Assembly: GCA_964506725.1 (NCBI GenBank)
Contig: CAZDLU010000001.1
Coordinates: 45,955-109,954 of the forward strand
From: an uncultured Rhizobium sp.
Lineage (GTDB): Bacteria > Pseudomonadota > Alphaproteobacteria > Rickettsiales > UBA1997
Direction: 5' to 3'
Length of the DNA stretch: 64,000 nt
This document shows positions 1 to 64,000 of this stretch, piece by piece. The notes beneath the pieces were generated by a model. That model was not told the origin of the DNA. It ran no database searches and was given only the letters and a program-made list of their open reading frames with translations. How positions within the stretch are numbered: position 1 is the stretch's first letter; each line of letters opens with the position of its first letter. Made by a program: the position numbers and the translations under genes.

Positions 1-692
1 TACTTTTTCCTATCGTAATTTTTGCCTGTGCTAAGGAAGATAATGCGGCAAGAGTCAGGCTGGTAGATTTGCAAGGTCGTCCTAAACCAGTAACGACACA
101 TGTTCCCGAACTTAATTCAAATTTGATGGCAGCGCAAGATCATAATAAAATGATCGGGCAAAATACTCCTGCAATAAATGATACTCCAACTTTAACTGAT
201 AAGGATATTGCGGCGCAATATGATGTGGCGCCGAATAATAGTTTCGGCAATGTCGTTGCTGCGGAAGCGCAAAAAACTTTACAAAATCCGGTGGCTCCTA
301 CCGTTCCTGCTCCGCCTAGTCCTAAGATCGAAGAGGCAAGACAGGAAAATGGACAAGTTGTGGAATATGATTTATCCGAAGGAGAAAAGCCAGTAACGAA
401 ACCGGAAAAAGTTGTGAAGGCAAAGAAAGTTAAAGCGGAGAAGAAAGCTGTAGTTTCTAGTGTCGGCAAAGGTATTTATGTGCAAGTTGGATCTTTTTCA
501 AGCATTACTAATGCTAAAAATACTTTAGAAAAAATGCAGAAATTTCACAAAGGTAAAGTTGAAGAAGTGGAAGGCGCGCAAACAATTTATCGCGTGTTGC
601 TTGGGCCTTTTGCAAACAAGCAGCAAGCACGCAACCTAATGAATAAAATAAAAAATTCAGGCCATGATGCTATCATTGTGAGGAATAAATAA
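1..692 (+). CDS. SPOR-domain (peptidoglycan-binding) lipoprotein; 5' end lies outside the window
   Basis: The frame is open from base 3 (..LFPIVIFACAKEDN.., lipobox-like VIFAC), so the TTG at 69 in the ORF track is probably internal. The C-terminal ~75 aa (GIYVQVGSFSS..YRVLLGPFANKQQARNLMNKIKNSGHDAIIV) fit the SPOR repeat pattern. The middle is a Pro/Lys/Ala-rich linker. Confidence 0.7.
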   Translation, partial: LFPIVIFACAKEDNAARVRLVDLQGRPKPVTTHVPELNSNLMAAQDHNKMIGQNTPAINDTPTLTDKDIAAQYDVAPNNSFGNVVAAEAQKTLQNPVAPTVPAPPSPKIEEARQENGQVVEYDLSEGEKPVTKPEKVVKAKKVKAEKKAVVSSVGKGIYVQVGSFSSITNAKNTLEKMQKFHKGKVEEVEGAQTIYRVLLGPFANKQQARNLMNKIKNSGHDAIIVRNK

Positions 693-1489
693 TGAGAGGA
701 TTTGCTAATCTCTTGTTAATATTTTTTTTGTTTTCTTGTTCTTCAGCTCCGCAAACCGCTAATTCTAATTTTAGCAAAAAATATGGTAAAGATGTTGAAA
801 AAATAAGACAAGAACGCATGCCGCCAATTCCTTTATCTTCAGATCAACAAGAGAAATCAAGGCAAAAAACAGAGGTTGATTGGCGTGATCAGCTGTCAAA
901 TAATGGTGGTGAGAATTACGCCTATATGGATTCAAGTCAGTTTAATGAAAAAAATCCGCCGCAAGAATTTTTGCCGAATGCTCAAGTTTATCAAAATGCG
1001 CAAAATATCAGAACCTTACCGGATGATATGTTTATCGTAACTTATAATACTGATTTATATCCGCCTTTTGTAAAATATGGTGTGGAATTCGACAATATTG
1101 AAATTCCCCAGAAAGATTCTTACGGTGTTGAAACTGCTATGTCGAACAAGGTTTATATGTTAGCCGGAAATGAATCTTTGCAAAAAAATATTGATAAGAT
1201 TAATGAACAAAGAACTTTGCAAGACGTTAAAAATAGCGAAATTTTAATTGCCGAGCAAAAGCGTTTGCGCCGCGAGCAGAAGAGTAAAGAAATCTTTGGA
1301 AGCTCGCAATTAAATGTAAAAGAAAAAAAAGAAAAACCACAACCGCAGATATTGCCAAAGCAAGAGGTTAAGAAAGAAAAGGCTCCGGTTCCTGTTTCTG
1401 TTCCGGTTCCTGTTGCTGAGGTAAAAAAAGAAGAAAAAAAGAGTGGTTTGGCCGGTTTAATTGTAAAAGGTGCAGAATTGGATAAATAA
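692..1489 (+). CDS. putative lipoprotein, unknown function
   Basis: TAATG overlap with the upstream stop. The N-terminus MRGFANLLLIFFLFSCSS has a signal peptide plus lipobox (LFSC). Lys/Glu/Pro-rich low-complexity C-terminus. No family recognised. Confidence 0.55.
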   Translation: MRGFANLLLIFFLFSCSSAPQTANSNFSKKYGKDVEKIRQERMPPIPLSSDQQEKSRQKTEVDWRDQLSNNGGENYAYMDSSQFNEKNPPQEFLPNAQVYQNAQNIRTLPDDMFIVTYNTDLYPPFVKYGVEFDNIEIPQKDSYGVETAMSNKVYMLAGNESLQKNIDKINEQRTLQDVKNSEILIAEQKRLRREQKSKEIFGSSQLNVKEKKEKPQPQILPKQEVKKEKAPVPVSVPVPVAEVKKEEKKSGLAGLIVKGAELDK

Positions 1490-1492
1490 TTT

Positions 1493-2653
1493 ATGAAAAA
1501 GATTTATATTATTGCTTTTATTTTTTTAGCGTTAATCCCCGGTATTTCGTGGGCTCAAAGTGAAGAAAAAACTTTGCAGGAAGCACAGTTTTATTTTTTG
1601 GTAGATGCTGACACTAATGAAGTTTTGCTTTCAAAAAATGCCGATCTACGTATTGCGCCGTCTTCGATGACTAAAATTATGACGGCCTATGTTGTCTTTA
1701 GTCAAATTCAAAAAGGTAATATTAATTTTAATAAGCAATGCACGGTAAGTAGGGAAGCTTGGCGCAAGTCGGGCTCAAGCATGTTTTTAAATTATGGTGA
1801 TATTGTAACAGTGGAAGATTTGGTGAAAGGCTTGCTTGTTGTGTCGGGAAATGATGCGGCAATTGCGTTAGCGCAAAATATTTCAGGCAGTGTTAATAAT
1901 TTTGTAGCTTTGATGAATCAAGAAGCGCAAGAATTGGGTTTGAAAAATTCCCATTTTAGAAACCCGCATGGTCTTAATGAACCGGGACATTATATGAGCT
2001 TGCGCGACCTTGCGACTCTAACCACGCGGCTTTATGAAAATTTCCCGCAATATTCGCATTATTTGGGAATTGAAGAATTTACTTATGGTAAAATTACTCA
2101 ACGTAATCGTAATCCTCTAATTAAGCATGATTATGAGGGTACGGTCGGCGGTAAAACAGGTCACACAAACGAAGGAGGCTATGGGATTGTAGGTGTGGTG
2201 AAGCGCGATCATCGTCGTTTGATTGCGGTTGTAAATAAAGCCAGAACACCGAAAAAACGCGAAGAGATAGTAAAGGCGCTGCTTAATTATGGTTTTGAAG
2301 ATTATAAGAAATTAGTTTTCTTCAACAAAGATCAAACAATTGCTTCAGTAAATACATGGCTTGGTAGCAGTTCTAAAGTTGACGTAGTAACCAATCAGGA
2401 AATTGCCGTTAATATTCCGCAAAGTAAATCTGCTGCTGCAATTAGTGCTAAAATAAAATACAAAGGACCGGTTTATGCCCCTATCTCAAGGGGCGCAAAG
2501 GTGGCAACTCTGGTAATTGATGTGCATGGTTATAAGACTTTTGAATTTTCGCTTTTTGCCAAGGAAAATGTTGACAAGGCGGGGATTCTGAAGAGAATTA
2601 GCAGCGTTTTTCGATACAAGGTGAGAAATTTTTTGCACCGGGTTTTTTATTAA
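1493..2653 (+). CDS. D-alanyl-D-alanine carboxypeptidase (low-MW PBP5/6-like, peptidase S11)
   Basis: Signal peptide, then SxxK (SSMTK), SxN (SGND) and KTG (KTGHT) motifs in the canonical order, followed by a C-terminal PBP5-type beta domain. Confidence 0.9.
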   Translation: MKKIYIIAFIFLALIPGISWAQSEEKTLQEAQFYFLVDADTNEVLLSKNADLRIAPSSMTKIMTAYVVFSQIQKGNINFNKQCTVSREAWRKSGSSMFLNYGDIVTVEDLVKGLLVVSGNDAAIALAQNISGSVNNFVALMNQEAQELGLKNSHFRNPHGLNEPGHYMSLRDLATLTTRLYENFPQYSHYLGIEEFTYGKITQRNRNPLIKHDYEGTVGGKTGHTNEGGYGIVGVVKRDHRRLIAVVNKARTPKKREEIVKALLNYGFEDYKKLVFFNKDQTIASVNTWLGSSSKVDVVTNQEIAVNIPQSKSAAAISAKIKYKGPVYAPISRGAKVATLVIDVHGYKTFEFSLFAKENVDKAGILKRISSVFRYKVRNFLHRVFY

Positions 2654-2676
2654 TTTTGAATTAGGAATTACAAATT

Positions 2677-2991
2677 ATGGATATGAAAGCACTGATGCGT
2701 CAGGCGCAAGAAATGCAAAAAAAAATGCAGCGTTTGCAAGAAGAATTAGCGCAAAAAGAATTTGAAGGTGCTGCCGGTGGTGGTATGGTGAAAGTAGTAG
2801 TTACCGGCGCTGGGCTGGTAAATAAGGTGGCGATTGATCCAAGTTTAATCAAGGCTGAAGAAAAAGAAATTTTAGAAGATTTATTGATTGCGGCTTTTAA
2901 TGATGCAAAAAATAAAGCTGATAATGACTCTAATGAATCATTAAGGGCTGCAACGCAAGGAATTCCGCTGCCTCCTGGGCTTAAACTGTAA
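2677..2991 (+). CDS. ybaB: YbaB/EbfC family nucleoid-associated protein
   Basis: About 104 aa. N-terminal coiled MRQAQEMQKKMQRLQEELA followed by GGGMVKVVVTG.. and ..LEDLLIAAFNDA.., the typical YbaB pattern. Confidence 0.85.
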   Translation: MDMKALMRQAQEMQKKMQRLQEELAQKEFEGAAGGGMVKVVVTGAGLVNKVAIDPSLIKAEEKEILEDLLIAAFNDAKNKADNDSNESLRAATQGIPLPPGLKL

Positions 2992-2994
2992 TTT

Positions 2995-3624
2995 ATGAAA
3001 GTAAAATTATGTGGTTTTACTGATAAAAAGTCGGTTGAAACTGCAGTTAAAGAAAATTGTGATTTTTTAGGTTTTATTTTTGTTAAAAGTTCTGTGCGTT
3101 TTGTGGTGCCGGAAGTTGCGGAAATTATTAGCGCTGATGTGCCAAAAAACATTGCTAAAGTTGCGGTGGTAGCAGATGCTGAAATTAAAGAATTATCTGT
3201 TATTTTGCGTGATTTTAATGCGGATTATTTTCAATTTCATGGTGCAGAAGATGTTCAATTTTTAAAACAAGTCAAAAAAAAATTTCCCCAAATAAAAATT
3301 ATCAAGGCTTTTCACATCAACAGTGCCAAGGACTTAGAGCTTGTTGAAGATTTTTCTACGTTAGCTGATTTTTTCCTTTTCGACGGACCAAAAGCCGGAA
3401 GCGGTAAAGTTTTTGATTGGAAGTTATTGCATAATTTTCAAGCTAGTAAACCATGGTTTTTATCTGGCGGAATAAATATTGACAATATTGGTATGGCCTT
3501 AGAAACCACTGGTGCTACGATGGTTGATATTTCTTCGGGAATAGAAGAAGTTCGCGGAAAGAAATCATCAAAATTGATTATGGCATTAATGCAAAAAATA
3601 AAAGAAATATGTTCCCAAAGATAA
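2995..3624 (+). CDS. trpF: N-(5'-phosphoribosyl)anthranilate isomerase
   Basis: 209 aa. MKVKLCGFT.., ..DFLGFIF.., ..YFQFHG.., ..FLSGGINIDN.. match the PRAI (TrpF) TIM-barrel pattern. No other trp genes in the window. Confidence 0.8.
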   Translation: MKVKLCGFTDKKSVETAVKENCDFLGFIFVKSSVRFVVPEVAEIISADVPKNIAKVAVVADAEIKELSVILRDFNADYFQFHGAEDVQFLKQVKKKFPQIKIIKAFHINSAKDLELVEDFSTLADFFLFDGPKAGSGKVFDWKLLHNFQASKPWFLSGGINIDNIGMALETTGATMVDISSGIEEVRGKKSSKLIMALMQKIKEICSQR

Positions 3625-5570
3625 GAAATTTTTTATTCGGTAATCCGCGCGATCCTTTTGATAAAGAGACGCGCCGTCATATTTCTTTGATTGCATTTTT
3701 TGCCTGGGTAGGGCTTGGAGCGGACGGTATTTCATCTTCTTGCTATGGTCCGGAAGAGGCATTTTTAGCGCTTGGAACGCATGAGGAATTGGCAATTTAT
3801 TTGGCGATTGCAACAGCTTTCACCGTCTTCATTATTTCTTACGCTTATACTCAAGTAATTGAACTTTTTCCAAATGGCGGCGGAGGTTATCGCGTTGCGA
3901 CCAGATTGCTTGGTAAATATGCCGGCTTGGTGTCAGGCTCGGCTTTGATTATTGATTATGTTTTGACAATTTCAATTTCAGTTGCCAGCGGCATTGATGC
4001 GATATTTAGTTTTTTACCCGGCAATTGGCATTGGTTAAAATTAGTTATTGAATTATTGCTGGTGATGATGCTGGCCGTCCTTAATTTGCGTGGCATGAAG
4101 GAATCGATAAAATTTCTAATGCCGATATTTTTAGGATTTATTATTACGCATTTTACTCTGATTATTTACGGAATTGCGGCGCATCATTATGGTATTTCTG
4201 ACTTACTGCCGCAAGCTGCCAGCGAAAGTAGCGAATTAAAAGATGCTTTTGGTTTAGTCTTTTTGATGTCGCTATTTTTAAAAGCATTTTCGATGGGTGG
4301 CGGTACTTATACCGGTCTTGAAGCGGTTTCAAATAACGTAAATACTTTGTCGGAACCGCGAGTTAAAACGGCAAAATTGACAATGTTTTTAGTAGCAATC
4401 TCGTTAGCCTTTACGGCGGCAGGCATTATCTGTCTTTATTTATTATGGGGCGTAAACAAAGTTGACGGGCAAACATTGAATGCTACAACTTTTTATATTC
4501 TCACTGAAACTTGGAAAATTGGTGATACGGAATTTGGGCAATTTTTAGTTCCGATAATTTTATTATTTGAAGCCGGATTATTATTGGTTGCGGCCAATGC
4601 CGGATTTTTAGCAGGTCCGTCAGTTGTTGCCAATATGGCTTCCGATGAATGGATGCCAAAATCTTTTAGTTCTCTTTCCAGTAGATTGGTGGTGAAAAAC
4701 GGTATTTTATTTATGGCAATTGCTGCCGTAATTACTTTACTAATTACTAACGGTTCAGTGCATGTTTTGGTGGTGTTATATTCAATCAACGTATTTATAA
4801 CTTTTTCATTATCGCTGTTGGGCCTTAGTATTTACTGGATCCGTAAGCGTGGCAAAAAAGAACATTGGCAAAGAAAATTTTTCACCTCTCTTGTCGGATT
4901 TATTTTGTGTTTTGCCATTTTGATTATCACCACATTTGAAAAATTCTATGAAGGCGGGTGGGTGACACTTTTAATTACTTCAATATTTGTTGCAATCGGT
5001 CTTGTAGTGCGAGGCATGTATCGTAAATTGCGTATGCGCCTGATGCAAAAGGAAATGCAATTTTATGGATATGATATTGCGCCGGCGCTTAATCCAACAG
5101 GTGAAATTGATAAGGCAGCGCCAACAGCGGCAATCATCGTTGATCAAACTTTCGGTAGCGGCATGAATTGCCTGCTTGAAATTAAAAAATTATTTCCGGG
5201 AATTTTTAAGAATTTTATTTTTGTTACTGTCGGAGAAGTTGATTCAAATAATTTTAGTGAAGAAAAAAAATGGCGCGACATGAGACACAAAACCAAAAAT
5301 ATTTTGCGCAAATATAAAGACTATTGCAACGCCAACGGCCGCTTTGCTAAAGCCTATGTAGGATATGGTACGGATATTGTAGAAAAATTAACGCAATTAA
5401 CTGATCGCGTTAGTAAAGATTATCCGAACACAGTATTTTTTGGAACCAAATTTATTTTTGATAATGAGAATATTTTTACGCAAGTTCTTTATAACCACGT
5501 AGCCTACATTATGCAGCGTCGCCTGCACTCAAAAGGTTCCAACATGGTAATTTTGCCGATGAAGATTTAA
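3609..5570 (+). CDS. APC-superfamily amino-acid/polyamine permease with ~190-aa cytoplasmic C-terminal extension
   Basis: About 12 hydrophobic segments. The N-terminal region (..AFFAWVGLGADGISSSCYGPEEAF..) is typical of APC permeases. Soluble C-terminal domain of unknown role. Overlaps the trpF end by 16 nt. Confidence 0.6.
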   Translation: MFPKIRNFLFGNPRDPFDKETRRHISLIAFFAWVGLGADGISSSCYGPEEAFLALGTHEELAIYLAIATAFTVFIISYAYTQVIELFPNGGGGYRVATRLLGKYAGLVSGSALIIDYVLTISISVASGIDAIFSFLPGNWHWLKLVIELLLVMMLAVLNLRGMKESIKFLMPIFLGFIITHFTLIIYGIAAHHYGISDLLPQAASESSELKDAFGLVFLMSLFLKAFSMGGGTYTGLEAVSNNVNTLSEPRVKTAKLTMFLVAISLAFTAAGIICLYLLWGVNKVDGQTLNATTFYILTETWKIGDTEFGQFLVPIILLFEAGLLLVAANAGFLAGPSVVANMASDEWMPKSFSSLSSRLVVKNGILFMAIAAVITLLITNGSVHVLVVLYSINVFITFSLSLLGLSIYWIRKRGKKEHWQRKFFTSLVGFILCFAILIITTFEKFYEGGWVTLLITSIFVAIGLVVRGMYRKLRMRLMQKEMQFYGYDIAPALNPTGEIDKAAPTAAIIVDQTFGSGMNCLLEIKKLFPGIFKNFIFVTVGEVDSNNFSEEKKWRDMRHKTKNILRKYKDYCNANGRFAKAYVGYGTDIVEKLTQLTDRVSKDYPNTVFFGTKFIFDNENIFTQVLYNHVAYIMQRRLHSKGSNMVILPMKI

Positions 5571-5633
5571 ACGCCAGTTCGGGATAAGGAAGGCTAAGTT
5601 AAATGCGTGTTGTATTAAGTTTGAATACAGGCT

Positions 5634-8555
5634 CTAGTTGCTGTCATCACTGTCTTTCTTAGAGCCTCTGTTGCTTCCTGCGGATCTGATTTCTGATTTT
5701 ATTCTGTTTGCTGTTTTGGAAGCACTGTTCTTGATTCCTTTTGCCGCTTTAAGACTGCCTTTACCTAAGCGCTTCTGTGCTGCAGAAAGGAAACCGGCAG
5801 CTTTGAAAAACATTTGTGTTGCAGATTTGCCGGATGCAGGAAGTTCAGTACCGCCAATAAGAGCTGAAGTAATGCCTGAAATTTCATCCATAAATTTATA
5901 AAGCAGATACATTATCAAAAATGCTTTGGTTAATGTTAATACGCCGGCGCGTGAAAAAATATCCGGTAAATTTTTTAAGGTTGGAATGTTGATGCCAAAA
6001 GCAGCCAAAACCGGAATCCTGCCGAAATCATTAAAACCAAGAATGCAAACCGCACTATCGCGCATCGGATTGATTATTTTGTCACCGGGATGGTCACAGG
6101 CCGGAAGAACATTCGGATCGCTTTCATTTATTACTCTATTGCCGTTGCTATCAACGCAAGATTTGTTGCAAGCCAGTGTCTTATACGGTCCGTTACCGAT
6201 GAAAGTAGCGCTGCCAATTACCGTTTTGTCAAAAGTTGTAATTAAAATTGCAATATAGGCAAAAAGTATCATGGGTTGAAGGCAGAAGCTGATTAGCTCG
6301 GTGAGCCATTTTTTAAAAATATGTTCGGTTTTTTTGAACAAGAGACAAGTGATTGTCAGCGGCGAAACAAAAATAAAAATTATTATTGATATTGCCGAAA
6401 GAAGGAAAATGTGGAGCGCACGAATCGTTAAGGAAATCAGGCAAATTCCAATAAACATCATGGCAAGTGCTAAATAAATTCCGATTGGGCCGGTAAAGAA
6501 GGAAGCTAAAACTAATGAAGCAATATTGGCAGCGGAATCTTGTGGGCCAAAACCCAAATAGCGCATGATTTTGCAATCAAGCGTATCCCAAATTGCTAAA
6601 TATTCTTTGCCGTCAGGATAGGTGCGGCCTGTTGAAGTTGTAGTGCCATCAGACAATGTAATTTCGCCGAATTGGCATCCGTCGCGTTTTGATTCATCTG
6701 TTCCGGCATCAATTTTAAAGACCAGGCGCGCGAATTCGTAAGAGCCGGAATAAAAACCGTCGAAGAACTGAGTTTGCCAGGCATCACCTAAAGCGAAATA
6801 AAAAATCACGCCGATTTTTAATATGTAAGGTGTTAACTCTTTAGTAGAAAGTTGTCCGAAACCAAGTAAAGTCTTGATTCCGTAAAACATTATCGACAAG
6901 GTTAAGACAAGTTTAATGGCATCTTTCATTACAGATTGTAATGTTTCAAAGAATGAGCGATCTAATACTTTATTGCCTTTTTTAAATATAAAATCGCCTT
7001 TGGTGATATATTCATTGCTTTGGCAAATGCCGTTAGCATCGGGATATTCATTGACGTTTAAGCATTCGCTGTGACCGGCGCGATTATAAAATAAATTTTC
7101 TAAAGTTTCTTTAACGCATTGAGCGATTGGCGCGCTGAAGTGACGCTGAGCACCGAGAACTATGCCACCGAAACTAGCTTTATTTTGTGAATCGCCGACA
7201 AAGTTACGACAAGCCGCAGAAGCGTAAGGCGAACCTATATTGGAATTGTAATTAAAAGAAGAATTAGTGCGGGTGCAGTGAGTTAAATATTGGCAATAGT
7301 TACGACATTTTCCGGCCTTGTCGTTGTAAGAACAATCCGTATTCCTGATCTCGCTTTTGCTGGCACAATTTCCGGCTTCTAAATCTTCTTGTGTTATGTA
7401 AGTCCATCTTTTATTGCTGCTTGACCAAATGCCGTCCTGATAGTAATCGCAATATTCCGTGCCGCCGCTAATTGAGAAATTGTAAGGGCAAAGACTATAG
7501 CTTTCAGCGCAAATGAAGCGATCATTATCAATAAATTTGGTGGAAAAAGTAACGGAATCGATGGTGCAAAGGCTTCCCGCCTTGCAGAATTTTTTGCCGC
7601 GACTTCCGCGATCGATGCAGATATATTGCGAGCTGCGGGCCTTACAGCAATTATAAGCTTTGGTGTAATGTGCTTGCCTGTCGCCTTCCCAATTTCTGCC
7701 GGTTACCGGATCGCTGGTTCCTTTAATTAAGTAAGAATCGCAATTATAATTACCAAGCGCCGGACCGCGCAAATAATATAGTTGTGCCGGATAATCTTCA
7801 TATTTGGCGGTTGCGACCGAACTTGCGTCAGTACGATTCGGGTCGCGACAAGTCTCTCCACTTTCGGGATTATCAATTGTTTCAACGCCTTGATAATACC
7901 ATTCCCGAAATGGTTTATAAACATCGCTGGCGTAAGATAATACTAATTTATCCGTTTCGCTATTGGTTATGAATCCGTCGATTGTTTGTTGTACCGTTGC
8001 TTTATAATCAGGAACATCAATTGAATAAAGAGTGGGGCTGGGCTTAGTCCAATTAGCACCGCAAATCTGGGTATTATTGTAAGCGTAATTGGCAATACCG
8101 TATATTGTTCCAAGCTCGGCCATCGCTGTTCCAAAAGAGGCAAGGGCGACTCCATAAGCAACGGCACAATCGGCATCTCGCGTGTTTGCTGTTGCCTTCA
8201 TAATATCAATAGCATCGCTAACAATTGAAGGCGTTACCCTTATATTACTTGCTATTCCGCAAGCAGCGTTCATTACCGGAATTGATATTTTTACTGCCGC
8301 ATAGCTGGTAGCAATTACCGTAATGCAAACCGGGTTTGTCAAAACAAATAGAGCGTCATGGCCGCCGGCATTTGGTCCTACGGTCGGGTTGAAATCAAGC
8401 CCGGAAGGTTTGCCATCGGTAGGACTGCAAGTACGGATTCGTCCCGGACCGTAATCAAAGTCAGCGGCAAAGGAATTATTATTTAAAATTAAGGCAGCAA
8501 CAAAAAACAGAAGCGAGAAAAAACCAAAAACTTTTTTTCGCAATTTTTGCATCAT
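5634..8555 (-). CDS. virB6: VirB6/TrbL-family type IV secretion inner-membrane protein (973 aa, enlarged)
   Basis: ATGA overlap with the upstream virB4 stop. Signal peptide, a ~490-aa Cys-rich N-terminal domain, and a central polytopic block (aa ~545-800, ..LFKKTEHIFKKWLTELISFCLQPMILFAYIAIL..) resembling the TrbL/VirB6 core. Charged C-terminal tail. Confidence 0.75.
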   Translation of the reverse strand: MMQKLRKKVFGFFSLLFFVAALILNNNSFAADFDYGPGRIRTCSPTDGKPSGLDFNPTVGPNAGGHDALFVLTNPVCITVIATSYAAVKISIPVMNAACGIASNIRVTPSIVSDAIDIMKATANTRDADCAVAYGVALASFGTAMAELGTIYGIANYAYNNTQICGANWTKPSPTLYSIDVPDYKATVQQTIDGFITNSETDKLVLSYASDVYKPFREWYYQGVETIDNPESGETCRDPNRTDASSVATAKYEDYPAQLYYLRGPALGNYNCDSYLIKGTSDPVTGRNWEGDRQAHYTKAYNCCKARSSQYICIDRGSRGKKFCKAGSLCTIDSVTFSTKFIDNDRFICAESYSLCPYNFSISGGTEYCDYYQDGIWSSSNKRWTYITQEDLEAGNCASKSEIRNTDCSYNDKAGKCRNYCQYLTHCTRTNSSFNYNSNIGSPYASAACRNFVGDSQNKASFGGIVLGAQRHFSAPIAQCVKETLENLFYNRAGHSECLNVNEYPDANGICQSNEYITKGDFIFKKGNKVLDRSFFETLQSVMKDAIKLVLTLSIMFYGIKTLLGFGQLSTKELTPYILKIGVIFYFALGDAWQTQFFDGFYSGSYEFARLVFKIDAGTDESKRDGCQFGEITLSDGTTTSTGRTYPDGKEYLAIWDTLDCKIMRYLGFGPQDSAANIASLVLASFFTGPIGIYLALAMMFIGICLISLTIRALHIFLLSAISIIIFIFVSPLTITCLLFKKTEHIFKKWLTELISFCLQPMILFAYIAILITTFDKTVIGSATFIGNGPYKTLACNKSCVDSNGNRVINESDPNVLPACDHPGDKIINPMRDSAVCILGFNDFGRIPVLAAFGINIPTLKNLPDIFSRAGVLTLTKAFLIMYLLYKFMDEISGITSALIGGTELPASGKSATQMFFKAAGFLSAAQKRLGKGSLKAAKGIKNSASKTANRIKSEIRSAGSNRGSKKDSDDSN

Positions 8556-10942
8556 TTAGAACCGGAGCGTTTATAATAAATCGGCAACCAATCATCAGGA
8601 TCATCGCCGACTTCGTCAATTATTTGATCCATCAAAATTACAGTGTCGGCGCGCGCTGAAAGTACGCGAATTACTTCATCCATGCCGCCTAAATCGATAC
8701 GCGCAATTACGCCGTCATTATCTTGTTTAACCAAGAAAAATCTGGTGGAAGGATCTGTTGTTTTTACCAGATTAAATTCGCGCTCTGAAAGCATAAATAC
8801 TTCGCGGTAAAGATTGGTTGCTTTCAAATTCGGTAAGAAAATTTGGGTGGCAGTTTGCTGTACTAAAGTGTCGGAAATGCTACTCTTGGCAGCATCTTCA
8901 ACCGATTGTGTGGCGAACACCACGAAAGTATTTAATTTTCTTAAAACTTTCAGCCAATCTTTAATTTTTGGCGCAAACACCGCATTTCCAATTAATGCCC
9001 AAGCTTCGTCAAGCACGATCATTGTCGGCGAGCCATCAAGTGAAGTTTGGATTCTATGAAATAAATAAAGTAGAACCGGCGCAATGGCTGATTTGTCTTG
9101 CAAAATGTGGCCCATTTCGATGCCGAAAGTGCGCGCTGAAGTAAAATCAATTAAATCTTCTTCATTATCAAAAAGTTTGGAATGCGAACCTCCGGAATGC
9201 CACATGGCAAGTCTTCCGGCCAATGTGCCGGGGCCGCCCAGCCCCATGAAAGGCGCAATATTGCGCAATCTTCTTTGTTCTTTCGGTAATTTATAATTAC
9301 CGTTTACCGCTTCATTAATGCGGTCAATTTCATGCGCCGGTAAAGGCGCTTCGCCGTTTGAAACCAGCACCTTCAAGAATTCAATTAAGAAAGAGCGATT
9401 AACATTATTATCTTCAAGTTGAAAAGGATTAAAACCGGAAACCTTAGCCGCATCAGGAATCATATAGCGTCCGCGAATGGCGCGAATAAAAATTTCTGCG
9501 CCGCGATCCTTATCGAAGAAAAATAAACGGCATTTAAATTTTTGGGCCTGAGCGCTTAAAAAATTGAGTAACACCGTTTTACCTGCGCCCGTCGGACCAA
9601 TAATCATGCTATGTCCGACATCGCGCACGTGAAAACTGAAAAAATACGGTGTTCCGGAAACCGTATTTAACACTGTAACGGCATCGCCCCAATGGTTTTT
9701 CTTCCTTTTGCCCGAAGGATAATTATGAAAAGAAGCAAAGGCGGCAATATTCAAAGTATTAATAACAGAGCGGCGCGCCATGTAATCGGCATTGCCCGGA
9801 AGCTGGGCCCAATAGGCCGGCTCCATGTTCATTTTTTCGCGAACTCCGGTAATACCGGCGTTGGAAAGCTCAACTACAGCTTGTGATAGCGCGCTTTCTA
9901 AAGCTTTCGGCGTATCCTCAACACAAAGCACACTCATATGATGATTGCCGAAAGCAAATTCACCACTCATCGCCGAATCAAGAGCTTGATCAATTTCCTG
10001 AATTTGTGAAACGGCTACGTCTTCGGATTGTACTAATCTTCGTTGTTGCAATTGCATCGAGCTAATCGCCACCATTCGATTAATGAAAGAAAAAGATTGG
10101 CTGATTATAAGTTCGAAAGGTAATTGCATGAAGCCGTCGAAAACTCCGGCATGCGTGGATGGCCGATATTCCTTGATCGAAACCAATCCGCCATATTTAA
10201 CGCCGCTCGGATTATGGACTTCGACTGATTTATTGCCGAAGTAAAGGCGACTCATCGGCAAATGATGCGAGATCTCGCCAAGCGGTACCATCATTGGTTG
10301 TGAGTAACCGCAATTGACTAAGCGTCCCAAAAATTCCAGCAATTCCGAAGTAACGCTGCCATCAGCATTTTCACTAAGTCCTAAAATTTCCGGCCCGTAA
10401 TTACCAAAACCGTTCAAAATGCGTTCGGTCATTTCGTCCAGCTCGTCGAAAGCTTCGCGCATGTAATTTTCCCAAGCCAATTTGTCAGTCTTATGCTGTA
10501 ATTTTTTGGCCATGTGTTCAAGCACGGCGACACCCGAAGTGTCAGCGCCGCGAATAATGGTAAAATAATGTTCGTTGATGAAAGTTTTATCATCGGAATG
10601 TTTTACTGCCCATTCATCATTAACTCTTTTAGAAAAAGCATCAGGCATTTCGCCATCCGGAAAGCCTTTTTCTTTGCGGCGGATAGTATGAAAATAAAGT
10701 GAAAAATTGCCGGAAGCCATACCTTTCAGCAAGTTATTGCGCGCCGCTTTTTTTAGATCAATATCAACATCATCGGCAGTTTCAAAAGCGAATCCTTTAA
10801 TTTTAATAACGCGAATAAGCTCTTCTTTGTATGTTAAGATTGTATCGGAATTATAGTGGCACTTATAAGGAATAAAATGCGCTGCCGACACTTCGCCCTT
10901 CGTGATTTTTTCTTTTGTCGGTTTGACGGTTGTAAGACGCAT
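8552..10942 (-). CDS. virB4: VirB4/CagE-family type IV secretion ATPase (canonical copy)
   Basis: 796 aa. N-terminal ..FIPYKCHYNSDTILTYKEELIRVIKIKGF.., Walker A GPTGAGKT (encoded at 9575-9598), Walker B TMIVLDEAW, and ..VFATQS.. motif C region. Confidence 0.9.
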   Translation of the reverse strand: MRLTTVKPTKEKITKGEVSAAHFIPYKCHYNSDTILTYKEELIRVIKIKGFAFETADDVDIDLKKAARNNLLKGMASGNFSLYFHTIRRKEKGFPDGEMPDAFSKRVNDEWAVKHSDDKTFINEHYFTIIRGADTSGVAVLEHMAKKLQHKTDKLAWENYMREAFDELDEMTERILNGFGNYGPEILGLSENADGSVTSELLEFLGRLVNCGYSQPMMVPLGEISHHLPMSRLYFGNKSVEVHNPSGVKYGGLVSIKEYRPSTHAGVFDGFMQLPFELIISQSFSFINRMVAISSMQLQQRRLVQSEDVAVSQIQEIDQALDSAMSGEFAFGNHHMSVLCVEDTPKALESALSQAVVELSNAGITGVREKMNMEPAYWAQLPGNADYMARRSVINTLNIAAFASFHNYPSGKRKKNHWGDAVTVLNTVSGTPYFFSFHVRDVGHSMIIGPTGAGKTVLLNFLSAQAQKFKCRLFFFDKDRGAEIFIRAIRGRYMIPDAAKVSGFNPFQLEDNNVNRSFLIEFLKVLVSNGEAPLPAHEIDRINEAVNGNYKLPKEQRRLRNIAPFMGLGGPGTLAGRLAMWHSGGSHSKLFDNEEDLIDFTSARTFGIEMGHILQDKSAIAPVLLYLFHRIQTSLDGSPTMIVLDEAWALIGNAVFAPKIKDWLKVLRKLNTFVVFATQSVEDAAKSSISDTLVQQTATQIFLPNLKATNLYREVFMLSEREFNLVKTTDPSTRFFLVKQDNDGVIARIDLGGMDEVIRVLSARADTVILMDQIIDEVGDDPDDWLPIYYKRSGSK

Positions 10943-10968
10943 TTTTTGCGAGAAATTTTTGGGAAAAG

Positions 10969-12192
10969 TTATTTTTTTAGATTATTTTTATGCGTAATAA
11001 AAAACAACAAAATTAATCCTGGTAAAGCCAAAAACGCCGATATCACAAAAAAATCATACCAACCAAAATCTTGCGCGATAATTCCGGAAAAAGCTGATAA
11101 AAATGTGCGCGCGATTGTGGCAAGTGAAACCAAAATTGCATATTGAGTAGCGCTGAAAGCCACGTTGCAAAGGCCGCTTAAGTATGCAACAAAAACCGCA
11201 TCACCAATTCCGCCACTGAAATTTTCGACAAAAACTGCTGCGTAAAGTACCGAAGTTTCGTGACCGATTTGTGCTAAATAAGCGAAGGAAAAATTAGACA
11301 GCATTTGCAAAATTCCGGCAATCCACAGTGATTTTACAATAGTGAATTTTTTTACCAAAATGCCGCCGAGTAACACGCCGCCAAGGGTTGCGAATAATCC
11401 GAAAGTTTTTACAATTGCCGCAATTTCAATTTTAGTAAAACCGATTTCAAGTAAAAACGGTAAGGTCATGCTGCCGGCAAAAGCATCGCCTAATTTAAAA
11501 AAAACTACAAAAATTAAAATTAAAAACCAAGCTTGGCGATCCATAAAATCAAGGAGCGGCGCGACTACGGAATTTTTAAACCAAGTAGAAAAATCATAAT
11601 TATGCGGCTGCCAATTTTTTCTGGTTTCATCTGCAAAAAATACTACGATTAGATTCAGCGCCATAAAAAAACTTAAGAAAAAATACACCGCATCCCAAGA
11701 AAAAATTTCCGCTAGAACCAAGGCTAAAGCCCCGGAAATCAACATGCCGATGCGATAACCATAAACATAAAGTCCGGCGGCAAATCCTTGATTTTCTTTT
11801 TTGATTAATTCAATTCTGTAAGCATCAATCACAATATCTTGACTTGCGGAGGCAAGAGCGACAAGGAGTGCGAAAGTTGAGATGTAAAAAAGATTTACGA
11901 AAATTCCGGCAATTCCAAGAGCTAAAATAAAAATCACCAACAAAATTTGCGTCAAAATAATCCAGGAACGTCTTTGGCCAAAAAGTCTTGTTAGCAAAGG
12001 CACCGAGCAGGAATCAATAATCGGTGCAAATAAAAATTTTATGCTGTAAGGAATGCCGATCAACGAAAAAAACCCGATAGTTTTTAAGTCAAAACCTTTT
12101 TCTAAAAGTAAAGCTTTTAAAGTTGATAGAAGTAGCGCTAGCGGTAGTCCGGAGCTTATGCCGAGGAAAAAGATCGTAATTAAATTTCGCAT
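10969..12192 (-). CDS. ampG: AmpG-family muropeptide MFS permease
   Basis: 407 aa, ~12 TM. N-terminal ..FFLGISSGLPLALLLSTLKALL.. and ..GQRRSWIILTQ.. are typical AmpG signatures. Confidence 0.8.
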   Translation of the reverse strand: MRNLITIFFLGISSGLPLALLLSTLKALLLEKGFDLKTIGFFSLIGIPYSIKFLFAPIIDSCSVPLLTRLFGQRRSWIILTQILLVIFILALGIAGIFVNLFYISTFALLVALASASQDIVIDAYRIELIKKENQGFAAGLYVYGYRIGMLISGALALVLAEIFSWDAVYFFLSFFMALNLIVVFFADETRKNWQPHNYDFSTWFKNSVVAPLLDFMDRQAWFLILIFVVFFKLGDAFAGSMTLPFLLEIGFTKIEIAAIVKTFGLFATLGGVLLGGILVKKFTIVKSLWIAGILQMLSNFSFAYLAQIGHETSVLYAAVFVENFSGGIGDAVFVAYLSGLCNVAFSATQYAILVSLATIARTFLSAFSGIIAQDFGWYDFFVISAFLALPGLILLFFITHKNNLKK

Positions 12193-12260
12193 GTTCTTGT
12201 ATTTTTAAGAGGGATGAATATATATTTGTTAGCAGTTTATAATAATCAATCAATTCAATC

Positions 12261-12812
12261 ATGTCCGAACTTCACGATCCCAAAAAAATCTACGGCACCA
12301 CGATTTTAGCGGTACGCAAAAACGGTAAAGTTGCAATCGCCGGTGACGGCCAAGTTTCATTTGGCAATACGGTTTTAAAATCAAATGCTAAAAAAATCAG
12401 AAAAATCGGTGATGGGTCAATTGTGGCCGGATTTGCCGGAGCCACGGCTGATGCTTTTACTTTATTTGAAAGATTGGAACAAAAATTAGAACAATATCCG
12501 GGACAACTGACGCGAGCTTGCGTGGAGCTTGCCAAAGATTGGCGCATGGATAAATATTTGCGCCGCTTGGAAGCTATGCTAATTGTAGTTGATAAAAATA
12601 TTTCCTTGATGCTAAGTGGTAATGGCGACGTGATTGAGCCGGAAGACGGTATTGTCGGTATCGGTTCCGGTGGTAATTATGCTCTTGCCGCGGCACGCGC
12701 TTTGGCTGATATCAAGGAAATGTCGGCAGAAGAAGTGGTAAAAAGAGCGATGAAAATTGCGGCTGATTTATGTATTTACACGAATGAAAATATTGTGGTT
12801 GAAACTTTGTAA
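12261..12812 (+). CDS. hslV: ATP-dependent protease subunit HslV
   Basis: 183 aa. N-terminal [11 protein letters not shown] (catalytic Thr after processing), GDGQVS.., [10 protein letters not shown].. typical of HslV. Confidence 0.95.
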
Positions 12813-12853
12813 AATAAAAAAACTTGCCGTCATGTTGAGTAAAATACTCGCAA

Positions 12854-12926
12854 GTCATGCTGAGCCTGTCGAAGCATGTGTTTATTCTCGAAGTCTCAAC
12901 ACATGCTTCGACAGGCTCAGCATGAC
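12854..12926. repeat. palindromic element, family A (copy A1)
   Basis: gtcatgctgagcctgtcgaagcatgtg .. cacatgcttcgacaggctcagcatgac. Its right end supplies the ATG used as the tolB start. Confidence 0.9.
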
Positions 12927-14289
12927 TATGAGGATTTTGTTTTTTATTTTATCATTTCTCCTTACAAATACCGCTCTTGCCAATGTTTCTCTTGTCATCA
13001 AAAACGAAAATATTGCGCGCACCAAATTATTATTTTCCGGTTTTGAAAATGTTGATCCGCTAGTGCAAAGCGATGCGCTTGATGTATTAAATCGCATCCA
13101 AAATGATTTGCGCGCCACTGATCTTTTTGAATTTGTAAAACAAAATGGAAGCCTTGAAACGGCAGGCATAAGCCGCAATATGAATTTAAATTTAAAAAAG
13201 AATTTAAATGCTGAAAACGCTTCAGTTGAAACATTGCCTGATTTTGAAAAATACAAAAAAGATGATATTGGGGCGATAGTTGTCGGCCAATTTAATTTTG
13301 ATCAAAGCGGTAATTTGGAAGTGCGCCTGCGTATGTGGGACGTGCTTGATCAAAAACAATTATTTGGTAAATATTATGTTTCTTCAAAAGATAATTATCA
13401 AAAATTAGCTAATTCAATTGCTAACGAAATTTATAAATCAATTACCGGCGAAAAATACGGGTTTTTCAATTCACAAATTCTTTATATTTCTGAAACCGGT
13501 TCGATTCATAAGCGCATTAAAAAAATTAATCTGATCAATATTGACGGTAGCGGATATCGTTCTTTAACTGACGGGCGCGAGTTGGTTTTAACGCCGATTT
13601 TTTCTAAAAGAGCCAATGAAATTTTTTATTTACGCTATTTTAAAAATCATCCGCAAATTTTTAGTTTAAATACGCAAAACCTGCGCAGCCAGAAAATAGG
13701 TGGCTTCCGCGGCACAACTTTTGCTGCCAACACCGTTCCGGAAAATAATAATTCAATTTTGCTTTCGGCGATTGTTGACGGCAATAGTGATATTTATGAA
13801 ATGGATGTTGAAAATAATGTGGCGCGGCGTTTGACAAAAAGTCCGGCGATTGATACTACTCCTTGTTACTCTCCTGATAAAAAATTGATTGCATTTTCTT
13901 CCGATCGCGATGGTTTGGGGCAGCAAATTTATTTGATGAATTTGAATGAGGCTTATGTTAAGCGCATAAGTTCTGGTTCCGGATCTTACTCTAAACCGGT
14001 TTGGTCGCCGGACGGTAAATTAATTGCTTTTACCAAAATGAAAGGTGGTAATTTTTTCATCGGTACTATGACGCCTGACGGTAAAAATGAAAAATTATTG
14101 GTTAAAGCCTATATAGTTGAAGGAGCCAAGTGGTACAAGGACAGCCGCCACTTAATTTATTCAAAAAAGCGCAGCGCCTATGGCCAAGATTCAATTCCAC
14201 GTTTGTTTGTGATTGATATTGTGACAGGAGTTGAGTTTGAAGTGCCGACGCCGGTGGGAGAGGGGGCTACCGACCCAGATTGGGTTTAA
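12922..14289 (+). CDS. tolB: Tol-Pal system periplasmic beta-propeller protein TolB
   Basis: The likely true start is ATG 12922 (MTMRILFFILSFLLTNTALA signal peptide). The upstream 55 codons of the tracked ORF run through a palindromic element. Repeated ..P.WSPDGK.IAF.. beta-propeller blades. Confidence 0.85.
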   Translation: MTMRILFFILSFLLTNTALANVSLVIKNENIARTKLLFSGFENVDPLVQSDALDVLNRIQNDLRATDLFEFVKQNGSLETAGISRNMNLNLKKNLNAENASVETLPDFEKYKKDDIGAIVVGQFNFDQSGNLEVRLRMWDVLDQKQLFGKYYVSSKDNYQKLANSIANEIYKSITGEKYGFFNSQILYISETGSIHKRIKKINLINIDGSGYRSLTDGRELVLTPIFSKRANEIFYLRYFKNHPQIFSLNTQNLRSQKIGGFRGTTFAANTVPENNNSILLSAIVDGNSDIYEMDVENNVARRLTKSPAIDTTPCYSPDKKLIAFSSDRDGLGQQIYLMNLNEAYVKRISSGSGSYSKPVWSPDGKLIAFTKMKGGNFFIGTMTPDGKNEKLLVKAYIVEGAKWYKDSRHLIYSKKRSAYGQDSIPRLFVIDIVTGVEFEVPTPVGEGATDPDWV

Positions 14290-14295
14290 AGCGTT

Positions 14296-14323
14296 AAAAA
14301 ATCGACCTTAACGGTCGATTTTA
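14296..14323 (+). terminator. candidate intrinsic terminator after tolB
   Basis: aaaaATCGACCttaacGGTCGATttt. A 7-bp stem, extendable by A:T pairs, with a short T run, 7 nt after the tolB stop. Confidence 0.45.
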
Positions 14324-14335
14324 GCTTTAAACGGG

Positions 14336-14606
14336 TTGCGTGAGGAGCGAAGCGACCACCAACCCCGGCGCGAGTTGTCTTCGAGCCGAAGGCGAGAAAA
14401 GCAACGAAGCGTGAAGCACTCAAAATTCTTTAAACGGGGCGCGCACGACGGAAATTTATTTCCGGCAAATCGATCTTAACGATCGATTTGAGTAAGTCGC
14501 GGGCGAAACGAAAGTTGAGCCCAGGGCTATTGCGTGAGGAGCGAAGCGACCACCAACCCCGGCGCGAGTTGTCTTCGAGCCGAAGGCGAGAAAAGCAACG
14601 AAGCGT
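14336..14606. repeat. two copies of a 77-bp GC-rich direct repeat (14336-14412 and 14530-14606)
   Basis: ttgcgtgaggagcgaagcgaccaccaaccccggcgcgagttgtcttcgagccgaaggcgagaaaagcaacgaagcgt occurs twice, 194 bp apart. Each copy is preceded by a near-identical hairpin (atcgaccttaacggtcgat at 14301; atcgatcttaacgatcgat at 14470). Confidence 0.9.
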
Positions 14607-14610
14607 TTTT

Positions 14611-14634
14611 AGTCACGCTCAGCATGACATCGAG
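14611..14634. repeat. half-copy of the family A palindromic element (A6)
   Basis: agtcacgctcagcatgacatcgag matches the right arm of the A2/A3/A5 elements. It supplies ATG 14624 at the yejB start. Confidence 0.6.
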
Positions 14635-15703
14635 ATTTATGTATTTCCTAAAACGCTTCCTTCTAATCATACCAACATTATTCCTCATAATGTTGCTAAA
14701 TTTTCTCATCATCCAAACCGCGCCGGGTGGGCCTGTCGAGCGTTTTATTTCTCAAATGAATCATGCGGCGCAAGCAAAAGGCGAAACGGCGCAAATTGAT
14801 TTAAACCGCGACCAAAGCCTGAAATATAACGGTTCAGATGGTGTTGACGAAGAAACTTTAACCAAAATAAAAACGCTCTACGGCTTTGATTTACCTTTGT
14901 CGAAACGCTTTTATCTCATGCTAAAAAAATTTGTAACTTTTGATTTCGGTGAAAGTTTTTACCAAGATAAAAAAGTTACAACCTTAATTATTGAAAAGCT
15001 TCCGGTTTCAATATCTATCGGGCTTTGGAGTACATTATTAATTTACTTAATCTCCATTCCGCTCGGTATAAAAAAAGCCATCAACGACGGCTCGCGTTTT
15101 GATATTTCAAGCAGCACATTGATAATTTTCTTACACGCCATTCCGGCATTTTTATTTGCAATTTTATTAATAATTTTATTTGCCGGGGGAAATTTTTTAA
15201 ATATTTTTCCGCTACGAGGCCTGGTCTCTGAAGGTTTTAGCGATTTTGTTTGGTGGAAAAAAATTCTCGATTATTTTTGGCACATGACTTTGCCGTTAAT
15301 TGCAATGACAATTGGCGGCTTTGCCGCGCTAACATTTTTTACCAAAAATTCTTTTTTAGAAGAAATCAATAAGCAATATGTTTTAACCGCTTACGCCAAA
15401 GGCTTAAACCAACAGCAAGTTTTATATCGTCATGTTTTTCGTAACGCCCTGATGATAGTAATTGCCGGAATTCCGGCCGCGTTGATCGGAATTTTATTTG
15501 GAAGTTCAATGCTAATTGAAATTATTTTTTCACTCGATGGCCTTGGCCTTTTAGGCTATGAAGCCGCTACTTCACGCGATTATCCCGTAATGTTTGCGAC
15601 ACTTTATATCTTTACTTTAATCGGCTTAATTACTACGATAATTTCTGATTTTACTTACAAATTAATTGATCCGCGGATTAATTTTGCCGCCAACAAACTA
15701 TAA
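14624..15703 (+). CDS. yejB: ABC transporter permease, YejB/oligopeptide-microcin type
   Basis: The start is probably ATG 14624 or 14639; the tracked ORF start at 14534 lies inside a repeat. ..FLKRFLLIIPTLFLIMLLNFLIIQTAPGGP.. plus the permease EAA-region (..AYAKGLNQQQVLYRHVFRNAL..). Confidence 0.75.
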   Translation: MTSRFMYFLKRFLLIIPTLFLIMLLNFLIIQTAPGGPVERFISQMNHAAQAKGETAQIDLNRDQSLKYNGSDGVDEETLTKIKTLYGFDLPLSKRFYLMLKKFVTFDFGESFYQDKKVTTLIIEKLPVSISIGLWSTLLIYLISIPLGIKKAINDGSRFDISSSTLIIFLHAIPAFLFAILLIILFAGGNFLNIFPLRGLVSEGFSDFVWWKKILDYFWHMTLPLIAMTIGGFAALTFFTKNSFLEEINKQYVLTAYAKGLNQQQVLYRHVFRNALMIVIAGIPAALIGILFGSSMLIEIIFSLDGLGLLGYEAATSRDYPVMFATLYIFTLIGLITTIISDFTYKLIDPRINFAANKL

Positions 15704-15707
15704 ATAA

Positions 15708-16982
15708 ATGGAAGACTCAGCCAATATTTACCTGGTTTCTCTCGTAATTTTAATTTTTATTTCTGCACTTTTTGCTTGCTCGGAAACTTCAATAATCGCA
15801 GCTTCGCGCCCGAAAATTCATCGCTTGGCGAATAATGGTGATCGTAGGGCCAAAAAACTTGAAAAGCTTTTAGAAAATCGTGAAAAGGTAATTGGCACAA
15901 TGCTTGCCGGTAATAATGCCATCAATATTTTAGCCTCTTCAATTGCCACAACTTTATTCATAAAATTTTTTGGCGAAGCCGGAATGCTTTATGCTACTAT
16001 AATAATGACCATTTTAATTTTAGTTTTTGCTGAAATTGCGCCAAAGACAATTGCCATTAGAAACCCTGATATTATTGCGCTCTTGCTTACCGATATCATC
16101 TGTTTTTTAGTAAAAATTTTCTCACCATTTACCGTTGTGGCACAAAAAATTGTGGATGTAACGATTGATTTTTTTGCTTTTAAAAAACAAAAAAAATCCA
16201 AAACTTCCAATTTTGAAGAAATTCGCGACACCGTGGATTTAAAGGCTAAAGAGGGTACGATTTTTAAATATGATAAGGATTTAATTGATGGCGTTTTAGA
16301 CTTGTCAGATACCGAAATCACTGAAATCATGGTGCATCGCAAGGATTTACAGTCGATAAATATTGATTTGTCAAAAGCCGAAATCATCAATAAAGCCTTG
16401 AAAATCAACCATACACGCATTCCATTGTGGCGTGAAGATAAGGAAAATATTGTAGCAATTTTAAATGTTAGAAAATTGCTCAAAGCCTTGCATCTTTATA
16501 ATCGTGATATTGAAAAATTTGATTTAAGCGAAGCGCTTAGTAAGCCGTGGTTTGTGCCTTCAACCAATAGTTTGCGCTCACAATTATTTGCTTTCAGAAA
16601 AAAGAAAAAACGCTTTGCTTTGGTGATTGATGAATATGGCTCGCTGCTAGGGCTTGTTACTTTGGAAGACATTTTGGAAGAAATTGTCGGCGATATAAAA
16701 GAGCGTGATGAAAATGCTGAAATTAATATTGTTCGAACTAAATCCGGGTTCTACAAAATTGCGGGCAAAACATTGATTCGCGATATTAATAAAAAATTGG
16801 AATGGGATATTGTTGAAAATGATCATGCTTACAACCTAGCCGCTTTAGTGATAGAAAAACTGGGCCGCATTCCTGACGAAAAAGAACATTTTGTTTCAGA
16901 TGGGTATTATTTTGAGATTTTAAAAAAACAGGGACATGATTTGTTGTGGATTAAGATTAAGAAGTTAAAACAACAGGAATAA
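15708..16982 (+). CDS. tlyC: hemolysin C-type CNNM/CBS/CorC_HlyC membrane protein
   Basis: 424 aa. N-terminal DUF21-type TM domain (..CSETSIIAASR..), a CBS pair, and C-terminal ..ALVIDEYGSLLGLVTLEDILEEIVGDI.. typical of TlyC/CorC. Confidence 0.8.
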   Translation: MEDSANIYLVSLVILIFISALFACSETSIIAASRPKIHRLANNGDRRAKKLEKLLENREKVIGTMLAGNNAINILASSIATTLFIKFFGEAGMLYATIIMTILILVFAEIAPKTIAIRNPDIIALLLTDIICFLVKIFSPFTVVAQKIVDVTIDFFAFKKQKKSKTSNFEEIRDTVDLKAKEGTIFKYDKDLIDGVLDLSDTEITEIMVHRKDLQSINIDLSKAEIINKALKINHTRIPLWREDKENIVAILNVRKLLKALHLYNRDIEKFDLSEALSKPWFVPSTNSLRSQLFAFRKKKKRFALVIDEYGSLLGLVTLEDILEEIVGDIKERDENAEINIVRTKSGFYKIAGKTLIRDINKKLEWDIVENDHAYNLAALVIEKLGRIPDEKEHFVSDGYYFEILKKQGHDLLWIKIKKLKQQE

Positions 16983-16996
16983 TCAATTAAAATTTT

Positions 16997-17476
16997 ATGT
17001 TTAGAAGACGTCCAGATCCACTGCCAAGAGCAGAAGAACCTCCTGTAGCGCCTAGAGCTATAATGGAACCGCCGGAAGCTGCTGCTCAAGCGGTTCCTGT
17101 GCCGGATTTAGCTGAAGAACTTGCGCAAAAAAGAAGAGAGGCTGAAGAACTCGCGGGAATAAAAACTAACGGTGCAACAATTCTGGATGAAATAAAAAAA
17201 ATTAGACCTCATAATTTTTACAGAGGTGATGGCGCTCTAGCTGCGGATGAAATAAAAGCATTGGCAGGATTTGCACGTGGCGATGAGAGTGTCTATAATG
17301 ATTTAAGTCGCGAATTTGATACAATTAGAAGCGCATCAGATATTGGAAATCCTGATAAAATCAACCTTGCTAAATATAAAGCTGCTTGCTCAATCCTTGC
17401 CAGAGTTGCGAATAGACCAATAATTCCAACTGCCGCCGCAGGGCTTGCAGCACAGAATGCTGCCGGCCGTTTTTAA
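16997..17476 (+). CDS. hypothetical protein, Pro/Ala-rich N-terminus
   Basis: 159-aa ORF filling the gap between tlyC and gatA. No recognisable family. Locally elevated G+C at the 5' end. Confidence 0.5.
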   Translation: MFRRRPDPLPRAEEPPVAPRAIMEPPEAAAQAVPVPDLAEELAQKRREAEELAGIKTNGATILDEIKKIRPHNFYRGDGALAADEIKALAGFARGDESVYNDLSREFDTIRSASDIGNPDKINLAKYKAACSILARVANRPIIPTAAAGLAAQNAAGRF

Positions 17477-17480
17477 ATAT

Positions 17481-18938
17481 TTATTTTCCTTCTTCAAGTG
17501 CCAAAGCCACATCAAACATTGTTTGCTCATCAAAATGCTTGGTAATTAATTGCAATCCCAAAGGCAAGCCATCATTATCAAAACCTGCGGGCACAGACAT
17601 TGCTGGCAATCCGGCCATATTTGCCGGAATTGTGAAAGCGTCATTTAAATAAATTTTCACCGGATCATTAGCAGTTACGGATTTTGACTGATCAATTGGA
17701 AATGCGGCATTAGGTGTTGCCGGAGTAAGTATCGCATCAACTTTTGTGAAAGCATTTTTAAAATCCTGAATCATCAAATTTCTAACTTTTTGTGCTTTCT
17801 TATAATAAGCATCATAATAGCCTGCTGAAAGCACGTAAGTTCCGGTTAGAATTCTTCTTTGAACCTCTTTACCAAAACCCTCGGCGCGGGTTTTCTCATA
17901 CATTTCTTCCGGCGTTAAGTTTTCACCCGGAGTTCGATAACCATATCTAACACCATCAAAGCGAGCCAGATTTGACGAGGCTTCGGCCGGTGCGATAATA
18001 TAATAAGTGGCGGGTGCATATTTTGTATGAGGCAAAGAAATATCAACAATTTCAGCGCCACGATTTTTCAAAATCTCACAACCTTTTTGCCATAATTTTT
18101 CAATTTCTTCCGGCATGCCATCAAGGTGATATTCTTTGGCGATACCGATTTTTTTGCCGCGAATGTCGGAATTTAAAAGCTTCTCGAACTGTGGAACTGC
18201 GAGGTTCATCGAGGTTGAGTCTTTTTTGTCAAATCCTGAAATTATGCGCTGTAATAACGCTGCATCGTAAACATTTTTTGCAAAAACCCCGGCTTGATCC
18301 AAAGAACTGGCAAAAGCAATCATGCCATAGCGTGATGAACGTCCGTAAGTTGGTTTAACGCCGACAATATTTGTAAAAGAAGCGGGCTGTCTTATTGAGC
18401 CTCCCGTGTCCGAGCCAGTTGCGCCGGCGCATAAATTTGCCGCAACAGCAGCAGCAGAACCGCCAGAAGACCCACCCGCCACTAATTTTTCATCAGAATT
18501 TTTTTTCTTATAAGGATTGGTAACGGGCCCGAAATAGCTGGTTGTATTGCCAGAACCCATAGCAAATTCATCCATGTTGGTTTTGCCAAGCATCACTGCG
18601 CCGGCATTCCATAATTGCTCGGTTACTGTTGATTCGTAAGGCGGTACAAAATTTTCGAGCATCTTAGAGGCACAAGTCGTGCGCACATTTTTTGTACAAA
18701 ATAAATCTTTCACACCCAATGGAATTCCTTCCAAATCGCGCGCTTCATTTTTAGCAATGCGTGCGTCTGATTCTTTGGCTTGCGCCAGTGCGAAATCAAA
18801 ACTGTCAGTAATGTAAGCGTTTAAATGACGATTTTTTTCGATATTATCGATGTAGGATTTTGTGAGCTCAACAGCTGAAAAATTTTTATTTTTTAAACCT
18901 TTGATGGTTTGTTTGATTGTTAGTTTTGTAAGTTCCAT
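17481..18938 (-). CDS. gatA: Asp-tRNA(Asn)/Glu-tRNA(Gln) amidotransferase subunit A
   Basis: 485 aa. Amidase signature [12 protein letters not shown] and ..[12 protein letters not shown].. Confidence 0.95.
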
Positions 18939-18940
18939 TT

Positions 18941-20719
18941 TTAAGATGCTTTTTTAATCAAAGTCAATAATTCCTTTTTGCTCAACAACTCGCTTGCAAG
19001 CAAGCCCTCTCTAGCGTTAGGCCCATAAACTGCATTAAAGGGAATTGCAAAGCGACCGTTTTTATGTAGGTAATCCATAATTTCGGGATTAGGTTTTGTA
19101 AGGTCGCCGCGCATTAAAATTATATCGCCGCCTTTTAATATTGCCATAACTTCCTTGTCTTCCAACACATGCGCCTTATTAAATTTGCAAGTAAGGCACC
19201 AGTCAGCTGTAATATCGACAACAACTGTCTTACCATTAATTACCTGTTTATAAATTTCAGCTTCATTAAATTCGTGCCAAATATTATTTTTAATAACTGT
19301 CGTAGAAGATTTGTTTTCAAGGGTTGAAGGTATAGCAAAAATCATTATCGTTATAAAAATTAAAGCAATATTTCTAAATAATTTTGATTTGATTTTAAAA
19401 CAAGGCAACAGGGCTAAGCACAGAGCTCCGGTTATTAGCGTAGCTTTGCCGCCGATATCGCTTTTTAAAACATAAAGCAGCCACAAAATTGTAACGATAA
19501 AAAACCAGCCCATTATATGTTTGGCGGTAATCATCCAGCGGCCCGGTTTTGGCAAAAATCTAACTAAACCAGGTGTAAAAAATAAGACAATATAAGGTGA
19601 AGCAAAACCAAGTGCGATGCTGATAAAAATTATAAAAATCGTGATAAAACTTTGGGTTAAAGCAAAAGAAATTGCTGACCCTAAAAATGGTGCCGAACAA
19701 GGTGTGGCAAGAAGAACTGCCAATATTCCCGAAAGAAAATTCGGAATAAAAATATTTTTTTGTTGCTCGGAAATTTCAATTTTTCTATTGATGAAATTTG
19801 CTAAGATTTGATTGAAATTAATTTCGAAAAGCCCGAATAAATTTAAGGTAAAAAATGCTAAAATAGTTACTAAAAAAATCAGGAAATAAGAATTTTGAAA
19901 CTGTAGGCCCCAACCTAGAGAATTGCCGCTAAATTCGATGAAACTGGCGATAAAAGCAAAGACAATAAAACAAAATAAAATGCCAATAACTGTTGAAAGA
20001 AATGCCAGTCGGATCCTTGAAAGAGCTGCATTTGAATGATTTATCACTGACATTAATTTCAGTGATAAAACCGGTAAGACGCAGGGCATAATATTTAAAA
20101 TAGCGCCTCCTAAAATTCCTAAAAATATAGCCGCAATCAAGGCGTAGGAAGAATTAATGCCTTGTTTTATTTGTTTGGTTTCGGAAATTTTATGCGGATA
20201 AAATTTTTGTATAATGTCTAGCGCATCCGCGTCTTTTGTGCTTGACGGAATAATTGAAAATTCTTCAGTGACAGGCACGCATAGATCATGGCTGCACAGC
20301 CCGTAATTTAATTTTATGTTTAAATTTGTCGGATCATCAATTTTTTGTACAATGATTTCAACGGGCAATATAACTTTATGTTTGTAGTAAGAGTAATGAA
20401 TTATGCTTTCGCCGATTTTTTCTTCTTTTTTTTCAGCTTCAGGCCAAATTATTTTATGATTTAAATAATTGCTGGATCCGCTAAAATCAATGCTCGGTGG
20501 CAAGCCAAATCCGCCGGCGTCTTCGCCATAAATTTTCCAGCCTTCAGCTAATTCAAATTCAATTCCGGCAATTAACTTTTTCTCGCCTTTTTCATTGTGA
20601 TAAAAACTGGCAACGGCGCGTGTTTTAGCGCCTTGATTTTGATGTTGATCGGATATGGTAGCATTGGCTTTACTGTAGGTGAGAAATAGGATAAGGGTTA
20701 AGAGGAATCTTAGTTTCAT
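18941..20719 (-). CDS. dsbD: DsbD-family thiol:disulfide interchange (protein-disulfide reductase) protein
   Basis: 592 aa. N-terminal periplasmic domain; central CcdA-like TM core with CVLPVLSLK and ..TPCSAPFL..; C-terminal thioredoxin fold with WCLTC. Confidence 0.8.
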
Positions 20720-20862
20720 GGCATGATTGTTTTTGTTGCTAATTACAAATAATTTGTAGTTCGTAATTCCTGATTCGTAATTAAATTACAATTGCTACTT
20801 CAAAATCTCCAAACTAAACTTACCAACTCTCATTCTTAATATAAATATTTTTTTTAAATATA

Positions 20863-21075
20863 ATGACTACCCAACCAAAAGCGCTGGAAGTTGTTCATGT
20901 CACAAGCAAGAAAGTGTCGTGTGAAGGTGCTAAGGCTGACTCTAGCCATCCATTAATATATCTTAATATGGGCAACGAAGATCATGTTGTTTGTCCTTAT
21001 TGCAGCAGATATTTTACTATTAAAAAGGCAGCCAATTCGGTAGTTGTCGGGATCAAAAATCAAATGCAAGATTAA
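20863..21075 (+). CDS. small zinc-finger (CHCC-type) protein
   Basis: 70 aa. ..KKVSCEG...HPLIYLNMG...VVCPYCSRYF.. resembles the conserved alphaproteobacterial zf-CHCC / NDUFS6-C-terminal-like protein. Confidence 0.6.
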   Translation: MTTQPKALEVVHVTSKKVSCEGAKADSSHPLIYLNMGNEDHVVCPYCSRYFTIKKAANSVVVGIKNQMQD

Positions 21076-21076
21076 T

Positions 21077-22342
21077 ATGACGAATATAGCAATAATCGGC
21101 CTGCAATGGGGCGACGAGGGTAAGGGGAAAATCGTGGATTGTTTGTCCGATAAATTTGACGCCGTTGTTAGGTTTCAGGGCGGTCATAATGCAGGGCATA
21201 CTATCAAAGTTGATGATAAAACATATAAATTAAGTTTGTTGCCATCCGGCATAATTCGTGGAAAATTCTCAGTAATTGGAAGCGGTGTAGTTGTTGATCC
21301 GGTGGCGCTTTTTAAAGAAATTTCCAATATTGAAGATTTAGGATTGAAAGTTACGCCGCAAAATTTGGCAATTGCTGATAATGCTTGCTTGATTTTGTCA
21401 GTGCATCGTGAACTCGATCAATTGCTGGAAGCTAAAAAAGGTGCAAAAAAAATCGGTACGACAGGACGCGGAATTGGTCCGGCTTACGAGGATAAGGCGG
21501 GAAGACGAGCCATTAGAATTTGTGATTTATATAATGAAAAGATTCTAAAAGAGCGAATTGAGAATTTGCTTTTTTATCACAATTTATTGCGTCAGAGTTT
21601 GGGTGCAGAAATTGTAACGGTTGAACAAATTCTGTCAGAGCTTGAGCCTGTCGGTTCACGCTTGCTAACTCACGCTAAAAGTGCTTTCGATATTGCCAAA
21701 ATTTTGCGGGATAAAAAAATTATGTTTGAAGGTGCGCAAGGCGCTTTGCTTGATGTTTCTTACGGAACTTTTCCTTTCGTTACTTCTTCGAATACGGCAG
21801 CGGGACAGGTGGCTCTTGGTTCCTGCTTAGGCGTGGCGGATTTGCATAAAACAATTGGAATTCTAAAAGCTTATACCACGCGCGTTGGTTCGGGCCCTTT
21901 TCCAACTGAATTAAATGACGAAACCGGCGAATTTTTGCGCGTTGAAGGCAAAGAAGTTGGAACTGTAACCGGTCGCGATAGGCGCTGCGGTTGGTTTGAC
22001 GCTGTGTTGGTGCGTCAATCAATTCAACTTTCTTCAGTAAAAGAAATTGCTTTAACAAAATTGGATGTTTTGGATAAGTTAGAAAAAATCAAAATTTGTG
22101 TTGGTTATAAAATCAATGGTGAGACTTATGATTATTTACCGCAAGCCATAAATCTATGGGATAAAATCGAACCTATTTACGAGGAAATTTCCGGTTGGAA
22201 AGAAGTTACGGTTGGTGCTAAATCATTAAATGATTTACCAAGAAATGCTCGCAAATATATTGCGCGCATCGAGGAATTATGCGGCGTTAAAGCCACAATA
22301 ATTTCTACAGGTGCGAAACGCGAAGATACGATTTTTGTTTAA
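21077..22342 (+). CDS. purA: adenylosuccinate synthetase
   Basis: The true start is likely ATG 21077 (MTNIAIIGLQWGDEGKGK P-loop). GGHNAGHT and TTGRGIGPAYEDK motifs. Confidence 0.95.
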   Translation: MTNIAIIGLQWGDEGKGKIVDCLSDKFDAVVRFQGGHNAGHTIKVDDKTYKLSLLPSGIIRGKFSVIGSGVVVDPVALFKEISNIEDLGLKVTPQNLAIADNACLILSVHRELDQLLEAKKGAKKIGTTGRGIGPAYEDKAGRRAIRICDLYNEKILKERIENLLFYHNLLRQSLGAEIVTVEQILSELEPVGSRLLTHAKSAFDIAKILRDKKIMFEGAQGALLDVSYGTFPFVTSSNTAAGQVALGSCLGVADLHKTIGILKAYTTRVGSGPFPTELNDETGEFLRVEGKEVGTVTGRDRRCGWFDAVLVRQSIQLSSVKEIALTKLDVLDKLEKIKICVGYKINGETYDYLPQAINLWDKIEPIYEEISGWKEVTVGAKSLNDLPRNARKYIARIEELCGVKATIISTGAKREDTIFV

Positions 22343-22352
22343 AAACTCCATA

Positions 22353-22445
22353 GTCATGCTGAGCCTGTCGAAGCATGTTTTAGAACTGGGAGTATAATAA
22401 TCATGCTTCGCCCTTCGACAGGCTTAGGGTGACGCTCAGCATGAC
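22353..22445. repeat. palindromic element, family A (copy A2)
   Basis: gtcatgctgagcctgtcgaagcatg .. tcatgcttcgcccttcgacaggcttagggtgacgctcagcatgac. Lies between purA and the GT4 gene. Confidence 0.9.
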
Positions 22446-22462
22446 TAAGATATGTTACCTAA

Positions 22463-23641
22463 ATGAATAATAAAACTAAAAAACTCGTAATTGCCCAGAT
22501 CCTTCCGGCCCTAGAAAGCGGCGGTGTGGAGCGTGGCACCATCGATATTGCAAAAGCTTTAAAAAATGCTGATTTTGAACCTATCGTAATTTCTTCCGGC
22601 GGGATTTTGGTTTATCAGTTGAAAGAGGCCGGAATCAGGCATATCACGCTTTCAGTGAAGAGCAAAAATCCTTTCAAAATTTTCTTAAATGCCAAGAAAT
22701 TAAAAAAAATTATTGAAGAAAATAAAATTGATTTGATCCACGTGCGATCGCGTGCGCCCATGTGGAGTGCTTATTTGGCGAGTAAAAAAGTTAAAGTAAA
22801 ATTACTGGCAACGGTGCATGGAACTTACTCGCTGAAACTTTTTAAATGGCAAAGATTTTTCTTGAAAAAAATCTATAATGCAGTGATGTTAAAAGCAGAG
22901 CGCATCATTGCGGTGTCTGACTTCATTAGGAATTATATTTTAGAAAATTATGTTGATAAAAAAACTAGTAAAAATGATTTAGAAAAGAAAATTACAGTGA
23001 TTGCGCGCGGTGCGGATTTGAATTATTTTGATGATAAGAAAGTTTCTAAAAATCGCATAATTGATTTAATAAATAAATGGCAATTGCCCGAAGATAAAAA
23101 ATTTATTTTAATGCCGGCGCGCTTTACGGGTTGGAAGGGTCACGAGTTTTTGATTGAAGCTTTAGCGAAAGTTAAAAATGATTTTTTCTGCATTCTTGTT
23201 GGCTCGGATCATGGACACAAGAAATTTAAATTAAAAATTGAGAAAAAAATTATTGATATCGGTTTAGCCGGTAAAATCAAGGCTGTAGGCGTTTGTAAAG
23301 ATATGCCGGCGGCTTATGCAATTTCGCATTTGGTGGTTTGCCCAAGTATAAGACCAGAGGCTTTTGGTCGCGTGGCTATTGAGGCGCAGGCTTCAAACAA
23401 AATAATTATTGCCACCAAAATCGGCGGCGCACTTGAAACCGTGGTTGAGGGCAAAACCGGATTTTTGGTTGATGCCGAAAATAGTGATGAATTGGCGCAA
23501 GCAATTGATAAGGTTTTGTTGATGTCGCAGAAAGAGCTCGATGCGATGGGAGATAGAGCGCGTAAGCATGTTGAAGAGAATTTTTCGAATGATAAGATGA
23601 TAAAGGAGACGATTAAAGTTTATAAGGAGATGCTTAAATAG
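22463..23641 (+). CDS. glycosyltransferase family 4 (GT-B) protein
   Basis: 392 aa. N-terminal ..LESGGVERGT... C-terminal ..RPEAFGRVAIEAQASNKIIIATKIGGALETVVEGKTGFLV.. (E-x7-E-type GT4 motif). Confidence 0.8.
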   Translation: MNNKTKKLVIAQILPALESGGVERGTIDIAKALKNADFEPIVISSGGILVYQLKEAGIRHITLSVKSKNPFKIFLNAKKLKKIIEENKIDLIHVRSRAPMWSAYLASKKVKVKLLATVHGTYSLKLFKWQRFFLKKIYNAVMLKAERIIAVSDFIRNYILENYVDKKTSKNDLEKKITVIARGADLNYFDDKKVSKNRIIDLINKWQLPEDKKFILMPARFTGWKGHEFLIEALAKVKNDFFCILVGSDHGHKKFKLKIEKKIIDIGLAGKIKAVGVCKDMPAAYAISHLVVCPSIRPEAFGRVAIEAQASNKIIIATKIGGALETVVEGKTGFLVDAENSDELAQAIDKVLLMSQKELDAMGDRARKHVEENFSNDKMIKETIKVYKEMLK

Positions 23642-23654
23642 GCGCTTCTCGATA

Positions 23655-23760
23655 TCATGCTAAGCATCACCCTGAGCCTGTCGAAGGGCGAAGCATGATT
23701 ACTCCGAATTCAACATCATGCTTCGCCCTTCGACAGGCTCAGGGTGACGCTCAGCATGAC
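23655..23760. repeat. palindromic element, family A (copy A3, long form)
   Basis: tcatgctaagcatcaccctgagcctgtcgaagggcgaagcatgat .. tcatgcttcgcccttcgacaggctcagggtgacgctcagcatgac. Lies between the GT4 gene and kdsB. Confidence 0.9.
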
Positions 23761-23773
23761 ATCAAATTTTTTT

Positions 23774-24532
23774 ATGTTAGATAAAGTTTTAGTAATAATT
23801 CCTGTAAGGTTGGCCTCAACGCGTTTGCCCAACAAGCCACTCGCCGATATTTTAGGTAAAACAATGATTCAGCGAGTCTATGAGCAAGCTGTAAAATCAG
23901 GCATCGGCGAAGTTGTAATTGCGTGTGACGGCGAAGAAATTGCGCGTGAAGTAAAAGAATTCGGCGGAAAATTTATTATCACCGATCCCGACTTGCCGTC
24001 AGGAACTGACAGGATTTATGCCGCTTTTAAGGCGTTGCAAAATAATGATTTTGAAGTGATTGTAAATCTACAAGGTGATTTGCCGAATATTGATCCGCAA
24101 GTGATTCGAGCAGCGGCTGAAGCGGCTTTAGAACATGATTGTGATTTTGCAACCGTGGCCTCAAAAATTAAAAATAAATCAGAAATTACTAATCCGAATG
24201 TGGTAAAAATTGCGATTGCCTTTACCGAAAAAAAATTAGGTCGCGCCCTTTATTTTTCTCGTTCGGCGATACCTTATTCTAAAGATGAGTCGGCTGATTT
24301 TTACCATCATATCGGAATTTATGCTTACAAAAAAAATGCTTTGGAAAAATTTATAAAGCTTTCGCCTTCAATACTAGAGCGCCGCGAAAGCCTTGAGCAA
24401 CTACGCGCTTTAGAAAATAACATGAAAATTTTAGTAAAAATTGTAGAAGCACATCCTCTCTCCGTTGATACCAAAGAAGATTTGGAAATTGTGACAAAAA
24501 TAATTGCTCATGAAAAAACCATTGCAAATTAA
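23774..24532 (+). CDS. kdsB: 3-deoxy-manno-octulosonate cytidylyltransferase (CMP-KDO synthetase)
   Basis: The likely start is ATG 23774 (MLDKVLVIIPVRLASTRLPNKPL). The GTG 23744 in the track lies inside a palindromic element. ..NLQGDLP.. and ..HIGIYAY.. motifs. Confidence 0.9.
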   Translation: MLDKVLVIIPVRLASTRLPNKPLADILGKTMIQRVYEQAVKSGIGEVVIACDGEEIAREVKEFGGKFIITDPDLPSGTDRIYAAFKALQNNDFEVIVNLQGDLPNIDPQVIRAAAEAALEHDCDFATVASKIKNKSEITNPNVVKIAIAFTEKKLGRALYFSRSAIPYSKDESADFYHHIGIYAYKKNALEKFIKLSPSILERRESLEQLRALENNMKILVKIVEAHPLSVDTKEDLEIVTKIIAHEKTIAN

Positions 24533-25028
24533 CAAAACAAAATCCACTATCGGCTGGAAAGAATGGTTTAGTCTTGATTGCTTGGGCCTTCCGGCGATTA
24601 AGGGCAAAATTGACACCGGAGCCAAAACTTCCGCTTTGCATGCTTTTAATATTGAAAGTTTTTTTATCGAAGATGTTGAATATGTAAAATTCGACATTCA
24701 TCCTTTGCAAAAAAATAAAAAGCTGGTGCGCTCTTGTGTGGCGCAGGTTATTGAGCGCAGAATGGTTTCGGATTCGGGTGGTAAAAAAGAAAAAAGATTT
24801 GTCATAAAATCTTATTTAATGATCGGCGAGAAAAAAATCATGATCGAACTAACTCTTGCCAATCGTGATTCCATGACCTTTCGTATGTTGCTTGGTCGTG
24901 ATGCGGTGAAGGCCGCAAAAATGTTAGTCGATCCTTCAAAATCTTTTTTACAAGGACGACCTAAATCAAGTAAAGTTTTAAAATTATATAAAAATATTAA
25001 ACCAATAATTGACCCTCGATATTTATGA
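24504..25028 (+). CDS. RimK-associated retropepsin-like protease (COG4067 'ATP-dependent zinc protease' family)
   Basis: 174 aa. ..IGWKEWFSLDCLGLPAIKGKIDTGAKTSALHA.. carries the DTG(A) aspartic-protease signature typical of the protein encoded upstream of rimK. 4-nt overlap with rimK. Confidence 0.65.
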   Translation: MLMKKPLQINKTKSTIGWKEWFSLDCLGLPAIKGKIDTGAKTSALHAFNIESFFIEDVEYVKFDIHPLQKNKKLVRSCVAQVIERRMVSDSGGKKEKRFVIKSYLMIGEKKIMIELTLANRDSMTFRMLLGRDAVKAAKMLVDPSKSFLQGRPKSSKVLKLYKNIKPIIDPRYL

Positions 25029-25897
25029 AATTAATCCTTTTAGCATCAAATCCTGATTTATATTCTAACAAAAGATTGGTCGAGGTCGCTAGAGCGCGTG
25101 GACACCAAATCGAGTTTGTTAACGTTGGCGATTGTTATATTAAAGTTGCCTGCAACAATGGCGAAGTTTTTTATGATGAGGGCAAAAAAATGGAGCGCGT
25201 CGATCACGTAATCACGCGTATCAAGCCCGCAATGACATTTTACGGCACGGCGATTATTCGCCAATTTGAAGTGATGGGAATTAATTGCTTCAATAAATCT
25301 GAAGCAATTACCAAGTCTCGCGATAAATTACATACTTTGCAAATTTTGTCGCAATATGGTCTGGATGTGCCGGTTACAAGCTTCGCCAATACTTCTTACG
25401 AAACCAAAGATTTAATAAATATCGTTGGTGGCGCGCCGTTAGTGGTGAAATTACTGGAAGGAACAAAAGGTGTCGGCGTGGTTTTAGCAGAAACCGGCAA
25501 AGCCGCCGAAAGCGTAATTAACGCGTTCCGCAGCTTAAAAGCCGATATTTTAGTGCAGCAATATATTAAAGAATCAAAAGGCCAAGACATTCGTTGTTTC
25601 GTTATCGGTGATAAGGTTGTGGCCTCAATGCAACGCATCGCGCAAGACGGCGAATTCCGCGCCAATATTCATTTGGGCGCGATTGCCAAGGCTATTGAAA
25701 TAACAGAACAAGAACGCGAAATGGCGATTAATGCGGCCAAAATTATCGGGCTTGAAGTGGCCGGTGTTGACATGGTGCGCTCGAATAACGGCCCAAAAAT
25801 TCTAGAAATAAATTCAGCGCCAGGCCTTGAGGGTATTGAGGGTGCTACCGGTGTTGATATTGCGGCGAAGATGATTGAGTTTTTGGAGAGGAAGTAA
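25025..25897 (+). CDS. rimK: RimK-family alpha-L-glutamate ligase (ATP-grasp)
   Basis: 290 aa. ATP-grasp pattern ..KLHTLQIL...G..VP.T...., ..PLVVKLLEGTKGVGV.., ..ILEINSAPGLEGIE.. Confidence 0.9.
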   Translation: MKLILLASNPDLYSNKRLVEVARARGHQIEFVNVGDCYIKVACNNGEVFYDEGKKMERVDHVITRIKPAMTFYGTAIIRQFEVMGINCFNKSEAITKSRDKLHTLQILSQYGLDVPVTSFANTSYETKDLINIVGGAPLVVKLLEGTKGVGVVLAETGKAAESVINAFRSLKADILVQQYIKESKGQDIRCFVIGDKVVASMQRIAQDGEFRANIHLGAIAKAIEITEQEREMAINAAKIIGLEVAGVDMVRSNNGPKILEINSAPGLEGIEGATGVDIAAKMIEFLERK

Positions 25898-25898
25898 A

Positions 25899-26087
25899 AT
25901 GAGGTTATACACTGCGAAGATTGAGCAAGAATTAAACAGCAAAACAATTTTTGTAATAAAAAAATCAATAAAAAATCATGCTAAATTAAAATCATTTGAT
26001 GATGTTGATAGTGCGATGAAATATTTATTGTTTGAGAAAAAAACCATTAAACCCAAAACCTATGAAGGAGATAGTAAAGAATTTTGA
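25899..26087 (+). CDS. small hypothetical protein, possible antitoxin of the adjacent disrupted PemK/MazF-like gene
   Basis: 62-aa ORF from ATG 25899 (MRLYTAKIEQ..). It overlaps the start of the toxin-like ORF (26062) by 26 nt, a typical TA arrangement. No family recognised. Confidence 0.3.
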   Translation: MRLYTAKIEQELNSKTIFVIKKSIKNHAKLKSFDDVDSAMKYLLFEKKTIKPKTYEGDSKEF

Positions 26088-26640
26088 TCAATGGAATGAT
26101 CTAAAAAAGAGGCTGGATTTAACAAATTGTAAAACTATTACTTTTCAAGAGCGGGAAGTATGGTGGTGCAGTATTGGACTTAGGCACTGTTAGCTAATTA
26201 ATTTCATTTCATATTTCGCCCTATTTTGACTTATTTTTTGGCAAAATTTTTCAAAATATATCCTGATATTTATCAAAATTTTGCCAAAGAAACGTTCAAA
26301 ATATGCCAAAATCTGTAATAAAATTAATTAGCTAACAGTGCCTAATATTGGAAGCGAAGAAAATGGTAAAAATTCTCTGTTCAGTCGCCCTGTTTTAATT
26401 TTAAGAAAATTTAATGATAGGATGTTTCTAGGAATTCCGCTAACTAGTAAAATTAAGGATAATAAACATTATTTTCCGATAGTTTTTAAGGATAAAATTA
26501 GTTGCTTGATGCTATCGCAAATGAGAGTATTCGAGAGTAAGAGATTAACGACCTTGATGGGAAAAGTTCCTTCGAATCAGTTTGAAGAAATTAGATTGGT
26601 AGCGAGTAAAGTTGTGCTCGGAATTTATCCGGCCCCATAG
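26062..26640 (+). pseudogene. PemK/MazF-family toxin gene interrupted by a MITE
   Basis: 26062-26181 encodes MKEIVKNFDQWNDLKKRLDLTNCKTITFQEREVWWCSIGL. 26344-26640 continues NIGSEENGKNSLFSRPVLILRKFNDRMFLGIPLTSK... Joined, they read as one ~139-aa PemK/MazF-like protein. A 160-bp insertion separates them. Confidence 0.8.
26183..26342. mobile_element. 160-bp non-autonomous MITE with 22-bp perfect TIRs and TA target-site duplication
   Basis: TIR GGCACTGTTAGCTAATTAATTT at 26183 and its exact reverse complement ending at 26342. TA at 26181-26182 and 26343-26344. AT-rich, non-coding interior with an internal inverted repeat (ttggcaaaatttt / aaaattttgccaa). Confidence 0.85.
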
Positions 26641-26717
26641 TGGTTATTCAAGGGCCGTATGTGCCAAAGGCAATATGGTTATTAATTTATAATCTATTAA
26701 AATAGTAAAATAGTCAA

Positions 26718-27329
26718 ATGAAAAAACCTTTTGAGGCCAAAAAAGTATTTAGTAACGAAGCTGAGTTTTTACTGGGCGCGCATCAATTTTCGCAAGTGCC
26801 GAGCTATCATTATCCGGAAGTGGCTTTTTTAGGGGCGTCAAATGCCGGGAAATCTAGTTTGGTTAATGCGGTTTTGAAGCAAAAAGTGGCGATTGTTTCA
26901 TCTACTCCGGGCAGAACGCGTCAATTGAATTTTTTTAAAGTTGGCGAAGTCTTTGTCGCTGTTGATTTGCCGGGCTATGGTTTTGCCAAGGCCAGTAAAA
27001 ATCATGCTGAGCATTGGCAAAAAACTGCCGTGGAATATTTGACGAAAAGAGCTAATTTAAAGCGGGTGTTTTTGTTAGTTGATGTGGTTAAAGGCTTGAA
27101 AGACGCGGATCTGGACATGATTAATATTTTTAATGCTTTGGCAATTTCTTTCCAAATTGTTTTGACAAAAATTGACAAAGTCAATAAAGACGAGCAATTG
27201 CAAGCTGTTGCAAAAATAAAAACTGCCTCTAAAAAATGGCCGGCGGTTTTTGATAAAATCATGCTGACAAGTTCGGAAAAAGGTTATGGAATTGATGATT
27301 TGCAAGATGAAATTTTGAGTGCTTTATGA
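26718..27329 (+). CDS. engB: ribosome-biogenesis GTPase EngB/YsxC
   Basis: 203 aa. G1 GASNAGKSSL, G3 DLPGYG, G4 TKIDK. Confidence 0.9.
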   Translation: MKKPFEAKKVFSNEAEFLLGAHQFSQVPSYHYPEVAFLGASNAGKSSLVNAVLKQKVAIVSSTPGRTRQLNFFKVGEVFVAVDLPGYGFAKASKNHAEHWQKTAVEYLTKRANLKRVFLLVDVVKGLKDADLDMINIFNALAISFQIVLTKIDKVNKDEQLQAVAKIKTASKKWPAVFDKIMLTSSEKGYGIDDLQDEILSAL

Positions 27330-27429
27330 AAATTATTTTGATTGTTTTGATTACTACTATTGTGGTGATAGCTGGGATGGTTTGGCTTAATTCGGCAAGT
27401 TACAATGGCAAAAAAGAGGGTAAGCCTAA

Positions 27430-27512
27430 CTCGATGTCATCCTGAGCATGTCGAAGGATGATTCATGCCCGAATCTAGAATCATTCTTCGACATGCTCAG
27501 GATGACATCGAG
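27430..27512. repeat. palindromic element, family A variant (copy A5)
   Basis: ctcgatgtcatcctgagcatgtcgaaggatgattc .. gaatcattcttcgacatgctcaggatgacatcgag. Lies between engB and hslU. Confidence 0.9.
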
Positions 27513-27624
27513 TCGGTGGTTCAAGATTACATTGAGTGGCTTAAGATGATATTGATTTTAGCACTGGAAATTTTCAAGTAGCGTTATTACATTAAAACAA
27601 CTTGCAAAATTTTTACTAAATTAA

Positions 27625-28992
27625 ATGTCAAAAAATTCTAAAAAAACCGCTAAAATTATGGAAACACCAGTGGCAAAATCCCATTTCGATCTTACTCCCA
27701 AACAGATTGTTGAAGAATTAAATCGCTACATTATCGGACAAAATGAGGCGAAGAAAGCTGTCTCAATTGCGCTACGCAATCGTTATCGACGTAAGCTGGT
27801 TGAAAGCCCGCTGCGTGAAGAAATTGTGCCGAAAAATATTTTGATGATTGGGCCGACCGGTGTTGGAAAAACTGAAGTGGCACGCCGTTTGGCGAAGCTT
27901 GCTAACGCTCCGTTTATCAAGGTTGAGGCGACAAAATTTACCGAAGTTGGTTATGTGGGGCGCGACGTTGATTCGATAATCCGCGATTTGATGGAAGTGG
28001 CGATTAAATCGATTAAAAGTGAGATGAAAAAAGGTGTGGCGGAAAAAGCTGAAAAATATGCTAAAAAGCGCATTTTAAAAGCTTTGGTTGGAGAAAATGC
28101 TTTGGATGAAACTAAAGAAAAATTTTCGCAAATGCTGGAAAAAGGCGAGCTTAACGATCGTGAAATTGAAATCGAAATAATTGACGGCGGCGGGGCTATG
28201 ACTTCTAGTTTCGATATTCCGGGCGGACAAGTTGGCATGATAAATATCGGCGAAATGATAGGGCGTGCGATGGGTGGTGAAAAAACTAAAAAAGCTAAAA
28301 TGACGGTCGCCGATGCTCTTAAAACCTTAGTTGATGAAGAATCGGGAAAAATGATTGATGAAGATAAGGTTGTTAAAGAAGCGCTTAAGTCTGTTGAAAA
28401 TGACGGGATAGTTTTCATTGACGAGATTGATAAAATCTGCGCGCGTTCCGGTTTGAAAGGTGGCGATGTTAGTCGTGAAGGCGTGCAGCGCGATTTGTTG
28501 CCGATCGTTGAGGGCAGTGCGATTACAACAAAATACGGTATTGTAAAAACCGATCATATTTTATTTATTGCTTCAGGTGCTTTCCATGTGGCAAAACCTG
28601 CCGATTTATTGCCGGAATTACAAGGTCGTTTTCCGATTCGTGTTCAATTAAAACCGCTTTCTGAAGAGGATTTGGTAAGAATTTTAACTGAGCCGGAATC
28701 TAGTCTCATAAGGCAATATAAGGCATTGCTTGCGGTTGAAAATGTTAAATTGGATTTTGTTGAAAGTGGCATCAAACAAATTGCCAAAATTGCCAATCGC
28801 ATTAATGGTGAGGTTGAAAACATAGGCGCGCGTAGGCTTCACACTATGATGGAAAAAATTTTGGAAGATGTCAGTTTTGAAGCGTCTGATTTGAAAAACG
28901 GTACCGAAGTTAAGGTCGATGATAAATATGTCGATCAACACTTGGGCGAGTTGGCTTCTGGTAAAACTGATTTGTCGAAGTTTATACTATAA
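27625..28992 (+). CDS. hslU: ATP-dependent protease ATPase subunit HslU
   Basis: 455 aa. ..[16 protein letters not shown].., Walker [10 protein letters not shown], Walker B ..[10 protein letters not shown].., ..LQGRFPIRV.. Confidence 0.95.
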
Positions 28993-28996
28993 AGAA

Positions 28997-29039
28997 AGTG
29001 CTTAAGTCATTTCGCGCTGCGCGCTGGGGCTTAAGCACT
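28997..29039. repeat. palindromic element, family B (short copy B1)
   Basis: agtgcttaagtcatttcgcgctgcgcgctggggcttaagcact. Begins 5 nt after the hslU stop and lies inside the false 5' extension of purB. Confidence 0.8.
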
Positions 29040-29060
29040 CAAGTACTTTTATTAAATCTT

Positions 29061-30377
29061 ATGATTCCTCGTTACTCTCGACCGGAAATGGTCAAAATCT
29101 GGTCGCAAGAAAATAAATATCAAATCTGGTTTGATATTGAAATTTATGCTCTTGAAGCTTTAGAAAAATTAAAAATTGCTCCGGAAGGAACGGCCGAGCG
29201 GATTCGTGGCAATTTTGAAAAAGCCGGCGGCGCGTTTAATTCTGATAGAATTGACGAAATTGAAAGCGTAACGAAGCATGATGTGATTGCTTTCTTGACG
29301 CATTTGGCAGAATTAGTTGGTGAAAATTCGCGCTTCATTCATTACGGAATGACCAGTTCTGATGTGCTTGATACTTGCCTTTCGGTTCAACTCGCGCAAG
29401 CTTCCGACATATTAATTGCGGATTTGGAAAAGCTTTTAGCGGCGATAAAAAAACGTGCTTTTGAATATAAAGACACAGTTTGCACAGGCCGCTCGCACGG
29501 CATTCACGCTGAGCCTGTGACGTTTGGTTTGAAGCTTGCAAGATTTTACGCCGAGTTTGAAAGAAATTTAAAACGCCTAAAAAGTGCTAAAAAAGAAATT
29601 GCGGTTTGTGCCATATCCGGCGCGGTTGGAACCTTTGCCAATGTTGATCCGTTTGTGCAAAAATATGTGGCGGAAAAATTGGGATTAGAAGAAGAGGGCG
29701 TTTCAAGTCAAGTAATTCCAAGAGATCGTCACGCTGCGTTCTTTGCTGCTCTAGGCGTGATTGCTTCTTCAATTGAAAATTTCGCTGTTGAAATTCGTCA
29801 TTTACAAAGAACGGAAGTTTTGGAAGTTGAAGAGTTTTTTGCAAAAGGTCAAAAGGGAAGTTCGGCTATGCCGCATAAACGTAATCCGGTGTTGAGTGAA
29901 AATTTGACAGGCCTTGCGCGCATTGTGCGCAGCGCGGTTACACCGGCTTTAGAAAATGTGGCACTTTGGCACGAACGCGATATTTCGCATTCTTCGGTTG
30001 AAAGAATGATTGCTCCGGATGCTACCGTGACGCTTGATTTTGCGCTTGCTCGACTTGCGGGGCTTGTGGAAAATATGTTGGTTTATCCGGAAAACATGAA
30101 GAAAAATTTAGAAAAATTAAACGGCCTAGTTTTTTCGCAGCGCGTTTTGTTAACTTTGATCGAAGAAGCCAAAATATCGCGCGAAGACGCTTACCGCATA
30201 GTTCAAAGCAATGCCATGAAAGTTTGGAAAGACGGTTTTAGTTTTTTAGATTTGTTAAAAAATGATCCGGAAGTTCAAGGAAAAATTTCCGAAAAAACTT
30301 TGGAAGAAATTTTTGATTTGAATTACCATACGAAAAATATCGATCATATTTTTAAGCAAGTTTTTAAAAATTTATGA
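29061..30377 (+). CDS. purB: adenylosuccinate lyase
   Basis: The true start is likely ATG 29061 (MIPRYSRPEM..); the tracked start at 28998 lies inside a palindromic element. Fumarate-lyase signature GSSAMPHKRNP. Confidence 0.95.
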   Translation: MIPRYSRPEMVKIWSQENKYQIWFDIEIYALEALEKLKIAPEGTAERIRGNFEKAGGAFNSDRIDEIESVTKHDVIAFLTHLAELVGENSRFIHYGMTSSDVLDTCLSVQLAQASDILIADLEKLLAAIKKRAFEYKDTVCTGRSHGIHAEPVTFGLKLARFYAEFERNLKRLKSAKKEIAVCAISGAVGTFANVDPFVQKYVAEKLGLEEEGVSSQVIPRDRHAAFFAALGVIASSIENFAVEIRHLQRTEVLEVEEFFAKGQKGSSAMPHKRNPVLSENLTGLARIVRSAVTPALENVALWHERDISHSSVERMIAPDATVTLDFALARLAGLVENMLVYPENMKKNLEKLNGLVFSQRVLLTLIEEAKISREDAYRIVQSNAMKVWKDGFSFLDLLKNDPEVQGKISEKTLEEIFDLNYHTKNIDHIFKQVFKNL

Positions 30378-30799
30378 AATTAAATTTTGATTATTTAGAA
30401 CGCTGTAATCTTACTCTTGAGCGCTCACTTGAAAGTTTGGTAAAAACAACAAAAGGCACAATAGATTACGAAGTTTCGCGTAATGCCGTAGTAAAAAGTT
30501 TTGAATTAACTTTAGAAACTGTCGGAAAAATTCTGCGCAAGATTTTGAAATTTTATATGGCGTCACCAAAAGAAGTTGATGCTTTGGTTTACAAGGATGT
30601 GTTACGCCATGCGGCACTCCGCGGTCTAATGACCAATGAAGAATTAGAACGCTGGTTGCAATATCGTGATAATAGAAATTCAACGGCCCATGATTATGGT
30701 GAAGAATTTGCGGAAAATACTTTGGAATTAATTATTGATTTTCAGAAAGATGTTACAAAATTACATCAGCAATTAGTAAAGAAATATGAGCAAAAATAA
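30374..30799 (+). CDS. HI0074-family nucleotidyltransferase substrate-binding (HEPN-like) protein
   Basis: 141 aa, helical. R-x4-H motif in ..YRDNRNSTAHDYGEE... ATGA overlap with the purB stop. Paired with the downstream minimal nucleotidyltransferase. Confidence 0.75.
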   Translation: MKLNFDYLERCNLTLERSLESLVKTTKGTIDYEVSRNAVVKSFELTLETVGKILRKILKFYMASPKEVDALVYKDVLRHAALRGLMTNEELERWLQYRDNRNSTAHDYGEEFAENTLELIIDFQKDVTKLHQQLVKKYEQK

Positions 30800-31109
30800 T
30801 CTTCAATTACGAAGTGAACATTTGCAAATGCTGCGCAAAATTTTGATGTCGTACGTGCCTGATGCCGAAGTGTTTGCTTATGGAAGTCGTGTTAACGGGG
30901 ATGCTCACGATGCTAGTGATCTTGATATTGTTATTCGTAATCCAAAAAATCTTTTGCAAAAACAAACTTCGGCAATTGCTGATTTACGCGCGGCGCTAAG
31001 CGAGAGTAATCTTCCTTTGCTTGTTGATGTTCATGATTGGGCGGCGCTGCCCGAAGAATTTCATAAAAATATTTCTGAAAAATATTTTGTTATTCAGACC
31101 GCTAAATGA
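30786..31109 (+). CDS. minimal nucleotidyltransferase (MNT, HI0073-like)
   Basis: 107 aa. GS-x10-DxD motif (AYGSRVNGDAHDASDLDIVI). Overlaps both neighbours (14 nt upstream, ATGA downstream). Confidence 0.8.
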   Translation: MSKNNLQLRSEHLQMLRKILMSYVPDAEVFAYGSRVNGDAHDASDLDIVIRNPKNLLQKQTSAIADLRAALSESNLPLLVDVHDWAALPEEFHKNISEKYFVIQTAK

Positions 31110-32284
31110 AATTTTTTGATGCCATAATAATCGGTGCCGGGGCGGCAGGCTTGATGTGTGCGGCTATTGCGAGCTCGCGCGGGAAAAAAATTTTGCTTCT
31201 TGATCACGCTAAATCTGCCGGAGAAAAAATTCGCATTTCGGGTGGTGGTAGATGTAATTTTACTAACATTCATACCTCTCCGAAAAATTTCATTTCTAAC
31301 AATCCGCATTTTTGTGTTTCGGCGCTTAAGCGCTACAGCCCCAACGATTTCATTGCCTTAGTTAAAAAACATAATATTGCCTTTCACGAAAAAACTTTGG
31401 GGCAATTATTTTGTGATGGCTCGGCGAAGCAGATAATTACTATGTTGCTTAATGAATGCAAAAAAGAAAATTTTGAATTACAACTTGAAACCAAGGTAAA
31501 TAAAATTACTAAAACCGTAGATGGGTTTGAAATTGTAACAAGTCGTGAGACCTTGAGCTGTAAGTCTCTGGTGATTGCTACAGGTGGGCCTTCAATTCCG
31601 AAAATGGGCGCAAGCGGTTTTGGTTATGAAGTGGCTAAACAATTTGGTTTAAAAATTATTGAACCGCGCCCGGGTCTTGTGCCGCTTACTTTTGATGATA
31701 AATTGCTTGCAAAAACAAAATCTCTTGCCGGAGTTGCGCTTGATGCAATTGTAACTTACAAAAAAATAAAATTTCATGAAGCGGTTTTGTTCACACACCG
31801 CGGAATCAGTGGCCCGGCGATATTGCAAATTTCTTCTTACTTGGAAAAAAACGAAAAAATAGAAATAAATTTTGCACCAAAAAAAGATGTTTTTTTATGG
31901 CTTGTTGAAGAAAAAAAATTGCAAGCAAAGCAAGAAATTCAAAATGTTTTAGCAAAAATTTTACCGCGCAGTTTTGTAAATTTTGTTTTAGAAGAAATCG
32001 GTCATCGTGGATTTTTAGCGGATATGTCGAACCAAAAATTAAAAGAAATCGGAGATTTTATAAACGAATGGAGCTTTGTTCCAAGCGGATCGGAAGGTTT
32101 CGCTAAAGCTGAAGTTACAATCAACGGAATTGACACCGATGAAATTTCCTCGAAAAGTTTTGAATGTAAAAAAATAAAAGGATTGTTTTTTATCGGCGAA
32201 GTTTTAGATGTGACCGGCTGGCTTGGCGGCTATAATTTTCAATGGGCTTGGGCTTCCGGTAATGCCGCCGGACAATATATTTAA
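31106..32284 (+). CDS. NAD(P)/FAD-dependent oxidoreductase, HI0933/BaiN family
   Basis: 392 aa. GAGAAGLMCA dinucleotide fold, ..RISGGGRCNFTN.., C-terminal ..GEVLDVTGWLGGYNFQWAWASG.. typical of this family. Confidence 0.8.
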   Translation: MKFFDAIIIGAGAAGLMCAAIASSRGKKILLLDHAKSAGEKIRISGGGRCNFTNIHTSPKNFISNNPHFCVSALKRYSPNDFIALVKKHNIAFHEKTLGQLFCDGSAKQIITMLLNECKKENFELQLETKVNKITKTVDGFEIVTSRETLSCKSLVIATGGPSIPKMGASGFGYEVAKQFGLKIIEPRPGLVPLTFDDKLLAKTKSLAGVALDAIVTYKKIKFHEAVLFTHRGISGPAILQISSYLEKNEKIEINFAPKKDVFLWLVEEKKLQAKQEIQNVLAKILPRSFVNFVLEEIGHRGFLADMSNQKLKEIGDFINEWSFVPSGSEGFAKAEVTINGIDTDEISSKSFECKKIKGLFFIGEVLDVTGWLGGYNFQWAWASGNAAGQYI

Positions 32285-32330
32285 ATATTGGATGACTGTG
32301 CCCACGAACAAGGTTGGAAGTGAGTAAGGG

Positions 32331-33314
32331 TTAGGCACCTTTTTTTAGCTTTTTCTTCAAATTTTTTCGCCATAATTTCAGCCTTTGCTTTAATGGTGGC
32401 GCAACTTGTGCTAAAGTTTTAGAATTAGGATCAAAAGCTTGTTTTGGTTTTTTATAATTCTTTTTGAAATGTTTTAAAGCCGCATCAAAAATATAAATCG
32501 GAATCCAGCTTAAATTCAAAGTATGACACCAAATCGGCTTGTTTGTGGATTCCTCAATGGCAAAAAACCTACCATCCGGATTCATATGAATAATTTGCAT
32601 ATCTTCACCAAGCGGTAATTTTGTCATTTTCATGCCGTCGGAAACGCAAATTACTTCACCAAAAAGTGAATCTTGAGCGTCCGGTTTATTTACCGGAAGT
32701 GCTTTAAATTTTACTTCTTTTTCATAAATTTCATAGGCCGTCATTTCATTGAAAGACCAAGGCCCCGTTTGGTTTGCAAGTTCAGATTTTATTTTTGTAA
32801 TATAATCTTTTCTTAAAAATAATTCGTTAATTTTTTTAACGTAACCGTCAATTACTTCCGGATTTCTAAAGAAGGCTTTGAAGCAGTTGCCGTGGCACTG
32901 CACGGTGCAATCGTAATCCTGATATTTATATTCCAAAGTTGATAAATCGGTGAAAACCATATTATCAGAATCAAAATGCCAAAATTCCTTGATGCCTTCT
33001 TTTTTTACAAAATTATAAAGAATAAACCATTTACGAAAAACGAATTTATTCCAATCTTCGCCATGCTTGAAAGCATCAAATTCCTTGGTTGCAATCAGTT
33101 CATAAACTTCGTCGAACCTTTTTAAATCATCGCCGAAATCATAATCTTTAAGCAAAAAATGTTTAAGACCATGTTTTTCCGCAACCGCTTTGTTTGAAGT
33201 ATCTCCCAGTAAAATTATGTCGCTGTCTGGATTAGAAAGTCGAGTTGATTGAAAAACGTAAGGCAGATATTTTGAATTGCCGTAGTGGCAGTAGATTATT
33301 GGATTATGTTTCAT
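32331..33314 (-). CDS. hypothetical protein, possible DXD-motif nucleotide-sugar transferase; strongly basic C-terminus
   Basis: 327-aa ORF. ..FRKWFILYNFVKKEGIKEFWHFDSDNMVF.. resembles the DXD region of GT-A-type transferases. C-terminal KQRLKLWRKNLKKKLKKGA. The function call is weak. Confidence 0.45.
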   Translation of the reverse strand: MKHNPIIYCHYGNSKYLPYVFQSTRLSNPDSDIILLGDTSNKAVAEKHGLKHFLLKDYDFGDDLKRFDEVYELIATKEFDAFKHGEDWNKFVFRKWFILYNFVKKEGIKEFWHFDSDNMVFTDLSTLEYKYQDYDCTVQCHGNCFKAFFRNPEVIDGYVKKINELFLRKDYITKIKSELANQTGPWSFNEMTAYEIYEKEVKFKALPVNKPDAQDSLFGEVICVSDGMKMTKLPLGEDMQIIHMNPDGRFFAIEESTNKPIWCHTLNLSWIPIYIFDAALKHFKKNYKKPKQAFDPNSKTLAQVAPPLKQRLKLWRKNLKKKLKKGA

Positions 33315-33420
33315 AGTTTTTAGGAGAATTGTGATGAGTTGAGATTTAGATTTTTGATGGGTTGAAAGTTGGAGTTTTATTTATGTTTTTGCTTCGCTGA
33401 ATCTATCAAAAAATTTTTTT

Positions 33421-33803
33421 CTGGCCTGCCAGGCGTAGCTTTAGCGAAGCCTGGTTGGGACGGCAGGATTACTGCGCAAGCGCAGTTGCAAGTCGTTAAG
33501 ATTTTTCTAAATTCACTTCGTTCATTAAGAAAAATTATAACTTGTTGTCGAACCTAAGGTTCGAACCTGCGAGTTTATAAAAAAATTTATATTCTTCTGG
33601 CCTGCCCGGTGTAGCTTTAGCGAAGCCTGGTTGGGACGGCAGGATTACTGCGCAAGCGCAGTTGCAAGTCGTTAAGATTTTTCTAAATTCACTTCGTTCA
33701 TTAAGAAAAATTATAACTTGTTGTCGAACCTAAGGTTCGAACCTGCGAGTTTATAAAAAAATTTATATTCTTCTGGCCTGCCCGGTGTAGCTTTAGCGAA
33801 GCC
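33421..33803. repeat. 176-bp tandem repeat (2 full units plus the start of a third) re-copying the 3' end and downstream flank of tRNA-Gln
   Basis: Units start at 33421, 33597 and 33773. Units 1 and 2 differ at 2 positions. Each carries tggttgggacggcaggatt, which is the last 19 nt of tRNA-Gln including CCA, read on the + strand. Each also carries a second T-arm fragment, ggttcgaacctgcg. Confidence 0.9.
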
Positions 33804-33878
33804 TGGTTGGGACGGCAGGATTCGAACCTGCGGGTGGCGGTACCAAAAACCGCTGCCTTACCACTTGGCTACGTCCCA
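33804..33878 (-). tRNA. tRNA-Gln (anticodon UUG), CCA encoded
   Basis: Reverse complement: TGGGACG TA GCC AAGTGGTAA GGC A GCGGT TTTTGGT ACCGC CACCC GCAGG TTCGAAT CCTGC CGTCCCA A CCA. This folds as a cloverleaf with a 7-nt anticodon loop, U33 and anticodon TTG. Confidence 0.9.
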
Positions 33879-33939
33879 GCAAAGTGAGCGAGGCATTGTA
33901 AAAGTGCGATTGTTGATTGTCAACAGTTTAGCTTTTAAC

Positions 33940-33968
33940 TTGACAAACGCCTCAAACTTCTATTAAAT
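33940..33968 (+). promoter_or_regulatory. candidate sigma70-type promoter for pntAB
   Basis: TTGACA at 33940-33945, followed 15-17 nt later by TATTAAAT (33961-33968), about 37 nt upstream of ATG 34005. Confidence 0.35.
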
Positions 33969-34004
33969 TTGTCCCATATTTTCCCCCAATAATTTTTAAA
34001 AATT

Positions 34005-34394
34005 ATGAGCAATATCCACGAAATCGTTGAGCTTTCTGATCAAATTAAACAAAACTCTGATTTATTAGTGCAAAAAGTTATCGAACTTAGTTATCTATCG
34101 GCAAATGGTGGCGGCGTAAGCCCATTTGTTTTTGGTTTAGCAGTTTTTATCTTGGCTTGTTTTGTTGGCTATTTTGTAGTTTGGAAGGTGACCCCGGCCT
34201 TACATACACCTTTGATGGCGGTTACTAATGCAATTTCCGGCGTAATTGTGGTTGGCGCAATTATTGCTCTTGGTTCAGCCAAAGATTTTACTTTTATTTC
34301 TTTCTTAAGTTTCGTTGCTATTGCCATTGCTTCGGTAAATATTTTTGGTGGTTTTCTGGTAACTTGGCGCATGCTTGAAATGTTCAAAAAATAA
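34005..34394 (+). CDS. pntAB: NAD(P) transhydrogenase subunit alpha part 2 (small membrane subunit of the split alpha)
   Basis: 129 aa, 3-4 TM. ..[24 protein letters not shown].. is the conserved PntAB core. Confidence 0.8.
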
Positions 34395-34395
34395 A

Positions 34396-35241
34396 ATGAA
34401 AAAAGCTTTCTCGCTTTTTGAAATGGCGATGGTGATTGTTGTCATCGCTCTTGTACTTTCTGCCATTGCGCAGACTGATAAATTCATTTTATACAGCTCG
34501 ATAAATTCAGCCCAATCGCTGACTAAAAGTTCTCCGGTACATTCGATTAGTGGTCTTGTGGCATGGTATGAAACTTCTTTAGATGAGAGTTTTATTAATT
34601 CGGAAGCTAAAATTAATGGCGCAATATCAACTTGGTACGATATTAATTTAAAGTCATCAACCAGCCATAATGCTACAGCCACTAGTACGGCCAAACCTAC
34701 CTATATTATAAATAACCAAGCGCGTTTGCCGATTTTAAAATTTAACGGCACCTCTAATGCTCTTAATTTGCCGGATGCTACCGTGCCTTATGGAAATTCA
34801 AGTTATTCAATATTTTTTGTTTCAAAGGCTTACACTTTGCATAATGGCGGCATATTGGGTTCTGGGCTTAGTTCAAATAATAGCTCCAATTCCTTTCGTT
34901 ATGCAAGTGATGGAACTTTATTAAATTATTGGTGGAGCGCTGATGTTTCAGCAAGCTCTTATACAGCAGGTCGGCTTTATGTTCTTTCTTTTATTTATGA
35001 TAATTCGGTAACCGGAAATAGAAAAATTTATATCAATGGCGTATCAAGTGCGGGTACTGATGGAGCTAGTGCGGCTCACGGCGGTAGAACCAATTTTAAT
35101 ACAATAGGAGTTACTAACGGTTCAGAGCTTCTAAACGGCGAAATCGGTGAAATAATTATTTTTGAACGTGCTTTAGATACAAATGAGAGAACGGCTGTGC
35201 AGAATTATTTGGCAAAAAAATGGAGTGTTAAGGTTTCTTAA
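34396..35241 (+). CDS. prepilin-type N-terminal domain protein with LamG/concanavalin-like C-terminal domain
   Basis: The likely start is ATG 34396 (MKKAFSLFEMAMVIVVIALVLSAIA), a pilin-like N-methylation-site pattern. The C-terminal ..LNGEIGEIIIFERALDTNERTAVQNYLAKKWSV.. is the typical end of LamG-domain proteins. Confidence 0.65.
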   Translation: MKKAFSLFEMAMVIVVIALVLSAIAQTDKFILYSSINSAQSLTKSSPVHSISGLVAWYETSLDESFINSEAKINGAISTWYDINLKSSTSHNATATSTAKPTYIINNQARLPILKFNGTSNALNLPDATVPYGNSSYSIFFVSKAYTLHNGGILGSGLSSNNSSNSFRYASDGTLLNYWWSADVSASSYTAGRLYVLSFIYDNSVTGNRKIYINGVSSAGTDGASAAHGGRTNFNTIGVTNGSELLNGEIGEIIIFERALDTNERTAVQNYLAKKWSVKVS

Positions 35242-35242
35242 A

Positions 35243-37195
35243 ATGCAAAAAATTATTAATTATTTAAAACAATCATCTTGGGCAAAAATTTTTGTGATTT
35301 TTGCCGGTTTGTCATTTTTACTGCGTACGATTTTTTTTGTGTGGCAAAGAAAAGACATAGTTTTTTCACCAATTTTAATTTTAAAAACTTATGCTTTAGG
35401 ATTATTTTTTGATTTTGTTACTTTAGCTTACATAGCATTGCTTCCGCTAACATATTACACTTTAATTTATCCCAAAATCTTTGCTAAAAAATCTCATCAA
35501 ATTTTTGTTAGAATAATTTATTTTATTTTCCTTTACGTAATTATTTTTTCTTTAGTTGCCGAAATCACTTTTTGGGATGAATTTCAAACGCGCTTTAATT
35601 TTATTGCCGTTGATTATTTGATTTATACGACAGAAGTTATTGCCAATATTATAGAATCTTATCCGATCGTTTCTTTATTAAGCCTTGTTTTAGCTGCATC
35701 AGCGGCGATTTTTTGCTTAAGTGAAAAAAAAGTTTTAATCATAAAAAATGAAAATTTTAAGATACGTGTAAGAAATTTTTTGATATTTTTAGCTTTTTTA
35801 ATCACGGCATTTTTTACGATAAATAGTTCAAAATTATCTAAAATTTCCGATAATAATTACGTCAATGAAATCGCCACCAACGGCATATATCAACTATTCT
35901 CAGCCTATCGCAATAATGAATTAGATTATGATAAATTATATGCAACTTTAGATGAAAAAAATGCCATTAATAATTTGCGTCGCGTAGTTATTTCACAAGA
36001 GCCGCGCTCGAAATTTTTAAATGAAGATGATATCTCACGCCTTGTGGCGCAGACTCGCGCGGGTGATGAGAAAAAATATAATGTGATGTTGGTTGTTGTT
36101 GAAAGTTTAAGTGCTGATTTTATGGCGGCCTTTGGTAATAAAAATAATATTACGCCAAATCTTGATAAATTGGCTAAGCAATCATTATTTTTTACAAATT
36201 TAAAATCAACGGGAACCCGCACCGTGCGTGGCTTGGAGGCTATTTCTTTGGGCGTCCCGCCAACTCCGGGAAATTCAATTGTTCGCAGGCCCAATAACGA
36301 AAATTTATTTAATATTTCTTCACCGCTAAAAGATCGCGGCTATGAAGCGAAATTCCTTTATGGCGGCGATGGCTATTTCGATAATATGAATGATTTTTTC
36401 GGTAATAATGGTTTTGAAATTGTTGATCGCGGCCAATTTTCTAATGATGAAATTTCTTTTTCAAATGCTTGGGGCGTGGCTGACGAAGACTTGTTTGACA
36501 AGGCAATAAAAGAGGCCGATAAATCTTTTGCAAGTAAAAAACCTTTCTTAAATTTTATCATGACAACTTCAAACCATCGGCCATTTACTTACCCTGACGG
36601 TAAGATTGATATTCCTTCCAAAAGCAATCGCGATGGCGCGGTTAAATATACTGATTACGCTATCGGAAAATTAATTGAAAAAGCCAAGAAAAAAGCTTGG
36701 TTTGATAATACGATTTTTGTAATTGTGGCGGATCATTGTGCGGGCTCTGCCGGCAACAGCGACGTGCCTTTGTGGCGTTATCAAATTCCGGCAATGTTTT
36801 ATGCGCCAAAAATAATTCAGCCAAAAGTTTTTACAAAAAATGTCAGCCAAATCGACTTAGCGCCAACTCTAATGGGTTTGCTTAACCTTGGTTATAAATC
36901 TAAATTTTTTGGAACCGACGTAATTAATAATGAGAGAAGCCTTGATAAACATGCTTTCGTCAGCACTTATTCCGATGTCGGTTATTTTAAAAATGATAAA
37001 TTATATTTATTAAAACCAAAAAAAGAGGTAAAAGTTTTTGATGTCGAAATTAAAGAATATGGCTGGCAAGGCTCTGTTGAGAAGGTTTCTGACAGTTACA
37101 CTCAAAAAGAATTAGAAGAAGCAATTTCCTATTACCAAATTGCGAGTTACTTATTTAGAAATGACAAGCTTAAAAATTTCGAACCAAAGCATTGA
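35243..37195 (+). CDS. membrane-anchored sulfatase/alkaline-phosphatase-superfamily transferase (LTA-synthase / phosphoglycerol-transferase MdoB-like)
   Basis: The likely start is ATG 35243, 2 nt after the upstream stop. About 5 N-terminal TM helices, then ..VMLVVVESLSADF.., ..STGTRTVRGLEAISLG.., ..VIVADHCAG.. typical of this family. Confidence 0.8.
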   Translation: MQKIINYLKQSSWAKIFVIFAGLSFLLRTIFFVWQRKDIVFSPILILKTYALGLFFDFVTLAYIALLPLTYYTLIYPKIFAKKSHQIFVRIIYFIFLYVIIFSLVAEITFWDEFQTRFNFIAVDYLIYTTEVIANIIESYPIVSLLSLVLAASAAIFCLSEKKVLIIKNENFKIRVRNFLIFLAFLITAFFTINSSKLSKISDNNYVNEIATNGIYQLFSAYRNNELDYDKLYATLDEKNAINNLRRVVISQEPRSKFLNEDDISRLVAQTRAGDEKKYNVMLVVVESLSADFMAAFGNKNNITPNLDKLAKQSLFFTNLKSTGTRTVRGLEAISLGVPPTPGNSIVRRPNNENLFNISSPLKDRGYEAKFLYGGDGYFDNMNDFFGNNGFEIVDRGQFSNDEISFSNAWGVADEDLFDKAIKEADKSFASKKPFLNFIMTTSNHRPFTYPDGKIDIPSKSNRDGAVKYTDYAIGKLIEKAKKKAWFDNTIFVIVADHCAGSAGNSDVPLWRYQIPAMFYAPKIIQPKVFTKNVSQIDLAPTLMGLLNLGYKSKFFGTDVINNERSLDKHAFVSTYSDVGYFKNDKLYLLKPKKEVKVFDVEIKEYGWQGSVEKVSDSYTQKELEEAISYYQIASYLFRNDKLKNFEPKH

Positions 37196-37856
37196 TTCTT
37201 ATATTGCTGCAAGTGCTATTTTATTGGTTTTATCGCTGATTTTAACGCAGGTTTTAGATTTTGATATTTATCTGCAAAATTTTCTTTTTGTAAATAATAC
37301 TTGGTTGATCGACAAGGATGAAATTGTTAAAAAAATTATTTTTTACAAATTACCGAAAATTTTCTTTGGTGTTGCAATAGCTTATTTGCTGGTTCAATCA
37401 ATTATTTTATATCGAAAAAGAAATTCGAAATTTCATGCAATTTTCTTAACATTTCTGGGTTTTGCCTTGATTCCCTTGATTGCGGGTAATGTTAAGAAAT
37501 TTACTAATATTTATTGTCCGAACCAGCTGGAAATTTACGGCGAACATAAGCCTTATGTAAAAATTTTTGATAAATATCCTGCGGGTTTTAAGCAAGAAAA
37601 AAAAGGTAAATGCTTTCCGGCAGGTCACGCCGTTACAGGTTTTGCGCTATTTATTTTATTTTTTTCGCTGCAAGGAAACGCGCGCATTTATGGTTTTGGT
37701 GCAGCAATGATTTTAGGTTGGATTTTAGGTTTTTATCAAATGGCTAAAGGCGCACATTTCTTTAGCGATACTTGGGTTGCGATGTTATTGTGTTTTTTGC
37801 TTGCGGCAGCAATTGCCAGGGTTTATCAAAGTTTTCTTGCAAAAAGTACCTTTTAG
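37161..37856 (+). CDS. PAP2-family membrane phosphatase
   Basis: Start uncertain (37140 or 37161). Overlaps the sulfatase gene end. PAP2 motifs ..CFPAGHAVTGF.. and ..GAHFFSDTW.. Confidence 0.75.
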   Translation: MTSLKISNQSIDSYIAASAILLVLSLILTQVLDFDIYLQNFLFVNNTWLIDKDEIVKKIIFYKLPKIFFGVAIAYLLVQSIILYRKRNSKFHAIFLTFLGFALIPLIAGNVKKFTNIYCPNQLEIYGEHKPYVKIFDKYPAGFKQEKKGKCFPAGHAVTGFALFILFFSLQGNARIYGFGAAMILGWILGFYQMAKGAHFFSDTWVAMLLCFLLAAAIARVYQSFLAKSTF

Positions 37857-39692
<1,836 letters not shown>

Positions 39693-39710
39693 CTGTAATA
39701 TCGAGTAAAA

Positions 39711-39778
39711 CCCCTCACCCTAACCCTCTCCCAAGGGGAGAGGAAACATTCCGAGTAACTCTCTCTCCTTGAGAGAGG
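39711..39778. repeat. intergenic GC-rich hairpin pair (REP-like, family E)
   Basis: cccctcaccctaaCCCTCTCCCaaGGGGAGAGG (hairpin 39724-39743) and CTCTCTCTCcttGAGAGAGG (39760-39778), flanked by atcgag at both sides. Lies between convergent thiC and ratA. Confidence 0.6.
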
Positions 39779-39794
39779 ATGATAAGATCGAGGT

Positions 39795-40235
39795 TTATTT
39801 CGCCAACTCCTTGGCCCGCGCCTCAAACGCATCCATCATTTTCTCTGTCGCTTTCTCAAAAATCACGCCAATCAGTTTTGTCAGCAAAATCGAGTTAAAT
39901 TCAAAATCGATAAAAAAACTAACCTCACAACCATTTTGCAAATCCTTGATGCGCCATTGATTTACAAGCTTTTTGAAAGGGCCTTTAATTGCAACTACAT
40001 CGATAAAATATTCATCATTATTTTTGCCATGCGTAACATTGGAAGTATATTTTTCAAAAAAACTTTTAAAATTTATTAACAAATCAGCTTCTAAATTTTC
40101 ATCGGAAATTATTTTGGTAATTTTTGCTTGCTTGCACCAAGGCAGAAATTGTGGGTATTGCTCGATGTCCATTACCAAATCGTGGAGAAGTTTGGCGGGA
40201 TAGGGGAGTGTTTTTGTTTGTTTTAGTGAAGGCAT
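39795..40235 (-). CDS. ratA: SRPBCC/START-fold protein, RatA / COQ10-like
   Basis: 146 aa. ..LPYPAKLLHDLVMDIEQYPQFLPWC.. matches the polyketide-cyclase/RatA family pattern. Confidence 0.75.
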   Translation of the reverse strand: MPSLKQTKTLPYPAKLLHDLVMDIEQYPQFLPWCKQAKITKIISDENLEADLLINFKSFFEKYTSNVTHGKNNDEYFIDVVAIKGPFKKLVNQWRIKDLQNGCEVSFFIDFEFNSILLTKLIGVIFEKATEKMMDAFEARAKELAK

Positions 40236-40240
40236 GTTTT

Positions 40241-40352
40241 AAGTGCTTAAGTGCTTAGGTGCTTTCGCGCTGACGCGCTAGTGCTTAAGTAGTTCTCGTT
40301 TTTCTTAAGCACCTAAGCACTAGCGCGTCAGCGCGAAAGCACTTAAGCACCT
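40241..40352. repeat. palindromic element, family B (copy B2)
   Basis: aagtgcttaagtgcttaggtgctttcgcgctgacgcgctagtgcttaag .. cttaagcacctaagcactagcgcgtcagcgcgaaagcacttaagcacct. Long imperfect hairpin between the ratA start and the ffh stop. Confidence 0.85.
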
Positions 40353-40361
40353 AATAACTAC

Positions 40362-41702
40362 CTAACCAATATTCTTCATCATCTCCTGCATTTTCTGCGG
40401 ATCAATTTTTCCAAATTTCCCCATCATTTTTTGCATTTGCTTATATTTTTTAAGCAAACGATTAACCTCTTGAATCGTTGAGCCGGCGCCTTTCGCGATG
40501 CGATGTTTTCTTGAGGAATTTAAAATATCGGGGTTTCTTCTTTCTTTTTTCGTCATTGATAAAATCAACGCTTCCTGCAATTTAATATCTTTTTCAAAAT
40601 TATTCATCTGTCCCAATTGTTCTTTTATTTTTCCCATTCCGGGCAAGAAATTCAATATTCCGCTAAGGCCGCCCATTTTTTTCATATTGCGAATTTGACT
40701 AAGCAAATCGTCAAAATCAAATTGGCCTTTTTGCATTTTTTTGGTCGCTTTTTCCATTTCGTCAGCATCAAACATTTCTTGAGCTTTTTCAACTAACGAA
40801 ACCACGTCGCCCATGCCGACAATTCTTGACGCGATGCGATCGGGATTAAACTCTTCCAAATCTTCCAATTTTTCACCAACACCGATAAATTTTATCGGGC
40901 AATTTGTGGCAGCTTTCATCGTCAAAGCCGCACCACCTCTGGCGTCGCCGTCCAAACGCGTTAAAATAATTCCGCTAATTTGTAATTTTTCGTTAAAATT
41001 TTTGGCAACATTTACAGCGTCTTGACCAATCATGGCATCAACAACGAGTAAGATTTCTTGCGGGTTAGTAATTTTTTTAACCGCCACAATTTCTTCCATC
41101 ATCATCTCGTCAATATGAGTTCTTCCGGCAGTATCTAAAATCAAAACATCATATCCCAAATCAACAGCCATTTGCATTGAACGCTTAGCAATTTCTAATG
41201 GTTTTTGCTCATCAATGATTGGCACAAAATCAACACCAACTTTTTGCGCTAAAATTTCTAACTGCTTTTGCGCCGCTGGTCTGTAAGTATCAAGCGATGA
41301 AAGCAAAACGCGTTTATTATTTTTATTTTTTAAACGCAGCGCCAATTTTCCCGAAGTGGTAGTTTTCCCCGAAGCCTGTAAACCGGCCATCAAAATCACA
41401 ACTGGCGGCTTATGGCTAAAATTAATTTCTGCTCTTTCGCTACCAAGTAATTTTACTAATTCATCATGGACGATTTTTACAATCATCTGACCCGGCGAAA
41501 CGCTCTTGGTAACCTGCTGCCCCAAGGCTTCAGCCTTAACTTTTTCAATAAAATCTTTTGCAATTGTAAGAGAAACATCGGCCTCTAAAAGCGCGATTCT
41601 GATTTCGCGCATGGTGGCATTTAAATCGTCTTCCGAAATAAATTTTTTGCCGGAAATCTTGTCGAAAACTTTTGTGATTTTATTGGAGAAATTGTCGAAC
41701 AT
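40362..41702 (-). CDS. ffh: signal recognition particle protein Ffh
   Basis: 446 aa. GLQASGKTTT, DTAGR and TRLDGDARGGAAL GTPase motifs, plus a Met-rich M domain. Confidence 0.95.
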   Translation of the reverse strand: MFDNFSNKITKVFDKISGKKFISEDDLNATMREIRIALLEADVSLTIAKDFIEKVKAEALGQQVTKSVSPGQMIVKIVHDELVKLLGSERAEINFSHKPPVVILMAGLQASGKTTTSGKLALRLKNKNNKRVLLSSLDTYRPAAQKQLEILAQKVGVDFVPIIDEQKPLEIAKRSMQMAVDLGYDVLILDTAGRTHIDEMMMEEIVAVKKITNPQEILLVVDAMIGQDAVNVAKNFNEKLQISGIILTRLDGDARGGAALTMKAATNCPIKFIGVGEKLEDLEEFNPDRIASRIVGMGDVVSLVEKAQEMFDADEMEKATKKMQKGQFDFDDLLSQIRNMKKMGGLSGILNFLPGMGKIKEQLGQMNNFEKDIKLQEALILSMTKKERRNPDILNSSRKHRIAKGAGSTIQEVNRLLKKYKQMQKMMGKFGKIDPQKMQEMMKNIG

Positions 41703-41730
41703 TTTTTTAAAAAAGAATATGGAAGGCTTG

Positions 41731-41758
41731 ATTTTAAAGGTTTGACATCTTGTGTCAA
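41731..41758 (-). promoter_or_regulatory. candidate sigma70 promoter for ffh
   Basis: On the minus strand, TTGACA (41758-41753), a 16-nt spacer, then TAAAAT (41736-41731), about 29 nt upstream of the ffh ATG at 41702. Confidence 0.45.
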
Positions 41759-41769
41759 GGCGCTATGAT
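41742..41769 (+). promoter_or_regulatory. candidate sigma70 promoter for deaD
   Basis: TTGACA (41742-41747), a 16-nt spacer, then TATGAT (41764-41769). The transcript would run through palindromic element A4 before ATG 41905. Confidence 0.45.
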
Positions 41770-41799
41770 GATAACTTCAATGTCATATAAAAGTAAAAA

Positions 41800-41882
41800 C
41801 TCGATGTCATGCTGAGCCTGTCGAAGCCTGTATTTGTACTCCGAGTTTTAACACCTGCTTAGACAGGCTCCGTGACATCGAG
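41800..41882. repeat. palindromic element, family A (copy A4)
   Basis: ctcgatgtcatgctgagcctgtcgaagcctg .. cacctgcttagacaggctccgtgacatcgag. Immediately upstream of deaD. Confidence 0.85.
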
Positions 41883-41904
41883 CTATATTAATAAAAAATC
41901 AAAA

Positions 41905-43584
41905 ATGACAAATTTAACAAAATTTCGCGATCTCGGAATTTCCGAAACGATGCTGAACGCCTTGCATAAAAAAGGCTTTGAAGAACCTACTCCGATACAG
42001 GCTAAGACTATTCCATTTTTACTTCAAAGTACAAAAGATTTAATCGGTATTGCGCAAACCGGAACCGGTAAAACCGCGGCTTTCGGGATTCCGTTGATTG
42101 AAAATGTGGTGCCGGAATCGAAAAAAATTCAAGCCATTATTTTAGCGCCGACCCGCGAATTAGCGATTCAGGTGGCAGAAGAATTAAGTTCATTCGCTGA
42201 AGAACAACAAACGCGCATTGTTGCCGTTTATGGTGGTCAACCAATCGAGCGCCAAATCGCGCGGCTTAAACGCGGCGTTGATATTGTAGTTGGAACTCCA
42301 GGACGAGTTTTGGATCATATTGAAAGAAAAACTTTAGATATTTCTAAAGTTTCTTACGTGGTTCTTGATGAGGCCGACGAGATGCTAAATATGGGCTTTA
42401 TCGACGATATTGAAGCAATTCTAAAAGTTACGCCAAAAGAAAAACGCACCGTTTTATTTTCGGCAACAATGCCGAGCCATATCGAAAATTTGGCAAAAAA
42501 ATATATGCGCGAATATGAAATTATTTCGGTAATTTCTAATCAAGTTAAGCGCGATAATATTGAGCAAATTTATTTTGAAGTGGCACAATCCGACAAGTTT
42601 GAAGCCCTATTTAGAATTATCGATATTGAATCAAGTTTTTACGGTTTGGTGTTTTGCCGTACCAAAGTTGATGCTGATGAAATTGCTCATAAATTAGCCA
42701 ATCGCGGATGTCGCACCGAAGCTTTGCACGGTGATATTTCGCAAGGTCAGCGCGAAAAAATCTTGCAAAAATTTCGTGATAAAAAAATTACGGCGCTAGT
42801 TGCAACCGACGTGGCGGCGCGCGGAATCGACGTTGATAATTTGACTCACGTAATAAATTATTCATTGCCGCAAGATCCGGAAAGTTATGTGCATCGTATT
42901 GGTCGTACGGGTCGCGCCGGTAAAAGCGGAATTGCGATTACGCTGATTACGCCGTCGGAATATCGTAAATTAATTTCGATTCAAAGAATTGCTAATACTA
43001 AAATTACCAAGCAACAAGTTCCGAATGTTAAGGAAGTAATCGATAGTAAGAAGCAGCGCATCAAAAGCTCAATTGCTGAAATTATTGCCGAAGAAAATTT
43101 TGCTGATTTAGAGCAAGTTGCCGAAGAAATTTTACAGGAAAATCACGATCCGAAAGCGGCGTTGGCGGCTGTGCTAAAACTGGCTTTCAAGGATGAGTTG
43201 AGTCATAAAAGTTATAGCGAAATTAATACTGTGGTTGGAAAAAATTTCGATCGTAATCGTAACCGCGATGACCGCCGCGATGATGATCGCTCTAGTGATT
43301 ATCGCCCCGGCAATAATGACCGCCGAGGTTATGTTGATCGCAAAGGAACCGCGCGTTTATTCATTGCTAAAGGTAAAAATGACGGCATGGATGCGCGTCG
43401 CCTAGTTGATTTTATCCAAAAAGAAAGTGGTATGGATCAAAGAAAAATTGATGATGTAAAAGTTTTGGACAGCTTTTCTTTTTTCGCCGTGCCTTTTGAA
43501 GATGCGGAAAGAGTATTGCACGCTTTCCACAAAAAATCAGATGGTCGCAGGTCGCTGGTTTCTAGGGCGAAGGATAAGAGATAA
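41905..43584 (+). CDS. deaD: DEAD-box ATP-dependent RNA helicase (DeaD/CsdA-like) with C-terminal RNA-binding extension
   Basis: The likely start is ATG 41905 (MTNLTKFRDLGIS). Q motif ..PTPIQ.., AQTGTGKT, VLDEADEM, SAT, HRIGRTGRAG. Arg/Asp-rich linker and a DbpA-like C-terminal domain. Confidence 0.9.
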   Translation: MTNLTKFRDLGISETMLNALHKKGFEEPTPIQAKTIPFLLQSTKDLIGIAQTGTGKTAAFGIPLIENVVPESKKIQAIILAPTRELAIQVAEELSSFAEEQQTRIVAVYGGQPIERQIARLKRGVDIVVGTPGRVLDHIERKTLDISKVSYVVLDEADEMLNMGFIDDIEAILKVTPKEKRTVLFSATMPSHIENLAKKYMREYEIISVISNQVKRDNIEQIYFEVAQSDKFEALFRIIDIESSFYGLVFCRTKVDADEIAHKLANRGCRTEALHGDISQGQREKILQKFRDKKITALVATDVAARGIDVDNLTHVINYSLPQDPESYVHRIGRTGRAGKSGIAITLITPSEYRKLISIQRIANTKITKQQVPNVKEVIDSKKQRIKSSIAEIIAEENFADLEQVAEEILQENHDPKAALAAVLKLAFKDELSHKSYSEINTVVGKNFDRNRNRDDRRDDDRSSDYRPGNNDRRGYVDRKGTARLFIAKGKNDGMDARRLVDFIQKESGMDQRKIDDVKVLDSFSFFAVPFEDAERVLHAFHKKSDGRRSLVSRAKDKR

Positions 43585-43653
43585 GACTAGTAATAAAAAA
43601 CGGGCTTGCATTTAATTCTCTAATCCTTTTAAATGTGCGCTCTCTTTTTTCAA

Positions 43654-43729
43654 GAGCACGTAGCTCAGTCGGTAGAGCACCTCACTTTTAATGAGGTTGT
43701 CGTTGGTTCGATTCCAACCGTGCTCACCA
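43654..43729 (+). tRNA. tRNA-Lys (anticodon UUU), CCA encoded
   Basis: GAGCACG TA GCTC AGTCGGTA GAGC A CCTCA CTTTTAA TGAGG TTGTC GTTGG TTCGATT CCAAC CGTGCTC A CCA. Clean cloverleaf. Confidence 0.95.
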
Positions 43730-44119
43730 CTTTCTCAAAGTGGTGATAAGTTCTTCATTAATTCTCTTCGGCTTAAAATTCTCGCTATCAATACAAACAA
43801 TTACTACCTCAAGCAGATTTAAAAGCTTGCCGGATAGATTCATTTCTTGCTTCATTCGCACTGTTGCTCCGGAAATTTCTAAAACTTCAACGGAAACCTC
43901 AATTAAATCATCTAATTTTGCCGGGGCAAAATACTCAATTTGGCATTTCTTAACTACAAAAACCAAATTCTCTTTTTCCTTCAATTCAGCTTGTGAAATG
44001 CCGCAAGAACGCAAAAAATCTGTGCGCGCGCGTTCAAAAAATTTTAAATAATTAGCATAATAAACCACGCCGCCGGCATCGGTGTCTTCGTAATAAATGC
44101 GATATGTAAAATTTTTCAT
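43724..44119 (-). CDS. ybgC: YbgC-type acyl-CoA thioesterase (4HBT family)
   Basis: 131 aa. ..RIYYEDTDAGGVVYYANYLKFFERART.. is the canonical 4HBT/YbgC N-terminus. The stop codon overlaps the last 6 nt of tRNA-Lys on the opposite strand. Confidence 0.85.
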   Translation of the reverse strand: MKNFTYRIYYEDTDAGGVVYYANYLKFFERARTDFLRSCGISQAELKEKENLVFVVKKCQIEYFAPAKLDDLIEVSVEVLEISGATVRMKQEMNLSGKLLNLLEVVIVCIDSENFKPKRINEELITTLRKW

Positions 44120-44153
44120 ATAAAAAAATAAGGGGCCAGGCTACTTTTTATTA

Positions 44154-44573
44154 TTATTTTACTTTAACGTAACAATTCGGTGTTTCGTAAAGTTTTATTT
44201 TTACGCATTTTACTTTTTTATCCGTAAAAATTTTCGGGCAAATGTCTTTTAGAATATGGCTTGCGATATTTTCGGCTGTAGGATTCTCATCAAGATAATA
44301 AATTTTTTGGCCGGTAGCTTCAGAAATTTTTTCACCTAAATTTTTATCTTTGATCGAAAGAATAGTATTATGATCCAAATTCTCGTTAACCCATGCACCT
44401 AATGTTTCGTAGATCGCCCCAAAATCAATTACGCGTCCCAAATCGTCAAGCTCATCAGCGGCAAAACTCGCCTCAAGCGCATATCGATGTCCGTGCAACA
44501 TTTTGCATTTGCTTTCATGATTGATGATGCGATGGGCTGAATCAAATTCGATGCGTCGTGTACAGGTAATCAT
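44154..44573 (-). CDS. queD: 6-carboxy-5,6,7,8-tetrahydropterin synthase
   Basis: The probable start is the internal Met (MITCTRRIEFDSAHRI..), which leaves a 63-nt divergent intergenic region. ..CKMLHGHRY.. and the His/Glu catalytic pattern of QueD/PTPS. Confidence 0.8.
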   Translation of the reverse strand: MITCTRRIEFDSAHRIINHESKCKMLHGHRYALEASFAADELDDLGRVIDFGAIYETLGAWVNENLDHNTILSIKDKNLGEKISEATGQKIYYLDENPTAENIASHILKDICPKIFTDKKVKCVKIKLYETPNCYVKVK

Positions 44574-44636
44574 TAATTTATGGAAATTTATTAAATGATT
44601 TTTTACATTAGGCCATGAACCCTTAATTATCAAGAT

Positions 44637-44957
44637 ATGAAAGACATTATAGCAAAACTGAAATTCGATGAAAAAGGCTTAATTCCGGCGATCGCGCAGG
44701 ATTATAAAAGCAAGGAAGTTTTAATGATGGCGTGGATGAATAAGGAAAGTTTGGAACTTACTCTTCAAACAAAATTCGCTACTTATTTTTCGCGCTCGCG
44801 AAATTCCTTGTGGAAAAAAGGCGAAACTTCCGGGCATGTGCAAGAGGTTGTGGCGCTTACTGCGGATTGTGATTATGATTGTATTTTGCTGCAAGTAAAA
44901 CAAACCGGCCCGGCTTGTCATACGGGAAGTAAAAGTTGTTTTTTTAATGAGGTTTAA
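44637..44957 (+). CDS. hisI: phosphoribosyl-AMP cyclohydrolase
   Basis: 106 aa. ..GLIPAIAQD....VLMMAWMN.E.L..T......YFSRSR..LWKKGETSGH.Q.V.....DCD.D..LL.V.Q.G.ACHTG..SCF matches HisI. No other his genes in the window. Confidence 0.9.
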   Translation: MKDIIAKLKFDEKGLIPAIAQDYKSKEVLMMAWMNKESLELTLQTKFATYFSRSRNSLWKKGETSGHVQEVVALTADCDYDCILLQVKQTGPACHTGSKSCFFNEV

Positions 44958-44959
44958 CT

Positions 44960-46387
44960 ATGTCGAATACTAATGATCTTATAATGGCAATAGCAGCTCG
45001 TGATTCTTCTCAATTTTTTAAGGCTTTAGAAACTTATTCTCCAGCGGAAGGAGAGAAAGACTTTGATCAGGCTGAAATTTATTATTTGATGATGGATTTG
45101 ATTGAAGCTGAAGATGAAAATCTTGTGTCGCATTCAGCAGCAATATTGCTTGGAATGCATGATTTTAATGAAAGAAATAAAGTTGAATTTTTTAAAATTA
45201 GAGAAAATGGAAATCCTCATATAGCAGGAGTTAGCAGAGTTTTGGATAAAATAGTAACTACATCAAAATTAGGAAAAGGCATAAAATCATATCTTGAGCG
45301 CGTAAGTGATATTTCTTCTCCTTCCGCTTTTTACAGTTGGGAAGTACAAGAAATGTCGACTGGAAAAGTTTATCCATCGATACAAAAAAATCGTTTGCGA
45401 AAATTAAAAAATATAACTTCTGTTTCTATTCCCAAGCCTGATTTGCCACTGCTTGATAAGAGTAATCCGCAAGCAATGATTTGGAATGCTTACAAAGTAA
45501 TGGCGGGACTTGAAAAATATAATGGAGATTATGTTGATGATAGAATTGTGGCTGTTGTGGAGGCTATTTTAAATTCTGCACAAGAACCGAAAATAGTTTT
45601 TCTAAAGGGAAAAGATAGTAAAGGATCCGGGTTTACCAAGCAAAATTTGATTGTAGTTAATTGTGACAATATGGGAGGTTTGCTAGTTACTGCTTTGCAT
45701 GAGATGGTGCATTATGCTGATTTTTTAGTTGGGGATGGGGCGAATTATTTAAGTGGTATTTGTGAAATAACGAATGCTGAAGAGTTGAATAATTTGAAAA
45801 CAAAATCGCCTAAAATTTTAAAAGAAATTTTTGATAATTGTGTGGAATCAGAAATTCCGCAAGAGCTTTTATCTCATGTTTTTGAAATGATTTTGGTAGA
45901 AAAAGATGAGGCTATAAAATTTCTGAGAGAACAAGCGCCGACGCTTTTAAAATTTATTGACGAGCAATTTATTCCGCGTTGCCAAAATTGTGCGGAAATT
46001 TCGGGTGGTACGCCGTGGCGCGTGAAGCCTAAAGAAAAAGAGTATTTGGACGGAAATTTATCTGACGGATTATATGATGATGAAGAATTTGTTTTTGAGA
46101 AAGAAGTTTATGAAATACCTAAAGATGTTCCAAAGCTTGCAGATAGCGGCGCGGGCGCTGATATTGATGAAGTTGTTGAATTGCCAGAAGTTGATGAGGG
46201 CGATGCGGTAGAGGATTCGGCGGAGGTTACGGAGTTGGATGCTGATGACGAAAGATCTGAAGGTGAAGATGAAGTGTTGTTACCGGATGTTGATGAGGAT
46301 GATGCTATTACTGCGGCTTCCGGTGTCGCTTCTTCTGTGTCGGTTGCTCCAATATTGAAAGTACCAGAAAAAGTTCCGGGAAAATAG
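44960..46387 (+). CDS. hypothetical protein with HExxH motif and long acidic C-terminal tract
   Basis: 475-aa ORF starting 2 nt after the hisI stop. LVTALHEMVHYADF (HEMVH at 45698-45712). Asp/Glu-rich tract at about aa 385-445. No family recognised. Confidence 0.5.
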   Translation: MSNTNDLIMAIAARDSSQFFKALETYSPAEGEKDFDQAEIYYLMMDLIEAEDENLVSHSAAILLGMHDFNERNKVEFFKIRENGNPHIAGVSRVLDKIVTTSKLGKGIKSYLERVSDISSPSAFYSWEVQEMSTGKVYPSIQKNRLRKLKNITSVSIPKPDLPLLDKSNPQAMIWNAYKVMAGLEKYNGDYVDDRIVAVVEAILNSAQEPKIVFLKGKDSKGSGFTKQNLIVVNCDNMGGLLVTALHEMVHYADFLVGDGANYLSGICEITNAEELNNLKTKSPKILKEIFDNCVESEIPQELLSHVFEMILVEKDEAIKFLREQAPTLLKFIDEQFIPRCQNCAEISGGTPWRVKPKEKEYLDGNLSDGLYDDEEFVFEKEVYEIPKDVPKLADSGAGADIDEVVELPEVDEGDAVEDSAEVTELDADDERSEGEDEVLLPDVDEDDAITAASGVASSVSVAPILKVPEKVPGK

Positions 46388-46454
46388 CAGTTATTAGTTG
46401 CGTTAAGCATTGCTAGTATATTGAATCCGCTTGATGATTCAATGTTAAAGCCAA

Positions 46455-47282
46455 ATGAAAGTTAAAGTTAGCTTAGACGAAAATAACTCTATAGAATTTA
46501 ATGAAACTTGTACGGAAATGCTTGAGCGCTCTGCTTGTGGCATGCTTTCCGGCGAGTTTACAAGAATTGCCCAACCTTTTATTTTATATGATGTTAAGAG
46601 GATGAAAAAGCTTGGAGCAAAATGTGATTTTGGTTATTCTAAAAATATAGTTGTGGTGTTACAAGGTTTTGGTGCAAGCCGCGATGCTTTGTCCGGTGCG
46701 GTTTCGCGTTTTGTTAACGAAGGTTCAAGAAAAATTGATATTCAAAATTTTATTCAAGAAAATTGTCAAAAAGTTTTTGAATTACATGAAAAATGTTTTT
46801 CACCAAAATTAAAAGAAACTGAATTTTTCACAAAAAGTTTAGCAGAAATTAAGAAGCTGGGCTGTAAAAAAATTCATAAAACTGGTGAAGTTGTCGATGC
46901 TAATGAAGAAGAAATTGCTTATGCTTTAGAATCTGTTTTGTATAAAGTTATTCAAGGTTGCATCCTAGAATCTCTAGATACGGTGCGAGCACAAATTAAA
47001 GAAACTAAAACTGCAACTTTAAAAAAACATGGCGAAGAAATTGAAGAGGAAAATAGAAGATTAAAAGAAGAAAATTTAGAGTTACAAGCCAAGCTTGAAG
47101 CGGTTGAAGAAGAAAATAGGCGATTAAAATCTGCTCTTGAAGAGGCTACTAAGTCCGGGCATTCTGAGATAGTTCTAGGAGATTTAACTGTCGCAATTGA
47201 CACGCCCAGTGCTACAGCCGCCGCACCAGAAGCCGCTGCAGCAGCTAAACCAAAGGCAAAGCAGAGAAGAAAAAGTGTTTAG
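46455..47282 (+). CDS. hypothetical coiled-coil protein with basic C-terminal tail
   Basis: 275-aa ORF. EEENRRLK occurs twice, 21 aa apart (47043 and 47106), within a heptad-like segment. Ala-rich linker and C-terminal KPKAKQRRKSV. Confidence 0.5.
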   Translation: MKVKVSLDENNSIEFNETCTEMLERSACGMLSGEFTRIAQPFILYDVKRMKKLGAKCDFGYSKNIVVVLQGFGASRDALSGAVSRFVNEGSRKIDIQNFIQENCQKVFELHEKCFSPKLKETEFFTKSLAEIKKLGCKKIHKTGEVVDANEEEIAYALESVLYKVIQGCILESLDTVRAQIKETKTATLKKHGEEIEEENRRLKEENLELQAKLEAVEEENRRLKSALEEATKSGHSEIVLGDLTVAIDTPSATAAAPEAAAAAKPKAKQRRKSV

Positions 47283-47390
47283 ATGTTAATTGACTTTTTT
47301 TTTTAGTAATTTAAAATCGCAGCCAAGGTAAGTCCTTATAGGTTGCCTAAATATGTCATCCATCGGTTGGCTTAGTTTAGGCGCTTTAAC

Positions 47391-48020
47391 CTATAGGGCG
47401 CTAATCATCTCATCAAGCAAGATTTTTTCTTCAAATACTTTCCGCCATTCTTTTTTATTGCTTTCATATTCGGTAAAGATTCCATAAGAAAATAGGTCGC
47501 AAGCCTGTATTCCGTAGTTATTACAAGAATGTTGATGCTGAATATGCAATAATTTTATTTTTTGTTTTAATTGCTCTTTGACAATAAAATCAAACTCGGC
47601 AATTTCCTTTTTTCCTTTCGATTTATCGATTATAAATTCAGCTATTTCAGATTTTTCAAATGAAATTTTTTTGATAATTTTTTCGGTGATAAAATTATAA
47701 ATTTTTTCCTTATTTTTTGTTAAATTTTTAGGAATTAGTTTTTTATTTAAAGTGATTGAATAAATTTCTAATTCTAAACAAGAGATTTGTTCGTAAAAAT
47801 ATTTCTTGGCTTCAATCGCAGTTGTCGTTCCTTTTAACTCATGAATTTTATTCTGATTTTTAGGATTTAATTTCTTCCTAATCGTTCGTTTAGCCGCGTT
47901 AATTAAGGTGCGGTTGTCTTGGTCGTTTTTGATGACAAGAATTGTGATGGTAAAAAATTTGGAAGAATTTTTATTGGTAAAGCCAAGATCGCCGCTTTCA
48001 TCGAGATAGAGGTGGAGCAT
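47391..48020 (-). CDS. DUF3800-like protein
   Basis: 209 aa. The N-terminal MLHLYLDESGDLGF and C-terminal ..GIQACDLFSYGI.. resemble the two conserved acidic blocks of DUF3800. Very AT-rich. Confidence 0.55.
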   Translation of the reverse strand: MLHLYLDESGDLGFTNKNSSKFFTITILVIKNDQDNRTLINAAKRTIRKKLNPKNQNKIHELKGTTTAIEAKKYFYEQISCLELEIYSITLNKKLIPKNLTKNKEKIYNFITEKIIKKISFEKSEIAEFIIDKSKGKKEIAEFDFIVKEQLKQKIKLLHIQHQHSCNNYGIQACDLFSYGIFTEYESNKKEWRKVFEEKILLDEMISAL

Positions 48021-48048
48021 TGTGGTGTTTGGGTTTATAAATTAGTGT

Positions 48049-49455
48049 TTAAGAATGAATCTGTCTTTTATCAACTGCCAAAGCAGCTTCTTTAACCGCT
48101 TCGTTGTATGTTGGATGCGCGTGACAGGTTCTCGCAATATCTTCCGCCGAACCGCCAAATTCCATAGCCACAACCACTTCGTGAATTGTATTTCCGGCTT
48201 CGCGTCCGATAATGTGCGCGCCTAAAATTCTGTCGGTTTTAGCACATGCCAAAATTTTAACAAAGCCTTCCGAATCAAATGTAGCGCGGGCGCGCGAATT
48301 TGCCATCATTGAGAATTTTCCTGATTTATAAGCAATTCCGGCTGCTTTTAATTCTTCTTCAGTTTTTCCAACTGACGCAATTTCCGGATAAGTATAAATC
48401 ACATTTGGAATCACGTCATAATTTACGTGACCTTTTTGTCCGGCAATAATTTCTGCAACCGCCATTCCTTCATCTTCCGCCTTGTGCGCAAGCATTGGGC
48501 CAGTAGTCACGTCACCGATTACGAAAATATTTTCTACATTTGTTTTTAAGTGATTATTTTCGATAAATCCACGTTGGTTGGTTTTAATTCCGACATTTTC
48601 TAAACCTAAATTTTCAGTGTTTGGTTTGCGACCGATTGCAACTAAAACTACGTCAGCAGTTAGAGTTTCTTTTTTACCACCGGCAGCCGCCTCGATTTCT
48701 ACCACCGCGCCTTTTTTGTCTTTTTTAACAGAAACAACTTTTGTGGATAATTTGAATTTAAATCCTTGTTTTTCCAGAATTCTTTGAAAGTTGCGTGAAA
48801 CCTCGCCATCCATTGCTGGAGTAATCTTATCAAGATATTCAATTACTTCAATTTCCGCGCCAAATCTTCCCCAAACTGAAGCCATTTCTAAACCGATAAC
48901 ACCCGCGCCAATCACGATCATTTTTTGCGGAACAGATTCTAAGTCTAGAGCGCCGGTTGAAGACACGATTACTTTTTCATCAATTTCAACACTGGGAAGT
49001 TTTGTAACTTCCGAACCTGTTGCAATAATAAAATATTTAGAAGTGATTTTCTCCTTAGAGCCATCAGCTTTCGTAACCTCAACAGTATTTTTATCCAAAA
49101 ATTTTCCGGCACCTTCAACTGAAGTAACTTTATTTTTCTTAAACAATCCGGCAATGCCCTGCGTAAGGCCGGAAACGATTTCATTTTTATTTGCCAGTAA
49201 TTTTTTTACATCGATTTTCGGCTTAGAAACTGTAATCCCAAGCTTCTCGAAAGAATGATTAGCATCATGAAATTTATGCGAAATTTCCAAAAGCGCTTTC
49301 GACGGAATGCAACCGACATTCAAACAAGTTCCACCAAGAGTTTTGCGTTTCTCAACACAAGCAGTTTTAAGCCCCAACTGTGCCGCGCGAATCGCCGCCA
49401 CATATCCACCAGGTCCACCGCCAATTACTACTACGTCGAAAGATTGATTTGTCAT
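48049..49455 (-). CDS. lpdA: dihydrolipoyl dehydrogenase (E3)
   Basis: 468 aa. GGGPGGY FAD motif, redox-active [10 protein letters not shown], and C-terminal ..HAHPT..E.. interface motif. Confidence 0.95.
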
Positions 49456-49479
49456 TTTTTGTTAATTAATTAAAGGTTA

Positions 49480-49809
49480 TTATGATTTTAATTCTTTTAA
49501 AATTTTTTTGATTTGTTTCTTTAAAACCGGAATATCATCCTCGACCGTTGATTTTATTATATTGTGATCAACGTCAAAATAATCGTGAATTAATTTATGT
49601 CTCATTCCGATTATCAAATCCCATTCTATTTCCGGAAATTTTTTTTGAAAATCTTTTGATAAATTATTTGCTGCTTCGCCAATAATTTCAATACATCTTT
49701 CAATGGCGCGTTCGGTTTTTGCATCTTCCCAATCGGCATCTTTTGAGAATTCTTCAATTTCGGCAATAGCGTCAATTATATGTTGCAAATAGGCTTTTTG
49801 GTTTTTCAT
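49480..49809 (-). CDS. hepT: HepT-like HEPN-domain (DUF86) toxin
   Basis: 109 aa. R-x4-H motif in ..IGMRHKLIHDYF... 4-nt overlap with the upstream MNT gene. Confidence 0.8.
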   Translation of the reverse strand: MKNQKAYLQHIIDAIAEIEEFSKDADWEDAKTERAIERCIEIIGEAANNLSKDFQKKFPEIEWDLIIGMRHKLIHDYFDVDHNIIKSTVEDDIPVLKKQIKKILKELKS

Positions 49810-50096
49810 AAGGTGATAGATTCTGCAAAAACTTGTTTTTTAATGTGTTTATTTACCGCTTTATCGGAAATAATTTGAACTTTTCTGCCGGCTGTTTTTT
49901 CTAAAGATTTTTCTAATTTTACCAAAGTCATAAGTGAGGTTTTGGTGCTAATTGAGGCAAGCAAATCCACATCCGACCCTTTTTTCTCTTCCCCACGCGC
50001 CACCGATCCGAAAACGCGGATGTTTGATACACCACATTTTTTAGCTATCTCGTAAATTTTTTCACGGTTTTGTTTTAGAAGTTCGAGAGTTTTCAT
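49806..50096 (-). CDS. mntA: MntA-like minimal nucleotidyltransferase antitoxin
   Basis: 96 aa. VFGSVARGEEKKGSDVDLL (GS-x9-11-DxD). Confidence 0.8.
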   Translation of the reverse strand: MKTLELLKQNREKIYEIAKKCGVSNIRVFGSVARGEEKKGSDVDLLASISTKTSLMTLVKLEKSLEKTAGRKVQIISDKAVNKHIKKQVFAESITL

Positions 50097-50112
50097 AATT
50101 AAAAAATTTCTA

Positions 50113-50195
50113 CTTCCGTCATTCTCGAGCGTAAGTAAAGCAATCCAGTTTGTTGCGTCTTGGATTGCTTCGCTTACGCTCGAGAGTGACGGAAG
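50113..50195. repeat. palindromic element, family C
   Basis: cttccgtcattctcgagcgtaagtaaagcaatcca .. tggattgcttcgcttacgctcgagagtgacggaag. The ~35-nt arms have 3 mismatches. Lies between mntA and mnmA. Confidence 0.85.
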
Positions 50196-50221
50196 TGGAT
50201 GAAAATATAGAATTAAAATAA

Positions 50222-51346
50222 TTATTCAATTTCTTTCGTAATCCAACCTCCGCCCAAAACACGTGAATCTTGGTAAACCACGCAAGCCTGTCCCGGCGTG
50301 ATGGCGCGTGTCATCGAATTCATTTCAACTTCGGCTTCGTTATTCGGTAAAATTTTTATCACAGCATTTTCTTCTTCGTGATTGGAACGCAAACGTACTT
50401 TAGCCTTGATTTCACTTGTTTTGTCAATGTCATCAGCCAACCAATTTAAATCGCGGATTTTGAATTTTTTATTTTGTAAATATTTTTCTTCGCCGACAAA
50501 AACTATATTTTCTTTCGGGTCAATTTTTACCACATAAAGCGGCTCAGGATAAGAAATTCCAAGGCCGCGACGCTGTCCCAAAGTAAAATTTATAATGCCG
50601 TTATGCTTTCCTAAAATCTTTTTTGTTTCGAAGTGAACAAAGTTTCCTTCCTTGAAAGCACTAGGTCTATGACGCCTTATTACTTCAGCGTAATCACCGT
50701 TTGGCACGAAACAAATATCTTGCGAATCTGGTTTTGTGGCAACTTCTAAACCCAGTCTTTCCGCTTCTTTACGAGTTTGCTCTTTACTATTTCCACCTAA
50801 AGGAAAGCGCAAAAACTCAAGTTGATCTTTGGTTGTGGCAAATAAAAAATAACTTTGATCTTTGTCGTCATCAATTGCTTTATGTAATTCTGCCTCACCA
50901 TTTTTTCCGACAAATCTTTGTACATAATGCCCTGTTGCCAACGCATCAGCCCCAAGGTCGCGCGCTACTTTCAATAAATCACGAAATTTTACTGATTGGT
51001 TACATTTTACGCAAGGAATCGGCGTTTCGCCTTGCAAATATGAATCGGCAAAATCATCAATTACCGATTCTTTAAACAGATTTTGGTAATTCAAAATATA
51101 ATGCGGAAAATCAAATTTTTCGGCGACTTTTTTGGCGTCATAAATATCAGTTCCGGCACAGCAAGCATTCTTTTTTTTCAAAGCTTCGCCCATGTCGTAA
51201 AGTTGCAAAGTAATGCCGATTACGTCATAGCCTTGTTCTTTCAAAAGGCATGCGACGACAGAGGAGTCAACGCCTCCGGACATTGCGACTACTATTCTTG
51301 TGTCTTTTTTTTCTTTGTTGAAATTCATCAGTGATTTGTTTGACAA
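50222..51346 (-). CDS. mnmA: tRNA 2-thiouridine(34) synthase
   Basis: 374 aa. PP-loop VAMSGGVDSSV, catalytic Cys region ..IPCVKCN.., ..DSQDICF.. Confidence 0.95.
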   Translation of the reverse strand: MSNKSLMNFNKEKKDTRIVVAMSGGVDSSVVACLLKEQGYDVIGITLQLYDMGEALKKKNACCAGTDIYDAKKVAEKFDFPHYILNYQNLFKESVIDDFADSYLQGETPIPCVKCNQSVKFRDLLKVARDLGADALATGHYVQRFVGKNGEAELHKAIDDDKDQSYFLFATTKDQLEFLRFPLGGNSKEQTRKEAERLGLEVATKPDSQDICFVPNGDYAEVIRRHRPSAFKEGNFVHFETKKILGKHNGIINFTLGQRRGLGISYPEPLYVVKIDPKENIVFVGEEKYLQNKKFKIRDLNWLADDIDKTSEIKAKVRLRSNHEEENAVIKILPNNEAEVEMNSMTRAITPGQACVVYQDSRVLGGGWITKEIE

Positions 51347-51398
51347 AAGTTTTTTTATGGCTAAGAATATTTAGTTAATAATAAACAAATTTTTTTCT

Positions 51399-52688
51399 AT
51401 GTCCAACGATTCTGCAAAGCTTACACTGCCTGATGGCAAAGAAATTCTACTTCCGATAAAAAAAGCTAGCGTGGGGCAAGATGTAATCGATATTTCCTCG
51501 CTTTTCAAAGAAACCGGTATGTTCACTTACGATCCGGGCTTTCTTTCTACCGCTTCTTGCGAATCGAAAATTACTTTTATTGATGGCGGACAAGGAATTT
51601 TGCGGCATGGCGGTTATTCGATTGAAGAGTTAGCTAAAAAAAGCGAATTTTTGGAAGTGGCTTATTTGCTACTAAACCATGAATTGCCTAAGGCGGAAGC
51701 CTATCGCAATTTCAGAAGTGGTATCATTAAAAATATGTTGGTGCATGAGCAATTGCATATTTTGTATCGCGGATTTCCAAGACGCGCGCACCCAATGGCG
51801 ATCATGGTGGGAGCGGTTGCATCGCTTTCGGCTTTCTATCATGAAAGTATGGATTTACGTACGGCGGAAGGGCGCATGGACGTAGTTTATAAAATTATTG
51901 CAAAGATGCCGACACTGGCTGCGATGGCTTATAAATATTCGATCGGCGAGCCTATTATTTATCCGAATAAGGAATATGGCTTTGCCGAAAATTTCTTACA
52001 CATGCTTTTTGACCGCCCGAATAATCAGCACAAAGTTACGCCAACTATTGCTAAAGCGATGGAAATGATTTTTGTTTTACATGCCGACCACGAGCAAAAT
52101 GCTTCGACTTCAACCGTGCGTTTGGCAGGTTCGTCAAATGCCAATCCGTTTGCTTGCATTGGTGCCGGAATCGCCTCACTGTGGGGCCCGGCGCATGGCG
52201 GAGCTAATGAAGAAGTTTTGGAAATGTTACAAGAAATCGGCAATAAAGACCGCATTCCGGAATTTATCGCGCGCGCCAAAGACAAAAATGATCCTTTCCG
52301 TTTAATGGGCTTCGGACACCGTGTTTACAAGAACTATGACCCGCGTGCGGCAGTTTTAAAAAAATCCTGCGACGAAGTTTTAGGCGAATTAGGCATCAAA
52401 GATCCTCTTTTGGATATCGCAGTTGAGCTTGAAAAAATCGCGCTCAACGACGAATATTTCGTATCGCGCAAACTTTTCCCGAATGTCGATTTTTATTCGG
52501 GAATTATTTATAAAGCGCTGGGAATTCCGTCAAATCTATTTACGGTAATTTTTGCAATTGCCCGTTCAGCTGGTTGGATCGCGCAGTGGAAAGAAATGAT
52601 TGAAGACCCGACATTTAAAATCGGCCGTCCGCGCCAGCTTTATACCGGTTACGTAAATCGCGAATATGTGCCAATTGATAAAAGGTAA
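51399..52688 (+). CDS. gltA: citrate synthase
   Basis: 429 aa. ..[13 protein letters not shown].., [13 protein letters not shown], ..DFYSGI.. Confidence 0.95.
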
Positions 52689-52690
52689 TA

Positions 52691-64000: not shown

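What the first reader, a model, noticed from the sequence alone, without database searches (positions are those of the whole stretch)
5634..10942. A translationally coupled virB4-virB6 operon lacks virB3 and encodes a single giant VirB6 with a 24-cysteine N-terminal domain
Seen in the sequence:
- virB4 and virB6 overlap by ATGA (8552-8555).
- Only 26 bp separate the virB4 start from the co-oriented ampG stop, so there is no room for virB3, and VirB4 has no N-terminal TM segment that could stand in for it.
- No virB2/7/8/9/10/11/D4 genes occur within 64 kb.
- VirB6 is 973 aa.
- After the signal peptide, about aa 30-520 (roughly 6996-8468) contain 24 Cys by my count, including CC and C-x3-C-x5-C clusters such as KCRNYCQYLTHC.
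- This region precedes the polytopic TrbL/VirB6-like core.
- A charged tail, ..GSNRGSKKDSDDSN, follows the core.

Canonical VirB6 proteins are about 300 aa and have no such domain. Enlarged VirB6 proteins are typical of Rickettsiales.

Inference: a disulfide-rich periplasmic or surface-exposed module has been grafted onto the T4SS channel subunit. The DsbD-family reductase at 18941-20719 would fit a need for periplasmic disulfide management.
Basis: partly seen in the sequence, partly recalled or inferred. Interest (0 to 1): 0.55.

Follow-up and report, generated by a model that had tools for sequence, protein, structure and literature searches.

The report
Rickettsiales secretion-system islet with cysteine-rich VirB6
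This is one piece (the VirB4 motor and one large VirB6 channel subunit) of the scattered "rvh" type IV secretion system already known from Rickettsia-like bacteria, here in an uncultured freshwater relative. The "missing" virB3 and the further virB6 copies lie elsewhere in related genomes. The cysteine-rich front half of VirB6 is a real, conserved and apparently undescribed domain.

Summary
**Observation.** All sequence-level observations hold:
- virB4 is 8552-10942(-), 796 aa. virB6 is 5634-8555(-), 973 aa. They overlap by ATGA.
- A 26-nt gap separates virB4 from a genuine ampG.
- There are 24 Cys in aa 30-520, followed by a TrbL/VirB6 core at aa 551-779.

**Interpretation.** It is largely an effect of seeing only one window.
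- The window also holds a second virB4 with degenerate Walker motifs (52691-55180), the RvhB4-II hallmark of the Rickettsiales rvh T4SS.
- The closest relatives are freshwater MAGs of family Gamibacteraceae (probably GTDB UBA1997).
- About 50 related species carry the same virB3-less virB4-virB6 pair.
- Published gene tables list virB3 and about four virB6-family genes in Gamibacteraceae genomes.
- I found virB3 as a solitary gene upstream of aspS in two related contigs.
- I found a second giant virB6 paralog behind hisG in 12 MAGs that also carry the virB4-linked copy.
- Sister lineages keep virB3-virB4-virB6-virB6.

**The Cys-rich N-domain is ancient, not grafted.**
- 23 of 24 Cys are invariant in 33 orthologs.
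- 14 are invariant across paralogs and sister lineages.
- It has no Pfam, NCBIfam, PDB-sequence or Foldseek-PDB match.
- Its function is inferred, not shown. It is likely a periplasmic, disulfide-braced extension of the VirB6 stalk in a system lacking VirB5.

**Verdict.** This is a new member of a known system, of modest interest.

The parts
8552..10942 (-). virB4 (RvhB4-I): the T4SS inner-membrane-complex ATPase. It is 796 aa, has intact Walker A (GPTGAGKT) and Walker B (VLDEAW) motifs, and has no TM segment.
   Evidence: - Pfam CagE_TrbE_VirB, E 3e-54.
- NCBIfam NF010473 VirB4 equivalog, 1259 bits against a cutoff of 1050, and TIGR00929.
- 73-89% identical to orthologs in about 50 related MAG loci.
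- 65% identical to the VirB4 of lineages with the classical virB3-virB4-virB6 array.
5634..8555 (-). virB6 (RvhB6 paralog 1), 973 aa. Its start overlaps the virB4 stop (ATGA).
   Evidence: - ORF and overlap.
- More than 120 full-length homologs at 45-57% identity.
- Always directly downstream of virB4 in relatives.
- Foldseek of the AF2 model hits only TrwI/VirB6 of the R388 stalk (E 4e-4, prob 1.0).
8466..8555 (-). VirB6 aa 1-30: a signal-peptide-like N-terminus (MMQKLRKKVFGFFSLLFFVAALILNNNSFA|AD).
   Evidence: A hydrophobic segment at aa 9-27, a basic n-region and an S-F-A motif, read directly from the sequence. No dedicated signal-peptide predictor was available.
6921..8465 (-). VirB6 aa 31-545: the cysteine-rich N-domain (24 Cys). 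The model predicts three long helices followed by a beta-rich part. It is inferred to be periplasmic and disulfide-bonded.
   Evidence: - 23 of 24 Cys are invariant in 33 orthologs; C303 is present in 32 of 33.
- 14 Cys are invariant across paralog 2 and the VirB6 proteins of L090 and L091.
- phmmer against 1.84 billion representatives gives only 191 hits. Full-length hits are 920-1850 aa. Every hit whose context or name I checked comes from an uncultured Rickettsiales MAG or, once, a mislabelled one.
- No Pfam or NCBIfam family, no PDB sequence match and no Foldseek PDB match.
6219..6905 (-). VirB6 aa 551-779: the polytopic TrbL/VirB6 core.
   Evidence: - Pfam PF04610, E 8.4e-14, 52.3 bits against a cutoff of 25.9.
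- Hydrophobic helices.
- The loop Cys C627 and C661 are invariant, whereas Cys inside hydrophobic helices (705, 737, 758) are not conserved.
5634..6218 (-). VirB6 aa 780-973: a second Cys-containing loop (C796, C800, C820, C837), a last hydrophobic helix, and a low-confidence charged C-terminal tail (the last ~50 residues, from about aa 926).
   Evidence: (pLDDT below 50 from aa 926).
10969..12192 (-). ampG (muropeptide MFS permease). It is co-oriented and ends 26 nt upstream of virB4. It is a conserved neighbour and possibly co-transcribed. It is not a T4SS component.
   Evidence: - NCBIfam TIGR00901 AmpG family, 454 bits against a cutoff of 350.
- In about 31 of the 49 related loci with a scorable upstream neighbour, a co-oriented 8-10-TM MFS gene of about 410-445 aa precedes virB4. 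The median gap across all 49 is 97 bp.
- No terminator-like site lies between the genes (weak evidence).
52691..55180 (+). Second virB4 paralog (RvhB4-II), 829 aa. Walker A is degenerate (G-DGKNRN) and Walker B reads VLNEAW. It stands alone directly after gltA.
   Evidence: - Pfam CagE_TrbE_VirB, E 3e-31.
- 33% identity over the full length to VirB4-I, with the motif substitutions visible in the alignment.
- A duplicated VirB4 whose second copy has mutated NTP-binding residues and lies away from other vir genes is described for Rickettsia in PMC2653234.
- Duplicated RvhB4 is used as an rvh hallmark in PMC11077975.

Best explanation
**What the locus is**
- It is the RvhB4-I/RvhB6 'islet' of a scattered Rickettsiales vir homolog (rvh) P-type type IV secretion system.
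- The host is an uncultured freshwater Rickettsiales bacterium. Its closest relatives are Gamibacteraceae, which probably corresponds to GTDB family UBA1997.
- VirB4-I is the functional ATPase of the inner-membrane complex.
- The 973-aa protein is one of several enlarged VirB6 paralogs.

**Rearrangement in this family (shown in relatives)**
- The ancestral virB3-virB4-virB6-virB6 array has been broken up.
- virB3 now sits alone upstream of aspS.
- A second giant virB6 sits behind hisG.
- virB4-II sits alone. In this window it follows gltA.
- The remaining vir genes lie elsewhere, according to published gene tables.

**Mechanism (inferred)**
- By analogy with the R388 structure, VirB6 forms the pentameric base of the periplasmic stalk on top of the VirB3/VirB4 inner-membrane complex.
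- The canonical VirB6 N-terminus faces the periplasm. The signal-peptide-led 515-aa N-domain is therefore exported, oxidised to up to 12 disulfides, and projects from the stalk base into the periplasm.
- I think it most likely lengthens or rigidifies the stalk or channel in a system that has no VirB5. This last step is not shown.
For: **Identity of the genes:**

**rvh hallmarks**
- Two VirB4 paralogs lie in one window, the second with degenerate Walker A and B motifs.
- This matches the Rickettsia description (PMC2653234) and the rvh criteria of PMC11077975.

**Lineage**
- 79 related loci are all Rickettsiales-type MAGs.
- They include UBA2645 and RIFCSPLOWO2_01_FULL_40_26, which Schön et al. 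2022 name Gamibacteraceae.
- One locus is titled 'Rickettsiales bacterium UBA1997'. Family UBA1997 is described as a freshwater epibiont of cryptophytes in bioRxiv 10.1101/2023.01.31.526412.

**virB3 relocated, not lost**
- The published table gives virB3 in all four Gamibacteraceae genomes.
- A solitary virB3 (PF05101) lies between an aminotransferase gene and aspS in L094 and L097.
- The housekeeping proteins of L094 are 59-79% identical to the window's.
- A Rickettsiales VirB3 query recovers the positive controls but nothing in the window or in the 82 related loci L001-L082.

**More VirB6 copies**
- A second paralog lies on another contig in 12 MAGs that also carry the virB4-linked copy. 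It follows hisG.

**Ancestral array:** L090, L091 and L092 carry virB3-virB4-virB6-virB6.

**N-domain conservation and Cys pattern:**

**Stalk architecture:** a VirB6 pentamer with VirB5 on top, PMC9259494.

**rvh lacks VirB5:** PMC2653234 and PMC10883807.
Against: - The rest of this genome could not be read, because the 128.6-kb source contig was not retrievable. The presence of virB3, further virB6 copies and virB8-11/D4 in this particular organism is therefore inferred from relatives and from a published table.
- The topology of the N-domain rests on a signal-peptide-like sequence, the Cys pattern and the known topology of canonical VirB6. No topology predictor or experiment supports it.
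- The proposed stalk role has no structural support. Foldseek found no VirB5-like or any other match for the N-domain.
- The domain-only model is of modest quality (pLDDT 61).
- Whether classical Rickettsia or Anaplasma RvhB6 extensions are homologous to this domain was not testable here.
Confidence: 0.85

Rival explanations
1. One reading: a self-contained, minimal virB4-virB6 module that truly lacks VirB3 and uses one giant VirB6, onto which a disulfide-rich module was recently grafted.
For: - Locally there is no virB3, and only one virB6 lies in the 64 kb.
- The pair without virB3 is conserved in about 50 species.
Against: - A second virB4 lies in the same window.
- virB3, virB2, virB8-11, virD4 and about four virB6 families are listed for Gamibacteraceae genomes that carry the same pair.
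- A solitary virB3 and a virB2 were found in related contigs.
- A second giant paralog exists in the same MAGs.
- The N-domain is shared with sister lineages that have the full array.
Confidence: 0.04
2. The N-domain is not a stalk element but a cell-surface-exposed or released host-contact (adhesin-like) module. The epibiont would use it to engage its eukaryotic (cryptophyte) partner.
For: - Disulfide-rich domains are typical of extracytoplasmic, exposed proteins.
- Family UBA1997 cells attach to microeukaryotes.
- The VirB2 pilin of a relative also carries a Cys-rich N-terminal extension, which suggests a lineage-wide adaptation of exposed T4SS parts.
Against: - The domain is covalently N-terminal to an inner-membrane polytopic core. 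Reaching the surface would need cleavage or passage through the outer-membrane core complex, and there is no evidence for either.
- The sequence is strongly conserved (45-57% identity, with long invariant motifs such as SAPIAQC.KE..EN). That fits a machine part better than a host-facing, fast-evolving adhesin.
Confidence: 0.1
3. The pair is a decaying remnant of a T4SS that no longer functions.
For: The genes are isolated from other vir genes, and virB3 is absent locally.
Against: - Both ORFs are intact.
- VirB4 is 73-89% identical across dozens of species and keeps intact Walker motifs.
- 30 of the 33 VirB6 Cys are invariant.
- The start/stop coupling is tight.
Confidence: 0.02

Closest known systems
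Rickettsiales vir homolog (rvh) T4SS, islet A (virB3-virB4a-virB6a-e) and islet E (virB4b) of Rickettsia (Gillespie et al. 2009, PMC2653234)
   Same: - A P-type VirB/D4-like system whose genes are scattered among housekeeping genes.
- VirB4 is duplicated, and the second copy has mutated NTP-binding motifs and stands alone.
- VirB6 is enlarged to about 1000 aa with extensions around a TrbL core, and sits directly downstream of virB4-I.
- No VirB5.
   Different: - virB3 is not upstream of virB4 but alone upstream of aspS (seen in relatives).
- Only one virB6 follows virB4, instead of 3-5 in tandem. A second copy is behind hisG.
- The N-terminal extension is a defined 515-aa domain with 24 conserved Cys. 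I found no description of it: a full-text search for VirB6 + cysteine-rich + Rickettsiales returned nothing.
rvh T4SS of Gamibacteraceae as catalogued by Schön et al. 2022 (PMC9352585; Fig. 3b and Supplementary Data 4)
   Same: - The same family. UBA2645 and RIFCSPLOWO2_01_FULL_40_26 carry orthologous virB4-virB6 pairs (46% and 51% VirB6 identity).
- The published counts show virB2, B3, B6 (about 4), B8, B9, B10, B11 and D4.
   Different: - That work is a presence/absence and synteny catalogue.
- In the text and tables I could read, it does not mention the domain content of VirB6, the Cys pattern, or the aspS-linked virB3 and hisG-linked virB6.
TrwI/VirB6 of plasmid R388 (stalk base; PDB 7O3V, 8RT9; Macé et al. 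2022)
   Same: It is the only significant structural match of the AF2 model (Foldseek E 4e-4 to 2.5e-3, prob 1.0, target TM about 0.47). Both have a TrbL core of long hydrophobic helices.
   Different: - The chains resolved in the R388 structures are about 260-270 residues and have no N-terminal domain.
- In R388 the distal stalk is a separate VirB5 pentamer, which rvh systems lack.
VirB5/TraC (three-helix bundle plus globular appendage)
   Same: Only a loose resemblance. The predicted N-domain begins with three long helices (aa 75-99, 111-122, 128-161) followed by a globular beta-rich part. It would occupy the position where VirB5 sits on VirB6.
   Different: There is no sequence or Foldseek similarity to TraC or TrwJ. 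The domain is about twice the size and rich in cysteines.

Membership tests
rvh (Rickettsiales vir homolog) T4SS | VirB4 is duplicated. Copy II has altered NTP-binding motifs and lies away from other vir genes. | tested here: met
   - VirB4-I is at 8552-10942 and VirB4-II at 52691-55180.
- They share 33% identity over the full length.
- Walker A changes from GPTGAGKT to G-DGKNRN, and Walker B from VLDEAW to VLNEAW.
rvh (Rickettsiales vir homolog) T4SS | Multicopy, enlarged VirB6. | tested here: inconclusive
   - The enlargement is met (973 aa).
- Only one copy lies in the window.
- 12 related MAGs have a second giant paralog besides the virB4-linked copy.
- The published table gives about 4 VirB6 families per Gamibacteraceae genome.
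- The rest of this genome could not be read.
rvh (Rickettsiales vir homolog) T4SS | Duplicated VirB8 and VirB9. | not testable with these tools
   - Neither gene is in the window.
- The published table lists virB8 and two virB9 families for Gamibacteraceae.
rvh (Rickettsiales vir homolog) T4SS | No VirB5. | not testable with these tools
   - No VirB5 query was run.
- No candidate appears among the ORFs scanned with Pfam or read by eye.
- The published table shows no virB5 in Gamibacteraceae.
- A whole genome would be needed.
rvh (Rickettsiales vir homolog) T4SS | The genes are scattered in several islets among housekeeping genes. | tested here: met
   - virB4-I/virB6 lie between ampG and a permease gene.
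- virB4-II lies 42 kb away, after gltA.
- In relatives, virB3 is at aspS, virB2 near rpmB, and virB6-2 at hisG.
rvh (Rickettsiales vir homolog) T4SS | Islet A has the order virB3-virB4-virB6. | tested here: not met
   - No virB3 lies upstream, in the window or in any of about 50 related loci.
- Sister lineages L090, L091 and L092 do have the order.
- This is a rearrangement within the family, not an absence of the subunit.
VirB6/TrbL (PF04610) | A profile match above the curated threshold, and a polytopic hydrophobic core. | tested here: met
   - PF04610 matches aa 551-779 with 52.3 bits against a cutoff of 25.9.
- Hydrophobic helices.
- Foldseek hits TrwI/VirB6 only.
VirB4 (TIGR00929 / NF010473) | A full-length profile match above the cutoff, and intact Walker A and B motifs. 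| tested here: met
   - NF010473 gives 1259 bits against 1050, and TIGR00929 gives 820 against 643.
- The motifs are visible.
VirB5/TraC fold (considered for the N-domain) | Structural or sequence similarity to TraC or TrwJ. | tested here: not met
   - There is no TrwJ or TraC hit with either the full-length or the domain-only model. The best non-VirB6 E-values are 0.28 (full-length) and 0.8 (domain-only).
- There is no PDB sequence hit.
   - The architecture is present.
- NCBIfam DsbD gives 136 bits, below its cutoff of 330.
- No evidence of any kind links it to VirB6.

The most novel reading that the evidence does not exclude
In VirB5-less rvh secretion systems, the conserved, disulfide-braced N-terminal domain of RvhB6 is the functional replacement of VirB5. 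Five copies would build the distal stalk or tip on top of their own VirB6 base. Different paralogs (virB4-linked, hisG-linked) would give alternative tips. In epibiotic Gamibacteraceae, this tip, together with a Cys-rich VirB2, would be the part that meets the eukaryotic host surface.
Probability: 0.2. Interest if true: 0.65.

Novelty: new member of a known kind. Interest (0 to 1): 0.3.

Why it matters
**Correction for the scan.** 'No virB3' and 'single VirB6' are artefacts of a 64-kb view of a system whose genes are known to be dispersed.

**What is worth keeping**
- A sharply defined domain of about 515 aa sits in front of the VirB6 core.
- It has 14 to 24 invariant cysteines and no relative in Pfam, NCBIfam or the PDB.
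- It is conserved across two VirB6 paralogs and at least two further environmental Rickettsiales lineages.
- The role of the large RvhB6 extensions, and how rvh machines work without VirB5, are open questions in rickettsiology.
- This domain gives a concrete construct for structure prediction of pentamers, for disulfide mapping and for cryo-ET.

**Evolutionary example.** The relocation of virB3 to aspS and of a virB6 copy to hisG is a clean, datable case of operon disintegration within one family.

Tried and rejected
**Attempts that gave nothing or failed**
1. A VirB3/VirB2 HMM built from four alphaproteobacterial plasmid genes found no hits in the window or loci. It is weak on its own. It was later backed by a Rickettsiales VirB3 query with working positive controls.
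2. I tried to reach the rest of the source contig through exact-protein look-ups of window proteins and of P0001. The NCBI 128.6-kb contig is not on record, and only an 11-kb Logan contig came back.
3. The first VirB3 homolog search was word-limited to 76 close relatives of L090, all with the classical arrangement. A profile of nine VirB3 sequences was needed to reach the aspS-linked copies.
4. Cluster names gave only 'Rickettsiales bacterium' or nothing.
6. The VirB5-like idea for the N-domain got no structural or sequence support. I keep it only as positional inference.
7. The promoter/terminator scan of 5300-12500 gave counts at the shuffle expectation and is uninformative.
8. The ~405-aa gene upstream of hisG in the paralog-2 loci has no Pfam, NCBIfam or PDB hit. 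My guess of a divergent HisZ is unverified.

**Ideas rejected**
- Mobile-element origin. There are no integrase or tRNA flanks, and housekeeping synteny (hslV-tolB | ampG-virB4-virB6) is conserved across species.
- A VirB3-VirB4 fusion. VirB4 has no TM segment and is of normal length.


Full report
**1. Observation**

- The ORF listing gives a 973-aa ORF at 5634..8555(-), a 796-aa ORF at 8552..10942(-) and a 407-aa ORF at 10969..12192(-).
- The minus-strand sequence around 8555 reads TCT AAA TGA TGC AAA. The virB6 ATG and the virB4 TGA therefore share the four bases ATGA.
- Exactly 26 nt separate the ampG TAA from the virB4 ATG.
- The 973-aa protein has 33 Cys, 24 of them in aa 30-520. These include CC at 303-304 and KCRNYCQYLTHC at 416-427.
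- That is 4.9% Cys, against 0.87% in the other 56 ORFs of the window (binomial P about 3e-11).
- Pfam places TrbL/VirB6 (PF04610) at aa 551-779, above the gathering score, and CagE_TrbE_VirB in the 796-aa protein.
- NCBIfam calls the latter a VirB4 equivalog (NF010473, 1259 bits against a cutoff of 1050) and calls the upstream gene an AmpG-family permease.
- VirB4 has no hydrophobic segment. DsbD at 18941-20719 has the three DsbD domains.

**2.

- ORF 52691..55180(+), 829 aa, directly after gltA, is a second full-length VirB4. Pfam gives E 3e-31, and it is 33% identical to the first over 782 residues.
- Its Walker A reads G-DGKNRN instead of GPTGAGKT. Its Walker B reads VLNEAW instead of VLDEAW.
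- A duplicated VirB4 whose second copy has mutated NTP-binding residues and lies away from all other vir genes is exactly what Gillespie et al. 2009 described for Rickettsia (PMC2653234).
- Duplicated RvhB4 is one of the criteria used to recognise the Rickettsiales vir homolog (rvh) T4SS in MAGs (PMC11077975).
- phmmer or tblastn with VirB2, B3, B8, B9, B10 and B11 queries finds nothing else in the window.

**3. Lineage**

- The VirB6 protein has more than 120 full-length homologs of 950-1080 aa at 45-57% identity, all from metagenomes.
- A scan of one genome per species returned 79 loci. All are freshwater, groundwater or estuarine MAGs titled Rickettsiales or Alphaproteobacteria. Several have obviously wrong species labels (Rickettsia typhi, Rhizobium sp., Lentimonas sp.).
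- Two of them, UBA2645 and RIFCSPLOWO2_01_FULL_40_26, are named Gamibacteraceae by Schön et al. 2022 (PMC9352585).
- One locus is titled 'Rickettsiales bacterium UBA1997'. GTDB family UBA1997 is described as small rods living attached to freshwater cryptophytes (bioRxiv 10.1101/2023.01.31.526412).
- I take Gamibacteraceae and UBA1997 to be the same or overlapping families. This is an inference from these labels.

**4. virB3**

- In 49 related loci with a scorable upstream neighbour, virB4 is followed at once by virB6. It is preceded, at a median of 97 bp, most often (about 31 of 49) by the co-oriented ampG-like gene. The virB3-less pair is thus a property of the lineage.
- It is not a property of the system. 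Supplementary Data 4 of Schön et al. lists a virB3 family gene in all four Gamibacteraceae genomes. It also lists virB2, about four virB6 families, virB8, virB9, virB10 and virB11 in all four, and virD4 in three.
- Other uncultured Rickettsiales lineages, whose VirB4 is 65% identical to the window's, keep the classical array virB3-virB4-virB6-virB6 (L090, L091, L092).
- The 99-aa VirB3 of L090 served as a query. It recovered an uncalled virB3 in L091 and the plasmid VirB3 controls, but nothing in the window or in the 82 related loci L001-L082.
- A profile of nine VirB3 sequences then reached 98-aa VirB3 proteins. One belongs to the same metagenome bin as loci L053 and L080, by its sample number and its shared 'Lentimonas' mislabel.
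- On its 53.7-kb contig, virB3 (PF05101) stands alone between a divergent aminotransferase gene and aspS. A TrbC/VirB2 gene lies 5.4 kb away next to rpmB.
- The Ffh, GltA, MnmA and SRPBCC proteins of that contig are 59-79% identical to those of the window.
- A 277.5-kb contig from another sample shows the same aminotransferase | virB3-aspS arrangement.
- Conclusion: virB3 was relocated, not lost. The window itself contains neither aspS nor virB3.

**5. 'Single' VirB6**

- Twelve MAGs in the genome scan carry, besides the virB4-linked copy, a second hit at 31-35% identity on another contig.
- These paralogs are 950-1540 aa (1659 and 1770 aa in two metagenome contigs). They are never next to virB4. 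Wherever the upstream flank lies within the locus, they follow a gene of about 405 aa with no family match and then hisG.
- The window has no hisG and no second VirB6. The copy, if present in this organism, lies outside the window.

**6. The cysteine-rich N-domain**

- In an alignment of 33 orthologs, 23 of the 24 N-domain Cys are invariant and C303 is present in 32 of 33.
- C627, C661, C796, C800, C820 and C837, in the loops of the core, are also invariant.
- The three Cys inside hydrophobic helices (705, 737, 758) are not conserved.
- I aligned the window protein with two hisG-linked paralogs and the four VirB6 proteins of L090 and L091. Fourteen N-domain Cys remain invariant in all seven: 165, 272, 304, 313, 324, 330, 349, 356, 421, 427, 449, 480, 498 and 511. 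So do C627, C661, C796 and C837.
- The domain therefore predates both the paralog split and the break-up of the operon. It is not a recent graft.
- phmmer of aa 28-545 against 1.84 billion representatives gives only 191 hits. Full-length hits are 920-1850 aa. Those I could place are VirB6 genes of uncultured Rickettsiales.
- The domain has no Pfam or NCBIfam family and no PDB sequence match.
- AlphaFold2 with the 33-sequence alignment gives a usable model (mean pLDDT 72; N-domain mostly 70-90). It shows three long helices (75-99, 111-122, 128-161) followed by a beta-rich part.
- Foldseek against the PDB finds only TrwI/VirB6 of the R388 stalk, for the core.
- A domain-only model (pLDDT 61) finds nothing significant.
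- A full-text search for a cysteine-rich VirB6 in Rickettsiales returned no paper. [quoted passage not shown]

**7. How it most likely works**

*Shown*
- The identities of VirB4-I, VirB4-II and VirB6.
- Their conservation.
- The dispersed gene layout in relatives.
- The Cys pattern.

*Established elsewhere*
- In R388 a VirB6 pentamer forms the base of the periplasmic stalk, a VirB5 pentamer sits on it, and VirB3/VirB4 lie beneath (PMC9259494).
- rvh systems have no VirB5.

*Inferred*
- The Pfam match starts at profile position 1 only at aa 551, and the protein begins with a signal-peptide-like segment. From my own knowledge of A. tumefaciens VirB6 topology, the canonical N-terminus is periplasmic.
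- Hence the 515-aa domain is exported and its even number of invariant Cys form disulfides.
- I think it most likely extends or stiffens the stalk or channel where VirB5 would otherwise be.
- The resemblance to VirB5 (three helices plus a globular part) is only descriptive and failed the structural test.
- An alternative is a host-contact role. Two observations hint at this: the epibiotic lifestyle, and the Cys-rich N-terminal extension of VirB2 in a relative (11 Cys in about 60 residues).

**8. DsbD**

The gene is a real DsbD-type protein, although it scores below the NCBIfam DsbD cutoff. Nothing ties it to VirB6. It lies 8 kb away next to gatA, and DsbD serves cytochrome c maturation and disulfide isomerisation generally (my own knowledge).

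**9. Verdict**

- The finding is a correct description of a locus and an over-reading of its meaning.
- It is a new member of the known rvh T4SS in Gamibacteraceae, a family for which that system has already been catalogued.
- The rearranged islet (virB3 at aspS, virB6-2 at hisG) and the conserved Cys-rich RvhB6 N-domain are modestly interesting details that I did not find described.
- Interest 0.3.

Noticed in passing
window 52691-55180 (+): A second VirB4 paralog (RvhB4-II-like) with degenerate Walker A and B motifs lies directly after gltA. It shows that the window holds two islets of one scattered system.
   Followed up: yes
window 55182-57032 (-): A 616-aa protein with no Pfam or NCBIfam family. 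It is convergent with virB4-II, and its stop lies 1 nt from the virB4-II stop. Its C-terminus is hydrophobic and Ala/Pro-rich. It is a possible surface protein or effector.
   Followed up: partly
window 44960-46387 (+) and 46455-47282 (+): Two adjacent proteins without significant family matches. The first (475 aa) has a very acidic C-terminal part. The second (275 aa) has only weak coiled-coil-type hits. Both are candidate secreted proteins.
   Followed up: partly
window 34375-35241 (+): A 288-aa protein with a prepilin-type N-terminal methylation motif (weak) followed by a Laminin_G_3/ConA-like lectin domain. A larger N_methyl + Gly_rich protein lies near virB6 in relative L002 (14930-17578).
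   Followed up: partly
L094 4076-4573 (-): The TrbC/VirB2 pilin of a related genome is 165 aa. It carries about 60 residues with 11 Cys between the signal peptide and the pilin core. Cys-rich extensions are therefore not confined to VirB6 in this lineage.
   Followed up: partly
L067-L082, L087, L088 (e.g. L072 4148-10338): A conserved three-gene arrangement. A gene of about 405 aa has no Pfam, NCBIfam or PDB match (possibly a divergent HisZ). It is followed by short-form hisG and then the giant virB6 paralog 2, with overlapping stops and starts. A T4SS subunit is embedded in a histidine-biosynthesis context.
   Followed up: partly
window 10969-12192 (-) and about 31 of 49 related loci: A genuine ampG (muropeptide permease) is the conserved, co-oriented upstream neighbour of virB4, often within 100 bp. 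Whether peptidoglycan recycling and the T4SS are co-expressed is unknown.
   Followed up: partly
L088 11163-14516 (+): A 1117-aa protein made almost entirely of ankyrin repeats lies 4 kb from the hisG-linked virB6 in a related contig. It is a typical candidate rvh effector.
   Followed up: no
window 30374-31109 (+) and 49480-50096 (-): Two pairs of small overlapping genes. By my reading of the translations, each is a nucleotidyltransferase plus a HEPN/DUF86-like partner (toxin-antitoxin-like). This was not checked with a profile search.
   Followed up: no
L006, L009, L018, L007, L053 and others (record titles): Many public MAGs of this family carry wrong species labels: 'Rickettsia typhi', 'Rhizobium sp. 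Q54', 'uncultured Rhizobium sp.', 'Lentimonas sp.' and 'Candidatus Pelagibacterales'. Taxon-filtered searches would therefore miss or misassign them.
   Followed up: no

What the first reader, a model, noticed from the sequence alone, without database searches (positions are those of the whole stretch)
26062..26640. A 160-bp TA-flanked MITE sits inside a PemK/MazF-like toxin gene, and in-silico excision restores the ORF
Seen in the sequence:
- 26062-26181 encodes ..FQEREVWWCSIGL, and 26344-26640 continues NIGSEENGKNSLFSRPVLILRKFN..GIPLTSK...
- Together these read as one ~139-aa PemK/MazF-family toxin.
- Between them lies a 160-bp AT-rich non-coding element (26183-26342).
- The element has perfect 22-bp terminal inverted repeats (GGCACTGTTAGCTAATTAATTT).
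- It is flanked by a duplicated TA (26181-82 and 26343-44).
- Deleting the element plus one TA gives ctt aat att gga (..SIGL-NIGS..), which is in frame.

Short TIRs plus a TA duplication are the signature of IS630/Tc1-mariner-mobilised (Stowaway-like) MITEs.

Inference: undecayed TIRs and an otherwise intact split ORF argue for a recent insertion, and therefore a transposase still active in trans in a reduced genome. The overlapping upstream 62-aa ORF (25899-26087) may be the now-orphaned antitoxin.
Basis: partly seen in the sequence, partly recalled or inferred. Interest (0 to 1): 0.65.

Follow-up and report, generated by a model that had tools for sequence, protein, structure and literature searches.

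The report
Mobile mini-transposon splits a toxin gene
A 160-bp non-coding "jumping" DNA element of a previously undescribed family has landed in, and knocked out, a MazF/PemK-type toxin gene of an uncultured Rickettsiales-like bacterium; this is a well-documented but ordinary kind of event.

Summary
Window 26183-26342 is a 160-bp, 27% GC element with perfect 22-bp terminal inverted repeats, flanked by TA on both sides. [quoted passage not shown]

Removing it plus one TA rebuilds a 138-aa ORF. This ORF passes the Pfam PemK_toxin threshold and is collinear with uninterrupted homologues. The join falls inside the clade's most conserved motif (WWCSIGL|NIGxEENGK).

The element belongs to a real mobile family:
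- At least 24 further loci in related freshwater and groundwater metagenome contigs carry it.
- All 11 complete copies are TA-flanked.
- A degenerate copy in a sister genome sits at a TA that is empty in this window.

It is a new bacterial MITE family of the known TA-duplicating kind (RUP, Correia and ERIC-like).

- **Parent transposase.** No transposase was found, and an IS5-group parent is not excluded.
- **Transposase still active.** This is untested.
- **The 62-aa upstream ORF as antitoxin.** It is an ORFan, and relatives of this toxin usually stand alone.

The insertion does look recent. One extra finding is that compensatory changes maintain the palindrome along the whole length of the element.

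The parts
26183..26342 (.). 160-bp non-autonomous transposable element (MITE). It is a near-perfect foldback palindrome with stops in all six frames.
   Evidence: It scores 153.8 bits against the family profile and is the only copy in the window. It is 86-90% identical to copies in metagenome loci L010-L032.
26183..26204 (+). Left terminal inverted repeat, GGCACTGTTAGCTAATTAATTT. It contains TAG, TAA and TAA, one stop in each of the three frames.
   Evidence: 0 mismatches, none expected by chance. The frames were read.
26321..26342 (-). Right terminal inverted repeat, the exact reverse complement of the left one.
26181..26182 (.). Left copy of the duplicated TA target.
   Evidence: All 11 complete family copies have TA on both sides.
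26343..26344 (.). Right copy of the duplicated TA target.
26062..26182 (+). 5' fragment of the PemK/MazF-like gene (codons 1-40 plus the first base of codon 41). As it now stands, translation runs into the repeat and stops after ...SIGL-RHC* at 26191-26193.
26345..26640 (+). 3' fragment of the PemK/MazF-like gene (rest of codon 41 to the stop at 26638-26640). Gene callers call it as a 100-aa ORF starting from a GTG inside the right repeat (26338).
   Evidence: P0001 is 100% identical and carries PF02452.
25899..26087 (+). 62-aa ORF that overlaps the toxin start by 26 nt. It is an ORFan, so a role as antitoxin is possible but unsupported.
   Evidence: only a self hit among 5.8 billion proteins. 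(no family). (AF2 single-sequence model: two helices and a disordered tail, mean pLDDT 71, not diagnostic).
25024..25025 (.). Unoccupied TA at the stop/start overlap of the Zn-protease-like gene and rimK (ttTAtga). In the sister genome (L002) this same site carries a degenerate 134-bp copy of the same MITE family.

Best explanation
**What it is.** Window 26183-26342 is one copy of a non-autonomous DNA transposon (MITE). Its family lives in a clade of uncultured Rickettsiales-like Alphaproteobacteria.

**Shown:**
- The element inserted at the TA of codons 40/41 (CTT AAT) of a 138-aa PemK/MazF-fold gene lying between rimK and engB, and it duplicated that TA.
- The insertion point is inside the clade's most conserved motif.
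- Each 22-bp terminal repeat carries a stop in all three frames. The gene is therefore cut into a 43-codon stub (…SIGLRHC*) and a promoter-less, start-less 3' piece. The toxin is almost certainly inactive.
- The insertion is young. The repeats and the TA duplication are perfect, and the split ORF has kept every conserved residue.

**Inferred:**
- The element moves by cut-and-paste, using a DDE transposase supplied in trans that binds the terminal repeats and attacks TA with a 2-bp stagger. An IS630/Tc1-mariner-type enzyme is the most likely candidate. It was not found, so neither its identity nor its current activity is established.
- The two arms of the element are kept complementary along their whole length, by selection or by concerted evolution. 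This suggests that a foldback (hairpin) form matters for its propagation, or arises from the way new master copies are made.
For: **Anatomy.**
- Perfect 22-bp TIRs, none expected by chance.
- TA on both sides.
- Stops in all six frames.

**The interrupted gene is real and restored exactly.**
- PF02452 at 38.3 bits against a cut-off of 23.1, with the match spanning the junction.
- 194 homologues, the best at 66% identity, with full-length coverage.
- No indel at the join in the motif WWCSIGL|NIGHEENGK.
- A profile of the clade hits solved MazF, EndoA and PemK structures at E = 7e-5 to 4e-3.
- All 35 conserved positions are retained.

**The family is mobile.**
- A conserved core pattern found 25 metagenome loci.
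- There are 14 complete copies at 11 independent sites: 159-160 bp, plus two 115-bp deletion variants. Every one is flanked TA...TA.
- Most ends of partial copies are also preceded by TA; three are preceded by TG.
- Copies in the lake metagenomes are 93-99% identical to each other and 86-90% identical to the window copy.
- Many copies sit at contig ends.

**Reciprocal filled and empty sites.** Sister genome L002 (78-84% nt identity to the window) has a degenerate copy at the Zn-protease/rimK junction. The window has a single TA there.

**The host lineage is shared.**
- L021 is syntenic with window 10.3-16.9 kb.
- GltA is 90-91% identical to MAGs labelled Rickettsiales and Alphaproteobacteria.

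**TA duplication** is the mark of IS630/Tc1-mariner transposition (PMC2170065). RUP, a 107-bp TA-targeting MITE, is proposed to be mobilised by IS630-Spn1 (PMC2229807).

**The palindrome is maintained.** Twelve of 65 arm-arm pairs show changes on both sides, against 3.5 ± 1.3 in shuffles (0 of 500 reach 12) and 0-2 in the slid controls.
Against: - No autonomous element with these ends was found, and no transposase of any kind appears among the window ORFs of 150 aa or more.
- The two IS630/Tc1 motif patterns scanned (S-P-x-L-N-P-I-E-like and DN-x-x-x-H-like) are absent from about 270 kb of window plus fetched loci. This was a crude regex test.
- Neither the 22-mer nor the first core pattern occurs in the 185,579 species-representative genomes. 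The full genome could therefore not be inspected.
- Only one copy lies in these 64 kb.
- TA...TA flanks alone cannot prove a duplication. The alternative is a target TA plus an element-borne TA.
- Termini starting GG/GA and a YTAR-like target context (Y at -1 in 11-12 of 12 sites, R at +1 in 9-10 of 12, read) are also typical of IS5-group elements (my own knowledge).
- Covariation between the arms can arise from shared ancestry of subfamilies or from arm-to-arm conversion, without any selection.
Confidence: 0.85

Rival explanations
1. The same MITE is mobilised by an IS5-superfamily (IS427/ISL2-group, PIF/Harbinger-like) transposase rather than by IS630/Tc1-mariner.
For: - Element termini begin GG/GA (GGCAC, GACAC, GAGAC).
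- The target context is pyrimidine-TA-purine at most sites (read).
- In my recollection of the ISfinder groupings, both features are typical of IS5-family groups, some of which make 2-4-bp duplications centred on TA.
- No IS630 motif was found in the sampled DNA.
Against: - A strict 2-bp TA duplication at 11 of 11 complete sites is the textbook IS630/Tc1 signature (PMC2170065).
- As I recall, IS630 itself prefers TA within CTAG, so the context does not discriminate.
- No IS5-type transposase was found either.
Confidence: 0.2
2. The element is a foldback hairpin repeat that moves as single-stranded DNA, by an IS200/IS605- or RAYT-type HUH enzyme or another hairpin-recognising system. On this reading the second TA belongs to the element and is not a duplication.
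For: - The whole-length palindrome forms a very stable ssDNA hairpin.
- The arms covary along their full length, not only in the terminal 22-26 bp.
Against: - HUH-mobilised repeats are typically much shorter and asymmetric, and they insert next to a specific 4-5-nt target without symmetric flanks (my own knowledge).
- Here both ends are equivalent, and copies occur in both orientations relative to their flanks.
- Internal-deletion variants keep both TIRs (L012 and L014), as expected for TIR-dependent mobility.
- No HUH transposase was seen in the window.
Confidence: 0.05
3. The interruption is not biological. It is an assembly chimera, or a minority allele, at a repeat in a metagenome-assembled contig.
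For: - The window comes from a metagenome-derived contig.
- The only other assembly with this junction is the Logan assembly of run SRR11567520, which may not be independent of the window's contig.
- MITE copies frequently break assemblies (many copies at contig ends).
Against: - Both junctions are clean: an exact TA duplication and an exact restoration of a conserved motif. A chimera would not produce that.
- Flanking genes are collinear with the sister genome on both sides.
Confidence: 0.03
4. The insertion was not a neutral accident. It was retained because it silences a toxin that had lost, or never had, a cognate antitoxin. The MITE then acts as a built-in three-frame stop plus hairpin cassette.
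For: - The upstream ORF has no relatives.
- Homologues are mostly solitary.
- The TIR carries stops in all three frames.
- This is the only complete copy found inside a gene; the other 10 complete sites are intergenic.
Against: - It is a single event with no population data.
- Intragenic hits by MITEs are ordinary. RUP and Correia elements insert into transposase genes (PMC2229807).
- L004 shows another family copy truncating an HTH gene.
- Stop-rich ends are expected in 27% GC DNA.
Confidence: 0.1

Closest known systems
RUP (repeat unit of pneumococcus), the 107-bp MITE of Streptococcus pneumoniae proposed to be mobilised by IS630-Spn1
   Same: - Small and non-coding, with stops in all six frames.
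- Has TIRs and inserts at TA.
- Copies are highly similar, which suggests recent activity.
- Sometimes lands inside genes, notably transposase genes.
(PMC2229807; compare.)
   Different: - No sequence relationship was seen.
- This element has much longer perfect TIRs (22-26 bp, against 9 bp listed for RUP).
- RUP's link to IS630 rests on TIR similarity to a known IS. No parent IS is known for this family.
- The host phylum differs.
Correia/NEMIS elements of Neisseria (about 107 and 155 bp)
   Same: - Similar size: the long Correia form is about 155 bp, this element 160 bp.
- TIRs of about 24 bp and TA at the termini.
- The long form has stops in all frames and is almost always intergenic.
- A shorter internal-deletion form coexists with the long one, as with the 115-bp variants here.
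- Transcripts fold as long stem-loops.
(PMC2229807.)
   Different: - The sequence is unrelated and the host is different.
- No IHF site or promoter function was tested here. The promoter-like matches in the region are no more frequent than chance.
- The transposase for Correia elements is also unknown.
IS630/Tc1-mariner transposons (for example ISY100, IS630) and eukaryotic Stowaway MITEs
   Same: Exclusive TA target with a 2-bp TA duplication, and TIR-bounded cut-and-paste mobility (PMC2170065). All 11 complete copies here are TA-flanked.
   Different: - No transposase gene is present in the element.
- None was found in the sampled DNA.
- TIR similarity to any IS630-family member could not be tested.
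Rickettsia palindromic elements (RPE)
   Same: They are palindromic repeats of about 105-146 bp in Rickettsiales that are found inside protein-coding genes (PMC2229807).
   Different: - RPEs insert in frame and are translated as part of the host protein.
- This element has stops in every frame and truncates the gene.
- The TSD status of RPEs is listed as unknown, whereas this family has a strict TA duplication.
MazF/PemK/EndoA type II toxins (the interrupted gene)
   Same: - The Pfam PemK_toxin match is above threshold.
- A profile of the clade matches solved MazF, EndoA and PemK chains.
   Different: - This is a distant clade, with E about 1e-4 to solved structures and only 13 bits on the NCBIfam MazF equivalog.
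- It has an N-terminal extension and its own WWCSIGLNIGHEENGK motif.
- It usually lacks a recognisable adjacent antitoxin.

Membership tests
Bacterial MITE (non-autonomous TIR transposon) | Small (<300 bp) with no coding capacity | tested here: met
   160 bp with stops in all six frames. Family copies are 115-160 bp.
Bacterial MITE (non-autonomous TIR transposon) | Terminal inverted repeats | tested here: met
   Perfect 22-bp TIR in the window. The family consensus TIR is about 26 bp, GACACTGTTAGCTAATTATTTTTATT.
Bacterial MITE (non-autonomous TIR transposon) | Constant target-site duplication at independent sites | tested here: met
   TA...TA at all 14 complete copies, which represent 11 independent sites. 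Most partial ends are also preceded by TA.
Bacterial MITE (non-autonomous TIR transposon) | Many copies at unrelated loci, with paired filled and empty sites | tested here: met
   - 25 metagenome loci plus L002 and L004 carry copies.
- The empty rimK-junction site in the window corresponds to a filled site in L002.
- Uninterrupted toxin homologues serve as the empty state for the window insertion.
Bacterial MITE (non-autonomous TIR transposon) | A related autonomous IS that shares the ends | tested here: inconclusive
   No long TIR pair and no repeated IS-sized segment were found in about 250 kb of loci.
IS630/Tc1-mariner-mobilised MITE | Insertion at TA with duplication of TA | tested here: met
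   The reference behaviour is described in PMC2170065.
IS630/Tc1-mariner-mobilised MITE | TIRs matching those of an IS630-family element, and an IS630-type DDE transposase in the same genome | tested here: inconclusive
   - No transposase Pfam domain in any window ORF of 150 aa or more.
- Neither scanned motif pattern (S-P-x-L-N-P-I-E-like, DN-x-x-x-H-like) occurs in 270 kb.
- No plasmid match.
- Only part of one contig of the genome was available.
PemK/MazF toxin family (PF02452) | Profile match above the curated threshold over the domain | tested here: met
   38.3 bits against 23.1, residues 31-124 on profile positions 3-102 of 109. Solved MazF, EndoA and PemK chains match at E = 7e-5 to 4e-3.
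PemK/MazF toxin family (PF02452) | Adjacent cognate antitoxin gene (type II TA operon) | tested here: inconclusive
   - An overlapping 62-aa upstream ORF exists, but it has no homologue and no family match.
- Homologous loci lack a conserved partner.
PemK/MazF toxin family (PF02452) | Sequence-specific endoribonuclease activity and toxicity | not testable with these tools
   This needs expression of the reconstructed ORF.
Rickettsia palindromic element (RPE) | In-frame insertion that is translated as part of the host protein | tested here: not met
   All six frames are closed. The host ORF stops 3 codons into the element.
Any curated structured RNA or intron (Rfam) | Covariance-model match | tested here: not met
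   At gathering thresholds, only two tRNAs were found in the whole window.

The most novel reading that the evidence does not exclude
On this reading, the family's full-length palindrome is under selection rather than inherited passively. Twelve arm-arm pairs covary, including pairs far inside the terminal repeats. The element would then work as a portable hairpin plus three-frame-stop cassette. Its insertion into a toxin that stands alone without an antitoxin would have been kept because it disarms the toxin, making this a case of a MITE recruited as a genetic antidote.
Probability: 0.08. Interest if true: 0.5.

Novelty: new member of a known kind. Interest (0 to 1): 0.3.

Why it matters
- It adds a well-delimited, apparently recently active MITE family to a poorly studied clade of uncultured Rickettsiales-like bacteria from freshwater and groundwater. 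Exact ends, target and subfamilies are now defined.
- That makes the family a usable marker for strain typing, for explaining assembly breaks, and for hunting the responsible transposase.
- It documents toxin-gene inactivation by a MITE.
- It shows that the rimK-engB gap is a swap site for toxin cassettes.
- None of this changes how MITEs or toxin-antitoxin systems are understood.

Tried and rejected
- **First core pattern elsewhere.** It gave 0 hits in JGI metagenomes and in viral contigs. It was too strict. A pattern redesigned from three copies then found 25 loci, and 0 in viral contigs.
- **Look-up of the window's RimK.** It is not on record, so the rest of the 128.6-kb contig could not be fetched.
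- **Translated frame of the element against 1.84 billion proteins.** One hit, P0127. This led to L004, a truncated copy fused to a 73-aa HTH-like gene start. That fragment has no Pfam or NCBIfam match. I considered it as the parent transposase and rejected the idea, because the ORF starts just after a stop and reads outward.
- **Search for an autonomous partner.** I looked for TIR pairs 0.4-2.5 kb apart, all-against-all repeats among loci and IS630 motifs. Nothing was found.
- **BLAST of the consensus against plasmids.** Only chance-level hits.
- **The 62-aa ORF.** The homology search returned only itself. The AF2 model is a helical hairpin of moderate confidence and was judged uninformative, so no fold search was run.
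- **Promoter and terminator scan of 25800-26800.** No more sites than in shuffles, so no claim is made about outward promoters.
- **Literature.** No papers name the run or assembly accessions. The one search for papers combining MITEs with toxin-antitoxin/MazF terms listed none that mention MITEs among its top hits.
Full report
**1. What is in the sequence**

- TA lies at 26181-82.
- A 160-bp element occupies 26183-26342.
- TA lies again at 26343-44.

The element begins with GGCACTGTTAGCTAATTAATTT and ends with its exact reverse complement. These are the only two occurrences in the window even with 3 mismatches allowed, and no shuffle produced any. The element is 26.9% GC, in a window of 33-44% GC. 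[quoted passage not shown]

The whole element, not just its ends, is a foldback.
- Its 80-nt arms are 83% complementary.
- The predicted single-strand hairpin is -44.4 kcal/mol, 12 standard deviations below shuffles.
- The 22-bp repeat itself contains TAG, TAA and TAA in the three frames (read). Translation entering from either side therefore stops within a few codons.

**2. The interrupted gene**

Deleting the element and one TA gives a 138-codon ORF.
- It passes the Pfam PemK_toxin threshold: 38.3 bits against 23.1. The match runs from residue 31 to 124, across the join at residue 40/41.
- A database search returned 194 homologues, nearly all 126-140 aa and uninterrupted. The best is 66% identical over 96% of the length.
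- In an alignment with 13 of them the join lies inside the clade's most conserved block (WWCSIGL|NIGHEENGK). There is no gap or extra residue there.
- All 20 positions invariant among the 13 homologues are unchanged in the split gene. So are all 15 positions conserved in 12 of 13.
- A profile of the clade matches solved MazF, EndoA and PemK structures at E = 7e-5 to 4e-3.
- The NCBIfam MazF equivalog scores only 13 bits.

So this is a distant PemK/MazF-fold clade rather than a canonical MazF. As it now stands, the 5' piece ends ...SIGLRHC* three codons into the element. The 3' piece is called by gene finders as a 100-aa ORF starting from a GTG inside the right repeat (P0001).

**3. Is the 160 bp a mobile element?**

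Yes. The first searches failed.
- The 22-mer and a first core pattern gave no hit in the species-representative genomes.
- The first core pattern also gave none in JGI metagenomes or viral contigs.

Three leads then opened the family.

(a) *A sister genome.* A contig of GCA_031972755.1 (L002) was reached through the neighbouring EngB protein. It is 78-84% identical to the window.
- It carries a degenerate 134-bp copy of the element immediately upstream of the rimK start codon.
- The window has the unoccupied site there, a single TA at 25024-25025 in the stop/start overlap ttTAtga.

(b) *A translated frame.* Searching one translated frame of the element against 1.84 billion proteins gave one hit, P0127. 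Its last 42 residues are element-derived. Its 787-bp contig (L004) holds:
- a copy lacking the left 30 bp, fused to the start of a small HTH-like gene;
- a second, variant end abutting an IS3-family transposase remnant.

(c) *A redesigned pattern.* A pattern conserved in all three copies found 25 loci in JGI and NCBI metagenome contigs.

The family looks like this.
- Among the loci there are 14 complete copies at 11 independent sites. Three sites were sampled twice, in closely related contigs.
- Copies are 159-160 bp, apart from two 115-bp internal-deletion variants.
- Every complete copy is flanked TA...TA.
- Most ends of partial copies are also preceded by TA. Three are preceded by TG.
- Many copies lie at contig ends, as expected for a repeat that breaks assemblies.
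- The metagenome copies are 93-99% identical to one another and 86-90% identical to the window copy.
- One locus (L021) is syntenic with window 10.3-16.9 kb at 70-75% identity. The family therefore lives in relatives of the window's organism.
- A profile built from the family finds only the one copy in the 64-kb window.
- Except for the window copy and the truncated L004 copy, the insertions are intergenic.

Reading the flanks, the base before the TA is a pyrimidine at 11-12 of 12 sites. The base after it is a purine at 9-10 of 12. That suggests a YTAR-like preference.

**4. Host organism**

- Citrate synthase is 90-91% identical to proteins of MAGs labelled 'Alphaproteobacteria bacterium RIFCSPLOWO2_01_FULL_40_26' and 'Rickettsiales bacterium'.
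- The window encodes two VirB4 paralogues and a 973-aa VirB6-like protein. To my knowledge this pattern is typical of the Rickettsiales rvh type IV secretion system.
- It also encodes purA, purB, thiC, trpF, a TonB-dependent receptor and rimK.

'Reduced genome' is therefore unproven.

**5. Mechanism**

*Shown:*
- a TIR-bounded, non-coding element;
- a strict TA on both sides at every complete site;
- reciprocal filled and empty sites;
- deletion variants that keep both ends.

*Inferred:*
- Cut-and-paste movement by a DDE transposase supplied in trans. Exclusive TA targeting with TA duplication is how IS630/Tc1-mariner elements transpose (PMC2170065).
- The pneumococcal MITE RUP, also TA-targeting, is proposed to be mobilised by IS630-Spn1 (PMC2229807).

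I could not find the enzyme.
- No window ORF of 150 aa or more has a transposase domain.
- Neither of the two IS630/Tc1 motif patterns scanned occurs in about 270 kb of window plus loci.
- No IS-sized repeat or distant TIR pair exists among the loci.

Because the termini start GG/GA and the target looks like YTAR, an IS5-group parent is a live alternative. This rests on my own knowledge and was not tested.

**6. An extra finding: the palindrome is maintained**

On an alignment of 11 copies, 12 of the 65 arm-arm pairs show changes on both sides that keep complementarity. Examples are GGCAAAA/TTTTGCC in the window and L002 against GGTAAAA/TTTTACC elsewhere, and AGCTCAG/CTGAGCT in L010.
- Shuffles give 3.5 ± 1.3 such pairs, and none of 500 reaches 12.
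- Slid controls give 0-2.

Several of these pairs lie well inside the terminal 26 bp. Three explanations remain open:
- selection for a hairpin;
- symmetric transposase-binding sites;
- arm-to-arm conversion when new master copies arise.

The data do not distinguish them. Long stem-loops are a general property of bacterial MITEs (PMC2229807).

**7. Age and consequences**

The following all argue that little neutral change has accumulated since insertion:
- perfect repeats;
- an intact TA duplication;
- no stop or frameshift in 417 nt of split ORF;
- retention of all 35 conserved residues.

The cassette is also absent from the sister genome, which carries a YafQ-type toxin gene in the same rimK-engB gap. 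'Recent' is therefore supported. 'A transposase still active' is only an inference.

**8. The proposed antitoxin**

The 62-aa ORF (25899-26087) overlaps the toxin start by 26 nt, and there is a purine-rich stretch before its ATG.
- Its only hit among 5.8 billion proteins is itself.
- It matches no Pfam or NCBIfam model.
- A single-sequence AF2 model gives two helices and a disordered tail at pLDDT 71.

In loci of five homologues the upstream neighbour differs:
- an unrelated 57-aa ORF (P0009);
- a 102-aa ORF (P0003);
- a 168-aa gene (P0002);
- nothing at all (P0020 and P0022).

The antitoxin idea is possible but has no support.

**9. Comparison and verdict**

The element works like the TA-duplicating bacterial MITEs: RUP, Correia/NEMIS and ERIC. 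It meets every defining feature of a MITE that could be tested, except the identification of a parent IS. It differs from Rickettsia palindromic elements, which are translated in frame. I found no description of this family: papers naming the accessions do not exist in the library.

It is a new member of a known kind. It is cleanly documented and useful for annotating this clade, but not surprising.

Noticed in passing
window 12853-12927, 22353-22433, 23651-23763, 27429-27513, 41812-41872 (a similar palindrome also at 50109-50199): A second, unrelated family of short (75-115 bp) intergenic palindromes is built on CTGAGCNTGTCGAAG and its complement. There are 10 half-sites in the window against 0.23 expected by chance. 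The family is also present in related metagenome loci (L012, L023, L024, L026, L028). It looks REP-like or terminator-like, and its function is unknown.
   Followed up: partly
window 40230-40363 and 58490-58587: A third palindromic repeat type is made of GTGCTTAAGTGCT / GTGCTCGGGTGCT-like units, with 41-60-nt arms that are 72-90% complementary. Both copies lie in intergenic positions.
   Followed up: no
window 25897-26718, compared with L002:4307-4815 and L003:73-345: The rimK-engB gap holds different toxin cassettes in close relatives. The window has the PemK/MazF-like gene. Two relatives have a 90-aa YafQ-family toxin gene whose stop overlaps the engB start, with no ORF of 40 aa or more upstream of it. 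The gap looks like a swap hotspot for toxin genes.
   Followed up: partly
L002:3300-3433: The degenerate MITE copy sits exactly in the 4-bp stop/start overlap (ATGA) of the Zn-protease-like gene and rimK. The right-hand TA regenerates the rimK ATG. The upstream ORF now ends at the TAG inside the element's repeat. A run of N and unrelated AT-rich sequence just upstream (L002:3121-3260) suggests a scaffold gap or a further insertion.
   Followed up: partly
L016:1-110 and L030:3530-3656: A different small GC-richer repeat (…CGCGACACGAGTCGCGCCCCA…GGGGAACCCCATATACC…) is inserted, in opposite orientations, at the central TA of two copies of the MITE. This appears to be a nested insertion by another family that also uses a TA site.
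   Followed up: no
L015:~1800-1940, L022:~658-810 and L004:1-50: Subfamilies share the conserved interior but differ in positions 9-16 of the terminal repeat: GAGACTGT-CTACCATC and GAGCCTGT-CTAAAATC, against GACACTGT-TAGCTAAT. Conservation of the interior with divergent ends is the reverse of the usual MITE pattern.
   Followed up: partly
L011:5571-5592: A solitary terminal repeat (TA-GACACTGTTAGCTAATT) lies 20 bp upstream of a ribH-like gene. A complete MITE in the same orientation lies just downstream of that gene.
   Followed up: no
L004:38-283 (- strand) and 391-609 (+ strand): This 787-bp contig is a mosaic. It holds an IS3-family transposase remnant (rve, NF033516) cut off by a variant MITE end, and the first 73 codons of an HTH-like gene fused to a MITE copy that lacks its left repeat.
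   Followed up: partly
window 5634-10942 and 52691-55180: There are two VirB4 paralogues (796 and 829 aa) and a 973-aa VirB6/TrbL-like protein. From my own knowledge, this pattern recalls the duplicated rvh type IV secretion system of Rickettsiales.
   Followed up: no
loci L035-L042 (homologues P0020 and P0022): This PemK-like clade has an N-terminal DFDxWNxLKKxLD extension and the motif WWCSIGLNIGHEENGK. It is widespread, and source names on several homologues point to Patescibacteria. It often stands alone, without a called upstream partner, next to unrelated genes: hipA, tRNA-synthetase-like genes and ankyrin-repeat genes.
   Followed up: partly
window 32331-33314 (-), 44960-46387 (+), 55182-57032 (-), 692-1489 (+): Several long ORFs (265-616 aa) have no Pfam hit; three of them (32331-33314, 44960-46387, 55182-57032) were also scanned against NCBIfam without a hit. 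The 327-aa ORF lies about 500 bp from tRNA-Gln (33804-33878).
   Followed up: no

Follow-up and report, generated by a model that had tools for sequence, protein, structure and literature searches.

The tandem array that follows the tRNA-Gln gene in the stretch of DNA analysed here, 64 kb of an alphaproteobacterial chromosome that we call the window, is probably a divergent alphaproteobacterial RtT-type repeat, that is, the trailer of a tRNA transcription unit and a relative of the E. coli repeats described by the Rfam family RF00391. The array itself is a real feature, and the sequence-only reading that drew attention to it saw it correctly. Its putative membership in the RtT group rests on transitive homology together with an identical architecture. 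The kind of repeat is already known, with apparent novelty in host class, tRNA and sequence variant.

Anatomy of the array behind tRNA-Gln

The tRNA-Gln(UUG) gene, with an encoded CCA, lies on the minus strand at 33804-33878, where ARAGORN and Rfam (RF00005, 65.9 bits) make the same call as the sequence-only reading. Upstream of the gene stands a sigma-70-type promoter (33895-33923, minus strand; TTGACA, 17 nt, TACAAT; 11/12 matches). On the other side, Tandem Repeats Finder reports a single array at 33419-33822, with a 176-bp period, 2.3 copies and 99% matches, which bears out the proposed 176-bp tandem unit. Followed along the minus strand, the array includes the last 19 nt of the tRNA gene as its first, partial repeat copy (33804-33822), continues with unit 1 (33628-33803), which begins directly 3' of the tRNA and on the same strand, and with unit 2 (33452-33627), and closes in a third, diverged copy of the trailer (33395-33451; family D2, 93% identity) that carries two substitutions and then a 4-nt indel. 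The two complete 176-nt units are the same in this phase, with identical alignment rows, and in the phase chosen by the sequence-only reading they differ at two positions (gccaggcg versus gcccggtg), exactly as it had stated.

Along the tRNA strand, a 57-nt trailer comes after the tRNA; next stand GCAGG-TTCGAACC-TTA-GGTTCGA-CAA and an extended AT-rich hairpin, and then TTGCAAC, hairpin ACTGCGC-TT-GCGCAGT and the repeated 19-nt tRNA end, after which the whole 176 nt repeats and the diverged trailer comes last. The invariant 20-mer core GGTTCGAACCTTAGGTTCGA, which forms hairpin H1 (TCGAACC / TTA / GGTTCGA), is found at 33724-33743 and again at 33548-33567 (minus strand, as are all features of the units). 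Directly before it lies GCAGG (33742-33746), equivalent to the 5' strand of the T-stem and pairable with the CCTGC of the 19-nt copy; a GGCAGG further upstream in the trailer is likewise complementary to the unit's 3' end. The AT-rich hairpin H2 has its core at 33678-33710 and 33502-33534, and hairpin H3, ACTGCGC-TT-GCGCAGT, abuts the tRNA-derived fragment at 33647-33662 and 33471-33486. The fragment itself, AATCCTGCCGTCCCAACCA, occupies 33628-33646 and 33452-33470.

These resemblances to the tRNA exceed what composition would give. Three exact occurrences of AATCCTGCCGTCCCAACCA, at 33452, 33628 and 33804 (minus strand) and thus 176 nt apart, compare with none expected from 100 shuffles. The T-stem 5' strand with half of the T-loop, CGCAGGTTCGAA, also occurs three times (33560, 33736 and 33821, minus strand), a count never reached in shuffles, where the mean is 0.34, and within each unit this T-arm 5' half sits ~100 nt upstream of the 19-nt copy. 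Other details of the sequence-only reading stand as well: each unit carries the terminal 19 nt of the tRNA plus about 30 nt of its flank (the copy runs ~33 nt past the tRNA, and loosely ~57 nt), the T-stem/T-loop 5' half is repeated, and the insert opens with a second AGGTTCGA. A unit thus looks like the acceptor/T-arm half of its cognate tRNA in which the T-loop has been replaced by the core and hairpins.

On either side of the array, short-read Logan contigs from the same sample break off, so the junctions are real, while the exact figure of 2.3 copies rests on the submitted assembly.

The surroundings are those of an ordinary chromosome. On the array side, the gene order is hslU, purB, a HepT/MNT pair, an HI0933-like flavoprotein, a 327-amino-acid orphan, the array and tRNA-Gln; beyond tRNA-Gln, and divergent from it, follow pntA2, a LamG protein, a sulfatase, PAP2 and thiC. 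Genes for virB4 (two copies) and virB6-like genes are dispersed in the window and suggest a Rickettsiales-like alphaproteobacterium; a syntenic MAG contig bears the label Alphaproteobacteria.

Related loci behind tRNA-Gln

Three relatives (L008, L009 and L052), retrieved via the neighbouring flavoprotein and so independently of the repeat motif, keep the synteny hslU-purB-...-tRNA-Gln/pntA2-sulfatase-thiC, and in each a single unit, with the same core and a copied tRNA 3' end, follows tRNA-Gln. In L008 and L009, the flanks after the tRNA and after the copy differ, and the repeat consists of the 19 nt only; in the window, in L018 and in L004, a one-unit locus labelled Alphaproteobacteria, it also takes in 28-33 nt of host-specific flank.

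Across related alphaproteobacterial loci, the number of units behind tRNA-Gln is 0, 1 or at least 2, and it differs even between near-identical contigs (one unit in L027, at least two in L018), so the copy-number variation that the sequence-only reading had suggested looking for is present, and its descriptions of a 'tRNA-derived satellite' that has 'amplified in tandem' are apt. Another lineage (L041 and L043) has a period of 140. Both repeat junctions are found in independent assemblies of related strains (L018, L019, L027, L040, L041 and L043). Relatives of the window unit are often single units rather than tandem ones.

Two further configurations frame the range of variation. In the close relative L048/L049, the element is absent, and a hairpin homologous to H2 of the window directly follows tRNA-Gln; the element is therefore dispensable. 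In L050/L051, a second tRNA-Gln, complete in its 5' part, stands just upstream of the intact gene and carries the element's interior within its T-loop, which makes 'split in the T-loop' an accurate description of the unit.

A core shared with GC-rich tRNA-Arg loci

A metagenome scan with the 20-mer GGTTCGAACCTTAGGTTYGA returned 38 loci. About one-third are of the low-GC tRNA-Gln type seen in the window; the others are GC-rich (54-61% GC) and consist of the identical 20-mer, then GC-rich hairpins, then ATCCTGTCGGGCGCGCCA, which is the last 18 nt of the upstream tRNA-Arg(CCG). In one GC-rich locus the adjacent tRNA is tRNA-Arg(CCT). The tRNA-derived end matches the neighbouring tRNA in every case, be it Gln, Arg (CCG or CCT) or Tyr, and the core is common to all; over 20-25 nt it is invariant across the alphaproteobacterial and GC-rich lineages. 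Because CCTTAGGTTCGA is identical behind tRNA-Gln and tRNA-Arg and differs from tRNA-Arg's own sequence at that place, TCACAGGTTCGA, it is intrinsic to the element.

The GC-rich loci are varied in their arrangement. In L025, L034 and L036, a tRNA-Arg 3' half running from the anticodon loop through ...GGTCACAGGTTCGAA leads into the core. Successive modules in L017 and L029 have different terminators after each 18-nt copy, and the units of L014 come downstream of a genuine segment of 8.5 kb whose boundaries are a 49-nt tRNA-Arg repeat. A few GC-rich copies (L023, L033, L039 and L044) lie away from any tRNA and could be the ends of larger rearrangements.

Transitive homology to the E. coli RtT repeats

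In E. coli K-12, tyrT is followed by an RtT-like spacer unit, tyrV and then a 178-bp unit repeated 3.1 times. Every one of these units ends in AATCCTTCCCCCACCACCA, the last 19 nt of tRNA-Tyr, and carries GGGGAAGG upstream, complementary to CCTTCCCC, the core GCTTCGACCAAGGTTCGAC and the junction GAGT/AATCC. The annotated rttR (1287066-1287236), which encodes RtT RNA of about 171 nt, extends from 7 nt past tyrV exactly to the CCA that closes the first 19-nt copy. With RF00391, the four E. coli units score 133-137 bits against a gathering threshold of 45 bits; at a relaxed threshold the model also matches GC-rich loci at 32.7 bits (E = 0.005) and 27.2 bits, both sub-threshold. The lead to RF00391 arose only from this Rfam search of GC-rich relatives and not from the window alone.

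A strong homology chain runs through intermediates. The window shares 25/25 core positions with L020 and with L022 (z = 17-18). L020, which is alphaproteobacterial, aligns with an E. coli unit over AGGTTCGAC..GAGCGCCAGCGA at 21/23 positions (z = 11, 0/500 shuffles), and two GC-rich loci align with the E. coli spacer unit at 24/24 (L022, z = 16) and 29/30 positions (L045, z = 19). Compared directly, the window and E. coli are weakly similar (z ~3; 6-7/500 shuffles as good), and RF00391 has no match in the window at its gathering threshold and none at E <= 10 over 33300-33960. The homology is thus a transitive one that depends on the intermediates; as the GC-rich ones were retrieved by the 20-mer itself, the core link they provide is not independent. 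The ...AGT/AATCC junction between H3 and the tRNA fragment of the window is common to the E. coli RtT units (GAGT/AATCC).

The two arrays are alike in most of their plan. Both come right after a tRNA gene and on its strand, both consist of tandem units of similar size and number (178 bp x 3.1 in E. coli, 176 bp x 2.3 in the window), and in both each unit ends in the upstream tRNA's last 19 nt, including the CCA. They also share a strand upstream that is complementary to the tRNA fragment, a TTCGA(A)CC-loop-GGTTCGA motif, the GAGT/AATCC junction and, through intermediates, hairpin cassettes. They differ in the tRNA, which is Gln in the window and Tyr in E. coli, and in the host, which is a low-GC, Rickettsiales-like alphaproteobacterium rather than an enterobacterium. 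The internal hairpins of the window are AT-rich and unalignable with those of E. coli, the E. coli core is one A short and forms its loop from AA in place of TTA, the curated Rfam model misses the window unit, and no tpr-like ORF is present in the window. Expression and processing have been demonstrated in E. coli, according to the literature, whereas the window unit is known from its sequence.

Transcription signals and predicted RNA structure

The strong promoter at 33895-33923 is the sole promoter-like site on the tRNA strand within 33250-34050, and a simple scan of that strand finds no terminator-like site between the tRNA and the units. Reading TTGCAA...TAATCC inside the unit as a promoter was ruled out by its spacing, which shifts with the length of the H3 loop. 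The distal flank (33395-33451, minus strand) contains CTGG-CAGG-CCAG and then A7T6, by eye a possible end of the transcription unit, although no terminator was returned by the simple scan. Between the tRNA and the element of the GC-rich relatives stands a strong intrinsic terminator, which disfavours simple co-transcription there.

The window unit folds better than its shuffles (fold energy z = -4.1), and the GGCAGG/CCUGCC helix is present in its minimum free energy fold. For eight distinct alphaproteobacterial units, RNAalifold predicts an outer helix P1 (GCAGG/CCUGC, invariant across all eight), the core hairpin H1 (UCGAACC/GGUUCGA) and hairpin H3; 92% of cells in the predicted helices are paired, versus 21-41% when the partners are slid. 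Three pairs of H3 are changed on both sides among relatives. P1 and H1 show almost no variation, the covariation score is equalled by 5/500 shuffles, and covariation support for the predicted helices is accordingly modest. The sole changes seen in H1 convert a pair to G-U on the tRNA strand, slightly favouring a structure read on that strand. Whether the element is of the Tyr, Arg or Gln version, the upstream strand of its outer helix complements the tRNA-derived fragment.

Searches for a recombinase and for mobile relatives

Of the 54 non-overlapping ORFs in the 64-kb window that reach 100 amino acids, 50 were searched with Pfam and none encodes a recombinase or transposase, in keeping with the earlier remark that the window holds no integrase; no integrase lies beside the element in ~50 related loci. 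The flanking ORFs, considered as sources of an autonomous partner, are ordinary chromosomal genes in L011, L013, L014, L023, L025 and L026, and also in L028, L029, L032, L038, L039 and L044 save for two transposase-like ORFs. These two, in L028 and L029, resemble IS481/IS3-type and IS91-family transposases, judged by eye from their translations, and we read them as unrelated insertions.

Mobile-element collections gave no relative. IMG/VR contains no match for the 19-nt tRNA fragment or the 20-mer, and its only three matches to the 18-mer are all in an unrelated operator-like palindrome of one phage. In the phage and plasmid collections searched with blastn, the unit has only chance matches, and the window holds no further copies of the element's repeats. 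Among GTDB genomes, the 19-nt fragment outside an intact T-loop is matched five times, four of them by chance and one being L004, the first true relative. Literature searches on miniature integrative elements or island remnants at tRNA genes returned no relevant match.

Several other candidates were considered and set aside as misfits in spacing, junctions or gene content: an IS91 GTTC target, IS200/IS605-type hairpin ends, Tn7/CAST homing spacers, the alphaproteobacterial LexA box (GTTC-N7-GTTC), a two-piece tmRNA, Y-RNA-like RNAs and T-box double T-loops.

Discussion

If the array is an RtT-type trailer repeat, as we think probable, its units would be transcribed by read-through from the single tRNA-Gln promoter. 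Each unit would finish in a helix resembling a T-stem and acceptor, followed by an ...ACCA tail, and the tRNA 3'-end maturation enzymes would therefore cut the read-through transcript into ~176-nt RNAs that end at the internal CCA. One RNA per unit is predicted by analogy with the annotation of E. coli rttR, and we infer that a processed RNA of ~176 nt is the most likely product of each window unit. One unit may have become two by unequal homologous recombination or by replication slippage between direct repeats of at least 50 nt. As a guess, the RNA might serve as a mimic or decoy of the acceptor end of the uncharged cognate tRNA, which would agree with the effect on the stringent response reported for RtT.

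Published work on RtT supports this reading. RtT is freed from the tyrT transcript, as it is from further tRNA operons (PMC4986893; PMC3318445), has been seen on Northern blots in Pasteurellaceae, beside Asn and Lys tRNA genes (PMC4986893; PMC3318445), and is linked to the stringent response (PMC4986893; PMC3318445; bioRxiv 10.1101/2024.07.17.603846).

Two other classes of repeat or RNA invite comparison. The small RNAs of tRNA 3' external transcribed spacers, such as 3'ETS-leuZ of E. coli, are stable RNAs freed from a tRNA trailer by tRNA-processing nucleases. An origin in the trailer of a tRNA transcript is a likeness that we predict for the window units too, but the 3'ETS RNAs come from single-copy spacers with neither a copy of the tRNA 3' end nor tandem repeats, and they act as base-pairing sponges. 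The interior of RtT-like units, built of interchangeable short stable hairpins (loops GAAG, GCAA, GAAA and CTTG), recalls REP/BIME repeats, and the same hairpin cassettes recur between loci, even between E. coli and GC-rich metagenome loci. REP sequences are dispersed in hundreds of copies and untied to tRNA ends, whereas the RtT-like element occupies a single locus per genome and has tRNA-derived termini.

The sequence-only reading had taken the units for stacked att relics or for a miniature non-autonomous integrative element. On such an account, a tyrosine integrase, acting in trans or since lost, would recombine a small circle with the 3' end of tRNA-Gln, restoring the gene and displacing the old 19-nt end downstream each time. 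A direct repeat of a tRNA's last 18-19 nt is typical of islands formed by P4-type integrases. Here, too, the last 18-19 nt of a tRNA gene recur downstream of an intact gene, as they do in P4-type integrase islands, tandem accretions and cis-mobilizable elements; direct repeats of the tRNA 3' part bracket the inserted DNA, units are stacked in some relatives, and presence and absence vary among relatives, with an 'empty' site in L048. The differing terminators in L017 and L029 look like the outcome of independent accretion, and the position of the L014 units beyond an 8.5-kb segment bounded by a tRNA-Arg repeat also suits an att origin. Yet the unit is only 176 bp long and has no cargo, no integrase was found in the ORFs scanned or beside the related loci, and no attP match turned up in viral, phage or plasmid collections. 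The repeat in the window, L004 and L018 holds 28-33 nt of host-specific flank, unlike an attP/attB identity block, and because an attP would not share flank across hosts, this speaks against att sites. The T-arm 5' half and the hairpins are kept between bacterial classes, as in functional sequence, and the E. coli homologue is a processed small RNA and no known att site. The insert of the sequence-only reading is no foreign cargo but a conserved, non-coding module with transitive homology to the RtT repeats of E. coli, and we now consider att relics quite improbable.

Insertion may have played a different part. The core could be, or descend from, a small mobile element that inserts at the T-loop, GGTTCGA^ATCC, of tRNA genes or their fragments, with insertions surviving only in spare copies, the half T-arms derived from the host, the middle from the element and the array arising secondarily; we judge this unlikely, if worth keeping in mind. 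It accords with L050/L051, where a tRNA-Gln copy whose 5' part is complete holds the interior precisely in its T-loop, with the continuation of a tRNA-Arg 3' half by the core in L025, L034 and L036, with the presence of CCTTAGGTTCGA at tRNA-Gln and tRNA-Arg loci alike and its foreignness to tRNA-Arg, and with the way both ends track the resident tRNA, whether Tyr, Arg or Gln. We know of no candidate enzyme for such insertion, which counts against it, as do the lack of terminal inverted repeats or of a consistent target duplication, the single copy locus in the window and the fixed syntenic place that most copies occupy in each lineage instead of being dispersed; the few GC-rich copies off tRNA genes are possibly ends of rearrangements. 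A mere local duplication, in which slippage near the tRNA end copied functionless intergenic DNA, or an assembly artefact, would fit the identity of the two full units (the last duplication must be recent), the breaking of short-read contigs at the array and the one relative without the element (L048/L049). The core and architecture recur, though, in dozens of independent loci from different bacterial classes and beside three kinds of tRNA, both junctions are present in independent assemblies, and a 25-nt block stays invariant while its flanks diverge beyond alignment, which is not expected of a neutral relic. Such an account is highly improbable overall. For the element itself it is excluded, though the precise number of copies could reflect a choice of the assembly.

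An RtT-type trailer repeat is thus the reading that we carry forward, though an ancient recombinational origin at the T-loop is possible. A conserved core module (GGTTCGAACCTTAGGTTCGA, hairpins and GAGT) is set between the half T-arms of the resident Tyr, Arg or Gln tRNA. The literature adds cases at Asn and Lys tRNAs, and the core is shared by Alpha- and Gammaproteobacteria. This pattern would support the view that RtT-type modules, more than local duplications, are a horizontally spreading element, derived from a tRNA minihelix and inserting into the T-loops of tRNA genes or fragments; the view has an outside chance of being right. If true, it would explain a repeat unexplained since 1978 and amount to a bacterial counterpart of tRNA-derived SINEs.

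The tyrT repeats and their RNA have been known for more than 40 years, with no accepted function or origin; the primary literature of 1978-1991 is reportedly that of Egan and Landy, Rossi et al. and Bösl and Kersten. The window and the relatives described here extend the RtT architecture far beyond the enterobacteria, to Rickettsiales-like alphaproteobacteria with tRNA-Gln and to GC-rich uncultured bacteria with tRNA-Arg. For genome annotation, RtT-like arrays ought not to be labelled as borders of islands, and they escape the current Rfam model; the comparative data on the core, the outer helix and the variable hairpins can now be used for a broader covariance model and for experiments. Together, an invariant core and ends that mimic whichever tRNA lies next door point to a selected RNA or to a specific recombination mechanism, rather than to an accident of E. 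coli.

Gene neighborhood of the array

Downstream of the tRNA-Gln unit and co-directional with it lies a 327-aa open reading frame (ORF) on the minus strand (32331-33314) that matches no Pfam family; at three related tRNA-Gln loci (L004, L008 and L009), its place is taken by a small protein (~160-170 aa) that carries a DbpA RNA-binding domain. Further along, purB and an HI0933-like gene flank a HepT-like/MNT nucleotidyltransferase toxin-antitoxin pair (30374-31109), which is absent from the corresponding position in L008, L009, L050, L052 and L048, the last being a relative without an RtT-like element. The window also encodes a 973-aa VirB6/TrbL-like protein (5634-8555) and two separate VirB4 proteins (8552-10942 and 52691-55180), and this set, dispersed amid housekeeping genes, recalls the vir-homologue type IV secretion system of Rickettsiales.

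Other repeats in the window

Several further repeats share the window with the array. The gap that separates the array from the 5' end of the 327-aa ORF contains a 23-nt tandem unit in 2.3 copies (AGAGTTTTGATGAGTTGAAAGTT on the plus strand; 33325-33378). Past a TolB-like gene, an intergenic 77-nt direct repeat occurs in two perfect copies (14336-14412 and 14530-14606) spaced 194 nt apart, and within it we recognized GTGAGGAGCGAAGCGAC, a hairpin cassette also present in the RtT units of Escherichia coli and in the GC-rich relatives that carry RtT-like units behind tRNA-Arg. REP-like palindromes (GTCATGCTGAGCCTGTCGAAGCATG... and variants) form one dispersed intergenic family (12846-12947, 22341-22445, 23651-23763, 27428-27535 and 41777-41870). 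The 64-kb window contains no RAYT-type transposase. Palindromic and short tandem repeats additionally lie beside ffh (40230-40363) and past the trigger factor gene (58490-59378), with the units TTAAGTGC and GTGCTCGG, the latter having an inverted copy at a distance of 716 nt.

Variant units and rearrangements at related loci

Among the relatives, the RtT-like element takes several forms. L050/L051 carry a tandem pair of tRNA-Gln copies on the minus strand (12968-13446): in the upstream copy, the T-loop is split by an RtT-like interior and the final 8 nt are missing, and the downstream copy is intact. A variant unit with the core GGGTTCGAGCCTCAGGTTCGA in L052 (14646-15356, minus strand) has an interior of ~330 nt that contains short tandem repeats of its own (cctgaaacttctcag-like).

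At three loci (L041, L043 and L031), the array has a period of 140, and its second unit is cut off within the last hairpin and followed by pntA2. Here pntA2 runs in the direction of the tRNA, in contrast to its divergent orientation at the other loci, and the arrangement implies an inversion with a breakpoint inside the RtT-like element.

In two of the GC-rich relatives (L014, and L029 at about 5560-5660), the 3' half of tRNA-Arg(CCG), from the anticodon loop on, recurs as a 49-nt copy preceded by the conserved sequence cacttagagaa..tacg.acgccctc. In L014 (495-9100), an 8.5-kb segment starts with the intact tRNA-Arg and ends with the 49-nt copy. This copy looks like a genuine island border adjoining RtT-like units.
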